Part shown: in pieces, positions 1 through 64,000 of the stretch
How the letters are laid out: the number at the start of each line of letters is the position of its first letter
How positions within the stretch are numbered: the first letter of the stretch is position 1
Origin: Yuukianura sp. NJ FZ-2021
Lineage: Eukaryota
NCBI GenBank assembly: GCA_046563655.1
Contig: CM102285.1
Span: 4,216,001 to 4,280,000, forward strand
Direction: 5' to 3'
Length of the DNA: 64,000 nucleotides
Translations under genes and position numbers: made by a program
The notes under the pieces: generated by a model
What the model was told of the DNA's origin: nothing
What the model saw: only the letters and a program-made list of their open reading frames with translations
Databases searched by the model: none

Positions 1-674
1 TAAAAAAATAATAAATAAGAAATGGGAAAGATATTTTAGTAAGAAATTGTGAAGAAAGGTGAAAGCGATGTGGGAAAACTTTCACCATGAGCCTTTACTA
101 AAGAGAAATGCCCGGAAGCTCTACTCTTTCAATCTCATAATCAGCTTAATTTTCTAACTTTGATCTGGCAAACCGCTTTGGCTCTCCGGGAAAACTTTCT
201 GATGAAGATTCATAGGTTAACTACTGTTATGATCACTTTATGAATTCGAATTCACGCAAGTATTGAAATCCCTTTAATTATATAAATGAATCAAAAATGA
301 TGGATGAAAGGTAATGCGATTATGCCCACTCAACGGAAGTCACAACTGGATTAATTTGAAAGCGTTGGAGTTCAAAGAGGATTGATTTCTAAAAGAAACG
401 GCCGAGCTGCAATAAGGAAGTTAACCAAAGCTCTGGAGCACGCACGGTAGCGCAAGTTATTACTTTGGACAAACTTGGTTACCGAATCTGATAAATGCCT
501 GGTTATTATAATTGGAAACTACTTTTTTCGCTACTTAACTAGTCCAAAAGCTTACAAAAGTAACTTTGGGTCAAAACTGTTGTCAGTGTTTGAAGTTTCT
601 AATTGAGCTTTGGACGATTAATTGGCGTCCCAGCGAACTTTAGATGTAACATTTTAACCAAAAAGTCAAACGCG

Positions 675-3600
675 TTAGTCGCTTGACTGGAGAAGATAAT
701 TTAATTGTTGAATGTTGTTTGCAATTATTGCTTTCTGACTCACCCGCAGTTGATTGCATAGGGACTCGCTGAAAGCAAGGTAGATCCATGGATTTGTACA
801 GGAGTTCAGTGACGCCAAGAGCAGCAGGACTACGTTGATTGGTCCAACTGGCATGGCTACAGTGAGCAACAACAAAAGCACATGAGAAAGACGTACGTTT
901 TTACAAGTCTTTTTGTAGTTGCCTTCGTAATTAATGAGCAATTAGTTCACCAAGTGCACCCGTGCGTGTAAGTGGCTCAATTGTGCACATTTATGTGGAG
1001 TAAATAAATAAATGTTCTTAAGAAGAAGCGTTTCGACCTTACTTTGTCTTGGCAAGTTGAAGTAAGTCTTGAACATTTTCTAATTAAACGTTCACACAAC
1101 TTTAATTCCGAAGTAAATAACTTCAGCGGGGTTCATTTTGACAACTTGCTTGAAAAGTTTTTGATAACTTAGGTTAACCTGGGTTAACCTAGGTTGAGAC
1201 TGTTTTTTACCTTTGAAATCAAATTCTTAATAGGAGTCCATGAAGTTTGAGAATTTCGAAACTAAATCAAGAATACCTATCTTTCGTTGAAGACAATTTC
1301 ACCACCAAAAAACAACAGTTTAAACTTACTTGGGTTGTAGACCATGATGAGTTGTGCTATACAAAATGGAGCCCAGCACACGAAGAAACAAATCACGACA
1401 ACGAGTGTCAGCTTCAACGTTTTAACTTTGGCTTGACTTATTTGTCGCTTCAAAGCTCGATAACCAACATCCTGTAGTAAAAGCATAAAAAAATCGAAAT
1501 TGAGTACTGTGTATGCTAGGGTCAACTCTGTAAAAAAAAATTTTGATCCAAATTTCGAAACTTTTGAATCACATTATGGAATATGGAGCAAAAGAATAGT
1601 TTCAATGAATGCAAATCAAGTACAGGAAGCGCGCCAAGTCTTCCGCAATTTTTTTAAATGACAAAATTCCTGTGAAGAGTTTTCTTGAGGATTTTCTATT
1701 GAAATTGGTTTTACTTTGCCTCTAGATCCTGGCGCATTTCCAGTCACTGTAACTCAAATTCTATTATTTGGTTATGAAACGTTAGCTTCCAAAAATGTTT
1801 CAAAAATGTCCTCGGATGAAAAAATTTTGGATGAAAAAATTCTCTTTTGCGAACTTTCTATCTCCAGTTCGGGTTTTATGTGAGACGACGTTATGGGAAT
1901 GAATGAAGCATCGTGAATTTAAAATGTTTTTGTGACATAATTAGAAATTGATGCGGGACGCCAAGAAACTGTTCAAAAAATAATGCTGTGCTGTCTAATA
2001 CGGTCAAAAGAATGCTGCGTTTGTGATTTAAATGTAATACATAGTACCACAAATTCTGTATTTTGTTGAATTTTGCAACACATAGTAGCGACATAAAAAA
2101 AATCTCCACACTGCAAGTGATTTGCACTGAAATTTTAGTACCAATCAATAATAATTTTTTTAATAATTATTAATTTAATATTCTTGATTTCTAAATAATC
2201 TGGTTAAAGGTGATGGTATATGTAAGGTGTACCGCTGTATCTTATCTTTCGATGTTCCTTGACAACAGAATTGTAATTGTAATTTGTACAACTTGCAACA
2301 GGTAGTCTGGTAACTTGGGAATTGCAAACATCGTTCCTCAAGCAATTTTTGGAAACAAATATCGCCAAACAGTGAAGCCGTTATATAGCATTTGAATGTC
2401 GAATTTAATTAACTCTGAAGTACTGAGTTACCCGAATCTGTAATTAGTTTCGGGATCACTCCTCCTTCATGTTCTAATTAATTATTTAATTACAGCGTCT
2501 AGCCTACTTTCAAGGTTGGTAAACAAGCTCATTGTTGACCCCTACATCAGGTTATTCAATAACTCGACGTTTTTGAATTTTGTTAAATAATTTACAAAAT
2601 TTGCTTCGCCATGCATTTCTATGGTAATGATTTGTGTGTAATGTAACGGAATTGGTGCCCAAATTGGTGCTAAGGTTGGTTTCACTCAATTTTTATGAAA
2701 CTCGGAGGTATTGAACAACCTCTTGTAGCAAATACAATTTGGTTACTATAGCAACCTTGCTTATTGCTTTCGAATAAAAACACATGAAACCATTACATAG
2801 TTAGAAAGTTGCCCTTAGCAACAAAACCTTGTTGTTCCATATTTTACGGCTTGACAAGTTAATTAACTGAAACTATTAATTAAAATCCAAAGGAGGCGTT
2901 ACCCTTAAAGCTAATTGCATGTTCGAATTCAGCATCTCAAAGTTAATTAAGTTCGGCATTCAAAAATCGGAAATTGCGCCGTTTTATGGTGTAAAAGCTA
3001 TTGGACAATCTGGTGTAGGAAAACTTTTTTTTATGAACCTTGATAGCTTTAGAATAGTATTATGACTGGAAGCCTTTTCTGGGGGAACATCCACCGCATC
3101 AACACAATTGAGTTACCTTGTGGAGTGGCGTTAGAGTGCTTTCCATTGTTTCTGAGTCCGTTTTCATCGATGAAGATGAAAACGAAGTCTTTCTGCTGAA
3201 GCGACCAAAGCCATTGGAGGTTCCCTTGGATTTCAATCTCCCGCTGTGCTCTGCAGTGCTGGTGTTACGGTTTCCAGTGCTGCTGGGCAAAGAGAACCTC
3301 ACGACTTTAAAACAAATGGCTCCGTAGCTGAGTCCAACGAGAACGAGCGGTAAGATGAAAACTGATCCTACGAACCAGGTCACGTAGGCTTGTGCCCATG
3401 AAGTACTCAAGAAGGTCCAACAATCCATCACTCCCGGCTGAAAAGATTCATATACAAAATGGCACTTTAGTACATTAATTTCTCCAAAAAGCGATTCTTT
3501 TTGGCACGAGAATCAATGTGTTTTACTCAAAATTTCGAGTGAGCAGAGGATGAATTGACTATTGTAGAACCTATTTTAAAAATGCTGGTTTGTAAAGTTT

Positions 3601-6340
3601 TGCTTATGTAAAAAAAGAGAATTGGATAAAATGAAAAATAGTTGTGCCAAATTTTTACCAACCTAAAATTCTTTGTCTCAAAGGTGTTACAAAAGCATTG
3701 ATCCATTCACGTGTGATGCAATACAATCATGGAAACTGTCAAGTGTGTTGAATTTGATTAATAATTCTCCCATTGCCATTTTTTTTACCATTACATACTT
3801 TTCAAACTTCAAAATTCTTGTTACCACAGCAAACATGGAACTGTCTAAATAAGTTTAGGTTAACTGCATATGTGTACGCCGCGAAGCAAAGGAAATAGAA
3901 ATTTCAACTTTGCAACTTTCATAAAACTTTTTTTTTCAACTTTTGAAAATTCGCTCCTACTTTACAACTATGGAATTCTAAATTACCACAAAAATTTCTG
4001 TTACCGATTCAAAAGATTTCTGAATTAACAAAATTTATGTGAAGCACTACGCGATGACTTTCTTCGTGACTTTGACAAGTATACATACAAATACACTAAA
4101 AGTTGACTTCATAGACGTTGAAAGTGAAAATGAAGCGAGCGCATGTAAAAGGTTACCTTAACTTCAGATAGACTGAAAATGACAGCCTGTGGGCTTGCAA
4201 AGAGGAAGGACAGAATCCAAGAAATGAGGACCATTAGCTTTGGGACTCTGAGGCCTCCATGGTGATTCCTCGTGAAGGTTTGGTGACAAATTACCATGTA
4301 GCGGTCAACTGCCATGGACGTCAAGACGTAAGTCGACAGGTAGAGGACGAAGATCTGAAGAAACTTGATGACCCGACACAGTGAATCCGGACCCTGCACG
4401 AGCGTTCCTCAGTAAATATCAGAAGGTAATAGAACATACGTGTCAAATTCTAAAAGTGAAAGTGTTCAGCGAGAACGCTGTCATTTCTGTGGTACCCCAA
4501 CACCCCCTCATTCTGTCGTTTGATTCGGATGTGAGACAAAAAAAAAATGAAATAACAAAAAGTTCATTTCTTATTAAGAAAAATTGAATGCCTTCGTGGA
4601 AAAAGAGTTAAACTCGTTTCAGATTTTTAAAACATTTTTAAACATTTGTTTATAAGTGCGTTAATTCTAATGCCAGATTTTCGGTTGCCCGGAGAAACCA
4701 AAATTCTAAAACGAGTTTAACCCTTTTTCCACGAAGGCATTCAATTAAGCATGTGAATTTAATTTTTACGACAAACCAAGGTTAAGGTTCAGGTTTTTCC
4801 AATCGATTCTTTCAAATTCTTTGACGGAATTTTGAAGGAAATTCTCGTCCTTGTATTTTGCCACTCACCACCAAAACGACAGATAACGCGCGCGGTATAC
4901 GCGATATGTAATCAAAGATGTAAGAATTTTAGGTATCGTATAAGTTTTTTTTTGCCAGTGCCGCTTGAACCAAACCGGTAGTAAACATATGTATCGATGT
5001 CCCGCAATGGCTGTAAAGTAAGTTAAAGTAAGCATCCGTCAGAGGGAACAAATTCGGCAAAACGGCGCCTTGATTTTCTGCGATTAAAATATGGTGTTAC
5101 AACAATTTTTGTACCTTTTACTTGAAATTTTTTGCAATTTTTGCGTGTAGATTCTGAATCTGAAATAAGTTTTCGGCGGTCACACCTCCAATCACAAATT
5201 GCCATTGTTAATTAGAATTCATTAATCAATCTTACCAAGAAGGACGTGTGACCGCCGAAAAAAGATTTCTGATTCGCAATCTACACCCAGAAATTGATAT
5301 CAAATGATATTTTAATCGAAAAAAATCGAAGCGCCATATTGCCGAATCTAAGCTCGTCAGAGTAAGTGAATTATAGAGTAGGTGTCCATAAACGACTGTC
5401 CATAGGTGACGATTCGTTAGTGAACGTCTATTGGCTACTGTCGACCGTTCGCTTATGATCAGTCACAACTCGCTGTTCATTTGTGACAGTTCGTATGTGA
5501 CCGTCCACTAGGATATCGCTCCATAAGTAACCAAGCTTGTTTAACTCGAAATTTTGTTTATTTTTGCTTATAAGGTTATGTCAAAACTCCTGTTTTCTTG
5601 ATTTTAAATTTTTTGAATCACATGGGTAGCGCTACCCTAACACGCTTCCGTTGCGTTAGCAATTCGAAATCAAAACTAAAGATTCCTATAGCAAAGCGTA
5701 AGAAAAAAAACCAATGTTTTTGGTGAGACAACAAAATTCGTATGAAATTCGTACCAAAGTTGTTTTTTCGTGTTTTTTTTTTAAATCGGAGTTATGACAA
5801 AACCTCTTAAGCCATTTGTATAAATGGTTGCTATAGCAACCTTGATAAGCAACTGTTCATCCTTCAACAGAGTCTGGGAATCTCAAGCGTTAAGGATGCT
5901 TGTTAGCGTGAGATAGTTTCAAGGTGAGATTAATGGAGGTACACCATTTTGAAAAAAATATGTTTTCCAAGGAAAAAAATTACAATTTAAAAACTCACAG
6001 TTTAGATTATATATCAACTTGAAAACTGTGTTACCTTGAATCGGAATGTAATATCCCACGCCAGTTGTGGTAGGATGTTACCAAATGCTACCAGTAGGTC
6101 AGTGATGCTCAAGTTGAGCATGAAAAAATACATTCTCGACATTGGACGGAACTTTAGCTGTCGACGGAGAGCGATGAGCATGAGGCCATTACCCGCAATT
6201 GCCAAAAACAGTATTATGGACAGAACCAAAATTTCGATTTTGGCCAAGCTCTCATTTCGAAAGTCCTCGATGGCTTCTTTGCGACTGGAATTTGACCTTA
6301 GGTCAATCTCTATTTCTGAGTGATTTGACATCGACCTCAT
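675..6340 (-). CDS. Vasopressin/oxytocin (inotocin)-type neuropeptide GPCR, multi-exon
   Basis: GT-AG exons with consistent phase: 6340-6035 (RNESLAKIEILVL...SRMYFFMLNLSITDLLVAFGNILPQLAWDITFRFK), 4393-4157 (GPDSLCRVIK...SMAVDRYMVIC), 3437-3117 (DCW...YVTW), 1471-1330 (ISQAKVKTLKLT...CWAPF), 856-743 (LLLLASLNSCTNPWIY). These are signature motifs of the vasopressin/oxytocin receptor family. The final C-terminal exon is unresolved, so the low coordinate is approximate. Confidence 0.92.
2541..2728. mobile_element. Degenerate MITE in a receptor intron
   Basis: Imperfect terminal inverted repeats: CTACATCAGGTTATTCAATAACTCG ... CGGAGGTATTGAACAACCTCTTGTAG. Confidence 0.45.
4586..4742. mobile_element. 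MITE with ~40 bp near-perfect TIRs, flanked by AATT
   Basis: GAATGCCTTCGTGGAAAAAGAGTTAAACTCGTTT ... AAACGAGTTTAACCCTTTTTCCACGAAGGCATTC, with AATT on both sides. Confidence 0.75.
5050..5352. mobile_element. Degenerate foldback/MITE element
   Basis: Long imperfect inverted repeat. Outer arms: AATTCGGCAAAACGGCGCCTTGATTTTCTGCGATTAAAATAT vs ATATTTTAATCGAAAAAAATCGAAGCGCCATATTGCCGAAT. Inner arms: TTTCGGCGGTCACAC vs GTGTGACCGCCGAAA. Confidence 0.6.
5566..5812. mobile_element. MITE with ~30 bp imperfect TIRs
   Basis: GCTTATAAGGTTATGTCAAAACTCC ... GGAGTTATGACAAAACCTCTTAAGC. Confidence 0.55.
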
Positions 6341-9179
6341 TGCTGGAATCACCGCAGTCCTTTTGTGTCTGGTTGTTTACTGTTCCAAAGCAAACATGCC
6401 AGATGAGTTTCAGTTACTTTGTATACTTGAGGAAATTGGATGTCGCCAACAAGAGTTTCCGGATGACAATATCGGCATTTCAAATGGACTCATTCACTTT
6501 AGGTTTTATTAGTTACTTTAAGTAATGTTGCCACTTTCTGCTTTCTATATGCCCTTCCTTGTTGCTTTTCTTCTTTAATGTTGATCTTCTTTGGTGACAC
6601 CAATCTCAGCGAATATCCTCTTGTGAAAAGCAGAAAACTTGTAATGTGGTTTCTGAAGTGAAAGGCAAAACACGATAAACAATTCAATTAAAACTTTGCC
6701 AATTGCTCCCAGATGGTTTCAACTCAGAATGTAACAAACCAATTGTCGCAGAGTGTCACAGTACTCAAATTCCCATGTAATAGTCGAATTCTCCTTTTGT
6801 CGAATTAAGTAGAATAAAAGGCAGCTTTTTAGAATTGCAATAAAGTTGTCAAAAATTAAGAATTGAAAAAAATGGAAATTGGAAGAAGTTTGGCTATTAG
6901 GGAAACTTTTCAGCCAATAAGCTAGGGACATATCAGGTTTAAATTAAAAGTAATTAAGTAAGAAAGTGACAGACGTCGAATCATCCTAGGCGATGTGTTT
7001 CAGATTTAAAGAAATAAACCGGTTGTAAACCTGATACAAAGAAGTAGCGCAAGCGATAACGCGGTTATTTTAACCTAATTGAACAAAAACTCCAACGTAC
7101 CGAGACTTAGAACCCAGTATGTTCATACGTTATGAAGAATTATGGTTTTTAAAGCGACATAATCAGGGACGAGAATGTCGAAAGATTAGGCAATAAATAT
7201 TAGAGGTGAACAACCCATGGCACATAAAATAAAGTGATCCTCTCAATGAGATCAACAGTGTTCATAGAGCTCAGTTTTCATGTTACTAGGGTTGGACCTT
7301 GACCTGGAACGATTGAGGTACCTGGATAAAGGATAATAGTCAATAGTGACTAGGTCCGGCTCATGACATGATAATGGTGAGAACGGGAGAGAAATCGGCG
7401 CAGTATTTGTGAGATAATTGAGCTGGACAGACAGACACTCGGACGGACAGACAGACTGATATGAATCCGATCATGTAGTCATACCAAGTAGTTTTTGCTA
7501 ATTGATTTTGAGATATGATTCTCTCATCTTGCTTCCTTTTTATGATTTTATTTTTACTCAGCATTAATTGAACTTTTGCTCCTACAAGACTTTTTTTTTC
7601 TGAAAAACTAATTTGTTTCAAATTGAAATGAAAAAAAAACTAGTACACAAAATTGAATTGCGTCCGTGTTGCACAGAAGCCTGCAAGCAAATAGCTTTTT
7701 GAACAGATAAAAAAAATGAGACTAAATGAACAAAGCTGAGATTTTATGTTTTAAGTGCTTTTCTCCAACGCAAACACACAACCAAACGTGCCTTTCCCAG
7801 ATGAGTTTTTTAAAAAAATTCAAAAACCAAATAAAGATCGCGAAATTGAAATTACATTTATTTTGAAAAGTAACTGGTTGTGACTTTTTATGAAAGACAG
7901 ACATAACATGTAGTTTCACTGTTATTTGGTTGATCCTAATGGCTATGCCAAACTAACGTTCCATAACCATGCGGAGGGGGTCGCACTTTCTGTGTTGTTG
8001 CACCATGTCGACTCCTCTGCAAAAGATTGGAACTGTCACGTAATTACGCATCACATGCATGAACAAGTCCGAGGACCCTTAGCCCTTACAAACATTAACT
8101 ACTGCAAGCACTCCGCAATTTCAGAAGTTAATCCTGAAACCGGAAACTTTCTCCACCTACACCAATAGGAGATTTTCCCCGCGCTAATTCATGTCACGGT
8201 TACTTGAGAGCAATAATCAACGGAAACTTAATAATGTGAACGGGTACACGTACTACAAACCAGCTCCTAACGTTGGGCGTTATTGGAAGGATTACTGGAT
8301 GGTTACGGACGGAATCTTTGCGGACCAATGGTTACAAATGCTATTTGTTTTCAGTGTACGCGACGGGCTAAGATGAGGCAATCCTGTCTCAAATATAACC
8401 GAAACCGAACGTAATACCATGTCAACTCATGCATGAGTCACTAAAGCTTGAATGGATTCATATGGCGGTCGTTATCTGCCCGCACACAAAGGTCCAAAAA
8501 TCCCATAGACTATAAAGAAACCTAAACACTGTAAATTGTAGAAACCGCTGAGGTGTGAAATTCGAGAGTAAGATGAAGTGGTATTTGACCTGTTTCCGGA
8601 GTAATTCCTGCCTCTTCCACAAGCCCTCAAGTTTTTAACGAAAAACAAACTCAAGAGTGCTAAATCACATGAAAGGAGAAAGGCACGCAAAGAAGAAATA
8701 GGAATCACTAGAACGAACGTGGGTGCATTCCAACTTCAACTTTTGAGCGTTAATCTCAAAATAGTAACTTCGCTTCGATTTTCGCCCAAATCATTAACTT
8801 CTACTTCTGGGAAACTGAAATCCAAAGCGAAAACCGTCTTATTCGGAAACTTTGGATTATTCTCACTCAAAGTGCTATTCCTCAAGGGAATTTAGAACTG
8901 AATGAAATACTTTTACTTGCATTGCGTTAAAAAACAACTCCAAACCCCTCGGCATTATTACCTCCTTAAAAGTTGGAAACTGGAGTTTAACTAATTAAAA
9001 CTGCAATTCGTAGCTTTACAAAACTTCTGTTGGCGTTAGGCAAAGGTTGTTACTAGTGCTCCAGAACTACCTAAATTACTATACCTTCTGCACCTTGTTA
9101 AGTTGCGAAGTTGCGAAACTTTATTGGTTGACTTTGTCTCTTCCGTCCCTCGCTCCGTAAGCGGCTCATCATTTACTTA

Positions 9180-9451
9180 AGGTATGTTTTGCCGTTGTAC
9201 CGTAACGACAAAACAGACCTAGTGCCAAAACTAACCTAATGCGCATCACCGAGTCAGTAGTTGTACAACTTGTGCACCTACTGACTCCGTGTTGCGAATT
9301 ATTGAATAACACCTGGGTGGATCAATTGACCAGTCAAAGGTCAAGGTCAACCTGCTATCCAAGTAGATAGTTCACTACATGGACTCCCGATAGCTACTGG
9401 TGTCACTCGCTTACAACCCAGGCGTTTATAGTTTCCCGCGCCGAAGGCGCG
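9180..9451. repeat. Cluster of three DNA hairpins (possible Helentron/MITE terminus)
   Basis: Imperfect palindrome at 9180-9220; hairpin with ~31 bp arms at 9237-9301; CGCGCCGAAGGCGCG at 9437-9451. Confidence 0.5.
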
Positions 9452-12400
9452 GTGTTAGATTTTTTAAAGTTCGCAATACTGAGTACATCTCGAGGATTTT
9501 TATTAATTTCTTTTACATTGGTTTTTGATTTTCGCTCAATTATTTTTTGCTATCAGGGGTCAATGTAGGCTTCAGAATTTGGAGAATATAGTATTTAATT
9601 TTTTACAACTAATAAACTAAAGTAACGTAATTGGGTCACAAGAAAATTTTCAGATCGTTTTCATTTTTCAAATTGTCGTTTTGTGTGATTTGCGGTTTAA
9701 CGATCTTGAGGCAGAGCGTTCAGATTTTTTGCGCAAAATTTACATGTCACATTTGAAATGAAGTGATGATTATGATGATAAAATAATGATATTGATCTTT
9801 AGTGATAGAAAAAAGACTTACCAAATTCTGCGACTTTTTGAGACATTTGCTTTAAGAACTTCTCTTGTATTAAGACTGATATACCGAATTGTTTTCATTG
9901 GCAACTGAGCAATGCTGTCAGTGCCAACGCGTTAATCCCAATGGAGTTCTCTTTCAGAATGTTTTATTCGCAGTACATACTTTAAAATGTCTTTTGAAGC
10001 AGGTGAAAGATACGAGTCAGGCGTCCGTGAATAGCCGTGAATGCGAAGCGACAGTAGCACTACTGGGACTTTCACTCGCGCTTCCCTAAGATGATCCGAG
10101 TTGAACTGCAGATTCATGAATGGTTCCTGCAAACCTTCAGTTAGGGAATTTAGCCTATTTCCATCCTTTTCACTTGCGCTTTCACGACTTTCTTCCAATC
10201 AAGCGAAAGAAGCCCTTCATTGCCTCCAACAAAAGCACATCTAATGGCTACTTTTTCTTGTCCATAGATACTTTTCAACTTTCTCACAAAGTTACAATCT
10301 CTGCACACTTCCCGCACTCACTCATACAGCATTCTGAGAAACTTATCAATATGGTCAAAAAAAACCTCATCACAGTTTCATAGTTAGAAACGTAATCGAA
10401 ATAAAGTTCTGTGTCAACGAACCATGCCACACAAAAAGTCGTAAACATTGCTGGCAGATCCTGTGAAAGGTTAGGTGTAGTTCTCTCTGTCAGTATGTAT
10501 AGCACTGAACACAGTCTTCTAGAAAATTATTCCTGTACTATTCAATAGACATTGTAAAACCGGCTTTAGTATTCGCTACAATGATAAATAATTGTAGGCT
10601 TTGTTTTATTATCTATATTTGACCACTTTGAAACGGATTTTTTTTGGAGTTGACCGTTTGTAGTTGACATTTTTGAGTGAAAAGGCAGACGCTTTTTTAT
10701 TTCTGTATCGACTACACTATTCCATAATATCATCCATGTGACAGACGTTTAAATGTGCCAATTTTCCAGGAGACTATTCGAATGCCTCACGCATTGTCTG
10801 AAGGTAATTTTGTCTCGTTATCCTTCTATTGAAAACTGTCACAAACGAAAATTGTCGAATAGTTCTTGAGACTGAAGTTCCTCCAGTTTGTTATAGTAAT
10901 TCAGTAGAGAATAGCAGAAGTTGTATATATAATGTCGTTGCCTTTAACGGGATACTTTAAATCTAAGCCTGGAAAATTGTCTTCGGCAGAAACAGTGTTA
11001 CCCTGCTCAATACTTCTGGATGTGGACATAAATGACACGCTACAAAGGAAGTATTGCCTTAAAAGACTAGAATGCAGTTTTTCAAAAAGCACTGCGCATA
11101 TTTTAAATAGTAGTAATTAATAAACCTGTTGTAAACCAGATCCTATGAAAGTAGGAAAAGATTGAGCTGCATTCGGGAACGGATTCTCACAGCGGAACAT
11201 CATCTTGAACCATAATGTACATACAATCGTTATGAATGATAAAAATAAAGAAGTTGACCTTTTACACAAAAAGGATGACCAGCAGGGATGACATTCAATA
11301 TAGTGACAAGTATACAAAAAAATTAAAATTATTTGTTGGTTGTGTTGTGTCAAAGATTTCAAGAGGAAACAAATTGACAGCGCATAAATATTCAGTCGAG
11401 GAAATTCATCTCAACCGTAATTTCCCAATCATGCCCTAAGAATGGGTTAAGAATCCGAAAATCAATCTAACTATCTAATGACAATGAGGCACACAAACAC
11501 AATGACTTACCTGTAAGCTGCTATTATATAGTAAATATATACCGAATGCCGGTAAAGATTTTTGATATGTAAATAAATTTTATACCACTGTCATACTGTA
11601 TTTACGAAAAACTACCCTATTTGCAGATTGGCTATGATTTCGGCTTATTCTAAGGTTCAGAAACATTCGGCACTATGCCCCGGTTGGGCCTAACCTAAAG
11701 TTAGTCGAGTTGATACAAAAATCATTCCCAGTGTGTGCACTTAATTTGCCAACGGATGGTTCCCAAGATTACAAAAATAATCAACACTTTGCCCCAGCAC
11801 TTCAACTTCTTCGGATGCGGCGGTTTGAGGAAATGCTGGAAGTACTCCATTTGGAAGAAGTGGAGCAAGAAGATGAATCAGACATTAACATGAGAGAAAG
11901 CGATGACGAAGGAGCTAGATTTTTAAGTATTATTGAGTTATCGAAAAATAAAAGTTTGTCTCTAATAGTAGCGTAGCGCGTCCCAAAGCTCGAAAAATAA
12001 TTATTAGCGCGCGCTTCTCATAGAACATTTACGGTAAGTTGTTTGGAGCAGAGTTTTAGGAACTCCAAGACGCTAAATCATCTAATTACATATGATTGAA
12101 GTCGCTTTGATCAACTAAAAATTTAATTACCTTAATTCGAAATTTGAATCCTTTGTTCCAATTCCAAACTTTATATTTCTCCTAGATATTTTGCCAGTTT
12201 AGTAGGTCAAAAATAACCCGGTGGACTTTGATCTGCCACTCCATTTTCATTTCACTTTTAAACTTTTATTTCCCTTTCCGCCAATTTTCCCTTTTATAAA
12301 ATTAAAATTATGACTCGCAGTGCCAGAACTTTTATAATTATAAAAGTTTCTTTGGTAAACAAGTATTTATGAAAAAGTTTATAAGAGTTGTGTTGCTAGC

Positions 12401-12773
12401 TGTTGTTGCGTTCCTTGGTTTGTGTTGACAGACAGACCGACGTACAAAGGGTTTGTGTCATAATGTAGCAGTTAAGTTTAGCAACACTTAGTAACCAAAA
12501 GTGGTCGACCGGAGTTTCGGAAAATAAATTGAACGGTGGTAGTTTGGTTCCAATATAGTCTTTGTTCTCAAAAATTGCAATGTAAATATAATACAGAGTA
12601 TCAACATTATTTGCAACATTAAATTTTTAAAATGCCTCTACCTTGAGCTACCCTTTCCAACTTATGCTTCTTTTTTTACAACAGAATAAAGTTTTGTGCA
12701 TACCGAGTTCAGAGTCCTGGTGGAGCGAGGAACCACTTTATTACATTAATCAAATAATTTGTGTGTTAATAAA

Positions 12774-14156
12774 ATGAAGTTCATTAGTACCAAAATTTCA
12801 CGACTTCTAGGAGCTACTACAAAGTACTCCACGTTATACAATTCCCTTCCTTTTTTATGGAACGAAGATACAAATCAGCTCGTTCAGCAGCCTAGAAAAA
12901 ACAAAATTCTTTGGTTACTTTATGTCCAAGTTCTTTTTATTCATCAGTTATATTTGACTTGGTGTTTAATCAACACAATTTGTCATTTCAAAAACTATAA
13001 AATTACATACCATGTTCTCCAAACTACATTGTTTATAGAACAACTCATGGCAGTGGCGACACAGCTATGCATTCTCCAAAATCACCAAAATTTCATCTTA
13101 TTTTCAAACAGGAGTTTTCACTTTTTTGATCAAATTCAAAGTAGTATTATTCATTTTGAATCAAGATTTCATGACTTTTTGTTTGAAATTAGTATACAAC
13201 ATCATGCATTTTCTTTTATATTTCAGAGACGTATGTCAACTGTACCGCGAATTCCCCCAAATGGCAATCTGACCTTGAACTTCTCTTTTCAATGTGTTTG
13301 CCATTAGTCGTCACTGGACCAATTCTTATCACTTTCCTTATTTTCCAATTCCCTGAGCTGGATTTTTTACTCACAAATAATTTGCCAAACTCCTTTCACC
13401 CCGCAGTTAAAACTATGATGTCGATAATCATTAACTTTTATTTACATTCCTCAATTACTTCAACCGTTCTGGCACAAGGATTCATACATGCTACTTGGGT
13501 CTTTTCAGTTGTTTTCATTATAAAGGAAATCAAGTAAGTGCAAAACTGCTTTTTTGAATCAACACAATATTTTGCCAACATTTTTTGAAGAAACCGTTGA
13601 AAGTGTTGAAGAAATGTATCGGTATTGCATTACATCCTATTTTTTTAGCATAAAAATGGAAACAAGTCCATATACTAAACAAACAATGCGTAGTCCACTT
13701 TCAATATTTCGGACGTATAGAAACCTGCAGTTGCTTACCAGCCACTACGAATCAATCTTTGGTGACTGGCTGCTTTGGACAATGAACGACTGCATGATCG
13801 TCTTGACAGTTCTGTCCAACTTCATAATCGTGAGACACCACCGCACGAGCCCTTTTCAAACGATACTGTTCATACTGGCATCGGTCACTGGGACTACATA
13901 CTTAGTCCTAACTTACATAAAATATGGCGAGTTCAATGAACTTTCCAACAAGGCTCTGGGGAGTCTGAGAAGACGTAAAACGCATTTTCACGGCATGGAA
14001 CGACAACTAATCGGGATGTTCGTTAAATCCGCCCCGCCACTCAAAATCCATTTGGGGTCATTCGGATACTATCGGAAGCCGAATACGATTCGAATCGTCG
14101 GCAAACTCTTTGTGTACACTATGAAGTTCTTGGTTCTCACAAAGCGACTAATGTAG
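12774..14156 (+). CDS. Divergent multi-pass chemoreceptor-like (gustatory/odorant receptor superfamily-like) protein, 3 exons
   Basis: Exons 12774-13140, 13227-13533, 13649-14156 with GT-AG introns; several hydrophobic helices; C-terminal YRNLQLL...KSAPPLKIHLGSFGYY...TM pattern resembling hexapod 7TM chemoreceptors. Confidence 0.6.
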
Positions 14157-15304
14157 AAATCTAGATGAATTAAGCTCTAAATTTTATGTTGCACTTGAAA
14201 CTTGAGTACGAAATGTAGTAAAAGCAGGGAAAGGTATGTTCAACTCGGAGGTTTACCTGAATTTAAATTTAAATTCCTATATTAAACCTAATTTACAGTA
14301 GGTGTGAGAATATACCCGGGCGGACCACTACATGTTCAATTGGACAAGAAGCACAATTTACTTCTGTAATTTTGAAAATGCACTTCCATTCAAAATTTAT
14401 GCCCTCTGTTAGCTTAAAAAATTTTATGTATTTGGTCTCTGTCGTAATTTTGACAAAGGTTTTCTTCTTTTTTCTGATTATTTTTGGATGGGTTAATAAA
14501 TATAATTTTTTATTACTTTCACTCGGACGATGCCTATATTGTGCGGGAACAATGGCGACGGATGGATTCGTGAAAATGGCATACACAACAGGTTTGTGGA
14601 AATAATAGTAACCACTTTCACAAAATTAATTTTTCTAAAAGTGCAAAAACAAAATGAAACCCCCGGATCTTAACTAATCTAATCGGGTTGTAGTTGTAGT
14701 TTCTAGTTACCCGTCGTTCTATTTTATTTTTTAATTTTGTTTTACGATAGCACTGTAGTACTGATCAGTTAGTTTTATTTAACAAGATTCTTCATAACTC
14801 CTCTTGCGAAGTTAGTTAACTTTCCAGCCTCATGTCGTGATGAGTTCATTTTCCACGTTTTCGCAGAATCGTATGTCCGCAAACCCTGGATTTTGATATT
14901 CGATAACAACAGATTAGGTTTTTCAGTAAACAAACACGAAAAAAAAATAGAAAGGCTTTTCGCTCTTTGGAGCATTTGAATTCAACAAGTATAGCAAATT
15001 ACCTCATCTGCCAATTTAGTCTGCAAAAAAAAACAAATGAGCTTAGGGGAAATGCGGTTTGTCCTCTTCCTCAGAATTTTGGATGAGTCATGTAATATTT
15101 TTTCCTGTGAAATACATGTACAATTCTGAACAACAAAACAACGTTTTTGCTTTCAGTCGTTTATCTGACGAACACGTATTATTAGCAGAAGCTCTCTCCA
15201 ATTCTAAATCAGTTTGATTTTATCCAACACGACGACAACAACTATTCAACTACTTCTCAACTTTTTTTGAAACCTAAAATTTAGAAAACGCCGAATATTT
15301 CAAA

Positions 15305-17647
15305 ATGAACACCGATCCACTACCGCCACCAGAATCCTTCATTTGTCCTATCACTCTCGTTGTGATGAAGGAACCAGTGTGTGACAAGGAAGGAAATTCA
15401 TTTGAACGGAGCGCCATAACGGAGTGGATTGGACGCCATGGCTGTTCCCCAATAACACGAAGTCCCATGACCTTGGAAGACTTGATTCCAAACAGAGCGC
15501 TTAAAACCATGATCGAAGAACATTATCAATGTCCTCAAGTCCCATTTCAATGTCAAGGTGGCGGTCAACCGGAGGTGAGTGAAAGGTCAAGGTCACTCAC
15601 TGGCAACACTCAAGAAAATTCCAAACTGTCAATCACAACGGTTCTGCAAAACTCGAAGGTGCTGGTTACAATCAATCCTGGAGATTCCTTAGTCAGGTCA
15701 CCTGTGAACGTCGCCTGTGTCATTGACATCTCCGGGTAAGCGATTTACCAGGTTATACTTTTGCTGTAAAACACGAGACTAATGATTTTTTTTACCTCAA
15801 GGTCAATGGGAACAGAAGCCCAAGTCCCTGGTGACACTTCAGGAAAGGAAGCTTGTGGCCTAAATATTCTAGATGTGGTGAAACACGCCGTTGTGACGAT
15901 CATCAAGTCATTAACTGCGCAGGATTCTCTCGCAATTGTCGCTTTCTCTACTTCCGCTGAAGTCGTTTTACCACTAACAAAAATGGACCTCGCCGGACAA
16001 ACATTGGCAATAAGCAACGTCAATTCCCTTCAACCGACAAACAGTACAAACCTTTGGGCAGGACTTGAAAAAGGGCTGGATGTTTTGGTTGAAGTGAACA
16101 AGATGACTGCTGGTTCAATTTCAACCGTTTTGCTGTTTACTGATGGTGAACCCAATGTCATACCACCAAGAGGGCACATCCCTATGCTCCAGATGTACAA
16201 GGACAGTCATGGAGGTGTGTTGCCCGGACTTGTCAACACTTTTGGATTTGGATACGGACTGGACAGTCAACTATTGTATGACCTTGCGCGAGAAGGCAAT
16301 GGCATCTACGGATTCATTCCAGACAGCGGAATGGTTGGAACCATTTTTGTCAACGCCGTGGCAAATTTGATTTCTACGGTGGCAACAGATTGTCAGCTGA
16401 CAATTGAACCAGTAGGGGGCGCCACCATTGTTAATCCAGCATCAACCCTGAGGCAATATTTGGTTACAGAAGGAAAATGGGGCGTATTGGCCAACGTCGG
16501 CTCTATACAAGCTGGACAATCGAAGGATATTGTCTTGGAGTTTCAAAATTTGCCGCCAGAAGGAACAGAATTCATGCGCATAACTCTTGGAGCTAAAACC
16601 AGAAGCTATCCAACTTTCAAGCTTTCTATGACCTGCAACGTTGAAAACTATCAATCACAAATGCCTCACCCGAAACTTCTGCATGCGGCTGAGCGTTTCA
16701 AACTTATCGGCGTCATTCAGTCTGTCATGAACATCATGAAGGACGCAACGGGTGACCCAGAAAAAATAAAAGATGCGTCGCAGCTCGTTACCGCGGCAAT
16801 TCAAGCGACAAAAGCGGCTTGTGGTGGGTCAGAAATGCCACTTGAGGTGACTGCACTCATTGCTGATCTTGAAGGTCAAGTACTCGAGAGTTTACAACCA
16901 GCATATTACACAAAATGGGGACGCCACTATCTACCATCTCTGATGATGGCTCATCTGTACCAAGTTTGCAACAATTTTAAAGATCCCGGACCACAAGTCT
17001 ATGGCGGTTCGCTGTTCAAAAAGCTACGGGATGAAGCTGACACGCTCTTTCTTTCCCTTCCACCACCAAAACCTTCAATCAAAAGAGCTACAAACCAACC
17101 CGTGAACATGAGTCGGTACTACAACTCCCGTGGAGTTTGTTTCCATGGAGACAATCAATTGCAGATGGGTGACGGTGGAATGAAGGCGGTTGATGCCGTA
17201 CGCAAAGGTGACAAAGTAAAATCAGCGAATGGACAAATCACTGAAGTCGTTTGTGTTGTCCAGACAATCACAGGAGAAGAAGAGCATGACCTTGTACATT
17301 GTCCTCAGTCAGGGTTGCTAGTCACGCCGTGGCATCCAATTCGTGAGGTCAAAGGTCAATGGCTGTTTCCTATTACATTGGATCTACCACGCAAGGTCGA
17401 ATGCAAAGTTCTCTACAATTTTGTTCTGAATGGTGGTCACGTCGTCGAAATCAACGGCATGGAATGCACAACACTTGGCCATTCTTTCACTGACGAAATC
17501 TGTGCACACGAATACTTTGGAAGTGATTTGGTAGTCAAAGATTTGCAGAACATGGAGGGCTATGAACAGGGGGTTGTAAAAGTGAGCGGGGTAATTCGAA
17601 ATTCGAAAACACACCGAATTGTTGGGCTTATTCAACACGAAGAATAG
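15305..17647 (+). CDS. U-box + von Willebrand A + Vwaint + Hint (Vint-type) domain protein, 758 aa, 2 exons
   Basis: U-box PPESFICPITLVVMKEPV...FERSAITEWI...SPITRSPM...LIPNRALK. The vWA MIDAS motif DISGSM is restored by splicing intron 15736-15801, followed by TNLWAGL, LFTDGEPN, TFGFG. Vwaint-like KWGRHYLPSL..AH..Q.CNNFKDPG. Hint domain from Cys at 17138 (CFHGD...LLVTPWHPI...LYNFVL...TLGH). Confidence 0.9.
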
Positions 17648-18512
17648 GAAAACCTTTTAGCATCCTGAATGTGTATATTCAGTAAAAGTACCAGTTACTG
17701 TATTTTGAAATTGAGAAATGCTTTACAATTATGAAAAGAATTAGTTCACATTAAAACTTAACATCGTTTGGAAACATATGGAACGTTTGCTTTTTCTAAA
17801 GAATTTGAAATACCAAATAATATGTTAATAAATTCACATGTCAAGCAATACAACGTCGTAGAAGCTAAAATTCAGCCACGTAAACCTTGAGTGCTCGCAT
17901 TTTTGATAGATTTGTAATGAAGTTACTTAGTTGGTTCCAGGGCATCGCCGACAATCCATCATTAGCCTTAGTAGCATTTTTCATCGGTATTTTGACCTGC
18001 TGGTTTTCTATCCTTCTGCTTTTTTAAACCAAGTTTGGACCTCTTTTTTAAACTCGAGTTAAAAACGGAAAGCTTTTATGAAAAAGGGGAAAGAATTGAG
18101 AACTTTTTCTAAAAAACGACACAATAGTATACAATACAACAGTTACCTCTCCACCAATACACCTTTGTTTCGTACATTTACGTTTTAACCTTCATTTTTG
18201 TGTCTTATTTTTATCTCGATAAATACGAAAAGATAATCCCTTTTTTTCTGTCCGAAAAAACTTTTCCACTCACTAACTGCATGCATTGTTGCTTTTTTCT
18301 TTCAGTTACAATTCAGCAGTCGAGGGAAGTTGACGAGCTTATACAGTAATTCTTGTCGTTCGAAACCAGTCGTTTCGCAGTCGTTATCTCATATTAAAGC
18401 TGTTTTCAATCAAAACTGTAAACTTTAAATAACACAGTGTTATTACTTAAAACGTGAACTGCGAAAACAGCAGGTGATGAAACTTGTTAAAACATAACTT
18501 CCACGAGAAATC

Positions 18513-21500
18513 ATGTTAGCACTTCCGTCATCGAGTCGGTGCCCTCCACGTCCCCGAGGAGTCAACCTCAAGGAGGAAGTTAGAAAAAATCTATTCCAAG
18601 AAGGTAACGTTTTCTTGTCGTTTCACATAAATTTTCACCTAAGTTTTCTTATATGAAGGGCGTATTTTCAATTTTGAAAGTTTAGTTTTGAAGTTTAGTT
18701 TTGAAACCTTCTTTTTGAAATTTTAGTGCGAACGTGTGGCAGGCGTGACGCCACGTTGACGGACGAGCTGAAAGCGGCTCTGCTGGGGTTGGATGAGGTC
18801 GATCGGAAGGAAATTGTGAATTAACAAGATGAGGATGACTGTACTCCGCTGTTCCTTGCTGCAAGGATGGGCAACATTGCAGTGGCACAGTTTTTAGTCG
18901 AAGACTGCAAAGCTGACCTTGAGGTCAAAGGAACGTTGGACACATTTTCAGAATCTAGACCACATACGGTACGATCATAAAATAATTACTCTTATCTTTG
19001 TAATTACTAATTACAAAAGTATTTCGAAAGTAATTACAATCTTTTGTAAGTTCGAAGTAATAAAATATAAGTTTTAAATAATAAGTTGGTTTGAAAATTT
19101 TGAATTTCAAATTTAACGGCAAGTTTTTGTTTGTTTTTAGGCTAAGCTGTTGTGGGTCGCAAGTGTCTACGGAGGCCTTAAAATGGTGCAATACCTACTC
19201 ACTCAGTCAAGGAGCTGATGTGAACACTGTATGTTCAAAAGTTAAAGTTAGCTTAAAAACGTTTTTCAGTTTTGAAAATTTCAAAATTTTGAATTTTTTA
19301 AATTTGCAGACAAGCGATAGTCGGTCAACTCCTGTTCGATCGGCTTGTTTCATGAGCAACAAGCTGGTGGTTCAATCTCTTGTTGAAACAGGAGCAGATA
19401 TTAGAATCACAAACCAATGTGGTAAGGTTAGCGTTAGTTAAAACTGGGAAAAGTATTTCTAAAGTTACAAAAAATTATAGTTAATTACTTAAACTTAAGT
19501 AATTAGTAATTCAATTGAATTTAATGCTCGTAAGGTGGATCTTGTCTTACCAATGCGGTCCAGTGCTTGGAATTGCTGAAGTATCTTTTGGACCTTCGAT
19601 TTGAAGTAGATGTAAACGGAAATGTAAGTTTAAAAAATCGTGAAATTGATTGATTTTGAAATAATAAACGATTTTGAAATTTTACAAAAATAGTTGTTGT
19701 TTTTTTTGCAGCTTCGAATTGACATAAACGGAAAGGTAACTTTCTTTAAAAAATGCAAAATCAAAACGACAAATGATTTTGAATTTTTAGTAAAGTTTGA
19801 ATTTTTTTTTTCAGTATAAAATGGACGCGAACGGACAGGTAACTTTTTTGGTTAAAAAAAAATCGTGAAACAAGAAATGATTTTGAAATTTTAAATATAT
19901 TTTTTTCAATTTAGGATTACGAAGGCAATACTGCCCTACACTACGCAGTGCTTGAGCGTCGCCTAGAGGCAACGAAACTTCTGGTTGAAAAGGGTGCCAA
20001 CATTTTCCTTTCAAACATCTTTGGACCAAATGCTCTCCAATTGGCCGCGCACAAGGTAAACAGCTTCCAATACTGCTTTTCTGAAAATCTCTGTTTCTTT
20101 TTATAATTGAGTTAACTTTTTTGCTAATGTTTTGCAGGGTGACTCCAAAATCGTCGAGTACCTGCAAACAACTACTCAGGTGCAGCCTAAAGATGAAGCA
20201 AATTTGTTGGAAATGATGGGTGTAAGTGCAATGTCCGACGGGTACAGCGGTGATACACAAAGTTTTGGAGCAGTTCAAAAAAGCCGCTGAAATTCGAGAG
20301 CGCGAAGGAATTCAAAAACCGCTGCGCGGCTACTATCCGCCTTACGCCTGTCTCACTGAGACAGGCGTAAGGCGCAACGACCGGTGAGTTGAGAGCAACT
20401 ACCGGTGAGTTTTAACATGTATTTTGCACGAGCGTGAATTCATAACGCGCTGTAGGTTGGAGTGACTACTCCTCACAATCCTGAATTCACAGAGATTTAC
20501 TTTTCGTAGAAAATACTTGACAATTTTTAGCAAATACTTTTAGCAAAAGTTGATTCTCGTTTTTTCTGAATTCTAGGCGAAGTTTTTTCTCGGATCCAGG
20601 AGCACACGACTGTTGCGGAATGGTAAGCACTGTTGGACAATCAGAACCAACGCCGCAAAAATGACCACCTTCAAATTCAGCAATTGTTGATCTCTGAACG
20701 CCAACTCGGAGTTTTCCATAAAGATTTGTTGAAAAAGTTGGACAAATGTACCAAGGATCTTGAAATGGCACTTGACAACTTTTTCTACCAAGAAGCCATC
20801 AAGTACTACGCTCTCTCTCTTCATTGTCACAAAGAACAAAATGGTCTCTTGTATTGCAATGCAGCAAAAGCACTGCAAAGTTTGGTAGGAACATCGTGTT
20901 TATTAAGTCTTAGAAATTTTGAACCTTAATTTATAAAATTTTGAACTTTTCAAGTTGAGGTTTACATGGCTTGGTACCACCATCGGAAGAAAATGGAGCA
21001 CGATGGATTTGATTTCGTCGCTTGTCCGTATGGGTTGTTGATGAAGACTTTCGGATTTCTGCTGGAACGTCTTCCAGAAGTTGTGCATCAACTCAAACTG
21101 AAACCATTTTTGCCAAGCGACAGAACATGCCATGACGTGTAAGATTTAAAAAAATTATGAAAATTTTCATGAATTTTGTGTTTTGAATTACAGAGTATTA
21201 AAAAGTTTTGATTTCCGATTGAACTTTTCAATTTTTTTCCAGGTATATTTTGGCTTGCGGTAAAATTATTTACTTGCTCCTCAGCGATCCAAGGTCAACT
21301 GAAGAATTGAGGGAGATATGCAAAGTAATGGTTTGCGAATTTTGAATTTTGCTTTTGAAAATCTACAACAAAAATTTCTTTTCTGAAAAGGGCATTAGAG
21401 ATATTGCGTCTTATGCTCTTCCTGTATTTTCTACTGGAGACACTTTGCTTCATCTGGCCACTAGGAGATTTGGAGATTCCAAAAGAGACTCATTGGTAAA

Positions 21501-22087
21501 CCTAAAAAAAATTGCATCTTTTTTTACATTTTGAACATTTCTAAATTTGAAACTTTTTCTCACCTTATTAGATTGCTAACCTGCACTACGTTCAATTCTT
21601 GTTACAATTCGGAGCTGACGTGAACGCAGTCAATGTTTACGGAGAAACCCCTCTTCATGTTCTCCTCAAAGATAAAAATTATGAAGAGCATGAGGTCAGT
21701 TGTTAAACCAATTTGAGAAATGTTTCAAAATGGTCAAAACCAAGATCAGAATTTTCAAAATCTTATTTCTTTTATTAGGTTTCTGAACTAGTGAAGGCCG
21801 GGGCTCATTTGGACCATTACGACGACTATAATTTTTCTCCACTTCAAAAGCTGCTGGAAAAACCTTATCCAGGGTTTCAAACTAATCCGCTGCTGATTCT
21901 GCAATGCATAACTGCGAAGTTCTTGGGCCAGTTCGCTCTGTCGTTGGTCGGCACTTGGTCGCTTTGGTCATTCGTCATGCCAAGGTCGACACTTGCGCCA
22001 GAGAGAAACACAAACTCTACGAGAAGTTGTATCACTACGATCCTTAAATTCAAATTGTCCCGCCAATCGGACTTGCAGCCTTACCAT
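18513..22087 (+). pseudogene. Fem-1-like ankyrin-repeat gene, disrupted
   Basis: Ankyrin exons: CTPLFLAARMGNIAVAQFLV, STPVRSACFM, GNTALHYAV, GDTLLHLA, GETPLHVL, GAHLD; C-terminal LQCITAKFL resembles the Fem-1 box. Lesions: in-frame TAA at 18822-18824, 4-bp duplication (ACTCACTC, ~19197-19204) causing a frameshift, inverted duplication at 20338-20374, and a Polinton inserted at the 3' end. Confidence 0.75.
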
Positions 22088-23925
22088 AGTAGTAAGATAG
22101 TGAAGAACTCCGCATCACTAATTTTAGCACCTTCGTAGGGGTTAGAGTCTGGCCGGACACACTACTAGTAAATACAGGGGGAGGGGGGGGGGGGGGGAGG
22201 AATGACAAAATAAGGAAATATCAAAAACAAAAATGTCGACAAAAAATGTCGATAACAAAAAAGTCGACAACGAGTCAAAAAACAAGTAATTAAATTTGTG
22301 TATAGAAATTACGAACATTGACTCTAGCCTCGTGTCCAAGTGCTCGCAACTACTTTTCAGCGGTTGCCAGATCGAATCTCAAACAGTTTAAAGCTTATGA
22401 TGGAGAAGTTACAAGTACTTAGATACAACACTGGGGTGAATGTTATTACTATTTTTAAATTTTTTAGTTAAGGATTAAAAAAAAGTCCTTGGAGAAATGT
22501 CTTTTCACAAGGAAAACGTTTTTGAAAATTATTTTAAAAAAAGTTCTTGAAGGTTCTTTTCTATAGAAAGACGTTTTTCTTAAAAAGTTCTTTTCAAAAT
22601 AACATTTCTTTAGAAAGAAACTTTTTTGAAATGTTTCAAAATAGCATTTCAAACCGTGTTGCGAGTGGCGCTTAAACAGTGAGTTTTGAAACTAGAAATC
22701 ATCAGTTCTAAAATATTTCAGAACTAATAATTAATATTAGTCGAAACTATTCGTCCTCCAAGGCTATTCTCAAGAGATGGAAGAGGTAAAGCATGAAATT
22801 GCTCTCCGGGTTAGATGTATTTCATGGGAAAGGCGTCCAGAAAAGTGTCAGGATTTTATATAAGTGCAATATATACTCGGGATTTTATATACTCGTCAGC
22901 GTTTAAAATCTATGAAGAGTACAAAGCGCTTCCAGTTACCCAGCTTTGTGATCACAGTCGCTGCAACTACAGCTGTGAATACGCATACTAGATTGAAAAA
23001 CGGTTTGGAAATGGGGTATTTAAATCGGTTGATTTGTACTCAGCTTCGGCAAGGTGATACGTCCTGCCGGTTGATGTGCTTGGAACAGGGCAAATACAGA
23101 GAATATCGCTGATTGGAACCCAACCCTCCTCGACAGCGTCAGACCATCCGAACGAATTTGCCACCTTGGTTCCTCTCCGCATAAACCTTATGAAAACCTT
23201 ATCCTCTTGTGCCGATTCGTCCTCTTCAATCACGCCAATGTGCCACGAGGTGTTCACGATGGAGGCCACATGCTTCCCTACCTAGTACCGCGGTTGCGGT
23301 TCTGTGGCACCTCCAACTTCCCTGCTAACCTTGTAGCGTCTCGCACCGCTACTCTCCAGAAATATGGCCGCAGCTACGCCCTCAGACTCTCATCACTGAT
23401 CAGCAGATCCAACAACTAACCAAAAGACCAAAAAACTCGCCAGATCTAACGACATCGCTGACATAAATATATAAATATATATTCATGAAGCATAAAAATG
23501 ATCATTGAAAAATACAATATAAACACAAACTACTCATCTCCCACTGATCTCTATCCCAGCAACGCACAAAACAGACTGAATCTGAAACTATATAGAAATC
23601 TTATCCTGGTCTCTCACCTCGCCTCTCTTCAAATCTCCCGCAATCCACATCCTCATCTCATCTTACCTCAACATAATCTCTACACTACGCTAACGGATGA
23701 GCAGGCGTCTCAACCTTTGCCATGGTGAAATCAGTTGCTGATGAGTATCGCTGTACTGCAATTTCGTTGCGCTCCAGTGGAATAAATGAGTGGAAACTAC
23801 GCGCCCCTTTTATCGTATCTGCATTGTCGTACATGTATTTAACGTGCAGATTAATATGCTACCAAAAAGTTTATGGTCAGAAAATGTTACTACTTACCTC
23901 TTCTCACTTACTTCCCGCCGGCTTG

Positions 23926-24481
23926 TTAATCTTTTTTGTTTGGAGATTGTCGTTTTGTGTTCTTCTGATAAATGTTTTTTCCGGAGAGGTCACACTTGAT
24001 GGTCTGGAGCTTGAGACTTCGGATTGTGTACATTTTAGGTCTCGGACGGTACACATGAGTAATAGCAGCTCCAGCAGCTTTCTCCTTGCACTTTCCCAAT
24101 ATTTTCTTGTTTGTTGGGGCGTCAAACTTTCCAAACACAAGATGATCTTCCGGATATGCGCTCATTTTGTAGTGTTCCTTTTGCTGCAGCATGTCCTCAT
24201 AAACATCGTTTGTTTGAATATATGAAAGAATCTAAAACAAAATAAAGTTAGAAACTGACAAGACAAGTATAACCAGTACCTGTATCTGTGTATATTAAGC
24301 GACACTTGTCACCATAAAGAGCCTGCATCGCCACTCTGTGATGTCGGTACATGATGCTTTTGGCAAAATCTAAAATGCTGACACCTGTGAAAATTTCTTT
24401 ATTGAGTGTGACTTGGTGGAGCCTCTTCATTATAAAAATGCAAGTTGTTATCACACGCAGGGATTTAAAATTTAGGGCCAT
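23926..24481 (-). pseudogene. Polinton-type DNA polymerase B, C-terminal fragments
   Basis: KEIFTGVSILDFAKSIMY...YGDKCRLIYTDTG (degenerate YxDTDS motif); SAYPEDH...NKKILGKCKE...RPKMY. Confidence 0.8.
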
Positions 24482-25390
24482 TTACAGCATCGGCTTCCAA
24501 ATCCCCTCCACCTAACTGCCTACCCATTGTTTTTAGAAATTGAAAGTCCAGCAAGTTTCTTCGGATGAATTGGAACCGACACCAGTTGTGTCACAGAACG
24601 CTACACTTTAACTTTTGGGAAGTCATAACCGTAAAGTTAATGGAGCAATGAGGTTTGAAGATTAGTGAACTGTCAGATTTCCCACTTTTTGGGTCGTGAG
24701 AGTGACACCCGAGGTCACTCACCGGAACTCCCAAAAGTAAGATAAGATACTGCCCCTCCACTGCCACACCCTATTTTCCCCATCCTACTGCCATGTCGGA
24801 TTTCGGTGGGCCCGGTGGGGCCGTGGGTCACGTATTCCAGGAAACTGAAGAGGAAGCGGAGCCGTTCTAAACGGAGCGGAGCCGAACCCTAACACCCGTT
24901 CTCCCTCACGGATCCCAGACATACGCACCCAATAGCTTAAATTTAACCAGATTTGATGAAGATTTAGAAGAATCCAGTGAAAGATTTGCCTAATTTTCGG
25001 AATTTTCAAACAGAAGTTTTAATTTTCAGTATTTTAATCCCACGTATCACGAAAAAACGCCGGGTTGAGATTGGCACCCCCCCCCCCCCCATAGTCCAGC
25101 AGAGCACAACTTCCCTGCGTGGGCCACGGAGTGACGATGGAGTGAAGAGGAGGTGGGTCCGAGGGGCCGCGCCCCAAGTGACCTCCACTAGCTACAGACG
25201 TTGTCAGTGCGGAACTGACAGATATAACGATTTGAAGTGGCAGTAAATTCGATCGAAAGCAGAGCCGAGCTTTTCCACCATGGTTTAGAAACTATCAAGG
25301 AGAAAGTGAAAGTGAAAACAAATTTGAAAGTGAAAGTGAAGTAACAAACGACAATTGCTGGTTTTCTTTAAGAAAAGGTAACCAGCCGTT

Positions 25391-26554
25391 TCCCGTCTGA
25401 GCCCCCAGTTCTGTCACGCTACTAACACCTCCAACTCTCGGTGGTCCCACCCGAAAGTGCCCCACCGTGGGTTCTAAGTGACCTGATCGGCCACTATTGA
25501 ACCCACATACCTGGGTGATCAGAATCACCCCAGATAGGCACCTGCTGTGCCTGGGAGTAGATCTCCCCTCATAAGATGGTTCCGAATTACCTTGACCCCT
25601 GCAGTTAGCCAAGGGTTAAGATTGCTGATGATGACACAACTACCGGTTTGGTAGCTGTGTAGATCACTCCTAGCGATTTGCTAGAAGTGATGTGCAGTTC
25701 CCGTCTCATCTCTCAAGAGATAGTGAAAGAAGATGAGGAGATTAGGACAGTATGAAGAGAACAGAAATTAGGATTAATGCGATATGCTTTACCTGAGAAT
25801 TCTGTCCGTTCCCGACGGTAGTGCTGTGGGTACAATTTGGTCACGCTGGTCTTACGTCAAGCCGGTGCTCGAACTTGTCCTGATTGCTCTTGGATAGAAT
25901 TCCTTAAGTCCACGCCACGTACACCCCCGGCCAGGAACACACGTGAATCACGCTTCACTCAGACTCTCGCTCACTCTAACTGGTCCCACTACTGGCCATT
26001 TAACAATCCTTGAACTGACGGGACGTTCCGTAACACACAAATAATAAACACTAAATCGTATCTGTTGTAAGAACGGTCGTTGTGGTAATAGTTTAATTGT
26101 CAAATGATTCACTTTGTTGCAAGAACCAAGCCACCAAAGCAAAAATACTTGTAACGTAAATCTCGCTCAAAAGTAGAAGGTGCTCACAGCCAAAGTCCCA
26201 ACTGACCCCTTGTAAAATCCGTGATTCCTTTTTTAGGAATCCGGGCTGAGGGACTGGTGACAAGCAGAAGGCTTGTTTCCTTTCCCTGTCTTTTGTTTTA
26301 ACACAGGCTTCTGTGTTAAGGGTGTCAAAATTTGGGTAGAAGGACACGCTCAATTTATGAGCCTGCCCTTCTGTTTCTTCTAGAAACTTCTGTCCCTTTC
26401 CAATTCATTGGAAGTGGAGCAGAAACTTCTGGAAGAAAGGCGGAGACTTGGTGGGGTCGGTTTGAGCCCACCAGAGGTCAAGCGGATGACCTGGATTCAG
26501 TGGATCGGTCAGAGTCCCATGAATCCAGTGTAGTGGCCATAACAAAGTGTGACA
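25391..26554 (-). mobile_element. LTR retrotransposon 5' LTR plus tRNA-Pro primer-binding site, nested in the Polinton
   Basis: Segment 25412-26554 is bounded by TGTCAC...GTGACA. Four nt downstream on the minus strand is TGGGGGCTCAGACGGGA (25407-25391), a partial complement of the tRNA-Pro 3' end. No second LTR or gag/pol seen. Confidence 0.6.
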
Positions 26555-27840
26555 TGTTATGAGCAACTGACTAAAAAAATTCACCAGAAGTATTTTAAAG
26601 TTTAGGTTAGGATAACCAAATTTTTCTTTTGAAAATTTGAAATCTTACTTCAAATCGCTCTCCACACTCACATAACTTGCGTTGTTTGTGATGGTCGTCA
26701 ATTCTGCTCACTCTACGACCCTCTGGACACCTACAACGCAAAAATTATGCATTGAGTGGATGAAATTTTGTTAAGTGTTCTGCGGCAGATCTCCGTTTTA
26801 ATAGAATTCTACAGTAGTCGGAAATTCTTTGGGATTAATGTAAGCTACAACAAAATAATTTCATTAAAACATGTAAAAACACAACAATATGATCAATTAA
26901 AAAAAATTAAGTACCAGTCATGAAGGCTGGAAGAGTAACACGTTGCCCAGTTTGGCCTATAAATGTAACTCTTCCGAATTTTTTTAAAACGTCTTGGAAT
27001 TCGTCTATGAGATCCGTCGTATTAAACTGATGCGCCTCTAGCGCGGTATCTCTGCAATTAAGATTTCAAATTAAAAAAAATTTTGGCTAAAATTTGGCTA
27101 AGTTAACTTTCGTTGTGTACTAGACAAGAAAGTTCAACAGGTTAACCTAATTCGCTTACGCATAAATAAAAGGGCGCCCCTCCTTCGCCTAACTGCGTCA
27201 GTGCTCCGATATTTCAAATTGGTCCCCGTTCACATTTAACTGTAAAATAAATTAAAATAACATTCATAAAACCATGTACTAATGTTTGGCTAATTTAACA
27301 TCAATGCCAAGAAAAGTTAATTTTGAATAGAGGCAGAGCCTGAAATAAAAATGATAAGCATACCACAGATTTGCAGTCTGATTCCGAGTTCTGCTGTAGG
27401 ATTTAGTAATTTTATAATTTAGTAATAGTAATTTTTGGATGTTTCCCACAGATTCTCGGTAATGTTTTTTTAGCAGCTTAATATCTGCCATAGATGTTGA
27501 AGAATCGACTTCCTTCGTTCTTTCAACCGCAGTACGGAGTTTTTCCATTGGAGCACTTGAAGCCATTATAACTAAGGTTAATGATAAAAAAGTGAGCTAT
27601 TAAAATGTGTTTGAAAGAAACAGTCTTCTGCGTTATTAATACACTTCAAAACTGTGAAATCAGCTGTACCATGCACTTTCCGCTATTTCAAATCCACCGC
27701 GTGGAAGACGGCCACATGACACACACACACTCAGACACATGGCACACCAACATGGGCATTTTTCTTATTACTATTATTATTATTATTATGCACTAACATA
27801 CTAGTCAATTAACTAACTAACCTAACTAACAATAGTCTAG

Positions 27841-28955
27841 TTAACTAACTAACATAACAATTAAAGATGACCAGCGATCAACATCATCCCTACTGAGAAT
27901 GCTCTCAACAAAGTGAGCTCCAGCAGCTTCATCATCGTCTGTCATGTGATAGGATTCACCATGGCGACGTTTTCCCTCAAAGTCAACACAGACCCACGCG
28001 TATCCACAAGGATTGTGAATATTCTGACGACTGGATTCGCCATGACTCATTTTTCTTTTGATCCTGTCATTTTCGCCTTGCGCCGCTGGCGATAGAATTC
28101 ATGATCGCACATGGAGTCAAATTCAATTACGAACACTTCAACATCAGCGTAAAACCGGAATTGTTTGAGTTTGAGCCCACTTGTCAAATTTTAGTTCCGC
28201 CTTATGTTTTCTGGGTATCTGACCTTTTGAAGCCCAAGCGCCGCGCAATATGGAATGTACTCTTCTAACGTTCTTCGAAATTCAAAGTTTGAAAGACAGT
28301 TGCGGCAGATATGCATAGTGCGATGGCTGTTAGGAGACGTCAGAGACGTCGAGATTTCAACTAAGAATGAAATGCGAATTATTACCTTGCATTAGACACA
28401 ACAGATCCACATGAATACGTTTGGCTTCCTTTGAGTTGGTGAGGATATAAATGTTGTTTTGCATGTAGTTAAACAACTCCGGATCTTCTGCTTTGTTTCC
28501 CTTTGATTTTTTGCGGTTGTTGACGTTTCTTCGCTGCGGAGCGCCCGGACCATCCATATCATAACCCAGCACTTTGATCGAGATGTTAGGGTTAAGTTCT
28601 TCTAAACGAGGTAGTTGCTATAAACTAATTGGAAATTGTAGTCCCTGAGTGTTCACTTTTGAAACATGGGGAAGGAGGATCTAACCAGCTTGTCCACTCG
28701 ACACCGGCTTGGTCCTGGAGGAACACCAGCAATTTTGTCATGAGCAAGCACTGATCAGAGAAAACACTTGTTATGAGAGTTTGACACAGAAACTTCAGTA
28801 TTGTTAATATTAACCAAGTTTTGTTGTGCTCTGGTAGAGGAAACGGTGATTCGAGAATTGTGCCAATTTTTGTAAATTGGTAGTTGGCGGTCACGAAATT
28901 GAACTCGGAAATGTGTCCAAGTCCCACCCACTGCCCACGTTGGTAAAGTTTTCAA
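27841..28955 (-). pseudogene. Polinton-type DNA polymerase B, N-terminal fragments (frameshifted)
   Basis: Motifs spread over shifting frames: GSGWDLGHI, INN...NKCFL*SVLA, LEELNPNISIKVLGY, HVDLLCL...SHF, CRNCLSNF, RFYADVE, HNPCGYAW. Confidence 0.75.
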
Positions 28956-29606
28956 TTTGATTGCTCATTTATTGGCCCATGATCGTCCTCACCTTTGGAA
29001 TGCTTTCGTCGGTGAACACGAGATGACGATAAAAAGTGAAACTGCCTCGGTTTGTTTCAACTGAACCGTCGACGTCTGGAGTTTACGCAATTGGTTTTTA
29101 CGAATTTGCAATTGGTATTTTCGTTGAGCTTCCTCTAACTCTTTATTTAATTCAATTGATGACTCCACAGTTAACCGCTAGAGTTCCTGATTCGTCTCAC
29201 CGTGATGATGTACGTTTCGAATACATTGAAAAGCTTAGCTCATATCTGCAACCGTGGCGACGAGGTGTGATGCCGATCGCAATGTCGTCTCCAAAAATAT
29301 CGCGCTCAAAGTCAATTTTTTCGGTGAGTGGTAGTAGTTCGTCGATGCAACAATTCTTGAATAATGTGAGTTCCACCGAAATCGTGAGTGGTGCAATCGC
29401 AGGTAAAACGTTTTTCACAGTAAGGGCGCGCCCAATTGGAAAACTTCTTAGAGTCTCCAGCACAACTCTAAACATTTTTTTTCTTGATGAATTCGAGATG
29501 AACGACATGAGTCTCACCAACCTATTCTTTTTACCATTAAGCCTTAGTGTAATTACCTGTTTACTATTGGTCAAATAAAAATCAAATCAAATCAACACTA
29601 ATAACA

Positions 29607-30712
29607 TGTGTGGTATACTCGGCAACTTTGTACGCCCATCCTGTCAAGCATTGGCTTCAGTATGTTAAAGGAATCTGGAAACACTTTAACAAGGCGCAAA
29701 GCGCTAAGGCTGTCCAAGTTCGAAAATATTTCTAACTAGCACAGGTATGGAAGCTGATCAAAGTGGAATTGCTTTGCCATTTGGACATGTAACAGTGGAG
29801 AAAGCTGTCAATCAATTTTAAAGTATTGATTGGCAGATTTCTCACTGGAGCACAGGAGAAGGGAATGAATTAGTTCATTCCTTTTTCGCGTGTTCCCTAA
29901 TCAGGAGGGAGACGACCCCAGGGTGCTGACTGATCACCCTTATCAGCTGCGAAAAGTTTATGGCTTTTCGCAATCAACAGTAAAAGTCAAGTCATGAGTA
30001 ATCTGACGTGACTTAAGTTTCACTTAGTTAGCATTACTAATTCAAATTTTAAGACAAAGTTTATGTCTTTTTGGTAAGAACATAGATTAGAAAAAGACTA
30101 GAAAACTTGATGATTTTGAAACTTTGTAGTTACAAAGTGTAGATTAGTTAGACATGTTTATTAGTTAATGAGTTCGAAGATCATGTTCTTGCATGTCCAG
30201 ATCTTCTAATCTTTAGGGATAAATAGAGGATCGGTAGTCCGACCTCTTGGTCAGTTGTCCGGTAGCTTTTACTTAGCTCTTAACTTCTAGTAGGCACTCG
30301 GCCAGCCTGGCCCTTAAGTCTAAATTAAAAGCATCTACTTTCACTTCTATTCCTTTTCTTCACTTCTTTCAACTTCTAACTTCCAACGAGACGCTCCAGC
30401 CACCGTGGGTCAACCCGGGGAGTACCACTACCAACCAAAGTCTCCAGTCAACCCAGGGAGAGGTCGAGAGGTCAATCCAAACATCAGTAAGGGGTAGCGC
30501 CAAGGCCAGGCGAAAACCTCAGGTATGTAAAGCCACAGCACTTTACTAGTAAAAGTACTCAGGTCCTCCTGCTGGGTTATGCCCACAAATGTTTTAAAGA
30601 AGCATTGAAGTTTAGCTACTTTCACTTTCATTCCTACCGACTTCCACCAACCAATCCAAGAACTTAGGAAACCCCAGGACTAGTGCTAGACTAGTAGGTC
30701 ATCGTTCTAACA
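29607..30712 (+). mobile_element. Possible solo-LTR-like segment
   Basis: TGT...ACA ends, TATA-like GATAAATAG (~30218) and AATTAAA (~30323); no TSD or PBS found. Confidence 0.3.
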
Positions 30713-32389
30713 GAAATCAGTTAGGAAACAACTTCATGAGAATAGGTATTCCGTACTTTCTTTTTATTGGATATTTATGATTATGGATTATCGTTAGATT
30801 GATTGATTATTTTCTCTATCGCCATTGATAGGCGTAGGAGTGTGTAGATTAGATGATGATACGATGATAGTTAGAGTGAGAGATGGGAGAGGTTTCAGAC
30901 AAACAAAACTTTGAAATTACTGTTTAAAAAAAGTTTTAAGTTGTCCAGAAATATAGACTAATTGTCAATTATAATTAACCTAAACTGTCATTTCACTAAA
31001 CTACTTTAACGACATTTTTGTTTTCGATATTTTTATATTTCCTTATTTTGTCATTTCCCCTCCCTTGTACTAGTAGTGTGCCCGGCCAAACTCTAACCCC
31101 TACCAAGGTGCTAAAAATAGACACGCAAAGTTCTTAAACTATCATGCTACAACAATTACTTACACACTACAGTAAAGTCTTAGAATTTTTGTTACTTCGT
31201 TTTCTACGAAAAACTGTTGCCACATATAAAAGCGCTAGTCTAGAATTATATCAAATTATTTATTTTTGAGTAAATATTACTAGAATATAAAAATATATAC
31301 TTGTTCCGAAATGTTTAACATTTGTCCTCTGCTTCTGCGCGCATAATCTGAAGTAACCGGTAGAAAAACTTCGTTGTCAAAGTCCAGCAGTCTCCTATCC
31401 TCACGACATTCCGCGGTCAAAAGCTAAAGTAGATTTTTTAACTGTTCAAAATGTTTGGCAACACCGTCATGTCCTCCGATTTTGATTTAGATATGTTTTT
31501 TTTTACATAAAATTAAGTAGTGTTGCCGGTTAAGTTTGTGATTAAGGTGACATAACTTGCACTGGATTACATGTAGGATTGAATGACCCTACGGTTTTGC
31601 AAACCCGTAGTAAAAGAATTTTTTGCATTTAGAGAAACGCATTTTTGCATTCTTGGGATTTTTGTTTTACTTAATATGCTCAACTTCAGTGAGCATGATT
31701 AATATTAGTAAAGTAAAAAACCTGCATCAATCAACACCTTAAACTTTTGGCGGTTCACAAACAACCCTTTAACGGTGGGAATTCAAATTCCTTTCTGAAA
31801 TTACCACAAAACAACGTCAAAAAGTTTGCAAGTTCCAACCTTTTTGAAAGTAACTTTTGAATGTTACAAATCCGTTCACCCTTCTACTGTGCTCCATAAA
31901 GTATCAATTTATTTTTCATAGTTGCAAAAAGAATCATAGCAGAATAAAATTGTCAAACGGCAATGCCGTTACGGCATAAATTGTTTTAACTTTTACTAAT
32001 GTAAGTAATGTATAATCCACACACGTACTTATAATTAAAAAACAGCAATTTTCGCAAATTAATAATTATTAGCGTTTCGATTTTCTATTTTCCAAAAAAA
32101 TGGGAAAACAGTAAAAACTCTAATCCACACGAATTGAAATGTAAAAAATGTAATGTAATTAATTATAATAACACTGATATCTTTACTTCACTAGACTTAT
32201 TCCACAGAAAAGGGTAAACAAGAGCAAATTTTTTAGCGTATCACATGGAAAACAAAAATTACAACCAAACACTATTTTAATTCAAAATTTGCGAAGGGAG
32301 CTTGGAAATTAACTGCAACAAAATTATTTGACTTATTATATAGCATCTACCACGTTTGGCATTAAATGAATACTGAATATGTTATCATT

Positions 32390-33693
32390 CTAAAATGCTA
32401 AGAGAAGATTTATAATTGGTGAAATAACTACTTGGGCCCAAATGAACAAAATGAATTCTTCCGTTTCCAGCAAAGAAAAACTTCCAACTACGATGCGCAA
32501 TGGAGTCATGCTCTTCCAAAATTTTGATTCGTATTCTGAGCAGGATTTCCTTGCTTGGTGACGAGCTAGTTGAATTAAATTTTTAGATAAAATGTGCTGA
32601 TCAGTTGCGATAGAAAGGAAAAGGGATGTACATAGTATTGCAGCCAAAGCGGCAACGACAATAACAAAAACGATCACAAAATGATACTGGTCACTAGCAC
32701 GTATTGCAAAAAATGACAAAACAACAATACCGGTGAAAATATTAATAAAAAATACAATAACTAAATGTCCAAAAGCTACTTCAAATGCTTTACCAATTAC
32801 TTTAACTTTCAAAAAGTCCAAAGTATCTACACAGATTTGGGGTCGAAAACAATTGCCTTCCTCTTCCCGGCGTACTTCACTATAAACATAAAAAAAATAC
32901 TCAAGTTTTATTTAAAACTTAGAAAAAATACTTTAAATTTATTTTATAAAAACTAAAAGCAATAACTGCATGACAAATTCTACTCGAATTACCTTGCGAA
33001 TAATAGATTCTTCAGCAGTTGCTTGGTTGTAAACAAATATATGAAGATCCAATGCAACAGGGTATTACTGACGACCACTCCATGACCAAGGCCAACTGCA
33101 ATACTAAAGAAAGTAAAACACTTAAATATGATGACTAGCGAGTCGTATGTTGTAGACTGCGGGGTACTAAGTTGTGAAGCGGTAAACTCCAAAATATTAT
33201 GGATTGTTGTGAACAGCCCAGGAAATGCCAACGACGCAACGTATATGAATGGCAGAAAAATAAACGGATACGCTATTGACGTAGAGCAGAACTGGAAACA
33301 TATGATTTCAAAAGAGCGCGGCAATTTTCTAGATAAATGGAACATTGAATTGAGAGTAATGTTTGTGACGTTGATGTAACGTTGTCGTGTAGTTGGAATA
33401 AGCATAGTCCATTGTGCCAGCTGCATTATATTACAGATACTGTTTATTCCCAAAGCGATTACTTTTTCAAATTTTGTCGTAGAACCAAAAACGGTTTCGT
33501 AGTACCAACATGCTATAACTGTCCCTAAAACAACCGTAGAAAATACTCCAAACACAGTGAACGCTGTGTTGCCAACAGTGGGAACAATAGTATCAGGCTG
33601 TCCATGTCCAAAGCAGTATTTTACCGGTACGTAGTGCATGAATCTTGTCCAAGTATACATTAACCTTAGCCACAAATTGGTTCGATCAATCAT
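32390..33693 (-). CDS. Divergent multi-pass chemoreceptor-like protein, 2 exons
   Basis: Hydrophobic ORFs 33693-32993 and ~32880-32390; C-terminal KFWKSMTPLRIVVGSF...IINLLLAF parallels the gene at 12774. Confidence 0.6.
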
Positions 33694-34662
33694 AATGCCT
33701 CGACGTTTGGTGATATTAAACGAATAATTGTGGAATAGCGGCAACACGAAGATATAAAGCAGTAATGCCTTTTAAAATTCTTCTTCAGCAAGAAATGTGT
33801 TCTGGATGTTCTAAATAAAATACGTGAGCATATATTTCAAACCTGAAAGAGTCGGTGTCTTACCTTTGGCTATGATTAAATAAATTTTTGTCCATGAATT
33901 TATAAAACATGGTGTTCTCCTCCTCCTTTACATGATGTAATTTTATTTAGAAATGTAAATTACATCTCTAAATCAATTTTTTCTAAAAAAAAAAAACCTC
34001 TAGAATTGCATTTTTAATGACATACTTTTTACAACAATTGGAAATGAATTATTCATTTTTTTCTTCTAAAGCGCATAGGTTATAACGGTTCATGGAAAAA
34101 CTCGTTTTCTAGAAAACATTTTTTCCATCATGCAAAGCATTTAAAAAAATTATTGGTTTTGTTGCTAATTGTGAGTAAATCGAAGGTTTACTGGAAGTTC
34201 AGAATGTTCTGCTTACAAGAAAAGCTCGGAGAAATTGCAAAATTTATTTTTTAGTAAATTCTAGTCTACTAGAGTAATTATTAAAAACGGCATTTTCATG
34301 TCGTGCATTAATGGTCGAACAGAAAATATTTCGGTTTCCATTTTTAGTCAAACGTGATAATTAGTTTAATTTGGATGTTTACTGAAACTTTTATTGATTG
34401 AGAGGAAAGTACTTGGTTGGACGCACACGCAAGTAGCATCCACTCATTATTTTTCAGCGGATGAGGTGGCATTGCCTTTTGAACTCACCGCTCAGGATGC
34501 TGCTATATGTCTTCATCCCTTTGGACAAATTTTGCTCGACGACACATAGATGTTGAATATTTTTGAATAATTAGATGCAATGTACTATATAAGAATCTAA
34601 TTCAATCATGAAAAAGAATCAAAGTGCTTTTGATTCAACAATTTTTTCAGTGTCTACTTTTG

Positions 34663-37600
34663 CTATTCCGCAGATGTGTCGTAGATTAGCCTTCCGAGCT
34701 GCATTTCCCAGTTCATACCAACTGCTACCTGAAATGATTGGAAGATCTTAATAGTTAAACACAACATATAGTACTAGATTAGTTTTTATTGTTGTTAAAA
34801 AAAACATCATTAAGTTTGAATCTAATAAATTAAACTGAAATTGTTCCTCATATTACCTTGACTAATGATGAATGTAGATTTTGATTAGTATCGTCTGGCG
34901 GTTGTTTTGCTGGAGGCATACAGACAAGCTGCGTTTTGCTAAGGGAAACTAAGTTACAAAAACTGTTACCAATGGTGACAACGAAACTGGATTCTTCACT
35001 AGCCGAGTTCAACATTGTTCCCTACAAGCCAACCGAGGCAGGTAAGAAATTTCGCAAATAACAAGTTGTCATTAGTTTTTTCTTAGCAGTTTCTTACTTC
35101 CAATGTCAAATAATCCGCACTGAAATTTTTCACTCCTTCGGTAAATGGTAGGAATTTTGGATTTGGGTAAAGGTGCAGATGGAAATCTCCTTTTCCCTCG
35201 GAAGCATTTTGGACAGGAGCCCAAACGTTGTCAAACACAAATCCAAAGTCTACTGGAACGTAACCGTCGCCCTCAGCAAGTGTGAAGTCTGGGGTCTGAT
35301 ATATAGTGGGAGTGATGCAGACAATTGTTGTATTGTCGGTAACGCTGCAAGGCTATTTGAAAAAAAATTTAAGTAAATAAAGTGAAGCATTTAATATTAC
35401 TATATTATATTATTGGATTAGCCAAAGTTGGTGGAATAAAGTATATAAATACGGTTTAGATACGAATATTTAGTTCAGATATATGTAGGGGAGGAAGGTA
35501 TACTTGGAATATTTGGTTAGGAATAGTTTGTATATTACAGAAATCACTTACACCCTTGTAGTTCGTTCGGTTATATGTTATGAACATATCAATCTCATTC
35601 ACAATAGCGAAGTTACTCCCTTTGATGGTTACCAGCAACCCGCCCGCAACAATGCTTTTAACCGGTTTGTCCTGCTAATACAGCAAAAAATGTGTGCAAA
35701 TAACTCATTACCTCTTATGTACAGATATCTGTATGATACTGCTGTATTTGAAATAAAATATTTTTTTTATCGAATTGGGAATTTAATATTTTTGCTGGTA
35801 TACCGACTCCAACCGGATTTTCGGATCCTCAACATAATAAAACCCAGATGTTGAACGTCGAAAACTTTCATCAAAATTTATCGAGACTTCATTTTCTCCA
35901 ATTGCTTTCCCACCACCGGTTCTGCATTGAATTACATGTGATTCCCTCCTATAATGTTAATATAATACCACATGTGTTTAGTACCAATTTTTTTTAAGAT
36001 TAAAGATTAACAAACAGTAATTGTTTTATATAGGAAACGAAACTTGGCGTACAAAATGATGGTGCAAGTGATTTGCCCGATGAGTACTTCGCAACTACTT
36101 CCAGCATCCAAATTTTCTCCATAAATTGAAACTTTAGTTCCACCGGCAAGGGGACCTTTGGTTGGTACCAGTCTTTGAATTTTTGGATCAACGAATCTGT
36201 ATTCGGTGATTGACACAGCTTTATAAGGTCCTACTTGTACCAAGACTAGACCATGTTTAGTCTGATTTGTTCCGAGTTCTCGAAGTCGACAGACAATTTT
36301 ATGCGTTGTTTCGTAAAGATGTGGATACGGATCACAAACCGTATTTGCCACAATAACGCCACCAAAAACATCCTAGAAAGCCAAAATTAGAATACACAAT
36401 ACATAACAACGCTATAACTTAATTTTGATAACAAATCCTAACAGCATAGCTACTGAAAAGTACTGAAGTCAGTTTCTATCTCAACATAACAAAACATATA
36501 CCACAACCTAACAAAATACTACATCGGTGTGGTTTTCCAAAATATCAAAAATTTTGCTACTGTATTAACATGTGAGCATGTTGAGATATTAGCAACAAAT
36601 GTCGCCACGACACAAAAAATATGGACATTATACGCAACGTAAACCAATGTACAACATGCCATGCGTTAACAGTACGTAGAGTGATAAAATGTGTAAACCA
36701 AACACACCTCAACAGTTCTCCCGAAATTGATACCAGTGATGGTAACATTTGTTCCGCCTTCTAGTGGTCCCGAGCTTGGACTAAAACTTGTAATTTTAAT
36801 GTCTGCGCAAGTTGCGTTTCTGTTTAACCACGTTCCGTTGCATTGGCCTTGAGTTTGACACAAGCGTGACCGCTGACACCAACCACAGTTGTACATAGGG
36901 TCCATTGTAAGGCACATTCCACAGTTGTCGGCCATTGATTCGCAACGGAAAATCGTTACTAAATACAATAAAGATAAATATAATGTTCATAAATTGATTC
37001 ACTTTAGTTTCATAATAAATATAACTATTTTCAAAGCGTATACTTCGAACATTGTCCATATTATCCAATGGCTTAGGAAGGTGTCCAGAGGATGTCACGC
37101 CAAAAGTAACTGCACTGCTGGAAGCATTTGAGTCATACTTAAACATAAACGGATCGCACCGGAGAACGCCTTCAGAGTATTGCCCTCGCACAACAAACAC
37201 TCGGCCTTCGATAGCGTAAACGCATGACAGCTTTGCTTCATACATGATGTAGAACTAAAAAAATAATTAGGAAGATGTTCAAATCATTGCCACGTCAGCT
37301 TTTGGCGAATTGAAAAATTCGAATAATCTTTAGCAAATCATTAAGTATTTTAATAAATATTAGCAGAAATTGATGACCGAATGTAATATTAATTTGTAAA
37401 TCTACGTGAGGATGTCATACCTCCGAACAATGATTTTCAGTTGTTAAGTGCAACTTACGGCAACATTCTCCAATTTCACCTCAACTTGGTATTGGCTTTT
37501 GTCTGGAATCAAAATTTCAGGAGATGCATTATTGTGCACAAAAAATCGTGGACAGAATCCAGGACCAGGTCGGAGGCTTGGACTATCACGCTATTTGAAT

Positions 37601-40591
37601 TTTACAAAAAAAAAATTCATTGGTGGTTGTGTACATGTCTACTTGCCAACATATTTTAAATGGAACTAGTGGAAGTGCTTCTAGAGATCCCACGTCGAAA
37701 GGCTTATTACTACATACATAGCTACAATATGGAAATTTGCAAGCACTTACACTAAGTCCTGACACTATAACGTCATTGCGGCAATTTTCCTGTGTGTCAT
37801 ATGTACATCGATACTTGTCCATACACCAATCACAGGGGAAGAGTGAGCTGACGCATGACGTACAAGATTGGTAAGTGTTACAGTCGTAAAAGATGAATTC
37901 CGTTGTAGCCAAATTTGTTGATAAAGATCCGTTTTCTAGAAGAACTCGCACCGAAAACAAAGCTGTGATACTGTCTATGAAAATAGATATACAATACTTT
38001 ACAAATATGTTTTTTTTAGGAATACCTGTTTCACTTGTGGTGTATTTTCATTGTATTGTGTACTTTGTCCATGCGGAATCTGTGGCAACACTGAAGTAGG
38101 TGGTGAATAGCATCTAAATCCTTGTGAAGTCAAATTCGCATAGGAGTTGAGTTCCCTCCCGTCGTGAAATTGAAACGAGCAGAAAAATGTTTCTACTCGC
38201 GCAGGTAACGGATCAATGTTGACCGTCAACTGGCATATGCGAAAAATAATTTTTAAAGATTATGATCATTCGGTTTCTGGTGCGCATCTTTCCGTAAAAA
38301 GAATAAGGTTTCACCATTCTGGCAAAGGAAATTTGCAGTTGATTGGGAACGACATGTTTAATCGTAGTACATTCTCCTCTGTTGTATGAAATCCAAGGTT
38401 CTGTAAATCTTGAAGTATTTTGGCAATTCTCCTGAGTCGTGCACCTAAAAACAAAGTGTTACATGCAACTTTTTAAAATCTCGATGTATTGTCAGAAACT
38501 CTTGCTTACATATTATGTAGGTAACACCAACCGCAATAAGGATCACTAGCTCCTGTGCACGGACTACAAGTTGTATACTCTGAACAATTGTGAAGCACGA
38601 CTTTTGAAACCTAAGGAAAGTTTTGATATTTACTATTTGGGGGTCAAAGTTGTGTTTTACGAGCAGATATATTTTCTTTACGTCACTCATTTTACAACGG
38701 ATGTATTGTCTTCAGGAATTGTTCGGTAAATTATTTAGTATTTTTAAAGACAAGGTTAGATTTAGTTTTGACAAAACTCGTACCTTCCGATCAGTCATTA
38801 CGTAAATATGCGATAGCTCATTATCAAAAATCATGTCAGCATGGACTTTTTGCCCGTTGTCAATAACGAGGTCATCGTATTCGGAATTTGTTTTACCGCT
38901 GGTGACAAGCACCTAACAATGCAATAATTAAATGTTTAGTGGCAGTCATAATCTCCCAGAAACTAAACCTAAATAAGAAATTAAAAGCGTGTATACTTTC
39001 TTGAGGTGACCATCCATGGTGCCCAAGAATGCAACAGTGTGAATTCCTGTTGAAACTACTGCAACTGAGGTCAGTAACGTCGGAAAAACTGTCGATGTCA
39101 TCGCTACCACTGGTTTTTGGCCACCAAGCGGCGTATTCACATCGGAACCGCAGAAATCGTCAGTAATATTAACATTCTACAAAAGACAGCCAAGCTCAAA
39201 AATACAATTCACATTCGCAGCATAAAGAAATTGAGTAATACGCACAGTGGACACACACGGCGCATCCTCAGTAATGAAGCCTAGCCCCCTTCGTCCTTTT
39301 CCTTGAAAGCAACGTTCAATATTTTCTTGAAATTTTCTACGAATATCGACCAGAGAGTAAACGCAAAGCCCACTTTGGGCCGTAGCATTAGCGCTGTTTT
39401 GAGAACCTTCGGTTGCGAATACAGCAAACAAGACATCTGTTGACGCTGTAATGCCCAGGTTATTAGCAAGGTCGGAGCCAGGCTTTCCCACATACGCAGC
39501 CTGTACGAGATTGAACAGCACTCCGGTTTCACTAACGCAATCGATGGGAATTTCTGTGTAAGAGGAGTAACCCAAATCGTTCTGGCAAACACGAACTAAT
39601 TTGGAAATACGCGACGAATTTAGCGCGATGTAATCCTTGCGTTGAGTTGTCAAAAAGTACGAAAATCCTTCAGAGCTAAACCCGTATATGTAGTTGATTG
39701 AATAATTTGAGCGCATGCGGATATGCATTTGTGCTCCATCAGTCGCCAATCCACTGGACTTGACCACACTAAACTTGTCTTGTGGGTTTAGGCTTCGGCT
39801 AGAAACAGCCGGGATCCCATCGGAGTATTCCGAGTAAGTAGAAGCGACGTACAGAACCTAGATAGTGCAAAATACATGAGGTAAAAAATTTTAATTTTTT
39901 TCCCGCCATTTTCGAGCAAAAACAATTTCCTTTTGTCAAAACGAATGCCTGGTAAATTCTTATTTTATTCATCTAGTATAAATTAATTAGGTTAACCGCG
40001 TTAACCGTACTCCTGTTTATTGCGCGCAAACGACAATAACTTTTCCTGTTCACAACCAAAATTGTAAAATCTTACTGACGAATTTGGCTGTGATATTGGA
40101 CCGGGACCAATAAATGCAGCAGCACTAGACACTTCATCGGTAGGAACAATTCGTTCGCTGGAACATATTAATTTCCGGTTTAAAGTATTGTTTAACGCAA
40201 ATGTACAACAACTTCCATTATTCTCGGTCCCACAGACAATCAACTGATTCCCATTATAGTCTACTGCGAGAACCTTGTTGACATTCTGCGGCAAAGTGTG
40301 TATTACTGGTTCGACTGGACACGAATCACACTCATCATACGTCTCGGGAATTTTTTTCTTTGAGATAGTGTCAATTTTATCCAGTAGGTTCAAATTTGGA
40401 TTCAATTTATACAGGTGATTCACTGCGCCGACGTACAAGACACCCGTATTCTTATGCACGACTAGGTGATTGTTGATAGTTGAATTTAGAGCTCCGTCGT
40501 CAGTGAATATAGCTACAATATGTCCACCACTACCACTGCACCGACACAGCAAAACAAGCGTGCCAAAAATGAGCACTTTTGTCAACTCCAT
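34663..40591 (-). CDS. Plexin-A-like protein: signal peptide, Sema, PSI and IPT domains; stops before the TM helix
   Basis: Signal peptide MELTKVLIFGTLVLL; Sema motifs LYVGAVNHLYKL, SKLVRVCQND..Y.SYTEIPIDC, HTVAFLGT; PSI CNTYQSCTSCVSSLFPCDWC and CGMCL...CGWC; IPT GPLEGGTNVTITG and KGPLAGGT. The last exon, 34728-34663, reads VAVGMNWEMQLGRLIYDTSAE*. Confidence 0.88.
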
Positions 40592-41690
40592 TGTAGATCG
40601 AATCCAATAATGGTTACAATAGACTTTAGCTAATTACCCAGTTCAAAATTTTTACCAAAAATGCACAACAATACAATTTTATAGAAACAGGTTTTGTTAA
40701 TCAGCAACATAAATTGCTCAAAAACGAAAATGCTAAATAAATGTTCTTTTCGCAAAAACTATAAATAAGCAAAGACTCATAAAAAATCGACTTATTTAAC
40801 TGAATTAAAAAAATAGCTGTATGAGTCAAAGAAACATAGCTGACTGTGATTACCAAAATTCAGAATCAGGTTTTGACTGACTCTAAGGCAAGTATCATGC
40901 GACCTCTTGCACTCAATGAACCTTTGATATGATTAAAAACAAAATAGCATGCGCTTTACATCATAAAAGCGACAGAGATTAAACATAAGTTTGTTGAAAA
41001 AAAAACCAGAATCACTATTGACCTTGAATTTTTTCAGAAAATAAACCAAATTTGTTTTTGTTATTTTTGCTGTTTAAAGTAGCGAAACCTATGTTATAAT
41101 CTTCCGTTTCAAGGTCATCTGTATTTATGTGTTGTGTGAATTCTAAATGAATCAAAGTGCGTAAGCAAAATCAAAAACGTTTTTTTTTTTGCAAATGTTT
41201 TCGTCAACTGTAACTGATTCAGTTATAAATAAATCGATACCTGGCAAACTAATTTGTTTTGTAAATATGGTTATCGTTTTGGTCATCCAAGTTTAAACTA
41301 GGTTTGTTATGATTATTCAGGTTAGGTTTGTTAATCTCCTTCAGTTTATCATTTTTGCCAAAATTTGATTAAATTAAAGTATTAGTGAAATTGATGGGTT
41401 CAAGCTACCGCTACCTTTTTCATTTGCAGCGATTGCCACTGGCTACAATGGAATCGCCAGCTTTGCATCGGCCCTTATTTTTCTGGTGCCTTCTAATCGG
41501 CAGTTATTGGATTGGTTGCTAGGACAAGGACCCGATTAGTGAAACGTGCTCGCACATGAAATTAAGGTGAAACTTTTCATGCCTCGATTTTCATTATGTC
41601 GGTTGTTGTGAGTTATGAAATTAAAGATGATCCAAGTGCATTAAACTGCTGGGGCAGTTATTTATTGCCGAAACATACGTTTAAGTTACA

Positions 41691-42988
41691 ATGCTCAAGC
41701 AAAGGCCAATTCCAGGAAGATTTTACTTTTTCGTCTGTTTTAGTTGTTTGTTAACGATTCTTGTCACATTGTCCTGGATACACGCGGTGATTCGATTCTC
41801 TGAAAAGTTCCATAGCTCGAGGAAATTCAAATATGAAGGATATTCACCATATGCAGAGGTCGAGGAAACCGGAAAGTATGTTGAAGAACTTGAAAAGCGA
41901 AAAAATTGCTGTGTACGACACGATTTGCTGTCATCGACACTACTAACATTAAGGTGAAACTGAAAGAAATCTTGATTCTTTAATCAAAAACGACTTTTTT
42001 TTTTAAATTGAGTGAATTTGAATTCGGAGTTTTAGAAACGATACGGACCAGTCTACGTGCAGCGATGAAGCAACAATTGCCGGTAAAGGTCAAAAGGTCA
42101 TTTCATACAGCTTGTATGCCAACGGGGAGGGCTCAGTGACCGGATTTCTGGAAGGACTCAAGCCAAACTTGGATGCAATAGAGACATTGTACCCTGGATG
42201 GATTACTAGAATATACACGAACATTGCAGTATCAAAGTTTTGTGAATTTTTGTGCAAATATCCGATTTTGTACGTATGTGACATTAGGAATATTCCGGGT
42301 TTTGGTAAGCTAAAAGTTTGGCAACGGGGGAAGAATATAATTTTGGCGTGGGAAAATTGCAGGTAACTTTAGCCACCTTGACGGGAGGTCTTGGCGGTTT
42401 CTGCCTCTGGGTGACCCGACGGTTGACATTTTCATAAGCAGAGACCTGGACAGTCGAATCTACCCGCGTGAAAGAGCTGCTGTTGAGGAGTGGGAACATT
42501 CAAATTACTCCATTCACACTATGAGAGATCACCCGTTGCACAACGTCCCAATGCTGGGTGGAATGTGGGGGGCAAAGAACACGCTACTTGGTCCGCAACG
42601 TTCGAAACGTCTTCAACTAAAAATTATTGAGGTAAAACAATTGAATTATTTGAAGCATATTAATGTACTGTTTCATGTAAAACTATTTAATTTCTATGAT
42701 TTGAATTAACTTGAAGAAATTAATGCGTTGTAGGAGGCGAAAGCCAAAAGTCACAAAGGTTGGGATCAAACGCTTCTAGAATCAGTTATCTATGGGAAGC
42801 TGTCAAATGAAACCATGGCGCAGGACAGTTACTTGTGTGGCCAATTCCCAGACGGAGTTGTACTTCCATTTCCAACACGGCGTGAAAATTCGCGATTCGT
42901 CGGAAGCATCGCCGATAATCCGATAGGTCCAGAATTTGCAACATGTCCAGAAAAATGCCGACGCCAACCTGCCTGGACGGAATGTTGA
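41691..42988 (+). CDS. Type II membrane DxD-motif protein, putative glycosyltransferase of unassigned family, 4 exons
   Basis: N-terminal TM; QKVISYSLY...YPGWITRIY; WRFLPLGDPTVDIFISRDLDSR...ERAAVEEW...MRDHPLHNVPMLGGMWG; WDQTLLE; QDSYLC; PFPTRR. GT-AG introns give a continuous frame. Confidence 0.7.
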
Positions 42989-43197
42989 CTTCGAAATACT
43001 TTTTTTTTATGAGTGCATGCTATTTATTTGAATAGATCGAATTTCTTCATATGGGCGGCAAATGTGATTTGCAAATTAATTAAGTTTTATTTTTCTTTGC
43101 GTCTTACTAGTTCCACTAGTAAATTGACAATTCTTTGTGGAAGTAAAGTAAAAAGCAATAAATATCCGGAACCAAAATTTACATTTAGAAGCAAAAT

Positions 43198-43881
43198 TTA
43201 TGATTCACTTTTAGTATATTCTGAAACACCGCGGTTTTGAATTTCTTGCAATCTCATTGATATTGAGTCGGTGAGTAGATTTAAGTAAGTGACGACGAGG
43301 ATTGGAATGCAAATGGCAGGAATAACAAACGGAACGATATGATAGAATATATGCAGCAATTCAGGATTTTGCACTCTGTCTACTTCCGTCGACTGAGTCA
43401 ACAGCGGCACCTCCCAGTTGCGGTAATCTTCAATTCTCCCTGTACCCAAAGCAAATACAAATTACGCCAAAACTGATGGAAACAGTATGTATTTCTGAAT
43501 TATAATGATATTGTGTGATAATTTGTTTACTATTGTTCAACGAGGTCTGAACTTATTTTGCGTTTTTTTCTGAAAAATTACGTGTATTAGTTTCTTACCT
43601 AATGGTTTTGATATTGTTGAATCCAAAGCGATACTGGGCCACTTGGAATAAAGTCGATTGTCGTTCGTAGTTTGCGATGCGGTTGGACCATAATCAAAAT
43701 TTGCCGTGTCAATTTTTTGAGCAATTTTGTTTTTGAATTTACTCTCATAATGTTTGACTTGATGACCTGCGAACACTGTGGAAGGACTGGCTCGAATGTG
43801 ATCAGTACATGCGCCCAGAATCAGGAACAGAAAAAGCGAAACGTGGGAACTGCTTTTTAGAATCCAGTGCGCTATTTTCAT
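43198..43881 (-). CDS. Small predicted single-pass membrane protein, function unknown, 2 exons
   Basis: Signal-like N-terminus (43881-43598); phase-1 intron; exon 43439-43198 with TM segment IFYHIVPFVIPAICIPILVVTYL. Confidence 0.45.
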
Positions 43882-44844
43882 TTCAAAGGAAATTTAAATC
43901 AGCAAATCAAAAATGAAATTAATATTGAATGCGGCGCTGCTCTAATAAGAGTGAAGTTTGTCAGCCAGCAGTGTTACGGTACAGTTAAAATGATGGCATT
44001 GGGGCATTGGCTGAATAGCATGCGATGCTATTTTGGTGTACGACAAATGAGTGTGAACAAAGTGCTAATTATGGATTTTAAAATTTATGTATTATTCATC
44101 AAGCAAAAGCAAAGCATGGTTGGGTTTTGTTCGATCATGTAGATCTTGTTGATTAACTGAACCAGGTCAAGAGCTTTTTGCACCTATATTGACACGGAGT
44201 TGATGATGCCAAGAGCATGTAGCTATACTGACGCCAATGTCCTATGAAAGCTTTCAGATGTGGTTACTGCGGAAAGAAATCCAAAAGTAACCTGAACGAG
44301 TCGATAAATTACTGAAAACTATTTGGAGCGACAAAATGCAACTGAAAATTTGCAATAAAAACAAAAAATGCAGCACGAGGAATATTATACAATCTATGCA
44401 TCATAATGCTAATGCAACCCTGATGTTAAATTTCAACGGCAGATCTTCTAGCAACACATTTATCGAAGCACGTCACTATACTCAAATGATCAGCCTTTTT
44501 TTTTTACATGTAAATTCTAAGTTTTAGTTTAAGTAAATGTTGCAACGTATTAATTGCCCCAGCTTTAATTTTTTCGGCCAGTTTGTTGACATTTCAAAAA
44601 TTCTTTCGTGGCCATCCGTGTCCAAGTGGAAAAGCAATCTTATACCGAAGGCAACGTTAATGTAAACCAAAGTTTCCTTCCGACGTTTTAGTCGAATCCC
44701 CTCTGACGGACGAATGGACAGTCGTTAGATATTACAGTGTTTTCTCTGTTATATCAAAAACAAGGGACTCCCGAAAATTAAATTTCAGTTTCATGAAAAT
44801 CTGCATTTATACATAAATAAAGGCAGATATATAAGGTTAATCAT

Positions 44845-45040
44845 CAGGGATGTCAAACATATTTAGTCTCCATGCCCGTAATGTTAACAAAAAAAATATT
44901 TGGGGGGTTTTTGTTTCTAAATATTTATTTATTTGCCCATGCCCTTAATGTTAAATAAGTAAATATTTGGGCCATTTTTAAAAAACATATATTTTTGTCC
45001 ATATTTCGGGGGTTTTTAGCACATATTTTTGACATCTCTG
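44845..45040. mobile_element. hAT-type MITE (196 bp) with perfect 8-bp TSD
   Basis: TIRs CAGGGATGTCAAACATAT / ATATTTTTGACATCTCTG; TTAATCAT at 44837-44844 and 45041-45048. Confidence 0.85.
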
Positions 45041-45871
45041 TTAATCATGTATCCAAGCAAAAGTTCTTTTGATATGCTGCCAGGCTAAATCTCCTCTCGT
45101 TGTAAACCGACTATCGTTGTAAATGGTCGTTGCAATTCATTCGGCGAAAATTATTTCGTGGTAGTTCATTCGATGTAAAGGTGTGCTTCTCGTTCTAACA
45201 AAAAGTACATTTTCTAACAGTTACGATTAAATTAACCTTTTATAAAGTATACCACTTAAGTTGTAATTCTAAAAAGAAATCCTTGCGAACACTTCCTGAA
45301 AAACACGAAGCAATTCTATAGAGAATGGGCACACTCACACACTTCAGATTAATTCCTCTTCATTCCAAAACGCAAGTAAAATGCCGACGAAACAGGCAGT
45401 AAAGACTTGGCACCAAACGAAAGTATGAATTTTTTTTTTGAAAAGTAGACACACTTGCAAGTTGCAAGGCGCACAGGCTTTTATTGCTTCGTAATGTGAA
45501 CTTCAACATTAATTAAAGAAAAAATTTCCCTTAGGTTGAAAGAAAAATTATTTCGTAAGCGCAGGCAAAATTGAAGGTTACGCGACTAATTGAAATTCAA
45601 TGAAACGATACAAGTTTCCATTATTGTTAGGTGATAAAAATAATTCTTCAATGGCATTATTAAAGAAAACGCGTGACTCATACAGCTCTATAAAAAAAAA
45701 ACATTAAAAAACGTATTTCACTTTATCTAAAAAGCAACTACGGAGGGAATTTTATTTCCATATTCTTTGCTGCTGCTAAACGAGGGAGTTCAGCAAATAC
45801 TCACTACATTAAAACACTCAAAGAAAAACACAAATACATTCACATTAGGCAAAAGATTTTATTTCTTAAGA

Positions 45872-46437
45872 ATGAACATTCCAAAAGCGTTGGTTTTCGC
45901 GTATGTTGCTGGAGTATGGTGCACCGGTAAGATAAATAACATTAACACCTAACATTCTTAAATACTGTTATAACTACTGGATTTTAGATTACACGGCATA
46001 GAATACATTTCGACTTTTGCTGATGCTGTTCCTCACGTTTGCGTACATATTCTTTTGTAGGTGCTCAGTCTCAACCACGAGACAATCTCACTATAACGAT
46101 AACCCACCACAAACGTGGACATTGTAATGGAGAAGTGGAACTGTTTTGTCATCCTACTGGCGGGACACATCCAAGACCTACTGAAGCATGCGCAAAACTC
46201 GATGAACTTGCAGAGACGAGAGAAAACTTTGCGCCACACAACGAGCAAGAGATTTGCACTATGCAGTACGGTGGACCTCAACGGGCTACAATCACGGGAA
46301 CCTGGCGAGGATACCATGTCAATAGAGGATTTGACAGAACTAATGGATGTGGGATTCGTGAGTATGACAAATTCGCAGTTGTTCTGGACATCAAAGGCTG
46401 CTCTAGTTTTAAAGGTTTCAAAGGTTCTGGACATTAA
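45872..46437 (+). CDS. Secreted subtilisin-inhibitor-like (SSI family) protein, 143 aa, 2 exons
   Basis: Signal-peptide exon 45872-45926; intron 45927-46060; SSI motifs LTITI...LFCHPTGGTHPRPTEACAKL...CTMQYGGP..ATITGTWRG..V...F...NGC. Confidence 0.85.
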
Positions 46438-47691
46438 AGGCCTTAGATGTAAAACTTGACTACACTAGAATTAATTACCAACGTTCCCCTTGGTTTTGAC
46501 TTGCGCCAAATTAAAAAATCTTCACTATGTTCTCCTTAATTTTGCTTTTTCTTTATAATTGATTCGTCCTAAAATTTTGAAATTATTGGCATTTCAACAA
46601 TTTTCTAAATTTTGACAACAGACATGAATGAAGCGGATTGTACAAGTAATCTGTAGCGTTGTTGTTGGTAGTACTAGCGTTAAAGCTGTTAGGTACCGTT
46701 CAACATACCTTTCTGGTTACATTACAACCACCAACCAACAATCTAACGTAAACGTAACCCGTAAACTTAGAACGTGACCTTTAGAGGTGAATTAATTTTG
46801 GAGTGTTCTCATTCTTCCCAGGTAGTCAATTGAAACTTAACCTCGATTACTTTAAACGCGAGCACAGTTGTTTTAATATTTTACCACGATTCTAACTACA
46901 TCGTTTTCTTTCGTTGGGTTTTTCCTGTGAACTACATCGTATTTATGTAACTCCGATTCTAAGAAAACTTTGGGCTTTAGTTCGGTTGACAATTGGACTG
47001 ATTCAAATTTAATTTATTATATTTAATATATTACTAGAATAGAATGGCATACGTTGAAGAATCGGTAAAGAAAATTCAAATAACGCTTTCCAGTTTGTGA
47101 GATTCTTGGCGAGATCATTTTTTCTGGGATTTAAGTTTTATTTAGATTAGATTAGAGCGAAACCTAGATTAGATTTTTATTTTTTTGCGATGCTGCTTCT
47201 TATGTTTGCGGAATGCGAAGTCGTACTACATGCGTAATATGCCTTACTCGGACAGGGACAATTAAGAGAGACTGAAATATTCCATGAGACATGCTCAGCG
47301 TCGTCGGCCCCAGGTCAACAGGTCAAACCCAAGTAAGCTTACGGTAATTATGTAATAGGATCTGGACGCAGATAAGACGAACCAATTTTGTAAGCTATGC
47401 CAACGAATTATTTTTAGCCCACCGAAAAAAAGGGTCCCTGAAAAAATGTTCTCAATTTTAACCCTCCAAAAAATGGGTCCCTCAAAATCTAAAAAAGTTT
47501 TCCGAGAATATGAAGCGAAAAAACAAAAACAAAACAAACAATGCAGTCAACAATGCGGAATGGATATTCACGTTTATATAAAAATAATAAATAATAATTA
47601 CATAGTAAACAAATAATAAATAATAAATAATAAATAAAAAATAAATAATAAATAAAATGAAGTTAAAAAAATTAGAATAAAAAATAAAATT

Positions 47692-47800
47692 CCCTTAACC
47701 AGAGTACTTTTTCCGCTCTGACTCATCCCGCTGATGCATATCGTAAAAGGAGCACGTAAATGAGCATCAAATGTTGCCCCGGATAACTCGTCCATAAACA
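47692..47800 (-). pseudogene. Truncated Polinton/A32-type packaging ATPase (Walker A only)
   Basis: DAHLRAPFTICISGMSQSGKSTLVKGIL, cut off at the inner edge of the left TIR. Confidence 0.6.
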
Positions 47801-48586
47801 GCGATCCTTTGCCAGGCTCTTCCGATACATATTCCACAGGAGTCAAGTGATAAGCAATGTTGTCGTTAACAGGAATGGGGACTTGCATAGTCTTGCATGT
47901 CGATTTGTGACGTTGAAAGTTATCCGACCGTCCAAACTTTTTTGAACAACCTGAACAACTCTATTCCATTCCATTCCATTCCAGCAAATGCCAGCTGATT
48001 CGAAGGACACAAAGGCATTGGAAGTTGAGGCAAAAGGCGTGCAAGAACACCAGCCGACGGAGTTGCCAAAACCGATTCTGGAGCAAAAACACTTCGATTT
48101 TTCAAACTTTCTAAAACCAGGACAAAACTTGCTTCCGCTTTTTGTGGAAGAGTGCAAGAAGAGAAGAGTGGAAGCCTCCGGCCAATTGGGAATAAATTTC
48201 AACACAACAAAAATTTACAATTCTATAAAGCATTGATTTATTATTTTGTGTTTAAATTTTTATTTAAATTTACAATTTAAATTCCCAATATACGAATTAC
48301 CTGAATTGAGGAGGAGGAGTATGGGCATGCTCTTCAGTTATCCGAGGAGGAGGGTAGGAGGAGGAGTATAGGCATGAAGACATTCAGGAACTCTGGAAAG
48401 CTTCAGCACTTCAATTCATCAACCAAAATCGTCAGCTAAGTTAGAATAGCTTGTGTCGCATTACTTCATCAGCGTTCCTTGGCATCGTAGGTTACCAGTT
48501 TAGAAGCGGAAGATGAATTAGTAGAGCTAACGCTTGACTTTTGTGGCAGACAGAAAGTAATTCAAGAACAGGTTGGATACAACGCC

Positions 48587-48916
48587 GTGGATGTTACAAA
48601 GTTTTCAAGAAGTGACTATATCGGGAAATGGGCAATTCTACGCATCAAGGGCCCAAAAATTTCCAAATCGCTTCATAGCGTTCACTGTATCGCTGTATTC
48701 TTTGATGGAACCGATGTCGCCATATACGAGCCGCTGAAGAAATTAGAAACTGCAATTGTGAAGCCGTCGAAGAAACGGCACCCGTTTCCCTTGGGTATAC
48801 TTTTAAAGCATTTATCCAATTCTTCTTATGCAGTAATAAATGGTGAACAGGACTTCACACAATTGGATTGTGTCTACAGAACATGCGAGTTTGTTCTGTC
48901 AAAATGTCTTGCATGA
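48587..48916 (+). CDS. Possible adenain/Ulp1-like cysteine protease remnant
   Basis: His/acidic/Gln/Cys residues in the expected order: VHCIAVFFDGTDVAIYEPL...INGEQDFTQLDCVYRTC. Confidence 0.4.
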   Translation: MDVTKFSRSDYIGKWAILRIKGPKISKSLHSVHCIAVFFDGTDVAIYEPLKKLETAIVKPSKKRHPFPLGILLKHLSNSSYAVINGEQDFTQLDCVYRTCEFVLSKCLA

Positions 48917-50242
48917 TTAATTGTTATTGCTTAAATTTAATGTTTTAATCATTTAACGTTATTTTTAATATTTATTCAACTATATTTCAATTTTATTTTT
49001 TATTCTAATTTTTTTAACTTCATTTTATTTATTATTTATTTTTTATTTATTTATTATTTATTTACTATGTAATTATTATTTATTATTTTTATATAAACGT
49101 GAATATCCATTCCGCATTGTTGACTGCATTGTTTGTTTTGTTTTTGTTTTTTCGCTTCATATTTTTGGAAAACTTTTTTAGATTTTGAGGGACCCTTTTT
49201 TTGGAGGGTTAAAATTGAGAACATTTTTTCAGGGACCCCTTTTTTTTCGGTGGGCTTAAAATAATTACGTGAAGTCACCCCCGAACACTCTACTGACACA
49301 ACTACTAATTTTTGCATTTTAGTAGGATTTAGCAGAAGTTCAATTGCAGAATTCATACTAACTTTCCGAAGGTATTGTTTGTTTGTTAATTTTCAACGCG
49401 TGTGAAACAGCAATTCAAATCAACACATCTTGATGTATGCATGGAAAATTTAAACTGTTGAGCAACTAAAACTAAAAGTTATCGAAACAATTATTTCCAA
49501 TTCTTTTTTTTCTTGAAATTACTTGGATATTGTCCATTTTAATTGGCATGTGCCCGGAGTTTATAAAATTTGTAATTCTTCGAACAGACAGAAGAATAGC
49601 CTTTGCAATTCCAACAAAAATTCAAACATTTTTATCATTCTTTTATTGGTACAACAGTTTTAATGAGCAGATTTGAAACCCTTTTGATATATCCCCCGTA
49701 AACGTTATTATAATTTAGAAATTTGAATTGAATAAAATTGAATTGAATAAATGAGGTTCTTCCGTCTTCCCTCTCCCGTTTCACCTGCCAGGTTGATATT
49801 TCCACCAATTTCTGAGGATTAGTTCTATACACTTGGGAAACAAGCAGATGAGTACAGTCAACAGTGCTACAGTCTACTTCAACCGAATATGTTCTCTTTT
49901 TCTCCAATGTCCTTGTCCATGTCCACCCACATGTGGTCCAAAATAAAGATTTAGAGACAGCGTTTGTTATTTTTAGTAAATTTGAAATTTTTAACTGTGT
50001 AAAGTGTAAACACCCGATTATTAAAAGATTACAACTACAAGACGCGAACTTAACAAACTTCGAACTTTCACAATTGCTGCTAGATTATTCGTTGAAAATT
50101 CTAACAAATTTACGCACTCAAACCTGGTTGATAGTTTGTCGATTTCTGGAGGGAGAAGGACATTTGTTTTTAACACTTCCGGTTGGATCTGCTTTACTCG
50201 GAATTCAAGTCATCCATTGTAGAAGATACAGCCGAGGCGGTG

Positions 50243-51136
50243 ATGTCGGCAACGAAAAGAGTACAGGTAAAACGACATGGATCGGTCACATTTTCGTTTC
50301 TGGGAACAGATTTCCGAACAGCAGTATTCTTTAGTCTTTTTGCACAGTCATTTACATTTTCTTTTCTTTTGTTTTTCAGCAATGGCTCACGATGAGTAGA
50401 GGCTGGTGGTTGTATGATGCCAAATGGCAAGACCCGTTCGAATCAGCCAAAGTTCTTGCAAAGTACCTCGTGGGGCATCATAAACCAATTTACACAAATA
50501 CAAGAAATGGTGAGTTTGGTACTCCTCAAGGAAACTCCTGATTTTGCCTCTTCAAGGAAAGCACTAACAAACAACCTGCATTTTTGACAGGGGATTTTGG
50601 GGATCATGTGATTGTCATCAACAGTGCCGACATTGCCCTCAAGGCGGATGATTGGTACTACCGGTTATACTTCCACCACAGTGGCTACCCAGGGAGTGCC
50701 TCATGGACAAAAGCATGGGAAGTTCACCGAAAGAATCCTACCATGGTTAGCCAATGACACCTCACCCATCATTTGTATTTTTGTTTTGATGATGTTTGAA
50801 TTCATTTTTCTACAGATAGTTAACAGAGCCGTCTACGGAGCTTTGCCTAAAACGGTAACACGACGACCATGTATGGCAAGACTTCACATCTTCAAAGATG
50901 AAAGTATTCCGCAAATGCTGGCTGAGAATATCACAGATCAAATACGACCACTAAGGCGAGTCCCGAAACGGCTTGACAGTTACACAAAAGAGGAACAGGA
51001 CGCTTTTCCAAAAATATTTGACTACCCTCAAACGTTTGTGTTGCCAGAGGCTGGTCCGTCTACGCCTGTACCATCAGAGCTCTCCCCACAAGTTACAGAA
51101 GTGTCAAAGAGAAGAGCACGAGCCGGCAGAAGATAA
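50243..51136 (+). CDS. mRpL13: Mitochondrial ribosomal protein uL13m, 4 exons
   Basis: MSATKRVQ|QWLTMSRGWWLYDAKWQDPFESA...HKPIY|GDHVIVINS...YFHHSGYPG|AVYGALPK...MARLHIF...PKRLDSYTKEEQDAFPK. Confidence 0.93.
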
Positions 51137-51739
51137 TTTTATAAGTTACTGTTATGTCAAGAAGAACATGAAGTTTAGAATGCCGTATAGCAGTTGATTA
51201 AAATCGTCAATCGACGTTGAAATAGAATTTGTTGATTCTTTATTTCATAGATTTGAGGCGGGGGCGTGAGTTAAGACATACCGGCATAAATTCTCTCTCT
51301 TTTTTGGACGCCGTAAGCTTTAGGGTAAGTGATTGTACCCACCGATTAGTGTTGCATTGTACCTCCTGTTATAATATTAAAAAGTTCTAAATTTACGTTG
51401 ACCCCCCGCGCCCCCGTCATTGTCTAGGTCAGCTTGATACCCAACCAAACCTAACATTGGGGAACAAGAAAATTTTATGATTATTGAATTTGGCTGTTTG
51501 CGGTTACAGTAAGTAGGCACGCCACTAATGTTAACTGGGGGGGTCACAACCACTCACTCCAAACCTTACGTCAGCTCTTTCTTCTTTATGTTTACTTCGT
51601 CACATGTTTGAGAAGTCTTGTTCTTGTTTACCAATTGCCTTTGTTTGTTGATTAAGTTTGGTTCTTTGGTTAGTATTTATGTTCCGTAACTGTAACTACT
51701 GAATGTTTCTGCGAGACCGGCAGCTTACGCTGTTAAGCA

Positions 51740-55420
<3,681 letters not shown>

Positions 55421-55595
55421 ACATTATTTTGGATTTTTTTAGTGCAAAATAATTTTTGTTTTTATTTCTTCCAGAAGTCCATTCCTTTGTCCATTTGATT
55501 TGGAATTTTGTATGGAGGAGAGGTACTTTGGGTATTTTGAGTGCATTATGATTAGTGTTAGTACTAGTTTTAGTGTTGAAGACGTTACAGACTCT

Positions 55596-56418
55596 TTAGT
55601 CAGGATTCACCAGATTGACAGGACCGTCGAATCCATTATCTGGAATGTTTTCCAAATAGGTTATGTACTCCTTTGGAACGCCGTGTTCTTTAGCACCACG
55701 AACCATGACTGATTTGTAGATTTTGGATGGCTTCTGACTTGGTCCGTCGGCAGCAATTGAATCATTTCTTGTTTTCTCTGTTAGCTGATACGCCAAGCAT
55801 TCGTGGTAAGCCCCGTCTATTTGAGCGTTGACATATATCCGCTTGTACACTCCCGCTTCAACACCTTCCTGTCTTAAATGAAATGATTTTTATTGTTCTT
55901 TCAGAGCCAGAACGAAGTGAATGTTCGTCACGACGATTACTACACGGCTCACATTCAAAATGTGCAACAAATATTCGCCTAACGTTTTTCAGATGTAATG
56001 GCAACCTTACTTGTCCAAGTTTTCGCGATCGTATTTCTCCACTTCCCATAAGACGCCGTAAACGTGAGAACTGTCGCGATCAGGAACTGGAATCATATTG
56101 GCAGCGGCTCCGCCCCAGCGTTTACTTTGGAAGAAGAACTCCAATTGATATCCCTGAATCAAAAAATATAAATACATCGATCAAATTCTCAAGAAGAAAC
56201 TCTTAACCTTGTGACCTCACCTTGAGAAGGCCCACGGCTTTGAAGACAGCACTTTTGTTATGCACATGTATCCGCTCAGACGACATGTTGCTGCCGTATG
56301 CGAAGTATAAGAATTTTGTCTGTGGATTGAGTCCTTTGGTCATTTTGTTAAGTGCCCCAAATAATTGTACAATACGGACTGGAGGGAGACGGTGAAGAAG
56401 GTGACTGAACTGTTTCAT
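55596..56418 (-). CDS. GGCT: Gamma-glutamylcyclotransferase, 3 exons
   Basis: FLYFAYGSNMSSERI; WGGAAA...VYGVLW...LDKQEGV..GVYKR; PSKIYKSVMVRGAKEHGVPKEYITYL. Confidence 0.9.
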
Positions 56419-56776
56419 CTAAAGATTTCAAACTTGAGTTCATATGTTTCTGCCAATTTCACTCTGTCTCTCAATCTTGCTTTCGCCACAGCCGCAAGGC
56501 AGGACGCATAATTTCGGATTCTGAAACGTTATTCACTCTGTTTCCCGGATTTCATTTTAATATGCAACAAACAAATTCCTTTCGATTCAGTATTGTTGAA
56601 CTTCCGAAAAATTCAATCAGCTCTCTTAAATTAGTACTAAATTGAGGTGTAAATTTGCAATTTGGAGATTTTACCAAGAAAAAACTCAATAGCATTTGAT
56701 GATGGTGTTCGTCACAGTCTATTTACTTATGTACATTCGCTACAAGTAGACTTCAACTCACGGTCATTCACAACAA

Positions 56777-56848
56777 GCCGTGATCGTCTAGTGGTTAGGA
56801 CTCCACGTTGTGGCCGTGGCAACGGAGGTTCGACTCCTCCTCACGGCA
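56777..56848 (+). tRNA. tRNA-His (GTG)
   Basis: Full cloverleaf: acceptor stem GCCGTGA...TCACGGCA, anticodon arm CCACG-TTGTGGC-CGTGG, T arm GGAGG-TTCGACT-CCTCC; oligo-T Pol III terminator downstream. Confidence 0.95.
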
Positions 56849-57619
56849 GTTAATTTTTTTTTATTTTTGAATTTTTAAATATTTAGTTTACTAATAAAAC
56901 TATACCGATGCAGTGAATTTTAATTCCACAGATTAGAGGAAAACGAGAGAATAAAATTTTTGGCTTCCTAATTCAAGAAATGTAATGTTGCATTTCTTCG
57001 TTTTACTTGTTTTGTAAACGATTACGCTAAAAATTAAATTTAACACGAGTTTTATTCATTTATTTTCAGATACCGAAACATTGAGGTTCATATTAATTTA
57101 TTTTATTTCTGTTTTACTTTTAAGTTATGCGGACGTGGCTATATATTTGATGAAATTTTTTTTGCAAATTTTGTTTTCTTGATGTTCTAATTTTATTGGC
57201 TAGTGGTTTGGCTACTGAAATTCTGATTTAAAAAATTTCCAATCCTATCAGTAAAGTGACAAAGAGATGATGTAAGGTGGGCTGGCTACTGCCTCCGATA
57301 TCGATTAAAAATTCTTATTGATTTGTTCATGTACTATGTAGGTATTTACGTTTTGCCCAACAACGTGTTTCCGCCAATCCCTCGTGACGTGGGTGTGGTA
57401 AAATATTTTTGTGTGGCACCTTGCACGGGTTAATTTCTCAAAACTAATATTTTATCAACAAAAAATATTGGCAGGACATGACGAAGCGACGAAAACTGCG
57501 AGATGGGTAGATGTGGATTCGTCTGGACAAGCTGAATTCGTGTAAGTTCAAAATTTACTATTTTTGAAATAATACGGACTCAGTTTATTTTTGAATTGAT
57601 TTGTACTTTATTTTAGGCA

Positions 57620-58570
57620 ATGAAGCTCTCCAAAAATGTAACGCTGGTGAGATTACGTCGCTTGAGTCTTGGAATCTTGATTGTTATCTGCATTGGTACT
57701 TGGATCATATATTCCCGTCAAGTGAATCGCTTTGCAGTGGACAAAAACATTGACGTGTCCAAATACACGCTGGATGGACAGATTCTAAACATTCCGTCGT
57801 GGATCTTCGAGGGGCGTTGGGGAATCTCGAAGCTTAAAATTGATCTCACGGAGGAGGATTTTAAAATCCAGGCAGGAGCAGCTGATAAAGAAGAAGAATA
57901 CTCCTGGAGAAACTTCTTCAGCGATACAACCAATGGACTGATGCTGGAACTTGGAGCTGTTGATGGAAAAATGTACAGCGTTAGCAAGTTTTATGAAGAA
58001 AAGGCAGGATGGAAATCGATTCTGATTGAAGCAAGTCCAGAAGCACGGAAAATCCCGAAGAATCGTCCGAACGCTCTCAGTTTTCAGCTAGCAATATGTG
58101 AGAAGAGGTCCATAATCCACTTTGCGCATGGACAAGAAGTCGGTGGAATTCTGGAATTCATGTCACCAGAGTTCGTTCGAGAGTTCCATTCTTCACTGCT
58201 AAAGGACAACTTGGGACCAAGTGACACTAAAGTGGTTGACATGGTGGATTGGGACAAAGTACGCGATTCGGTTCAAGTCGCTGAACAACCTTGCCTTACT
58301 CTGCAAAGTGTCTTGGATCGCTTTCTAATAACACATATTAATTTTATGGTTCTGGATCTCGAAGGAGGGGAGTTGTCTGCCCTTAAATCACTGGATTTCA
58401 GTAAGATTAAATTTGATGTAATGTGCGTAGAAACAAATCGATTTGGTAATGCAAATGATCCGTACATTGATCAAGTTGTAAAATACCTTACAGGGAAAGG
58501 TTACAAGTTATTCGACCGAATAAGCGGACGAAATTCTTGGTTTGTTTCTCCAGCTTGGCAGAAACCGTAA
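57620..58570 (+). CDS. Type II membrane FkbM/Methyltransf_21-family protein (Star-like)
   Basis: N-terminal TM; GLMLELGAVDG..YSVS..YE...GWKSILIEASP; CLTLQSVL; HINFMVLDLEGGELSALKSLDF...FDVMCVE; uninterrupted CDS. Confidence 0.85.
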   Translation: MKLSKNVTLVRLRRLSLGILIVICIGTWIIYSRQVNRFAVDKNIDVSKYTLDGQILNIPSWIFEGRWGISKLKIDLTEEDFKIQAGAADKEEEYSWRNFFSDTTNGLMLELGAVDGKMYSVSKFYEEKAGWKSILIEASPEARKIPKNRPNALSFQLAICEKRSIIHFAHGQEVGGILEFMSPEFVREFHSSLLKDNLGPSDTKVVDMVDWDKVRDSVQVAEQPCLTLQSVLDRFLITHINFMVLDLEGGELSALKSLDFSKIKFDVMCVETNRFGNANDPYIDQVVKYLTGKGYKLFDRISGRNSWFVSPAWQKP

Positions 58571-59286
58571 TTCTGTTTTTCAAAATTTGGTTTAATAACT
58601 TTAACTCACATTTGCACAGAACTTATCATGTAACTTTGTATTATTTTAAGGAAAATGAGTATTATGTTGAAACTATGCACATTCCATTCCAAGACTTAAT
58701 TTCACAAAGTAGATTTTAAACTTTGTTAAATTTGAGCAAAATGGGTAGGAATTGTTGTTATTTGTTATGTTTTAGATAACCTAAGAAATGGGGCTCAAAC
58801 ATTAGTTTGGTTACCGGTGCAATTTTTTTGAAATGTTCCTGGAACTTATGTTTTAGAGATTTTGCATCCATTGAAATCAGAATTCGAGAGTTGGTTGCGC
58901 AGAGATTAACTGAAATTGTGCTTTGTTAGTTGACATTACGCTCGTACTAAACATAAATCAAGAAATCTTTCTCACGAAGCGCCTTTTTAGTGATGTTAAT
59001 ATAAGCAGTGCTAGTGCATTGTTTTGTCCAAGTATTTTTGAAACGATCTGAGATTTTTGAAAAAGCTTTGAAATTTTTAAACATTGTACTTCAATAATAA
59101 TTTGTTGTAGTGGTAATAAAGTAACGTAAACTGAAAAATAATAAAATGACAGTCCAAATACAATGTGTTATGTATTCGAAAAACTATTTTTCTCCGTTTA
59201 CAAAACATAGGCAATTCATTTTACTTTTCAATGGAAACTCAAGGTGGCATTAGAATGAACTTTTGTTGAAATTGGTTGTGCTGAAT

Positions 59287-62200
59287 AGGGACCCTTAAGG
59301 ACCCCTATCCGTTTTCAGCTACGCCCATTTCATGTAACATTACAGATGTAATAGAAGCAAGAAGGGATCTGCGTTTTGTATAGCTTTAAGGTAAGGTTAG
59401 TTTCCATCAGTGCCTGGAGAGATGAGGTCATGAGGCCCTTAGACTCATCAATCGTCGGCACAGTTTTTGCCCTGGCCCTGCCCAAGGACAAACGCAGGGG
59501 CCCTTCTCCAGTTTCTGTTCAAAAATAAGGCCCTCCTTGTACTTAAAATCCATTGATTCATGGAAACACTTGAGAAACGGCATTCCTACTTAATGGTACG
59601 GAGGGACTTTGAAGGGGGCCTTACAACAACCTGCTCAGCACATTCGGAATCCCTTAAGGCCCCTTCATACCAGATGCTCAGCCAACATCATCTCATGTAT
59701 CGATCTCCCGTATTTCGGCTTTTCTTTTTACAAAACCTGAAATTGTATTTTGAAAATATGTTCAATTTTAAAGATCTGTTCATTAAGAGCAATTCAGATG
59801 GCCTTAGGAATTTCAATTTGAATTGATGCTGGACATAACCCGATGATCGATTTCACAAACTGGTTTTGATTCCCAGTTGCTGCAAAGTGCTGACGGATGT
59901 GCAAGTTCAAGGGTCACCCAATTTTTAAAAGTACGAAAAAACAAAAAGACACAGTAACCTAGAAACAAATGACGCTGAATCTGCAATGTTGCAGATTCGA
60001 CAAATTAATTTGCAGCAGTGTCGTATTTAATGTCAAATCTTGCTAACGTAATGACAATGAAACAAAAAATATAGAGGCCTCATTTGGCATGGAAGCCACG
60101 AGTTTGATATTACTACAATAGGTATGACGCAGGCAGGCGTCTAACAGTTTTATTGTTTTGCTCTTGACCTTTAACTGTGTCAAGTTGTTGATTGCAACAA
60201 TTAACCTTTGATTTTATGCTAAACCAAGCTAAAATGAATGCGGAGTCAAGGTCAATTTTAACTCCAATGAACTGAAAATCTTGGAAAATACGAAGCTCCC
60301 ACAAAGATTTCGGGCAAACTGGAATTCAAAATTGAGCATTCAACAAAAATTTGTAATGCTAAGAGTCACATATCTGTTAAAGTAAAAACTATTTTCCGTT
60401 AAATCATGTGAAACGTTGTGCAATATCATACTAAACCCAGGGTTATGTATGAGATGAAATTGACACGGTTTTAAAAAGAAGTTTTCGCAACGTTTAAAAC
60501 GTGACGCACTTCGTATTTTTTTAATTTGTATTTTTCACACTTTATTTACAAAAATTTTTTGTACTAGTGTACAATTTGCACTGCTCAATCAATCGTTTTT
60601 CCATTTGCTTTTAACTTGATTGAAGTTAGTGCTAAAATTGTCAATTAAAAACTTTTCATCAGATGAACTTTTTGTGCTTATGGCGTTTGTAAGCAGTAAG
60701 GATAGCATGGCCCGACTTGGGAATTACAGAATAAGCAACTTTTTAATCTTGAACCAAAACCGAAACTTCCTTCCTCAAGATTAAATTAAAACTTAAAGCC
60801 AAAGTTAACCGTAGTTATTTTAACTAAGGATTTAAAAATTAGAGTCAGACTAACTGAACTTTAAAACCTAATCTCTGTCTAGAACTAATGGGACAGAAAC
60901 AGTGCTTTTGAGGTTTAGTTTCCTTCCTCCCGCGATGTCCATTGCTTGTCCTTATGAAAACCAGTCCACGATCAAAGGTGATGCGATATAGAAAGTAAAC
61001 TGACAACTAATTATAATTGTGTTGAGAGCAATTACCACAGTGAGAAAAATAATAAAAAACCGCAGAATAATAAAAGCTATGAAGTCAAGTGGTAACCGTG
61101 CACCAGATTTGCCTTTTGCAGTAGTTTGTCCAGACATGATCAACAATGGAGTTCATGTTCCATGGTTGCAAAAAATCGCCTTTTAGTTAATTTTTGCAAG
61201 ACGCCGTCTGGAAAACAACAAAATCCAAATGCTCTGTCATCTCCCAAATGACTCAATTTTTATTTACAAAGAAAATAAATGGGAATTGCAAAATTGCGAA
61301 TTTCATATACCTCACCTGTCGTCCATTCATTTGCGAGTTGGCTCGTCAACCTTGAACTCAAGTAGGGTAGTCATTCATTTTCCACGGAGGCAAAACCATG
61401 TAATTACATAACACGACTATCTCGATGAAACGAGCTCACTCATTGTCAAATTTGAAGTTTATTAAGTTTTGAAAACTGAAAAATTACGTTTTTTGTGCAA
61501 TATTTTAAAATTTGGAGAAAAAAAAACAAAGACATGGCGGCGGTTTGTAAAATGCGGCATTTTGCAACACACCAAAAGAAATCACAAAATAATTAATCTA
61601 AAAAAACTCAAAATCTGAGTTATTTATTATGTATTGACTTTTTTCGCTGAGATTCAAAAGCTTCAGTATTGAATCGAATTCGTTTAGGCAATCACAGTTT
61701 AGTAAAATTTTAGCGTACAAAAATCAGAATTTCAGTCGCCAAAATTGTTTTTTTTAACTTTTTGGATATGTAGTTGTTCGTATGTAATGGTAGTGGTCAT
61801 TTGCCTTATTTTTAGTAGAAATTCCAGAGGGATGATGTGTTAGTGTGTGAATTATTAAGAATTTCAAAAGAATCAGAACTGGAAATCATCAATTCAATTT
61901 GCTTCTCCTCGCTACCACGCCCCCCTTCCCTCCGACATATTTCTCACACTTTTTTTTTCCTTACAAATTTTTCGGCAAGATGCACCACAGGAATATCTTG
62001 TTAATCTTCTTGAAGGAAAATTCCTAAGTCAGATCTACCGCAATTCACAGACTAATTCCAATTGCTCAAAAACTGAAAGTTGTTACGGAGTACGAGGTAT
62101 CCTAAAGGAGCCCATGAATCATATTCATTCAATTTTTCCTTCTTATGGTTCTAAACCAACCCTAACATTTCTTCTTCACTTTGGAATACCAAGGAGAACT

Positions 62201-63190
62201 GGATCTGTATGATTTCAATTCAACTAGGTTGAGGCAGGTGATAATGGTAATTAATCTTTATTCAGGTGAGTAAACGAATCCCACACAATGTCCACTGGAT
62301 CCAATGTACCCTTAACATATCAGTGACTGGCTCTCCTTGGAAGGAGACAAACAAAATATAGGCGGCAATTCAAGAAACGATTATCTAATCTTCAAGATGT
62401 TTTTCAAGGCTTCTCGAGCGTCCCTTAAGGATCATCTTCAAGATTCAGACTGTTCGGAAATCTGGGGCCCTTCAATTGTTCCGTTGTATCGACAAAAAAT
62501 TCTGATTCAAAAAACAAATTTCAAAGTGTGTAAATAACCGACTTTTTGCCTCTCATCCCTTCCCTCCAGAAGAAGATCAATTGAAGTCTATGGATCCTGG
62601 ACAAGCAACTTACAGTATGAGATACGTCGTACAAGAATGGGAAATTGATGAGAAATGCCATCTGAATCGTGACATAATTTTCCGCCTCTGGGGCCTTAAG
62701 GGCTCCTACATAGCAGCTCTGCCTTCTGGACTCGAGCCCTTAAAATCGCTTTTAGACAATACTTTACCCCTTTCTGTGGTTGGCCATGGGGGTGTTTTTA
62801 TTATTTTTTATTAGACTCTCTTGTACTATCATTGAAGCTCGGCAGAATGTACTTTATGATTGCAGCTTCAAAGTAGAAGTAGGAAAGGGGCTTCAGAGGG
62901 CCCTTAAGTCCCCATTCTTGTTTTTGCTCAAAAAGGTGTGTCAGTTCCTGCCGCTGGCCAAGTCCTTGGCCTTCCTTTCCCTTCTCAACAGTAATAATAG
63001 CCCATTTGCCCATTGCTCCAGAACACAAAAAAAAAGTTTGAAGGCCCTTGACAACACTGTAAGGGATAACTGTAAGGGGGCCCTGTGAATTCAAAACTTC
63101 AGAAAATAACAAATTAAGAGGCAAGGTTTTTGAACTGAAAATGAATGCAATTAATAACGGGCCCTTGAAGAAATGCCACTATAGACCCTT
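59287..63190. repeat. Two clusters of dispersed GGGCCCTT/AAGGGCCC-like motifs (59287-59670 and 62420-63190)
   Basis: More than ten copies of a GC-rich short motif in both orientations within AT-rich DNA. Confidence 0.4.
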
Positions 63191-64000
63191 AAATTTTGAA
63201 TGGGTGCTTGGAAATCAAAAATAAGTTTAAGAAAACTTGAAATTTCGAGAGTTGGTTTGGTTATGATTGCAAAATGGTAAGCAAATACAAAACGAAAAAT
63301 ATAATAAGGTTTATAATAAGGTTTGGTTGATATCCTTTCATTTCCTTAAATGAAAATCAATTATGATTCAATTATGAGATCCTCATTTGTGAATATTCCT
63401 GAGATTTTTTTTTTTTTTGGAAAAACTTGAGTTCAAACAAAAGTTCAAACATTTTGAAAATTTTGATTTATATTTTTTTTTCTGGCGAAACTTTTTTCAA
63501 AGAGGGAAGGTTGCGTAACTAGAATTCGATACAACGCTGAACTCAGAAGCTCGCCCATTGTGTGTTGAATTTTTTGTTGAATTTGCAAGCGATACGGCAG
63601 ATGTTGGATTCGAAATTTTTTGAAAAGTCAGCTTTTCAGCGCGGTTGCATGTGGAGTATGAAAATGCTTAATACAGTCGGGGAGCTTTTGGAATAATATC
63701 GTACAAAGGAAAAGCTGAAAATCATCCATCCGAAATACTTTGCCCCAAGCCTCAATTTCCGCCTAATAGATGCGAGTTAAGTCCAGGCTGACGATTATGC
63801 TGCAACAACTTATTCATAATTAGCCACTTTGATTACAGAGCTGGGCAGGTAGAGTAAAACCACAGAAAATCATCAGCAGCAGAGCATGACATTGATTTGG
63901 AAACGCAACAGCACAAATGGCAGTCCTCCAACTGTCAAAATTCCAAGAAACTTTTTCGCATTTTTTCTTTAAGTTTTTCCAGTTTTTTTGTTTTTGTTTA

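Follow-up and report, generated by a model that had tools for sequence, protein, structure and literature searches.

The window, by which we mean the whole 64,000-nt stretch of DNA analysed here, carries a real and intact gene that lies in host DNA and encodes a 758-aa protein in which a U-box, a vWA domain and a Vwaint region precede a Vint domain of the HINT fold. Taken together, we read it as an intact, apparently expressed gene of a springtail-like hexapod, whose product would be a cytosolic, self-cleaving U-box ligase and whose ancestor would have come by an old transfer from a microbial eukaryote. We put the probability of this joint reading at about 0.7. It is the host that is unusual for a known gene family; the mechanism and the architecture are not themselves new.

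The gene comprises two exons on the forward strand (15305..15735 and 15802..17647), whose spliced coding sequence of 2277 nt specifies 758 aa without internal stops, as an earlier reading of this DNA made from the sequence only had proposed. Each sequence feature in that reading was recovered at its given coordinates, and the signal is well beyond chance. The coding part of exon 1 (431 nt) starts with the ATG at 15305 and holds codons 1-143 together with the first 2 nt of codon 144, and exon 2 encodes aa 144-758 and ends in a TAG stop at 17645-17647. They are separated by a 66-nt spliceosomal intron in phase 2 (15736..15801, forward strand; 33% GC) with GT..AG ends (GTAAGC...CTCAAG). Read unspliced, the frame runs immediately into a TAA at 15737-15739. 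The intron splits the Gly codon (GG|G) of the MIDAS motif DISGSM (aa 141-146) and splicing restores the frame, so the motif indeed forms only upon removal of the 66 nt, as had been claimed. Alignment further supports the splice, as homologues run ungapped across ...VIDxSGSM....

Contigs from sequencing run X1 bear on expression of the gene. In one of them, 15734/5 was joined directly to 15801/2, so that a 66-nt segment bounded by GT and AG is missing; just 28 nt of this contig belong to exon 1, and 15 of 472 positions disagree with the window. The kind of run X1 is guessed and its label reads 'DNA?'; if it is truly DNA, the intron-less junction would reflect a retrocopy instead of an mRNA. X1 coverage was seen in 14 of 30 bins, every one of them on predicted exons. 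As far as the transcript-like contigs extend, the 5' untranslated region spans 15229..15304 (record 1, 15229-15441) and the 3' untranslated region 17648..17744 (record 6, 17060-17744), both on the forward strand. The 29 letters ahead of 15229 in the X1 contig had no counterpart in the window even at a tolerance of 3 mismatches, so a 5' exon inside the window is unsupported. Downstream of the gene are an ATTAAA at 17750 and an AATAAA at 17827. Comparison of contigs showed that the interior of the intron varies among haplotypes and runs and that the exons are kept. Overall, the gene is apparently transcribed and spliced. A neighbouring gene has a poly-A loose end in run X1.

Pfam profile searches recovered the U-box, vWA, Vwaint and Vint parts, in agreement with the architecture first proposed. 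The U-box (15329..15523, forward strand, aa 9-73; PF04564, E 9.6e-17, profile 2-67 of 73) scored 61.4 bits in exon 1 against a cut-off of 21.4. Its sequence can be aligned to the U-boxes present in P0009, P0022 and P0040, all members of the family, and the family profile matched the U-box structures known for LubX, PUB12 and CHIP (1e-11 to 7.5e-19). The intron-interrupted vWA domain (15704..16372, forward strand) lies N-terminal to Vwaint and Vint and was matched by three profiles, all over their cut-offs (VWA_3 6.4e-9, VWA 1.2e-8, VWA_2 1.4e-8). Its MIDAS residues D141, S143, S145, Thr226 and Asp258 occupy invariant or nearly invariant columns of alignment A1, and residues 1-190 of the exon-2 AlphaFold model show a Rossmann-like alternation of strands and helices. 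In the same model the vWA domain is followed by an all-beta region (16376..16639, forward strand; exon-2 residues 192-279), and a structure search matched the two together to the vWA-plus-beta-sandwich proteins 4fx5, ArnB and Sec23/24. Vwaint itself (16847..17044, forward strand; PF14624, E 7.3e-27, 93.8 bits against a cut-off of 23.5) sits in a helical region between vWA and Vint, at exon-2 residues 290-418 of the model. The N terminus, MNTDPLPPPESF..., leads directly into the U-box, and the highest mean Kyte-Doolittle value over 19 residues anywhere in the protein was 1.56. Judged by hydropathy, no signal-peptide-like N terminus was found, consistent with the earlier statement that there is none.

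The Vint domain (17135..17626, forward strand; PF14623, E 8.8e-39) matches the complete profile (1-166 of 166) and stops at aa 752 of 758, 6 residues short of the stop codon, the protein ending in ...GLIQHEE. The predicted nucleophile, Cys590 in GVCFHG, is encoded at 17138..17140, which places the predicted scissile bond at Val589|Cys590, and HINT motif B is present as TPWH (17324..17335, aa 652-655). Both features had been picked out beforehand, and both stand: Cys590 (exon-2 C446) as well as Thr652, His655 and the following Pro (exon-2 T508, H511 and P512) were invariant in 37 of 37 aligned sequences. The AlphaFold model has a mean pLDDT of 86.7, mostly 85-97 in the Vint part, and the top Foldseek match of that part was the crystal structure of a Tetrahymena Vint domain, 8R2C (E 5.5e-17, target TM 0.91, rmsd 2.0 A over 170 columns, 37% identity), which was also matched by sequence (E 1.5e-29).

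These features suggest how the protein may work. The N-terminal U-box would recruit a ubiquitin-charged E2 enzyme, the vWA domain with its complete MIDAS and the beta and helical Vwaint parts would bind a partner or substrate, and Cys590, aided by Thr652 and His655, would convert the Val589-Cys590 peptide bond to a thioester. Since only 6 residues follow Vint, a partner for splicing is lacking, and the thioester could be resolved only by water or another nucleophile, which would separate a U-box-VWA-Vwaint fragment of 589 residues from a Vint fragment of 169. Autocleavage, ligation to a nucleophile, the 'domesticated' function proposed earlier and the ligase activity of the U-box are all inferred here from knowledge of the family. 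Alternatively, Vint cutting might have been lost, leaving an uncleaved 758-aa E3 ligase in which the HINT fold serves as a binding or regulatory module. Cleavage of this particular protein is a prediction, and the paper on 8R2C is reportedly titled for ligand-regulated cleavage, which would mean that cutting is not constitutive. In addition, the HINT motifs J, K and L, which come later in Hog domains, are missing from Vint according to the part of Bürglin 2008 available to us. However, Cys590, Thr652 and His655 are invariant in all 37 sequences at an overall identity of only 38-54%, a pattern that would be difficult to account for if catalysis had been lost. Most variants within the gene are, moreover, synonymous (18 versus 8 nonsynonymous among the 26 best-supported coding variants of the rows listed, with 549 further rows over 12 kb). 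Loss of cutting is thus unlikely in our view, and a self-cleaving protein is the reading we retain.

The gene is flanked by plexin, GPCR and mitochondrial LeuRS genes, with plexin and 7tm_1 exons in the same window. The LeuRS had its best named matches in Collembola (49-50% identity; insects about 36-46%), the search returning named proteins of Folsomia candida, Orchesella cincta and O. dallaii, and it aligns to aa 39-868 of the Folsomia candida LeuRS in 8 pieces with gaps of 79-185 nt. The arthropod setting given by the sequence-only reading can therefore be narrowed to a springtail-like hexapod on the flanking LeuRS, with plexin and GPCR exons alongside. Within the window there is no second copy of the gene, and a search for transposon-like or direct or inverted flanking repeats returned just short AT-rich matches of 71-95%.

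Since springtail samples harbour many microbes, and protists and fungi are the typical carriers of the family, a protist or fungal gene from the animal's associates might have been misjoined to animal DNA. This would have to be reconciled with a window free of N and with contigs from an independent second study (X5, organism B) that bridge 14945-15402 and 17505-17823, and so run from both gene ends into the flanks. An X2 contig likewise bridges 17386-18370, and depth in X2 and X3 is unbroken over all 30 bins. The 66-nt intron is similar to those of host genes, as are GC3 (0.43 versus 0.39 for pooled host exons) and codon use (RSCU correlation 0.74). We therefore give a contaminant or chimera almost no credence. 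Arrival within a Nucleocytoviricota insertion is hardly easier to defend. In an alignment-based scan of IMG/VR, full-length relatives with vWA, Vwaint and Vint were encoded at 46 of 71 candidate loci, many of which are named as giant-virus bins (GVMAG), and the Atlas includes clusters that are 91% viral; a viral scan with the single protein gave no matches. However, identity to the window protein is just 27-38% for the viral relatives, versus 42-54% for cellular matches, and the family listing of the Atlas viral clusters names vWA, Vwaint and Vint only. No viral genes were recognised next to the gene and flanking repeats are absent. The 46 viral relatives were too distant to support a viral origin, which we regard as very improbable.

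The tree bears on the choice between transfer and descent. The only close relatives are eight sequences without taxon names (P0001-P0008; 48-54% identity), which form a clade with the window protein (SH-aLRT 99). Two JGI sequences without names branch next, followed by a group of the chytrid Rhizophlyctis, the heterolobosean Acrasis kona and the unnamed P0009 and P0016. In a different account, an ancestral eukaryotic Vint gene was kept here by vertical descent and lost in almost all other animals, with no transfer at all. The available part of Bürglin 2008 preferred multiple independent losses for the patchy spread of Vint, family members occur in one sponge and one rotifer, and GC3, codon use and intron size are fully host-like. 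The identity of P0001-P0008 is also close to that of the Collembola LeuRS matches (49-50%), as would fit orthologues in related animals. However, the rotifer and sponge homologues group apart from the window clade, and a tree forcing them together was rejected (AU p=2e-8, for a group picked after the tree was known); the neighbours of the window clade that carry names come from a chytrid and a heterolobosean. No named arthropod occurred among the 120 best matches, which we treat as weak evidence given that only about a quarter of the database proteins carry names, and very many independent losses would be needed along the animal tree. Vertical retention is possible on these grounds but, on balance, rather doubtful.

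Most likely, in our judgement, the gene would have reached the lineage by an ancient transfer out of a microbial eukaryote, after which it would have acquired its host-type intron and host-like codon use; with these traits, any transfer is old. Horizontal transfer is, on present sequence data, plausible but unproven. The horizontal acquisition originally proposed is not established, since the eight nearest relatives could be either donors or related animals. If P0001-P0008 are other springtails, the gene would be at least family-wide and vertically inherited among them; protist sequences, on the other hand, could point to the donor. A more specific scenario has a springtail capturing a self-cleaving U-box E3 from a soil protist or fungus, the gene gaining its intron and coming under purifying selection, and a small molecule or protein acting as nucleophile; so detailed a version we consider improbable.

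The U-box-VWA-Vwaint-Vint architecture was described in 2008 (Bürglin 2008, BMC Genomics 9:127), where, in the part available to us, four family members with a U-box are listed, a signal peptide is absent and the family is apparently missing from Metazoa, being reported from protists and fungi. The remark that such a gene is unusual for animals is thus well founded. Its claim to novelty was overstated, as the architecture has been known since 2008, a Vint structure (8R2C) has been solved and the family is very common in public data. At E<=1e-30 the family counts 1787 representatives, and the window gene is a further member of this known family, 38-54% identical to 36 aligned members. A protein search also recovered members from sponge and rotifer. 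We found no mention of Vint in arthropods in the literature searched, and the papers naming Vwaint dealt mainly with plant RING or kinase fusions. Among the genome-paper supplements searched, those for Folsomia candida had 0 occurrences of Vint, Vwaint, Hint, von Willebrand, U-box or VWA, and those for Orchesella cincta contained neither Vint nor Vwaint. A vWA entry of Orchesella cincta, Ocin01_02808, has a Capsaspora vWA protein as its best match and is a candidate family member only.

Among the three HINT families of eukaryotes, Hog, inteins and Vint, the last has received the least study; our literature search found only the 2008 description, and our PDB search a single domain structure. 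With a conserved and apparently expressed copy present in a hexapod, the view that the family does not occur in animals has to be corrected. The gene also becomes a candidate among the foreign-looking genes of springtails, and it provides an animal system for asking what role a self-cleaving U-box ligase plays. If the specific capture scenario were true, this would be the first Vint protein at work in an arthropod, and it might point to cytosolic, Hedgehog-like covalent tagging coupled to ubiquitination, with a thioester nucleophile other than water.

Compared with known systems, the window protein shares with the VWA-Vwaint-Vint proteins of protists and fungi the domain order, the invariant Cys and TxxH and the absence of a signal peptide. 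In contrast to the 2008 set, which in the part available to us has no member from Metazoa, its host is a hexapod. It further differs from the protist and fungal proteins in the host-type 66-nt intron inside the MIDAS motif and in its placement in a separate clade with only eight unnamed sequences. Fold and family agree with the Tetrahymena thermophila Vint domain in 8R2C; that crystallised chain, however, has Ala at the position of Cys590 and is an isolated domain from a ciliate protein. In Hedgehog autoprocessing, the domain-initial Cys and a TPxH motif drive an N-to-S acyl shift that severs the N-terminal part. The window protein has the same initial Cys in a G/V-CF context and a TPxH motif, so that by analogy the first step would be alike. 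Unlike Hedgehog, it reaches only 18.2 bits with the Pfam Hint profile PF01079 (cut-off 29.7; profile 10-49 of 213 only), and it is predicted to be cytosolic rather than secreted. As no sterol-recognition part was identified in it, a cholesterol adduct is unsupported; the motifs J, K and L that set Hog apart from Vint are those named by Bürglin 2008 in the part available to us. The HINT fold is shared with inteins and with the BIL domains of bacteria and ciliates as well (Tetrahymena BIL2, 6y75, E 1.6e-6, target TM 0.58), but the window protein has neither a C-extein nor a terminal His-Asn plus nucleophile, so splicing is impossible and only cleavage is left. By description, the plant RING-vWA-Vwaint E3s (WAV3/WAVH and rice SOR1) show a similar order of an E2-recruiting RING/U-box-type domain, then vWA and a Vwaint-like region. 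The best-matching vWA protein named in the available part of Bürglin 2008, At5g60710, has an upstream RING finger and weak Vwaint similarity, and WAV3 and SOR1 are, in the excerpts at hand, E3 ligases targeting Aux/IAA proteins. As described, these plant proteins have a RING and not a U-box, and they lack Vint and hence the self-cleavage that we predict for the window protein.

The gene at 15305-17647 (+) is real, and what was seen there from the sequence alone was correct; re-reading the DNA returned all of its coordinates. Two open frames become one frame of 758 codons once the 66 bases at 15736-15801 (+; GTAAGC...CTCAAG, with GT..AG ends) are removed, and the unspliced frame meets an immediate stop, TAA at 15737-15739. 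Joining the exons restores the Gly codon of DISGSM (amino acids 141-146) at the intron junction, so that the MIDAS motif is indeed completed only by splicing; the intron lies within the vWA domain. Within the Vint domain, the first Cys falls at amino acid 590 (codon 17138-17140, +) and TPWH at amino acids 652-655 (+). The 64-kb window holds one copy of the gene, and no transposon-like flanking repeat was found around it.

A Pfam search matched all four parts of the proposed architecture: a U-box in the exon-1 product (9.6e-17) and, in the exon-2 product, vWA (three models at ~1e-8), Vwaint (7.3e-27) and a full-length C-terminal Vint domain of the Hint type (8.8e-39, profile positions 1-166 of 166). 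When the protein was aligned with 36 relatives (38-54% identical), Cys590, Thr652, His655 and Pro656 were invariant, bearing out the assigned first Cys and block-B TxxH (TPWH), and the MIDAS residues were invariant or nearly so. Cys628 and Cys699 are near-invariant in the family and His704 and His713 invariant (exon-2 C484, C555, H560 and H569; window about 17252-17509); judging from this conservation, these residues of the Vint domain may form a metal or ligand site. In an AlphaFold model from the 37-sequence alignment (mean pLDDT 86.7), the vWA domain is followed by a beta region and then a helical one; a disordered linker (exon-2 residues 430-443) leads on to the C-terminal domain, which is rich in beta structure. 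The model's best fold match was 8R2C, 'Crystal structure of the Vint domain from Tetrahymena thermophila' (E 5.5e-17, target TM 0.91, rmsd 2.0 A, 37% identity), which was also matched by sequence (1.5e-29) and with which the family was reportedly characterised structurally in 2024. The ciliate BIL2 HINT domain was a further fold match, and the vWA-plus-beta part resembles 4fx5, ArnB, ITIH1 and Sec23/24.

The host can be read from the neighbouring genes, which include plexin exons (Sema, PSI, TIG), a rhodopsin-type receptor exon and a mitochondrial leucyl-tRNA synthetase (LeuRS) gene. One LeuRS exon has its best named matches in Orchesella dallaii (49%), Folsomia candida (50%) and O. cincta (49%), with insects next (about 36-46%), and eight pieces of the window, with gaps of 79-185 nt, together match amino acids 39-868 of the complete F. 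candida LeuRS. These matches and gaps mark the host as a springtail-like hexapod whose introns are short, a habit that the 66-nt intron fits. GC3 of the gene is 0.43; the plexin and LeuRS frames give 0.39 when pooled and 0.28-0.44 individually, and their RSCU correlates with that of the gene at r=0.74, both signs that the gene has adapted to its host. The window contains no N bases, and the gene is present in five public runs, four of them drawn from a single sample (organism A) and the fifth from a different study (organism B). Contigs of four coded runs (X1, X2, X3 and X5) were compared with the window over 11000-23000 in 30 bins, all of which were covered by X2 and by X3. Contigs of X5, the independent study, bridge 14945-15402 and 17505-17823, as one X2 contig does 17386-18370, so that two studies connect the gene with its flanks. 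That it came from contamination is very unlikely. Farther along, at 22228-23000, DNA-run contig depth climbs from about 250 to 1200-4480, a rise suggesting that a high-copy repeat directly follows the neighbouring ankyrin-like gene.

The 14/30 bins that X1 covered fall either on the gene (15229-17744) or on the downstream gene, and X1 has a poly-A loose end at 22210. The expected junction at 15735/15802 is partly substantiated by one X1 contig, which omits exactly the 66 nt, with GT..AG ends, and reaches only 28 nt into exon 1. X1 resembles a transcriptome, but its kind is a guess ('DNA?'); because of this guess and the 28 nt, we grade expression and splicing no higher than likely. An X1 contig also runs upstream of 15229 by 29 letters absent from the 64-kb window, with no AG before 15229; possible sources are a 5' exon farther away, an added leader and an artefact of the contig. 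Among the 26 best-supported coding variants listed, 18 were synonymous and 8 were not, an excess that is a sign of constraint. The second study and the sample's other haplotypes keep both exons, while the intron interior is replaced or shortened in them (joints 15742/15794 and 15743/15793).

Searching with the exon-2 protein gave 1638 relatives at E<=0.001 among 8000 scored candidates, and an exhaustive search of 1.84 billion representatives gave 1787 at E<=1e-30; all four domains occur together in many of the 120 best relatives. Bürglin 2008 (PMC2362128) defines this family by vWA, a then new Vwaint domain and a Vint-type HINT domain with motifs A and B, notes that a signal peptide is absent and that a U-box precedes vWA in four cases, and describes a wide but patchy eukaryotic spread, 'lacking ... 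in Metazoa'. The window gene thus gives a family known since 2008 a further member from an unexpected host; neither its architecture nor its mechanism is new. It corrects 'absent from Metazoa' where arthropods are concerned, a finding of moderate interest.

In a maximum-likelihood tree of 61 rows, the window protein is sister (SH-aLRT 99) to a tight clade of database relatives, P0001-P0008, which are 65-82% identical among themselves and 48-54% to it and could represent either the donor group or further springtails. P0008, an NCBI record, precisely lacks the U-box (MSTI is joined to the post-U-box linker in the alignment) and has changes at MIDAS and other conserved residues (TDG to TYG, STN to GAN, a conserved Cys to Ser); its sequence resembles that of a paralogue in decay or with a specialised role. 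Next outward lie the relatives P0022 and P0040, then the chytrid Rhizophlyctis rosea with Acrasis kona, P0009 and P0016. Rotifer (Didymodactylos) and sponge (Oopsacas) homologues fall elsewhere, and forcing them with the window clade, a group chosen after the tree was known, cost 118.8 log-likelihood units (AU p=2e-8). No named arthropod was among the 120 best matches of the exon-2 protein, yet the LeuRS search named three annotated Collembola. Giant-virus bins also carry the family (full-length vWA-Vwaint-Vint at 46/71 candidate IMG/VR loci, L001-L046), at 27-38% identity to the window protein. An old horizontal transfer into this hexapod lineage is somewhat more likely than vertical retention of the gene within it. 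The U-box aligns well with those of family members and the intron sits inside the vWA domain, so the fusion was inherited whole, not built in the host.

Two other frames of the window are of separate note. An open frame at 46024-46437 (+) matches the subtilisin-inhibitor-like (SSI) domain (PF00720, E 1.4e-13), a family typical of actinomycetes, and may be a second foreign-looking gene. At 57617-58570 (+), a single unbroken 317-aa frame with a hydrophobic N-terminal stretch matches the FkbM-type methyltransferases (PF05050, E 5.7e-16); this family is mostly microbial, and the gene has no intron, unlike the intron-rich host genes next to it.

Autoprocessing of the window protein is suggested by analogy with Hedgehog and inteins, whose established chemistry is Cys-driven thioester formation. 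Cys590, helped by Thr652 and His655, would attack the Val589 carbonyl to form a thioester, which water or some other nucleophile would break, and the freed 589-aa part would combine a U-box ligase with a vWA module for metal-dependent binding. The Vint match stops at amino acid 752 of 758, and the terminus (...GLIQHEE) has neither a C-extein nor an intein-type C-terminal junction; cleavage alone would therefore be possible. The 2024 paper on 8R2C is said to propose ligand-regulated cleavage, and the gene would offer a tractable animal setting for an unstudied, putatively self-cleaving ligase. The suggested cholesterol-type adduct found no support, the Hog model scoring below threshold (18.2 vs 29.7 bits). 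The protein differs from inteins, which have a C-terminal splice junction and C-extein, and from Hedgehog, whose Hog domain carries the motifs J, K and L that Vint lacks according to Bürglin 2008 (PMC2362128).

Follow-up and report, generated by a model that had tools for sequence, protein, structure and literature searches.

Within the window, a 64,000 nt stretch of the springtail Yuukianura sp. NJ FZ-2021 (contig CM102285.1), we found a plexin-A-like gene on the minus strand that runs from an ATG at 40591 to a TAG at 34665-34663 and comprises 17 exons with 3723 nt, encoding 1240 aa. The features of the gene and of the DNA behind it are listed below; exons for which no other evidence is named were supported by gene model, spliced alignment and intron match.

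40076..40591, minus: exon 1, ATG, predicted signal peptide (about aa 1-20/22) and Sema start; 51% identity to PlexA exon 1
39246..39857, minus: exon 2, Sema, including remodelled loops (aa about 176-216); PF01403
38997..39176, minus: exon 3, Sema extrusion region with new N379 sequon; gene model, alignment
38784..38912, minus: exon 4, Sema domain
38510..38610, minus: exon 5, Sema end, PSI1
38315..38444, minus: exon 6, PSI1/IPT1
38064..38229, minus: exon 7, IPT1
37751..37974, minus: exon 8, IPT1/PSI2, stalk loop well conserved; PSI2 71% identical to PlexA
37459..37590, minus: exon 9, PSI2/IPT2
37044..37254, minus: exon 10, IPT2
36708..36958, minus: exon 11, PSI3/IPT3
36053..36372, minus: exon 12, IPT3/IPT4; PF01833
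35804..35948, minus: exon 13, IPT4
35552..35671, minus: exon 14, IPT5
35098..35352, minus: exon 15, IPT5/IPT6
34857..35021, minus: exon 16, IPT6; PF01833
34663..34728, minus: exon 17 coding part, last IPT6 strands, 4-residue tail and TAG, with a second TAG two codons on; tblastn, intron match
34390..34395, minus: first AATAAA past the stop, weak candidate poly(A) signal (chance level)
32277..34585, minus: block where TM/GAP exons would be, consisting of upstream DNA and a 2-exon multi-TM gene (33693-32393); homologous to the C7 tandem cluster

This gene model confirmed an initial annotation of the locus, which had followed the plexin-A ectodomain through the last IPT repeat to the same TAG and had described the translated exons as open with intact splice sites. 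Internal stops were absent, all 16 introns were bounded by GT-AG, and the search for disabling mutations, extended to the exons that had been left untranslated, yielded nothing that would disrupt reading frame or splicing anywhere in the 17 exons and 16 introns. With the full-length paralogue as guide, automatic spliced alignment gave identical boundaries for exons 2-15 and for the exon 16 acceptor, and broke exon 1 in two at a gap of its guide. It also proposed short exons 3' of exon 16, which we rejected as implausible and spurious because tblastn gave them no support. Exon 17 was backed by tblastn (11/17 residues identical to PlexA) and by an intron position common with PlexA. Pfam domains Sema (PF01403) and TIG (PF01833) were found in the protein, the best match among solved structures was Drosophila PlexA (6fkm, E 7e-56), and a hydrophobic 10-mer from residue 6 (KD 2.98) predicts, on hydropathy only, a signal peptide.

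The stop codon lies 4 residues past the last IPT strand. In the full-length PlexA of the same genome the exon matching exon 17 runs straight on into the TM helix, whereas the best 19-residue hydropathy of the window protein was 1.85 (3.3 for the PlexA TM). A GPI anchor was rejected on the same hydropathy evidence, the C-terminal tail being polar and free of any hydrophobic stretch, so that neither of the two membrane attachments proposed for checking was found. Read-through of the stop cannot add a TM either, because a second in-frame TAG follows two codons later. The gene has no cytoplasmic GAP/RBD region. Across the genome, the plexin GAP domain (PF08337) gave 13 matches, all on C8 and confined to the loci of full-length PlexA and PlexB, and the assembly yielded no second set of plexin TM or GAP exons. 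Since the stop precedes any membrane anchor, the gene probably encodes a secreted receptor ectodomain.

The initial annotation had seen no TM exon and no room for the GAP region downstream, and our searches of nearby DNA agree: the PlexA tail gave a single non-significant match (tblastn, E 0.14) against 94 kb around the window, and similarity between post-stop DNA and the PlexA TM exon was not significant (p 0.15-0.35). The next gene does begin at the ATG at 33693, as had been noted; we take this 2-exon multi-TM neighbour to be gustatory-receptor-like, and no Pfam family was found for it. The block 32277..34585 showed 67-77% identity in long matches to the C7 tandem cluster, and this C7-homologous DNA begins only about 80-96 nt past the stop, so a junction must be near. 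The AATAAA was not present in the aligned C7 copies shown, and one also occurs in 37% of shuffled versions of the first 300 nt. No protein-level match beyond the plexin exons was found between the window region on C3 and the PlexA region on C8. One DNA match between these regions lies 19 kb outside the window.

The view of the gene as a paralogue was borne out: a full-length PlexA (1923 aa) and a PlexB were located elsewhere in the genome, both on C8. The window gene on C3 is a separate locus beside an intact receptor, as would be expected of a decoy. It is closer to PlexA than to PlexB among the C8 loci (66% vs 40% identity), it was sister to its own PlexA in the tree (SH-aLRT 93-95), and 680 of 1222 residues were identical in the full-length alignment (55.6%). 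PlexA has introns at all 16 positions of the window gene, in the same phase, and all 47 mature cysteines are common to both proteins. Pairwise dN was 0.34, well below a dS of about 2.7; this comparison, which had been proposed as a check, points to long-term constraint on an intact gene, with dS near saturation and a pairwise value that cannot date the truncation. The frame is open despite 19 alignment indel events, and the introns retain no clear similarity to their PlexA counterparts (lowest p 0.04 among 16). Under neutral simulation none of 300 runs was intact at 0.05 substitutions per site, and with substitutions only 12/300 were intact at 0.02. Changes specific to the window copy numbered 350 vs 39 in PlexA, i.e. 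a roughly 9-fold faster rate, and its branch was 10-14 times longer than that of PlexA, which indicates that constraint on the window gene is much relaxed. The shared introns and cysteines, the level of identity and the near saturation of synonymous sites argue that, judged from its sequence, the gene is an old, selected and accelerated duplicate and not a fresh pseudogene.

The changes are not spread evenly over the Sema domain. Between aa 148 and 216, 19/39 conserved columns were changed, compared with 23/163 elsewhere in the domain (permutation p 0.0004), and this segment also carries a 3-residue deletion and a 2-residue insertion. The loops are putatively ligand-facing, and they map to PlxnA2 D193 and F221, which we take to be Sema6A contacts. 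A new glycosylation sequon was found at N379, beside the retained Thr376 (equivalent to A396), and 20/22 conserved extrusion columns were kept, as were 36/45 in PSI2. More than half of the sequons (13/22) occupy sites without a sequon in both the own PlexA and Allacma PlexA. As erosion within the Sema domain appears strongest in the putative ligand-facing loops, semaphorin binding may have been retuned or lost. The earlier reading of a semaphorin trap or ligand therefore held up in part: the gene is an intact paralogue with a predicted secreted product, semaphorin trapping is a candidate role only, given the erosion of the putative ligand loops, and nothing specific for a ligand was found.

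Orthologues with the same stop, which the initial annotation had suggested looking for, were not found in sequence searches that suit unannotated eukaryotic genes poorly. Exon 2 returned only ordinary PlexA/PlexB or fragments among 120 listed of 335 matches, the exon 15 search scored none of 24 candidates, and exon 1 against cluster representatives gave a best plexin match of 47% and no orthologue among 150 listed of 348. Metagenome contigs contributed one locus at 57% identity and no established orthologue. Across these searches, the highest database identities to the window gene did not exceed those seen for ordinary PlexA proteins.

A comparable truncation was found in five diprionid sawfly species from two genera, which have, beside full-length PlexA, a separate PlexA copy of 1233-1238 aa that ends at the same IPT6 strand ('plexin-A2-like', XP_046483187, XP_046620655, XP_015509998, XP_046425300 and XP_046745324). 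These copies are known as database protein predictions rather than from their DNA. Identity to the PlexA of the same species is 93-94%; the copies evolve faster than that PlexA and show 0/39 changed ligand-face columns in each of the five. A common origin with the window truncation was rejected (p-AU 9e-31), and the sawfly truncation apparently arose on its own. A literature search on Neodiprion and plexin found no paper. Among 13 GAP-less candidates inspected from 120 listed, three end at the IPT6/TM boundary, namely sawfly, salmon louse and the mite Dinothrombium, the latter two as candidates only; four possess a TM, four end earlier, and two depart from the plexin sequence within the last strand, as intron run-ons would.

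We propose that PlexA was duplicated from C8 to C3, at DNA level because introns were retained, probably once the Allacma lineage had branched off. In the copy, the exon that normally links the last IPT strand to the TM helix would have gained a stop, and the TM and GAP exons would have been lost. The stop aligns to a TTG codon of PlexA, an alignment that is suggestive and not significant and that suggests a point change followed by long decay; a recent point mutation is unlikely, since the TM/GAP exons would still be recognisable. Selection may have maintained a folded, glycosylated, secreted ten-domain ectodomain which, presumably expressed and incapable of signalling itself, would most likely dampen semaphorin-PlexA signalling in soluble form. 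It could compete for semaphorin through a ligand face that has been retuned and is probably weaker or shifted, dock on PlexA via the conserved PSI2 stalk loop, or do both. As candidate semaphorins, the genome holds four non-plexin Sema loci, on C4, C5 and C7. We give this reading about an even chance.

Next in probability, though unlikely, is a secreted protein outside the semaphorin pathway, in which the ring serves as scaffold while the propeller face has been rebuilt to bind something new (a matrix, cuticle, microbial or other ligand). The clustered remodelling at aa 148-216, absent from the sawfly copies, would fit such a role, as would the excess of window-specific changes and the new sequons. 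However, most of the extrusion region is kept, as is Thr376, relaxed selection by itself could yield much of the divergence, and no new partner is indicated. Rather less probable is a recently broken relic, i.e. a divergent full-length second PlexA that lost its 3' half by deletion or rearrangement and is functionless and undecayed. The nearby junction with C7-type DNA, the failure of database searches to find an orthologue of the truncated gene, and the inability of pairwise dN/dS to separate selection before and after truncation are all compatible with a relic, but its age would have to lie below about 0.02 neutral substitutions per site, and the break would need to hit a few tens of bases in about 8 kb to leave exactly the full ectodomain. 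The TTG alignment, although not significant, and the same endpoint maintained across two sawfly genera argue against it as well. A merely apparent truncation, by assembly mis-join or by splicing from exon 16/17 to a distant TM exon, is very improbable: three hydrophobic phase-0 acceptors within 7 kb downstream and an internal GT 10 nt into exon 17 would allow for it, but these acceptors all lie inside the neighbouring gene, the window is free of N within a 15.3-Mb contig, the assembly holds no spare plexin TM or GAP exons, and skipping of exon 17 would delete conserved IPT6 strands.

Soluble plexins are known as engineered reagents or as short forms of the receptor gene. The short form of human Plexin-B1 is presumably a shorter splice product and not a full ectodomain; it is a form of the same gene, whereas the window copy is a separate locus. 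It is described as a partly secreted extracellular fragment and proposed decoy (PMC1838422). Compared with arthropod Plexin A (Drosophila PlexA, PDB 6fkm/6fkn; Allacma fusca CAG7720399; own PlexA), the window protein has the same signal peptide, ten-domain Sema-PSI-IPT ectodomain, cysteines and introns, and differs in the missing TM and GAP/RBD, the faster rate and the remodelled Sema loops. The sawfly copies are likewise PlexA copies cut at the last IPT6 strand without TM, but of independent origin and with intact ligand-face columns. Plexin architecture has been described as conserved across animals (PMC6374515, PMC10084454). Sponge plexins are reported with a truncated intracellular part and Met-LP with a kinase instead; like the window gene they have the ectodomain uncoupled from GAP, and neither is described in that account as lacking a membrane anchor (PMC6374515). 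Drosophila SDR is described as a secreted product of receptor duplication without TM and signalling domain and with introns common with its parent, for which that source cites experimental proof of binding and antagonism (PMC7253209). Both SDR and the window gene are separate TM-less receptor duplicates with shared introns, but SDR belongs to another receptor family, and for the window gene binding and antagonism are putative.

More tentatively, and at slightly less than an even chance, ectodomain-only plexin-A genes may form an unrecognised, repeatedly evolved class of arthropod secreted regulators, each cut at the IPT6 end (springtail, diprionid sawflies and perhaps salmon louse). The sawfly copies would then be young, true semaphorin traps, and the springtail copy an old one whose ligand face has been rebuilt to bind another semaphorin or a novel partner. 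If so, a dedicated gene for a complete soluble plexin ectodomain would have arisen at least twice with the same endpoint, and would provide a natural extracellular brake on semaphorin signalling, much as SDR does for insulin. The young sawfly copies, whose face is intact, and the old springtail copy, whose face is remodelled, would offer a natural series in which to ask what a soluble plexin ring binds.

In the Yuukianura assembly (98.7 Mb, 22 contigs) the stretch G000:C3:4216001-4280000 carries a gene of 17 exons, running from 40591 to 34663 on the reverse strand, with GT-AG borders in 16/16 introns and 1240 aa without internal stops. The observation of an ectodomain-only plexin is real: the plexin-A ectodomain ending at TAG 34665-34663, as read in the initial annotation, was recovered in this open model, and a search for disabling mutations across all 17 exons found none. 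Boundaries of exons 2-15 and the exon-16 acceptor were identical in an automatic spliced alignment, and exon 17 was backed by tblastn and by an intron common to Yuukianura's own PlexA. Exon 2 had its best solved-structure match in Drosophila PlexA (6fkm, E 7e-56). The protein has an N-terminal hydrophobic core (KD 2.98 across 10 residues) and a polar C-terminal tail, and as claimed earlier it lacks a transmembrane (TM) helix, with a maximum 19-residue hydropathy of 1.85 versus 3.3 for the PlexA TM. A second TAG lies two codons downstream of the stop.

Exons 1 and 2 each matched three genome loci: this gene and, on contig C8, 9.42 Mb and 11.01 Mb. At C8:9.42 Mb lies a complete PlexA (1923 aa, TM and GAP included), bearing out the proposal of a paralogue beside a separate full-length PlexA. 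C8:11.01 Mb was taken as PlexB because of its lower sequence identity (40%) and GAP exons at 11.07 Mb; this PlexB-like locus (G000:C8:11014470-11072923) spans ~58 kb versus ~8 kb for PlexA.

The most likely reading, to which we would give about an even chance, is that of a secreted, non-signalling PlexA ectodomain which would act as a brake on the pathway, as a competitor for semaphorin whose affinity has been retuned, through docking on PlexA, or in both ways; expression, secretion and binding we infer. At 525 alignment columns the own PlexA and at least 90% of a set of 35 full-length PlexA proteins agree, and the protein keeps 393 of these. Sema-domain losses at these columns are clustered, with 19/39 in aa 148-216 versus 23/163 elsewhere (permutation p 0.0004, scan-corrected, the region having been picked after inspection), and this region has also lost a block of three residues and gained one of two. 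The same 39 columns are changed at 1/39 in Allacma and at 0/39 in each sawfly copy described below. These loops align to PlxnA2 D193 and F221, putative Sema6A contacts. PlxnA2 positions were counted along the alignment at an offset of 31, under which A396 and F690/E692 (PMC4980550 for the latter) fall into place. Thr376, the equivalent of A396, where A396E abolishes Sema6A binding (PMC4308982), is kept, as are 20/22 conserved columns around the extrusion, and there is a new sequon at N379. Conservation also covers the PSI2 loop bearing the head-to-stalk residue; PMC7327498 reports that head-to-stalk contact holds for Drosophila PlexA as well. A less likely alternative is a secreted protein that has taken on a new partner.

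The gene shares intron position and phase with the own PlexA in 16/16 cases, 47/47 mature cysteines, and 680/1222 residues. The dN/dS comparison suggested in the initial annotation, run pairwise against this PlexA (Nei-Gojobori, 1222 codons), gave dN 0.34 and dS ~2.7 (near saturation). Four-fold sites were identical at 112/306 versus 80 expected from composition, and intron sequences were without clear similarity to PlexA introns (lowest p 0.04, n=16). Among the matches listed for exon 2, the named species with the highest identity was the springtail Allacma fusca (65%), and the ectodomains of the own PlexA and of Allacma PlexA share 77.8% identity, which makes a springtail the probable source. 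With Allacma as outgroup, 350 changes were unique to the gene versus 39 to PlexA. Trees placed it as sister to the own PlexA (SH-aLRT 95 and 93) with a branch length of 1.1-1.3 versus ~0.1, and an older-duplication topology was not rejected (p-AU 0.178). Exon-based database searches found no orthologue among the matches listed. In neutral simulations 12/300 runs kept the frame intact at 0.02 substitutions per site, versus 0/300 at 0.05, therefore either selection acts on the gene as it now stands or its breakage is very recent. Its anatomy and long-term constraint are shown, and we regard a recent relic as unlikely.

In the own PlexA the exon equivalent to exon 17 continues directly into the TM. 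A genome search with the PlexA TM exon yielded the two C8 loci and one weak match on contig C7 (E 0.35) and nothing else, matches to the plexin GAP region (PF08337) were confined to C8 (13/13), and the PlexA tail had no significant match in the 94 kb surrounding the window, in agreement with the earlier statement that TM and GAP exons are missing nearby. This evidence for absence of spare TM/GAP exons is strong but not absolute, since the searches score best candidates only; an artefact or distant splicing appears very improbable.

The stop aligns to a TTG codon of PlexA a few residues N-terminal of the TM, and the DNA past it bears no significant likeness to the PlexA TM exon (p 0.35, 0.15 and 0.33 over 40, 96 and 180 nt). 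Starting ~80-96 nt past the stop, the DNA is 67-77% identical to a tandemly repeated C7 unit, made up of upstream DNA and the multi-TM gene at 33693-32393. A recent nonsense mutation was excluded as cause of the truncation because TM and GAP exons, which are not visible, would still be recognisable. A recent deletion may be the cause, but its endpoint would then have to lie no more than a few tens of bases from the domain boundary. An AATAAA occurs at 34395, as often as expected by chance. The stretch further contains:

600-6400 (-): rhodopsin-family GPCR exons (7tm_1), presumably vasopressin/inotocin-receptor-like
12750-14153 (+): gene resembling the multi-TM gene at 32393-33693
15278-17644 (+): two long ORFs with U-box, then VWA, Vwaint and Vint/Hint domains, an architecture known from fungi, plants and protists
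18900-22100 (+): ankyrin-repeat gene
24250-29600 and 47300-49400: short ORF fragments with the appearance of decayed mobile-element sequence, among them a zinc finger and P-loop at 47601-47960 (weak matches) and a duplicated stretch at ~47360 and ~49060
32393-33693 (-): two-exon multi-TM gene, presumably gustatory-receptor-like, with no Pfam family above its cut-off; dispersed member of the C7 tandem cluster (G000:C7:1.70-1.73 Mb, 1.81 Mb), including up to ~870 bp of upstream DNA common to the cluster
46024-46434 (+): ORF encoding an SSI domain, subtilisin-inhibitor-like (PF00720, E 1e-13), of a mainly actinobacterial family; candidate horizontal transfer
51900-55400 (+): leucyl-tRNA synthetase exons, weak Pfam match
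55599-56418 (-): AIG2-like gene
57617-58567 (+): one long ORF encoding an FkbM-type methyltransferase domain (PF05050) and a hydrophobic N-terminal stretch

Parallel cases were sought among proteins of 466-1486 aa, with 13 inspected among the best 120 of 137 matches. A Neodiprion pinetum protein of 1234 aa ends at the last IPT6 strand, and by cluster look-up such a protein is present in 5/5 diprionid sawfly species with full-length PlexA also listed. Identity of each copy to the full-length PlexA of its species is 93.4-94.1%; between species the copies are 90.4-97.7% identical versus 97.7-99.8% for full-length PlexA. They form a single group (SH-aLRT 90) whose grouping with the Yuukianura gene was rejected (p-AU 9e-31), and the sawfly truncation, known from database gene predictions, is on these sequences a putatively convergent case. 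Identity to their own PlexA is 95-100% in the N-terminal half and 77-83% near the C-terminus (P0270, P0374, P0375, P0376 and P0383), which suggests gene conversion, or selection holding the ligand-binding end in step. PlexA proteins of the salmon louse Lepeophtheirus salmonis (P0281/P0388, 1259-1261 aa) end just before the TM; together with a candidate from the mite Dinothrombium (P0289; 1259-1267 aa overall) they are possibly further cases or split gene models.

No account of an ectodomain-only plexin encoded by a gene of its own was found in the literature covered, which was mostly outside subscription journals and included PMC6374515, PMC10084454 and PMC8155012; such genes may be listed in the supplements of PMC6374515 and PMC8011033. 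In mode of action the protein may be likened to SDR, a duplicate-derived secreted decoy (PMC7253209), and to the short form of Plexin-B1 (PMC1838422). TM and GAP were both tested for and neither was found, so that, functionally, the protein does not belong to the family of plexin receptors.

Follow-up and report, generated by a model that had tools for sequence, protein, structure and literature searches.

A subtilisin-inhibitor-like gene with a predicted intron, probably transferred from an actinobacterium, in the genome of a springtail-like arthropod

The gene described here lies on the forward (+) strand of the window, by which we mean the whole 64,000-nucleotide stretch of DNA that was analysed, and is read as two exons separated by a predicted spliceosomal intron. 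Exon 1 (45872..45926, +; 55 nt) opens with an ATG and holds 18 codons and one base, and exon 2 (46061..46437, +) encodes the mature protein, which belongs to the Streptomyces subtilisin inhibitor (SSI) family, and ends in a TAA stop. The intron between them (45927..46060, +) is 134 nt long, with phase 1, GT-AG borders and a GC content of 0.32, and reading across the predicted join gives an open frame for a 143-aa protein. The donor reads CCG/GTAAGA and the acceptor TTCTTTTGTAG/G; within the predicted intron, CTGAT at 46020-46024 resembles a branch site. Position 45927 is the sole phase-1 donor among the four GT sites near the junction; two of the five AG sites there, 46060 and 46081, keep the frame as acceptors, with the better pyrimidine tract at 46060. 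Because the first Met in the stop-to-stop frame of exon 2 (46024-46437) is the reactive-site Met itself, the SSI domain requires the predicted splice or a non-ATG start. The predicted signal peptide of exon 1 has Lys5, a hydrophobic stretch at residues 6-17 and small residues at 18-22; its hydropathy peaks at 2.34 over residues 7-15, and the n/h/c layout, judged on hydropathy, fits a signal peptide. From this leader, which itself depends on the predicted splice, we infer that the protein is secreted. A preliminary description of this DNA had proposed an SSI-like gene with a phase-1 GT-AG intron and a signal-peptide exon, and the frame, donor, acceptor and phase found here bear that reading out, with intron and signal peptide as predictions from the sequence. 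Upstream, TATAAA and an Inr-like TCACT stand about 30 nt apart in a candidate core promoter (45689..45722, +); the pattern was defined after the site was seen, so the promoter is at best suggestive, and with 1.43 expected, the 2 matches that the window contains are not above chance. A candidate polyadenylation signal, ATTAAA (46510..46515, +; read by eye), follows about 70 nt past the stop.

Assignment to the SSI family (MEROPS I16) comes from exon 2, which matches the Pfam SSI profile PF00720 at 51.5 bits (E 1e-13; cut-off 23.9) over 46087..46323 (+), model positions 5-85 of 92. By profile comparison this match is far beyond chance, and the HMMER search that the preliminary description had set as its check therefore came out in favour of the family. 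In the alignment to PDB 3ssi, Cys48, Cys62, Cys84 and Cys115 (precursor numbering) fall on SSI Cys35, Cys50, Cys71 and Cys101, and Met86, Trp100 and Asn113 fall on SSI Met73 (the P1 residue), Trp86 and Asn99. The first family pair, Cys48-Cys62 (46147..46191, +), is invariant in the homologue alignment; Cys115, the partner of the P3 cysteine, closes the motif Asn113-Gly-Cys115 (46342..46350, +). The cysteine positions thus match both SSI disulfide pairs (35-50 and 71-101), as had been claimed, with the bonds assigned by position. The reactive-site loop, P6 to P5' (46246..46278, +), has Cys84 at P3, Thr85 at P2, Met86 at P1 and Gln87 at P1', followed by Y-G-G-P, so that the proposed Met at P1, within C-T-M-Q-Y, is borne out by the 3ssi alignment, as are the P3 cysteine and the Trp86 and Asn99 equivalents that belong to a reactive loop of this type.

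Structural comparison points the same way. Of the seven PDB sequence matches, six belong to SSI variants or to the related protein ScNPI. An AlphaFold2 model built from a 60-row alignment has a pLDDT of 86, although it leans on the bacterial alignment; a single-sequence model reached only pLDDT 34. With this predicted model as query, Foldseek placed SSTI, SSI and sermetstatin best (E 3e-6 to 2e-4), and all PDB structure matches listed with E < 0.001 belong to one of these three. The top structural match has E 3e-6 and Z 9.7 over 102 residues at an rmsd of 5.2, and Z lies between 9.7 and 8.7 for SSI (PDB 3ssi, 2sic), SSTI (6i0i) and sermetstatin (4hwx, 4hx2), whereas the next fold reaches 4.6; identity between the model and the solved SSI structures is 18-28%, and they superpose at rmsd 4.7-7 Å. 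The predicted model accordingly has the SSI fold, in which two helices accompany an antiparallel sheet; SSI itself forms a homodimer through its beta-sheets. In addition, an ESM Atlas feature search returned SSI clusters of Actinomycetota (0.92).

Within the family, the closest group carries the loop C-T-x-x-Y-G-G-P (here the YGGP paralogue), in contrast to the Y/W/F-x-P-V/M of canonical SSIs. A phmmer search of 1.84 billion representatives (50%-cluster library) gave 1101 matches, the best 150 at 33-53% identity; 20 of these 150 were looked up, and four had an organism name, all Streptomyces, with no eukaryote named. A GTDB scan kept 80 loci of 584 confirmed matches, 79 from Streptomyces and one from an uncultured actinobacterium, a taxon list that is biased because the scan pattern was drawn from Streptomyces-rich rows; the pattern fails to match the arthropod protein's own loop. 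Each of five Streptomyces-type genomes contains one YGGP gene and, besides it, between one and three canonical SSIs, 15 matches altogether. The arthropod protein shares with the YGGP paralogue the C-T-x-x-Y-G-G-P loop, the G-G-x-H-P and G-C motifs and its side of the tree branch described below, and its Y-G-G-P places it outside the canonical SSI/STI subgroup (Y-x-P-V loop; includes 3ssi). In the 163 parsed of 180 paralogue rows, P1 is M in 74, Q in 39, E in 17 and L in 8, and the arthropod loop carries the commonest residue at every position from P3 to P5'. Of the 28 columns conserved at 80% or more, 26 are retained, against 17 of 50 variable columns, a count inflated because the homologues were selected by similarity to the query. 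Two near-invariant residues after the last family cysteine are changed, Arg (94%) to Glu119 and Trp (97%) to Tyr120, and several loop prolines of the paralogue are replaced. The best NCBIfam model, PRK13244.1-2, scored 60.5 bits, below its cut-off of 197. In Streptomyces the YGGP gene adjoins tRNA-Ser and tRNA-Arg in all eight loci checked, and such a tRNA-flanked site could be an integration hot spot that helped to mobilise the gene. By eye, a PAS-kinase-like ORF stands on the other flank, and integrase-like ORFs lie beyond the tRNAs at two loci (L073 and L078).

Two surplus cysteines and a direct repeat of 18 bp, all unmentioned in the preliminary description, mark off the arthropod protein. 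Cys40 (46123..46125, +) is absent from the bacterial consensus, and Cys132 (46399-46401, +) lies within a low-confidence C-terminal tail, the last residues having a pLDDT of about 52 in the AlphaFold2 model; exactly four cysteines occur in 190 of 192 homologous cores, which were trimmed and selected on the four-Cys pattern. The even number of surplus cysteines suggests a third disulfide, in which Cys40 may pair with Cys132. Two 18-nt direct repeats, 94% identical and 43 nt apart, bracket the tail (46381..46441, +), and past the second repeat the frame offers an alternative short Cys-bearing end (region 46381-46469), so that a small duplication, which the repeats suggest to be recent, may have rewritten the C-terminus. 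That the 43 nt separating the repeats are a second intron seems unlikely, since the stretch is short and its donor, GTTCTG, weak.

In an assembly of 98.7 Mb, the window is found 4.2 Mb along a 15.3-Mb contig, and the neighbours of the gene in it include a plexin A, a rhodopsin-type GPCR and a class I tRNA synthetase. The plexin scores 193 bits against the Drosophila Plexin A isoform A of PDB 6fkm, compared with 100 to Plexin-A1/A4, and subtilases of this genome resemble Orchesella and Folsomia proteins; these point to an arthropod host, as had been proposed, and to a springtail-like one. About 970 nt downstream of the gene is an element with terminal inverted repeats (TIRs) of about 280 nt (47406-49266). 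It contains a fragment with the P-loop G-M-S-Q-S-G-K-S-T, which resembles Maverick/Polinton packaging ATPases, and other pieces of it recur at many places in the host genome (108 matches), so that the element is probably non-autonomous and carries pieces of another repeat. Carriage of the SSI gene by this transposon was rejected, since the element lies beside the gene and does not surround it.

That the gene entered the assembly as bacterial contamination or through a chimeric join is barely credible. Its named close relatives are all bacterial and no animal orthologue was found, as contamination would have it, but GC3 is 0.36 in the SSI gene and 0.40-0.43 in five host coding stretches as against 0.93 (0.86-0.99) in the 80 Streptomyces matches, a gap that makes contamination very unlikely, and over 124 codons the usage is in favour of the host by 169 nats. 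The AT-rich flanks of the gene are continuous with the window, the gene needs its predicted intron, and host repeats lie 1 kb off. None of 833 high-GC3 neighbouring ORFs from the 80 Streptomyces loci matched the window outside the SSI exon, by which a multi-gene transfer was also rejected. Assembly-level linkage to host genes, host-like codon use and the predicted spliceosomal intron are what mark the gene as domesticated. It is single-copy in the host genome, with one match each by protein, Pfam and DNA search, and the DNA search found no second copy of exon 1, nor a detectable donor for it, elsewhere in that genome. A recently silenced copy, in which the intron and signal exon would be chance features, is very improbable; the tail that seems to be the product of a 43-nt duplication, the TIR-bounded element close by and a promoter-like pattern no commoner than chance would suit it, whereas the SSI domain is free of stops and frameshifts and one frame accommodates start, leader, donor, acceptor and phase. 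Comparison with eight Streptomyces homologues, moreover, shows differences at 19-23 of 24-28 fourfold sites (saturation, to which the GC shift contributes) alongside identity at 49-55 of 101-107 residues, with the key residues retained, which points to long purifying selection on the coding sequence. Such a pattern speaks for an old transfer that selection has maintained, and against contamination or a long-dead copy.

Two trees bear on the donor. A quick tree of 193 rows and 110 columns comprised one GTDB locus in three, together with the 15 genome matches and phmmer matches, rows outside the four-Cys pattern being dropped; it split the YGGP group, including the query, from the canonical rows at 99, with the query among other YGGP rows at a position that carried no starred support. 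In a careful tree of 50 rows, hand-picked after the first tree was seen, a branch of length 1.0 with 100/100 support separates the YGGP rows and the query from 10 canonical rows. The query joins 17 Streptomyces-type rows at 95/93, and these 17, with the query left out, make up one side at 69/76; the topology test does not reject a query placed at the base of all YGGP rows (p-AU 0.14). Also included was P0129, a Logan/JGI protein of 495 aa with two tandem canonical-type SSI domains, a canonical Y-K-P-V loop and no obvious leader, which is taken as fungal-like from its composition alone. A clade of the query with both P0129 domains is rejected (p-AU 0.0012), which suggests a transfer separate from the fungal-type SSI, the published fungal sequences lying outside the tree, and a route through Mucorales-type SSIs appears unlikely on this phylogeny. 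The preliminary description had put forward a phylogeny with actinobacterial and fungal homologues as a check. The query groups with the actinobacterial homologues, on the YGGP side of the 100/100 branch, in agreement with the actinobacterial origin claimed; it does not group with P0129, the sole fungal-looking SSI in the tree. The donor would then be an actinobacterial YGGP gene, with Streptomyces as the likely source, and we regard a horizontal origin of the gene as highly probable.

Compared with SSI, the arthropod protein has the four cysteines in register, the P3 Cys, the P1 Met, the equivalents of Trp86 and Asn99 and predicted secretion in common, and differs in its loop, where P1' is followed by Y-G-G-P, a residue more than in Y-D-P, in two extra cysteines, in a longer tail and in the eukaryotic leader exon and predicted intron of its gene. 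With the actinobacterial YGGP paralogue ('SSI family serine proteinase inhibitor') it shares 42-51% identity over the 80 GTDB loci and the same loop; it departs from that paralogue in its animal host, low GC3, predicted intron, two extra cysteines and Glu119/Tyr120, and no bacterial neighbour gene accompanies it. In the part of the Mucorales report available to us, 11 SSI-like genes in Choanephora cucurbitarum and three in Absidia glauca are traced to actinobacteria (PMC5238444). Those genes resemble ours in being eukaryotic SSIs ascribed to actinobacterial transfer, secreted and with four cysteines, and one of them contains an intron, as is predicted here; they are, however, fungal and multi-copy and were proposed to counter plant subtilases, whereas the arthropod gene is single-copy (PMC5238444). 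Microbial genes domesticated in a soil hexapod are described, in the portions consulted, for Orchesella cincta (PMC4987106) and Folsomia candida (PMC5490193), and expanded bacillopeptidases are common to Orchesella (PMC4987106) and the present host. The searchable parts of the two supplements (PMC4987106, PMC5490193) contain no SSI or subtilisin inhibitor entry, a blank that weighs little for Folsomia because the word 'inhibitor' is absent from its searchable files altogether.

Searches for another animal SSI, in the databases and literature covered and within the best 150 of the 1101 phmmer matches, found none. A word-index protein search gave two matches among four candidates, both bacterial-looking, a search of proteins of 30-67 aa gave no SSI match, and none of 30 viral contigs contained an SSI. 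The 226 pattern matches of a metagenome scan reduced to two loci and were set aside as chance, an unrelated bacterial ORF of 280 aa matching over 36 residues. The InterPro entry IPR019019 is, we assume, the H-type lectin domain. A paper on a snail names 'peptidase inhibitor I16 domains (IPR019019)' in the part we consulted (PMC12690972), and we think that this is a mislabel; if it is right as printed, the claim of a first SSI in animals falls. The Mucorales report was the only account of a eukaryotic SSI in the literature searched (PMC5238444), and a mite paper was discarded when the SSI phrase proved to be confined to the title of a reference (PMC6275457). The gene is therefore probably the first SSI to be described from an animal, and a separate transfer of the little-studied YGGP paralogue. 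The SSI family, actinobacterial and Mucorales so far, would gain animals through an intron-bearing copy under selection. The find is less surprising in view of the hundreds of transferred genes that springtails are known to carry; besides, the gene has one copy and so far lacks an orthologue.

Our preferred explanation, which we consider probable, is that the locus holds a nuclear gene, domesticated by a springtail-like arthropod, that came by an old transfer from an actinobacterium, probably Streptomyces, as a YGGP paralogue and encodes an SSI-like inhibitor. The bacterial leader would have been swapped for a eukaryotic signal-peptide exon joined by the phase-1 intron, and the protein would be secreted, disulfide-bonded and act like SSI by the standard mechanism. 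In that mechanism, a disulfide-tethered loop binds a serine protease like a substrate and is barely cleaved. In the arthropod protein such a loop would enter the active site as a substrate mimic, Met86 would occupy a hydrophobic S1 pocket, with the Met86-Gln87 bond bound and hardly turned over, so that enzymes of the subtilisin/proteinase-K type (S8A) would be blocked. No paper in the literature searched, a limited library, shows the YGGP paralogue acting as an inhibitor; inhibition of subtilisin is therefore deduced from the fold and the reactive loop, and by analogy with SSI we expect that the arthropod protein is an active subtilase inhibitor, with good though not full confidence.

What the inhibitor would act on divides the remaining explanations. 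Mainly microbial targets, which the preliminary description had proposed and which are reasonable, namely fungal and bacterial subtilisins that a soil animal feeding on microbes would meet at its cuticle or in its gut, are ranked first as the single most likely role, though we advance them tentatively, at somewhat below even chances. One cuticle-degrading microbial subtilisin of this kind is Pr1. The tick protein BmSI-7 reportedly acts on Metarhizium Pr1 and is, as a native arthropod subtilisin inhibitor, a functional analogue for defence, although it is not of bacterial origin and its fold, of the TIL type, is unrelated to that of SSI. The defence role is plausible. With origin and mechanism unchanged, the main targets could instead be the animal's own secreted subtilases ('bacillopeptidases') in gut, moulting fluid or haemolymph, a reading that the preliminary description had missed and that we hold to be a realistic but lesser possibility. 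The host genome has 48 exon-level matches to PF00082 and at least 19 secreted, intron-bearing, bacillopeptidase-like S8 loci of one family; in 18 of the 19 read, a single open frame includes the catalytic-Ser motif G-T-S-M, and most also have signal-peptide-like starts and Asp and His motifs. One such exon has Orchesella and Folsomia bacillopeptidases and oomycete subtilases as its closest named relatives. As far as the parts consulted go, the bacillopeptidase family expanded after horizontal transfer in Orchesella (PMC4987106), and Sti is a brake on an endogenous protease cascade in Streptomyces (PMC4255298). The host subtilases and the Sti precedent make internal control a close rival to microbial targets. 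On the other side, a single inhibitor gene faces some 19 proteases, no subtilase gene was recognised among the long ORFs of the window, and Orchesella and Folsomia possess these proteases while no SSI match was named to either in the best matches and supplements searched, so that such subtilases can be kept without this inhibitor.

A further reading accepts a real, expressed gene whose product acts on another protease class, such as S1 chymotrypsin-like enzymes or, after the manner of the double-headed sermetstatin and SSTI, metalloproteases, or has a non-inhibitory role at a surface; this we find unlikely. Chymotrypsin-like enzymes are suited by a P1 Met, so that Met86 fits them as well, and the top structural matches include SSTI and a sermetstatin bound to a metalloprotease. 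Documented activity of the YGGP paralogue is missing from the literature searched, and Glu119/Tyr120 and the extra cysteines deviate from that paralogue. There is precedent for a surface role in a surfactant Sti-like protein which, in the sections consulted, is incorporated in hyphal surfaces (PMC4255298). Set against this, P3 to P5' are identical to the paralogue consensus, and P1 is variable among the homologues, as expected of a site in contact with proteases.

As a small and easily expressed protein, the arthropod inhibitor could tell whether the widespread YGGP paralogue inhibits subtilisins, and could show whether a bacterial inhibitor here meets microbial proteases or the host's foreign-derived subtilases. 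It is a realistic but lesser possibility that the first animal SSI acts, inside the host, as a brake on the expanded subtilases that the springtail acquired horizontally. If so, an animal would have built a secreted inhibitor system from two unrelated microbial donors, with oomycete-like proteases and an actinobacterial inhibitor, and would have added a fresh leader exon, perhaps with a third disulfide, to suit animal secretions. The fungal-type inhibitor domain I78 (PF11720) also appears above cut-off twice in the host genome (C4:58717-58821 and C4:6819373-6819480), and the host may on this account have gathered more than one microbial inhibitor.

Several other features of the window were recorded. 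About 2 kb upstream of the SSI gene and divergent from it, an ORF at 43537-43893 (-) has a signal-peptide-like start and gave no Pfam or NCBIfam match. Multi-pass membrane ORFs that by eye resemble divergent gustatory-receptor-like genes lie at 12750-14156 (+) and 32390-33771 (-), and Pfam scans of three stretches gave no match for them. A single long ORF at 57617-58570 (+) combines an N-terminal hydrophobic anchor with an FkbM methyltransferase domain. Finally, a gene with one short intron at 15278-17647 (+) joins, by Pfam, U-box, VWA, Vwaint and Vint (Hint) domains, an architecture typical of protists and fungi, and is another candidate for transfer.
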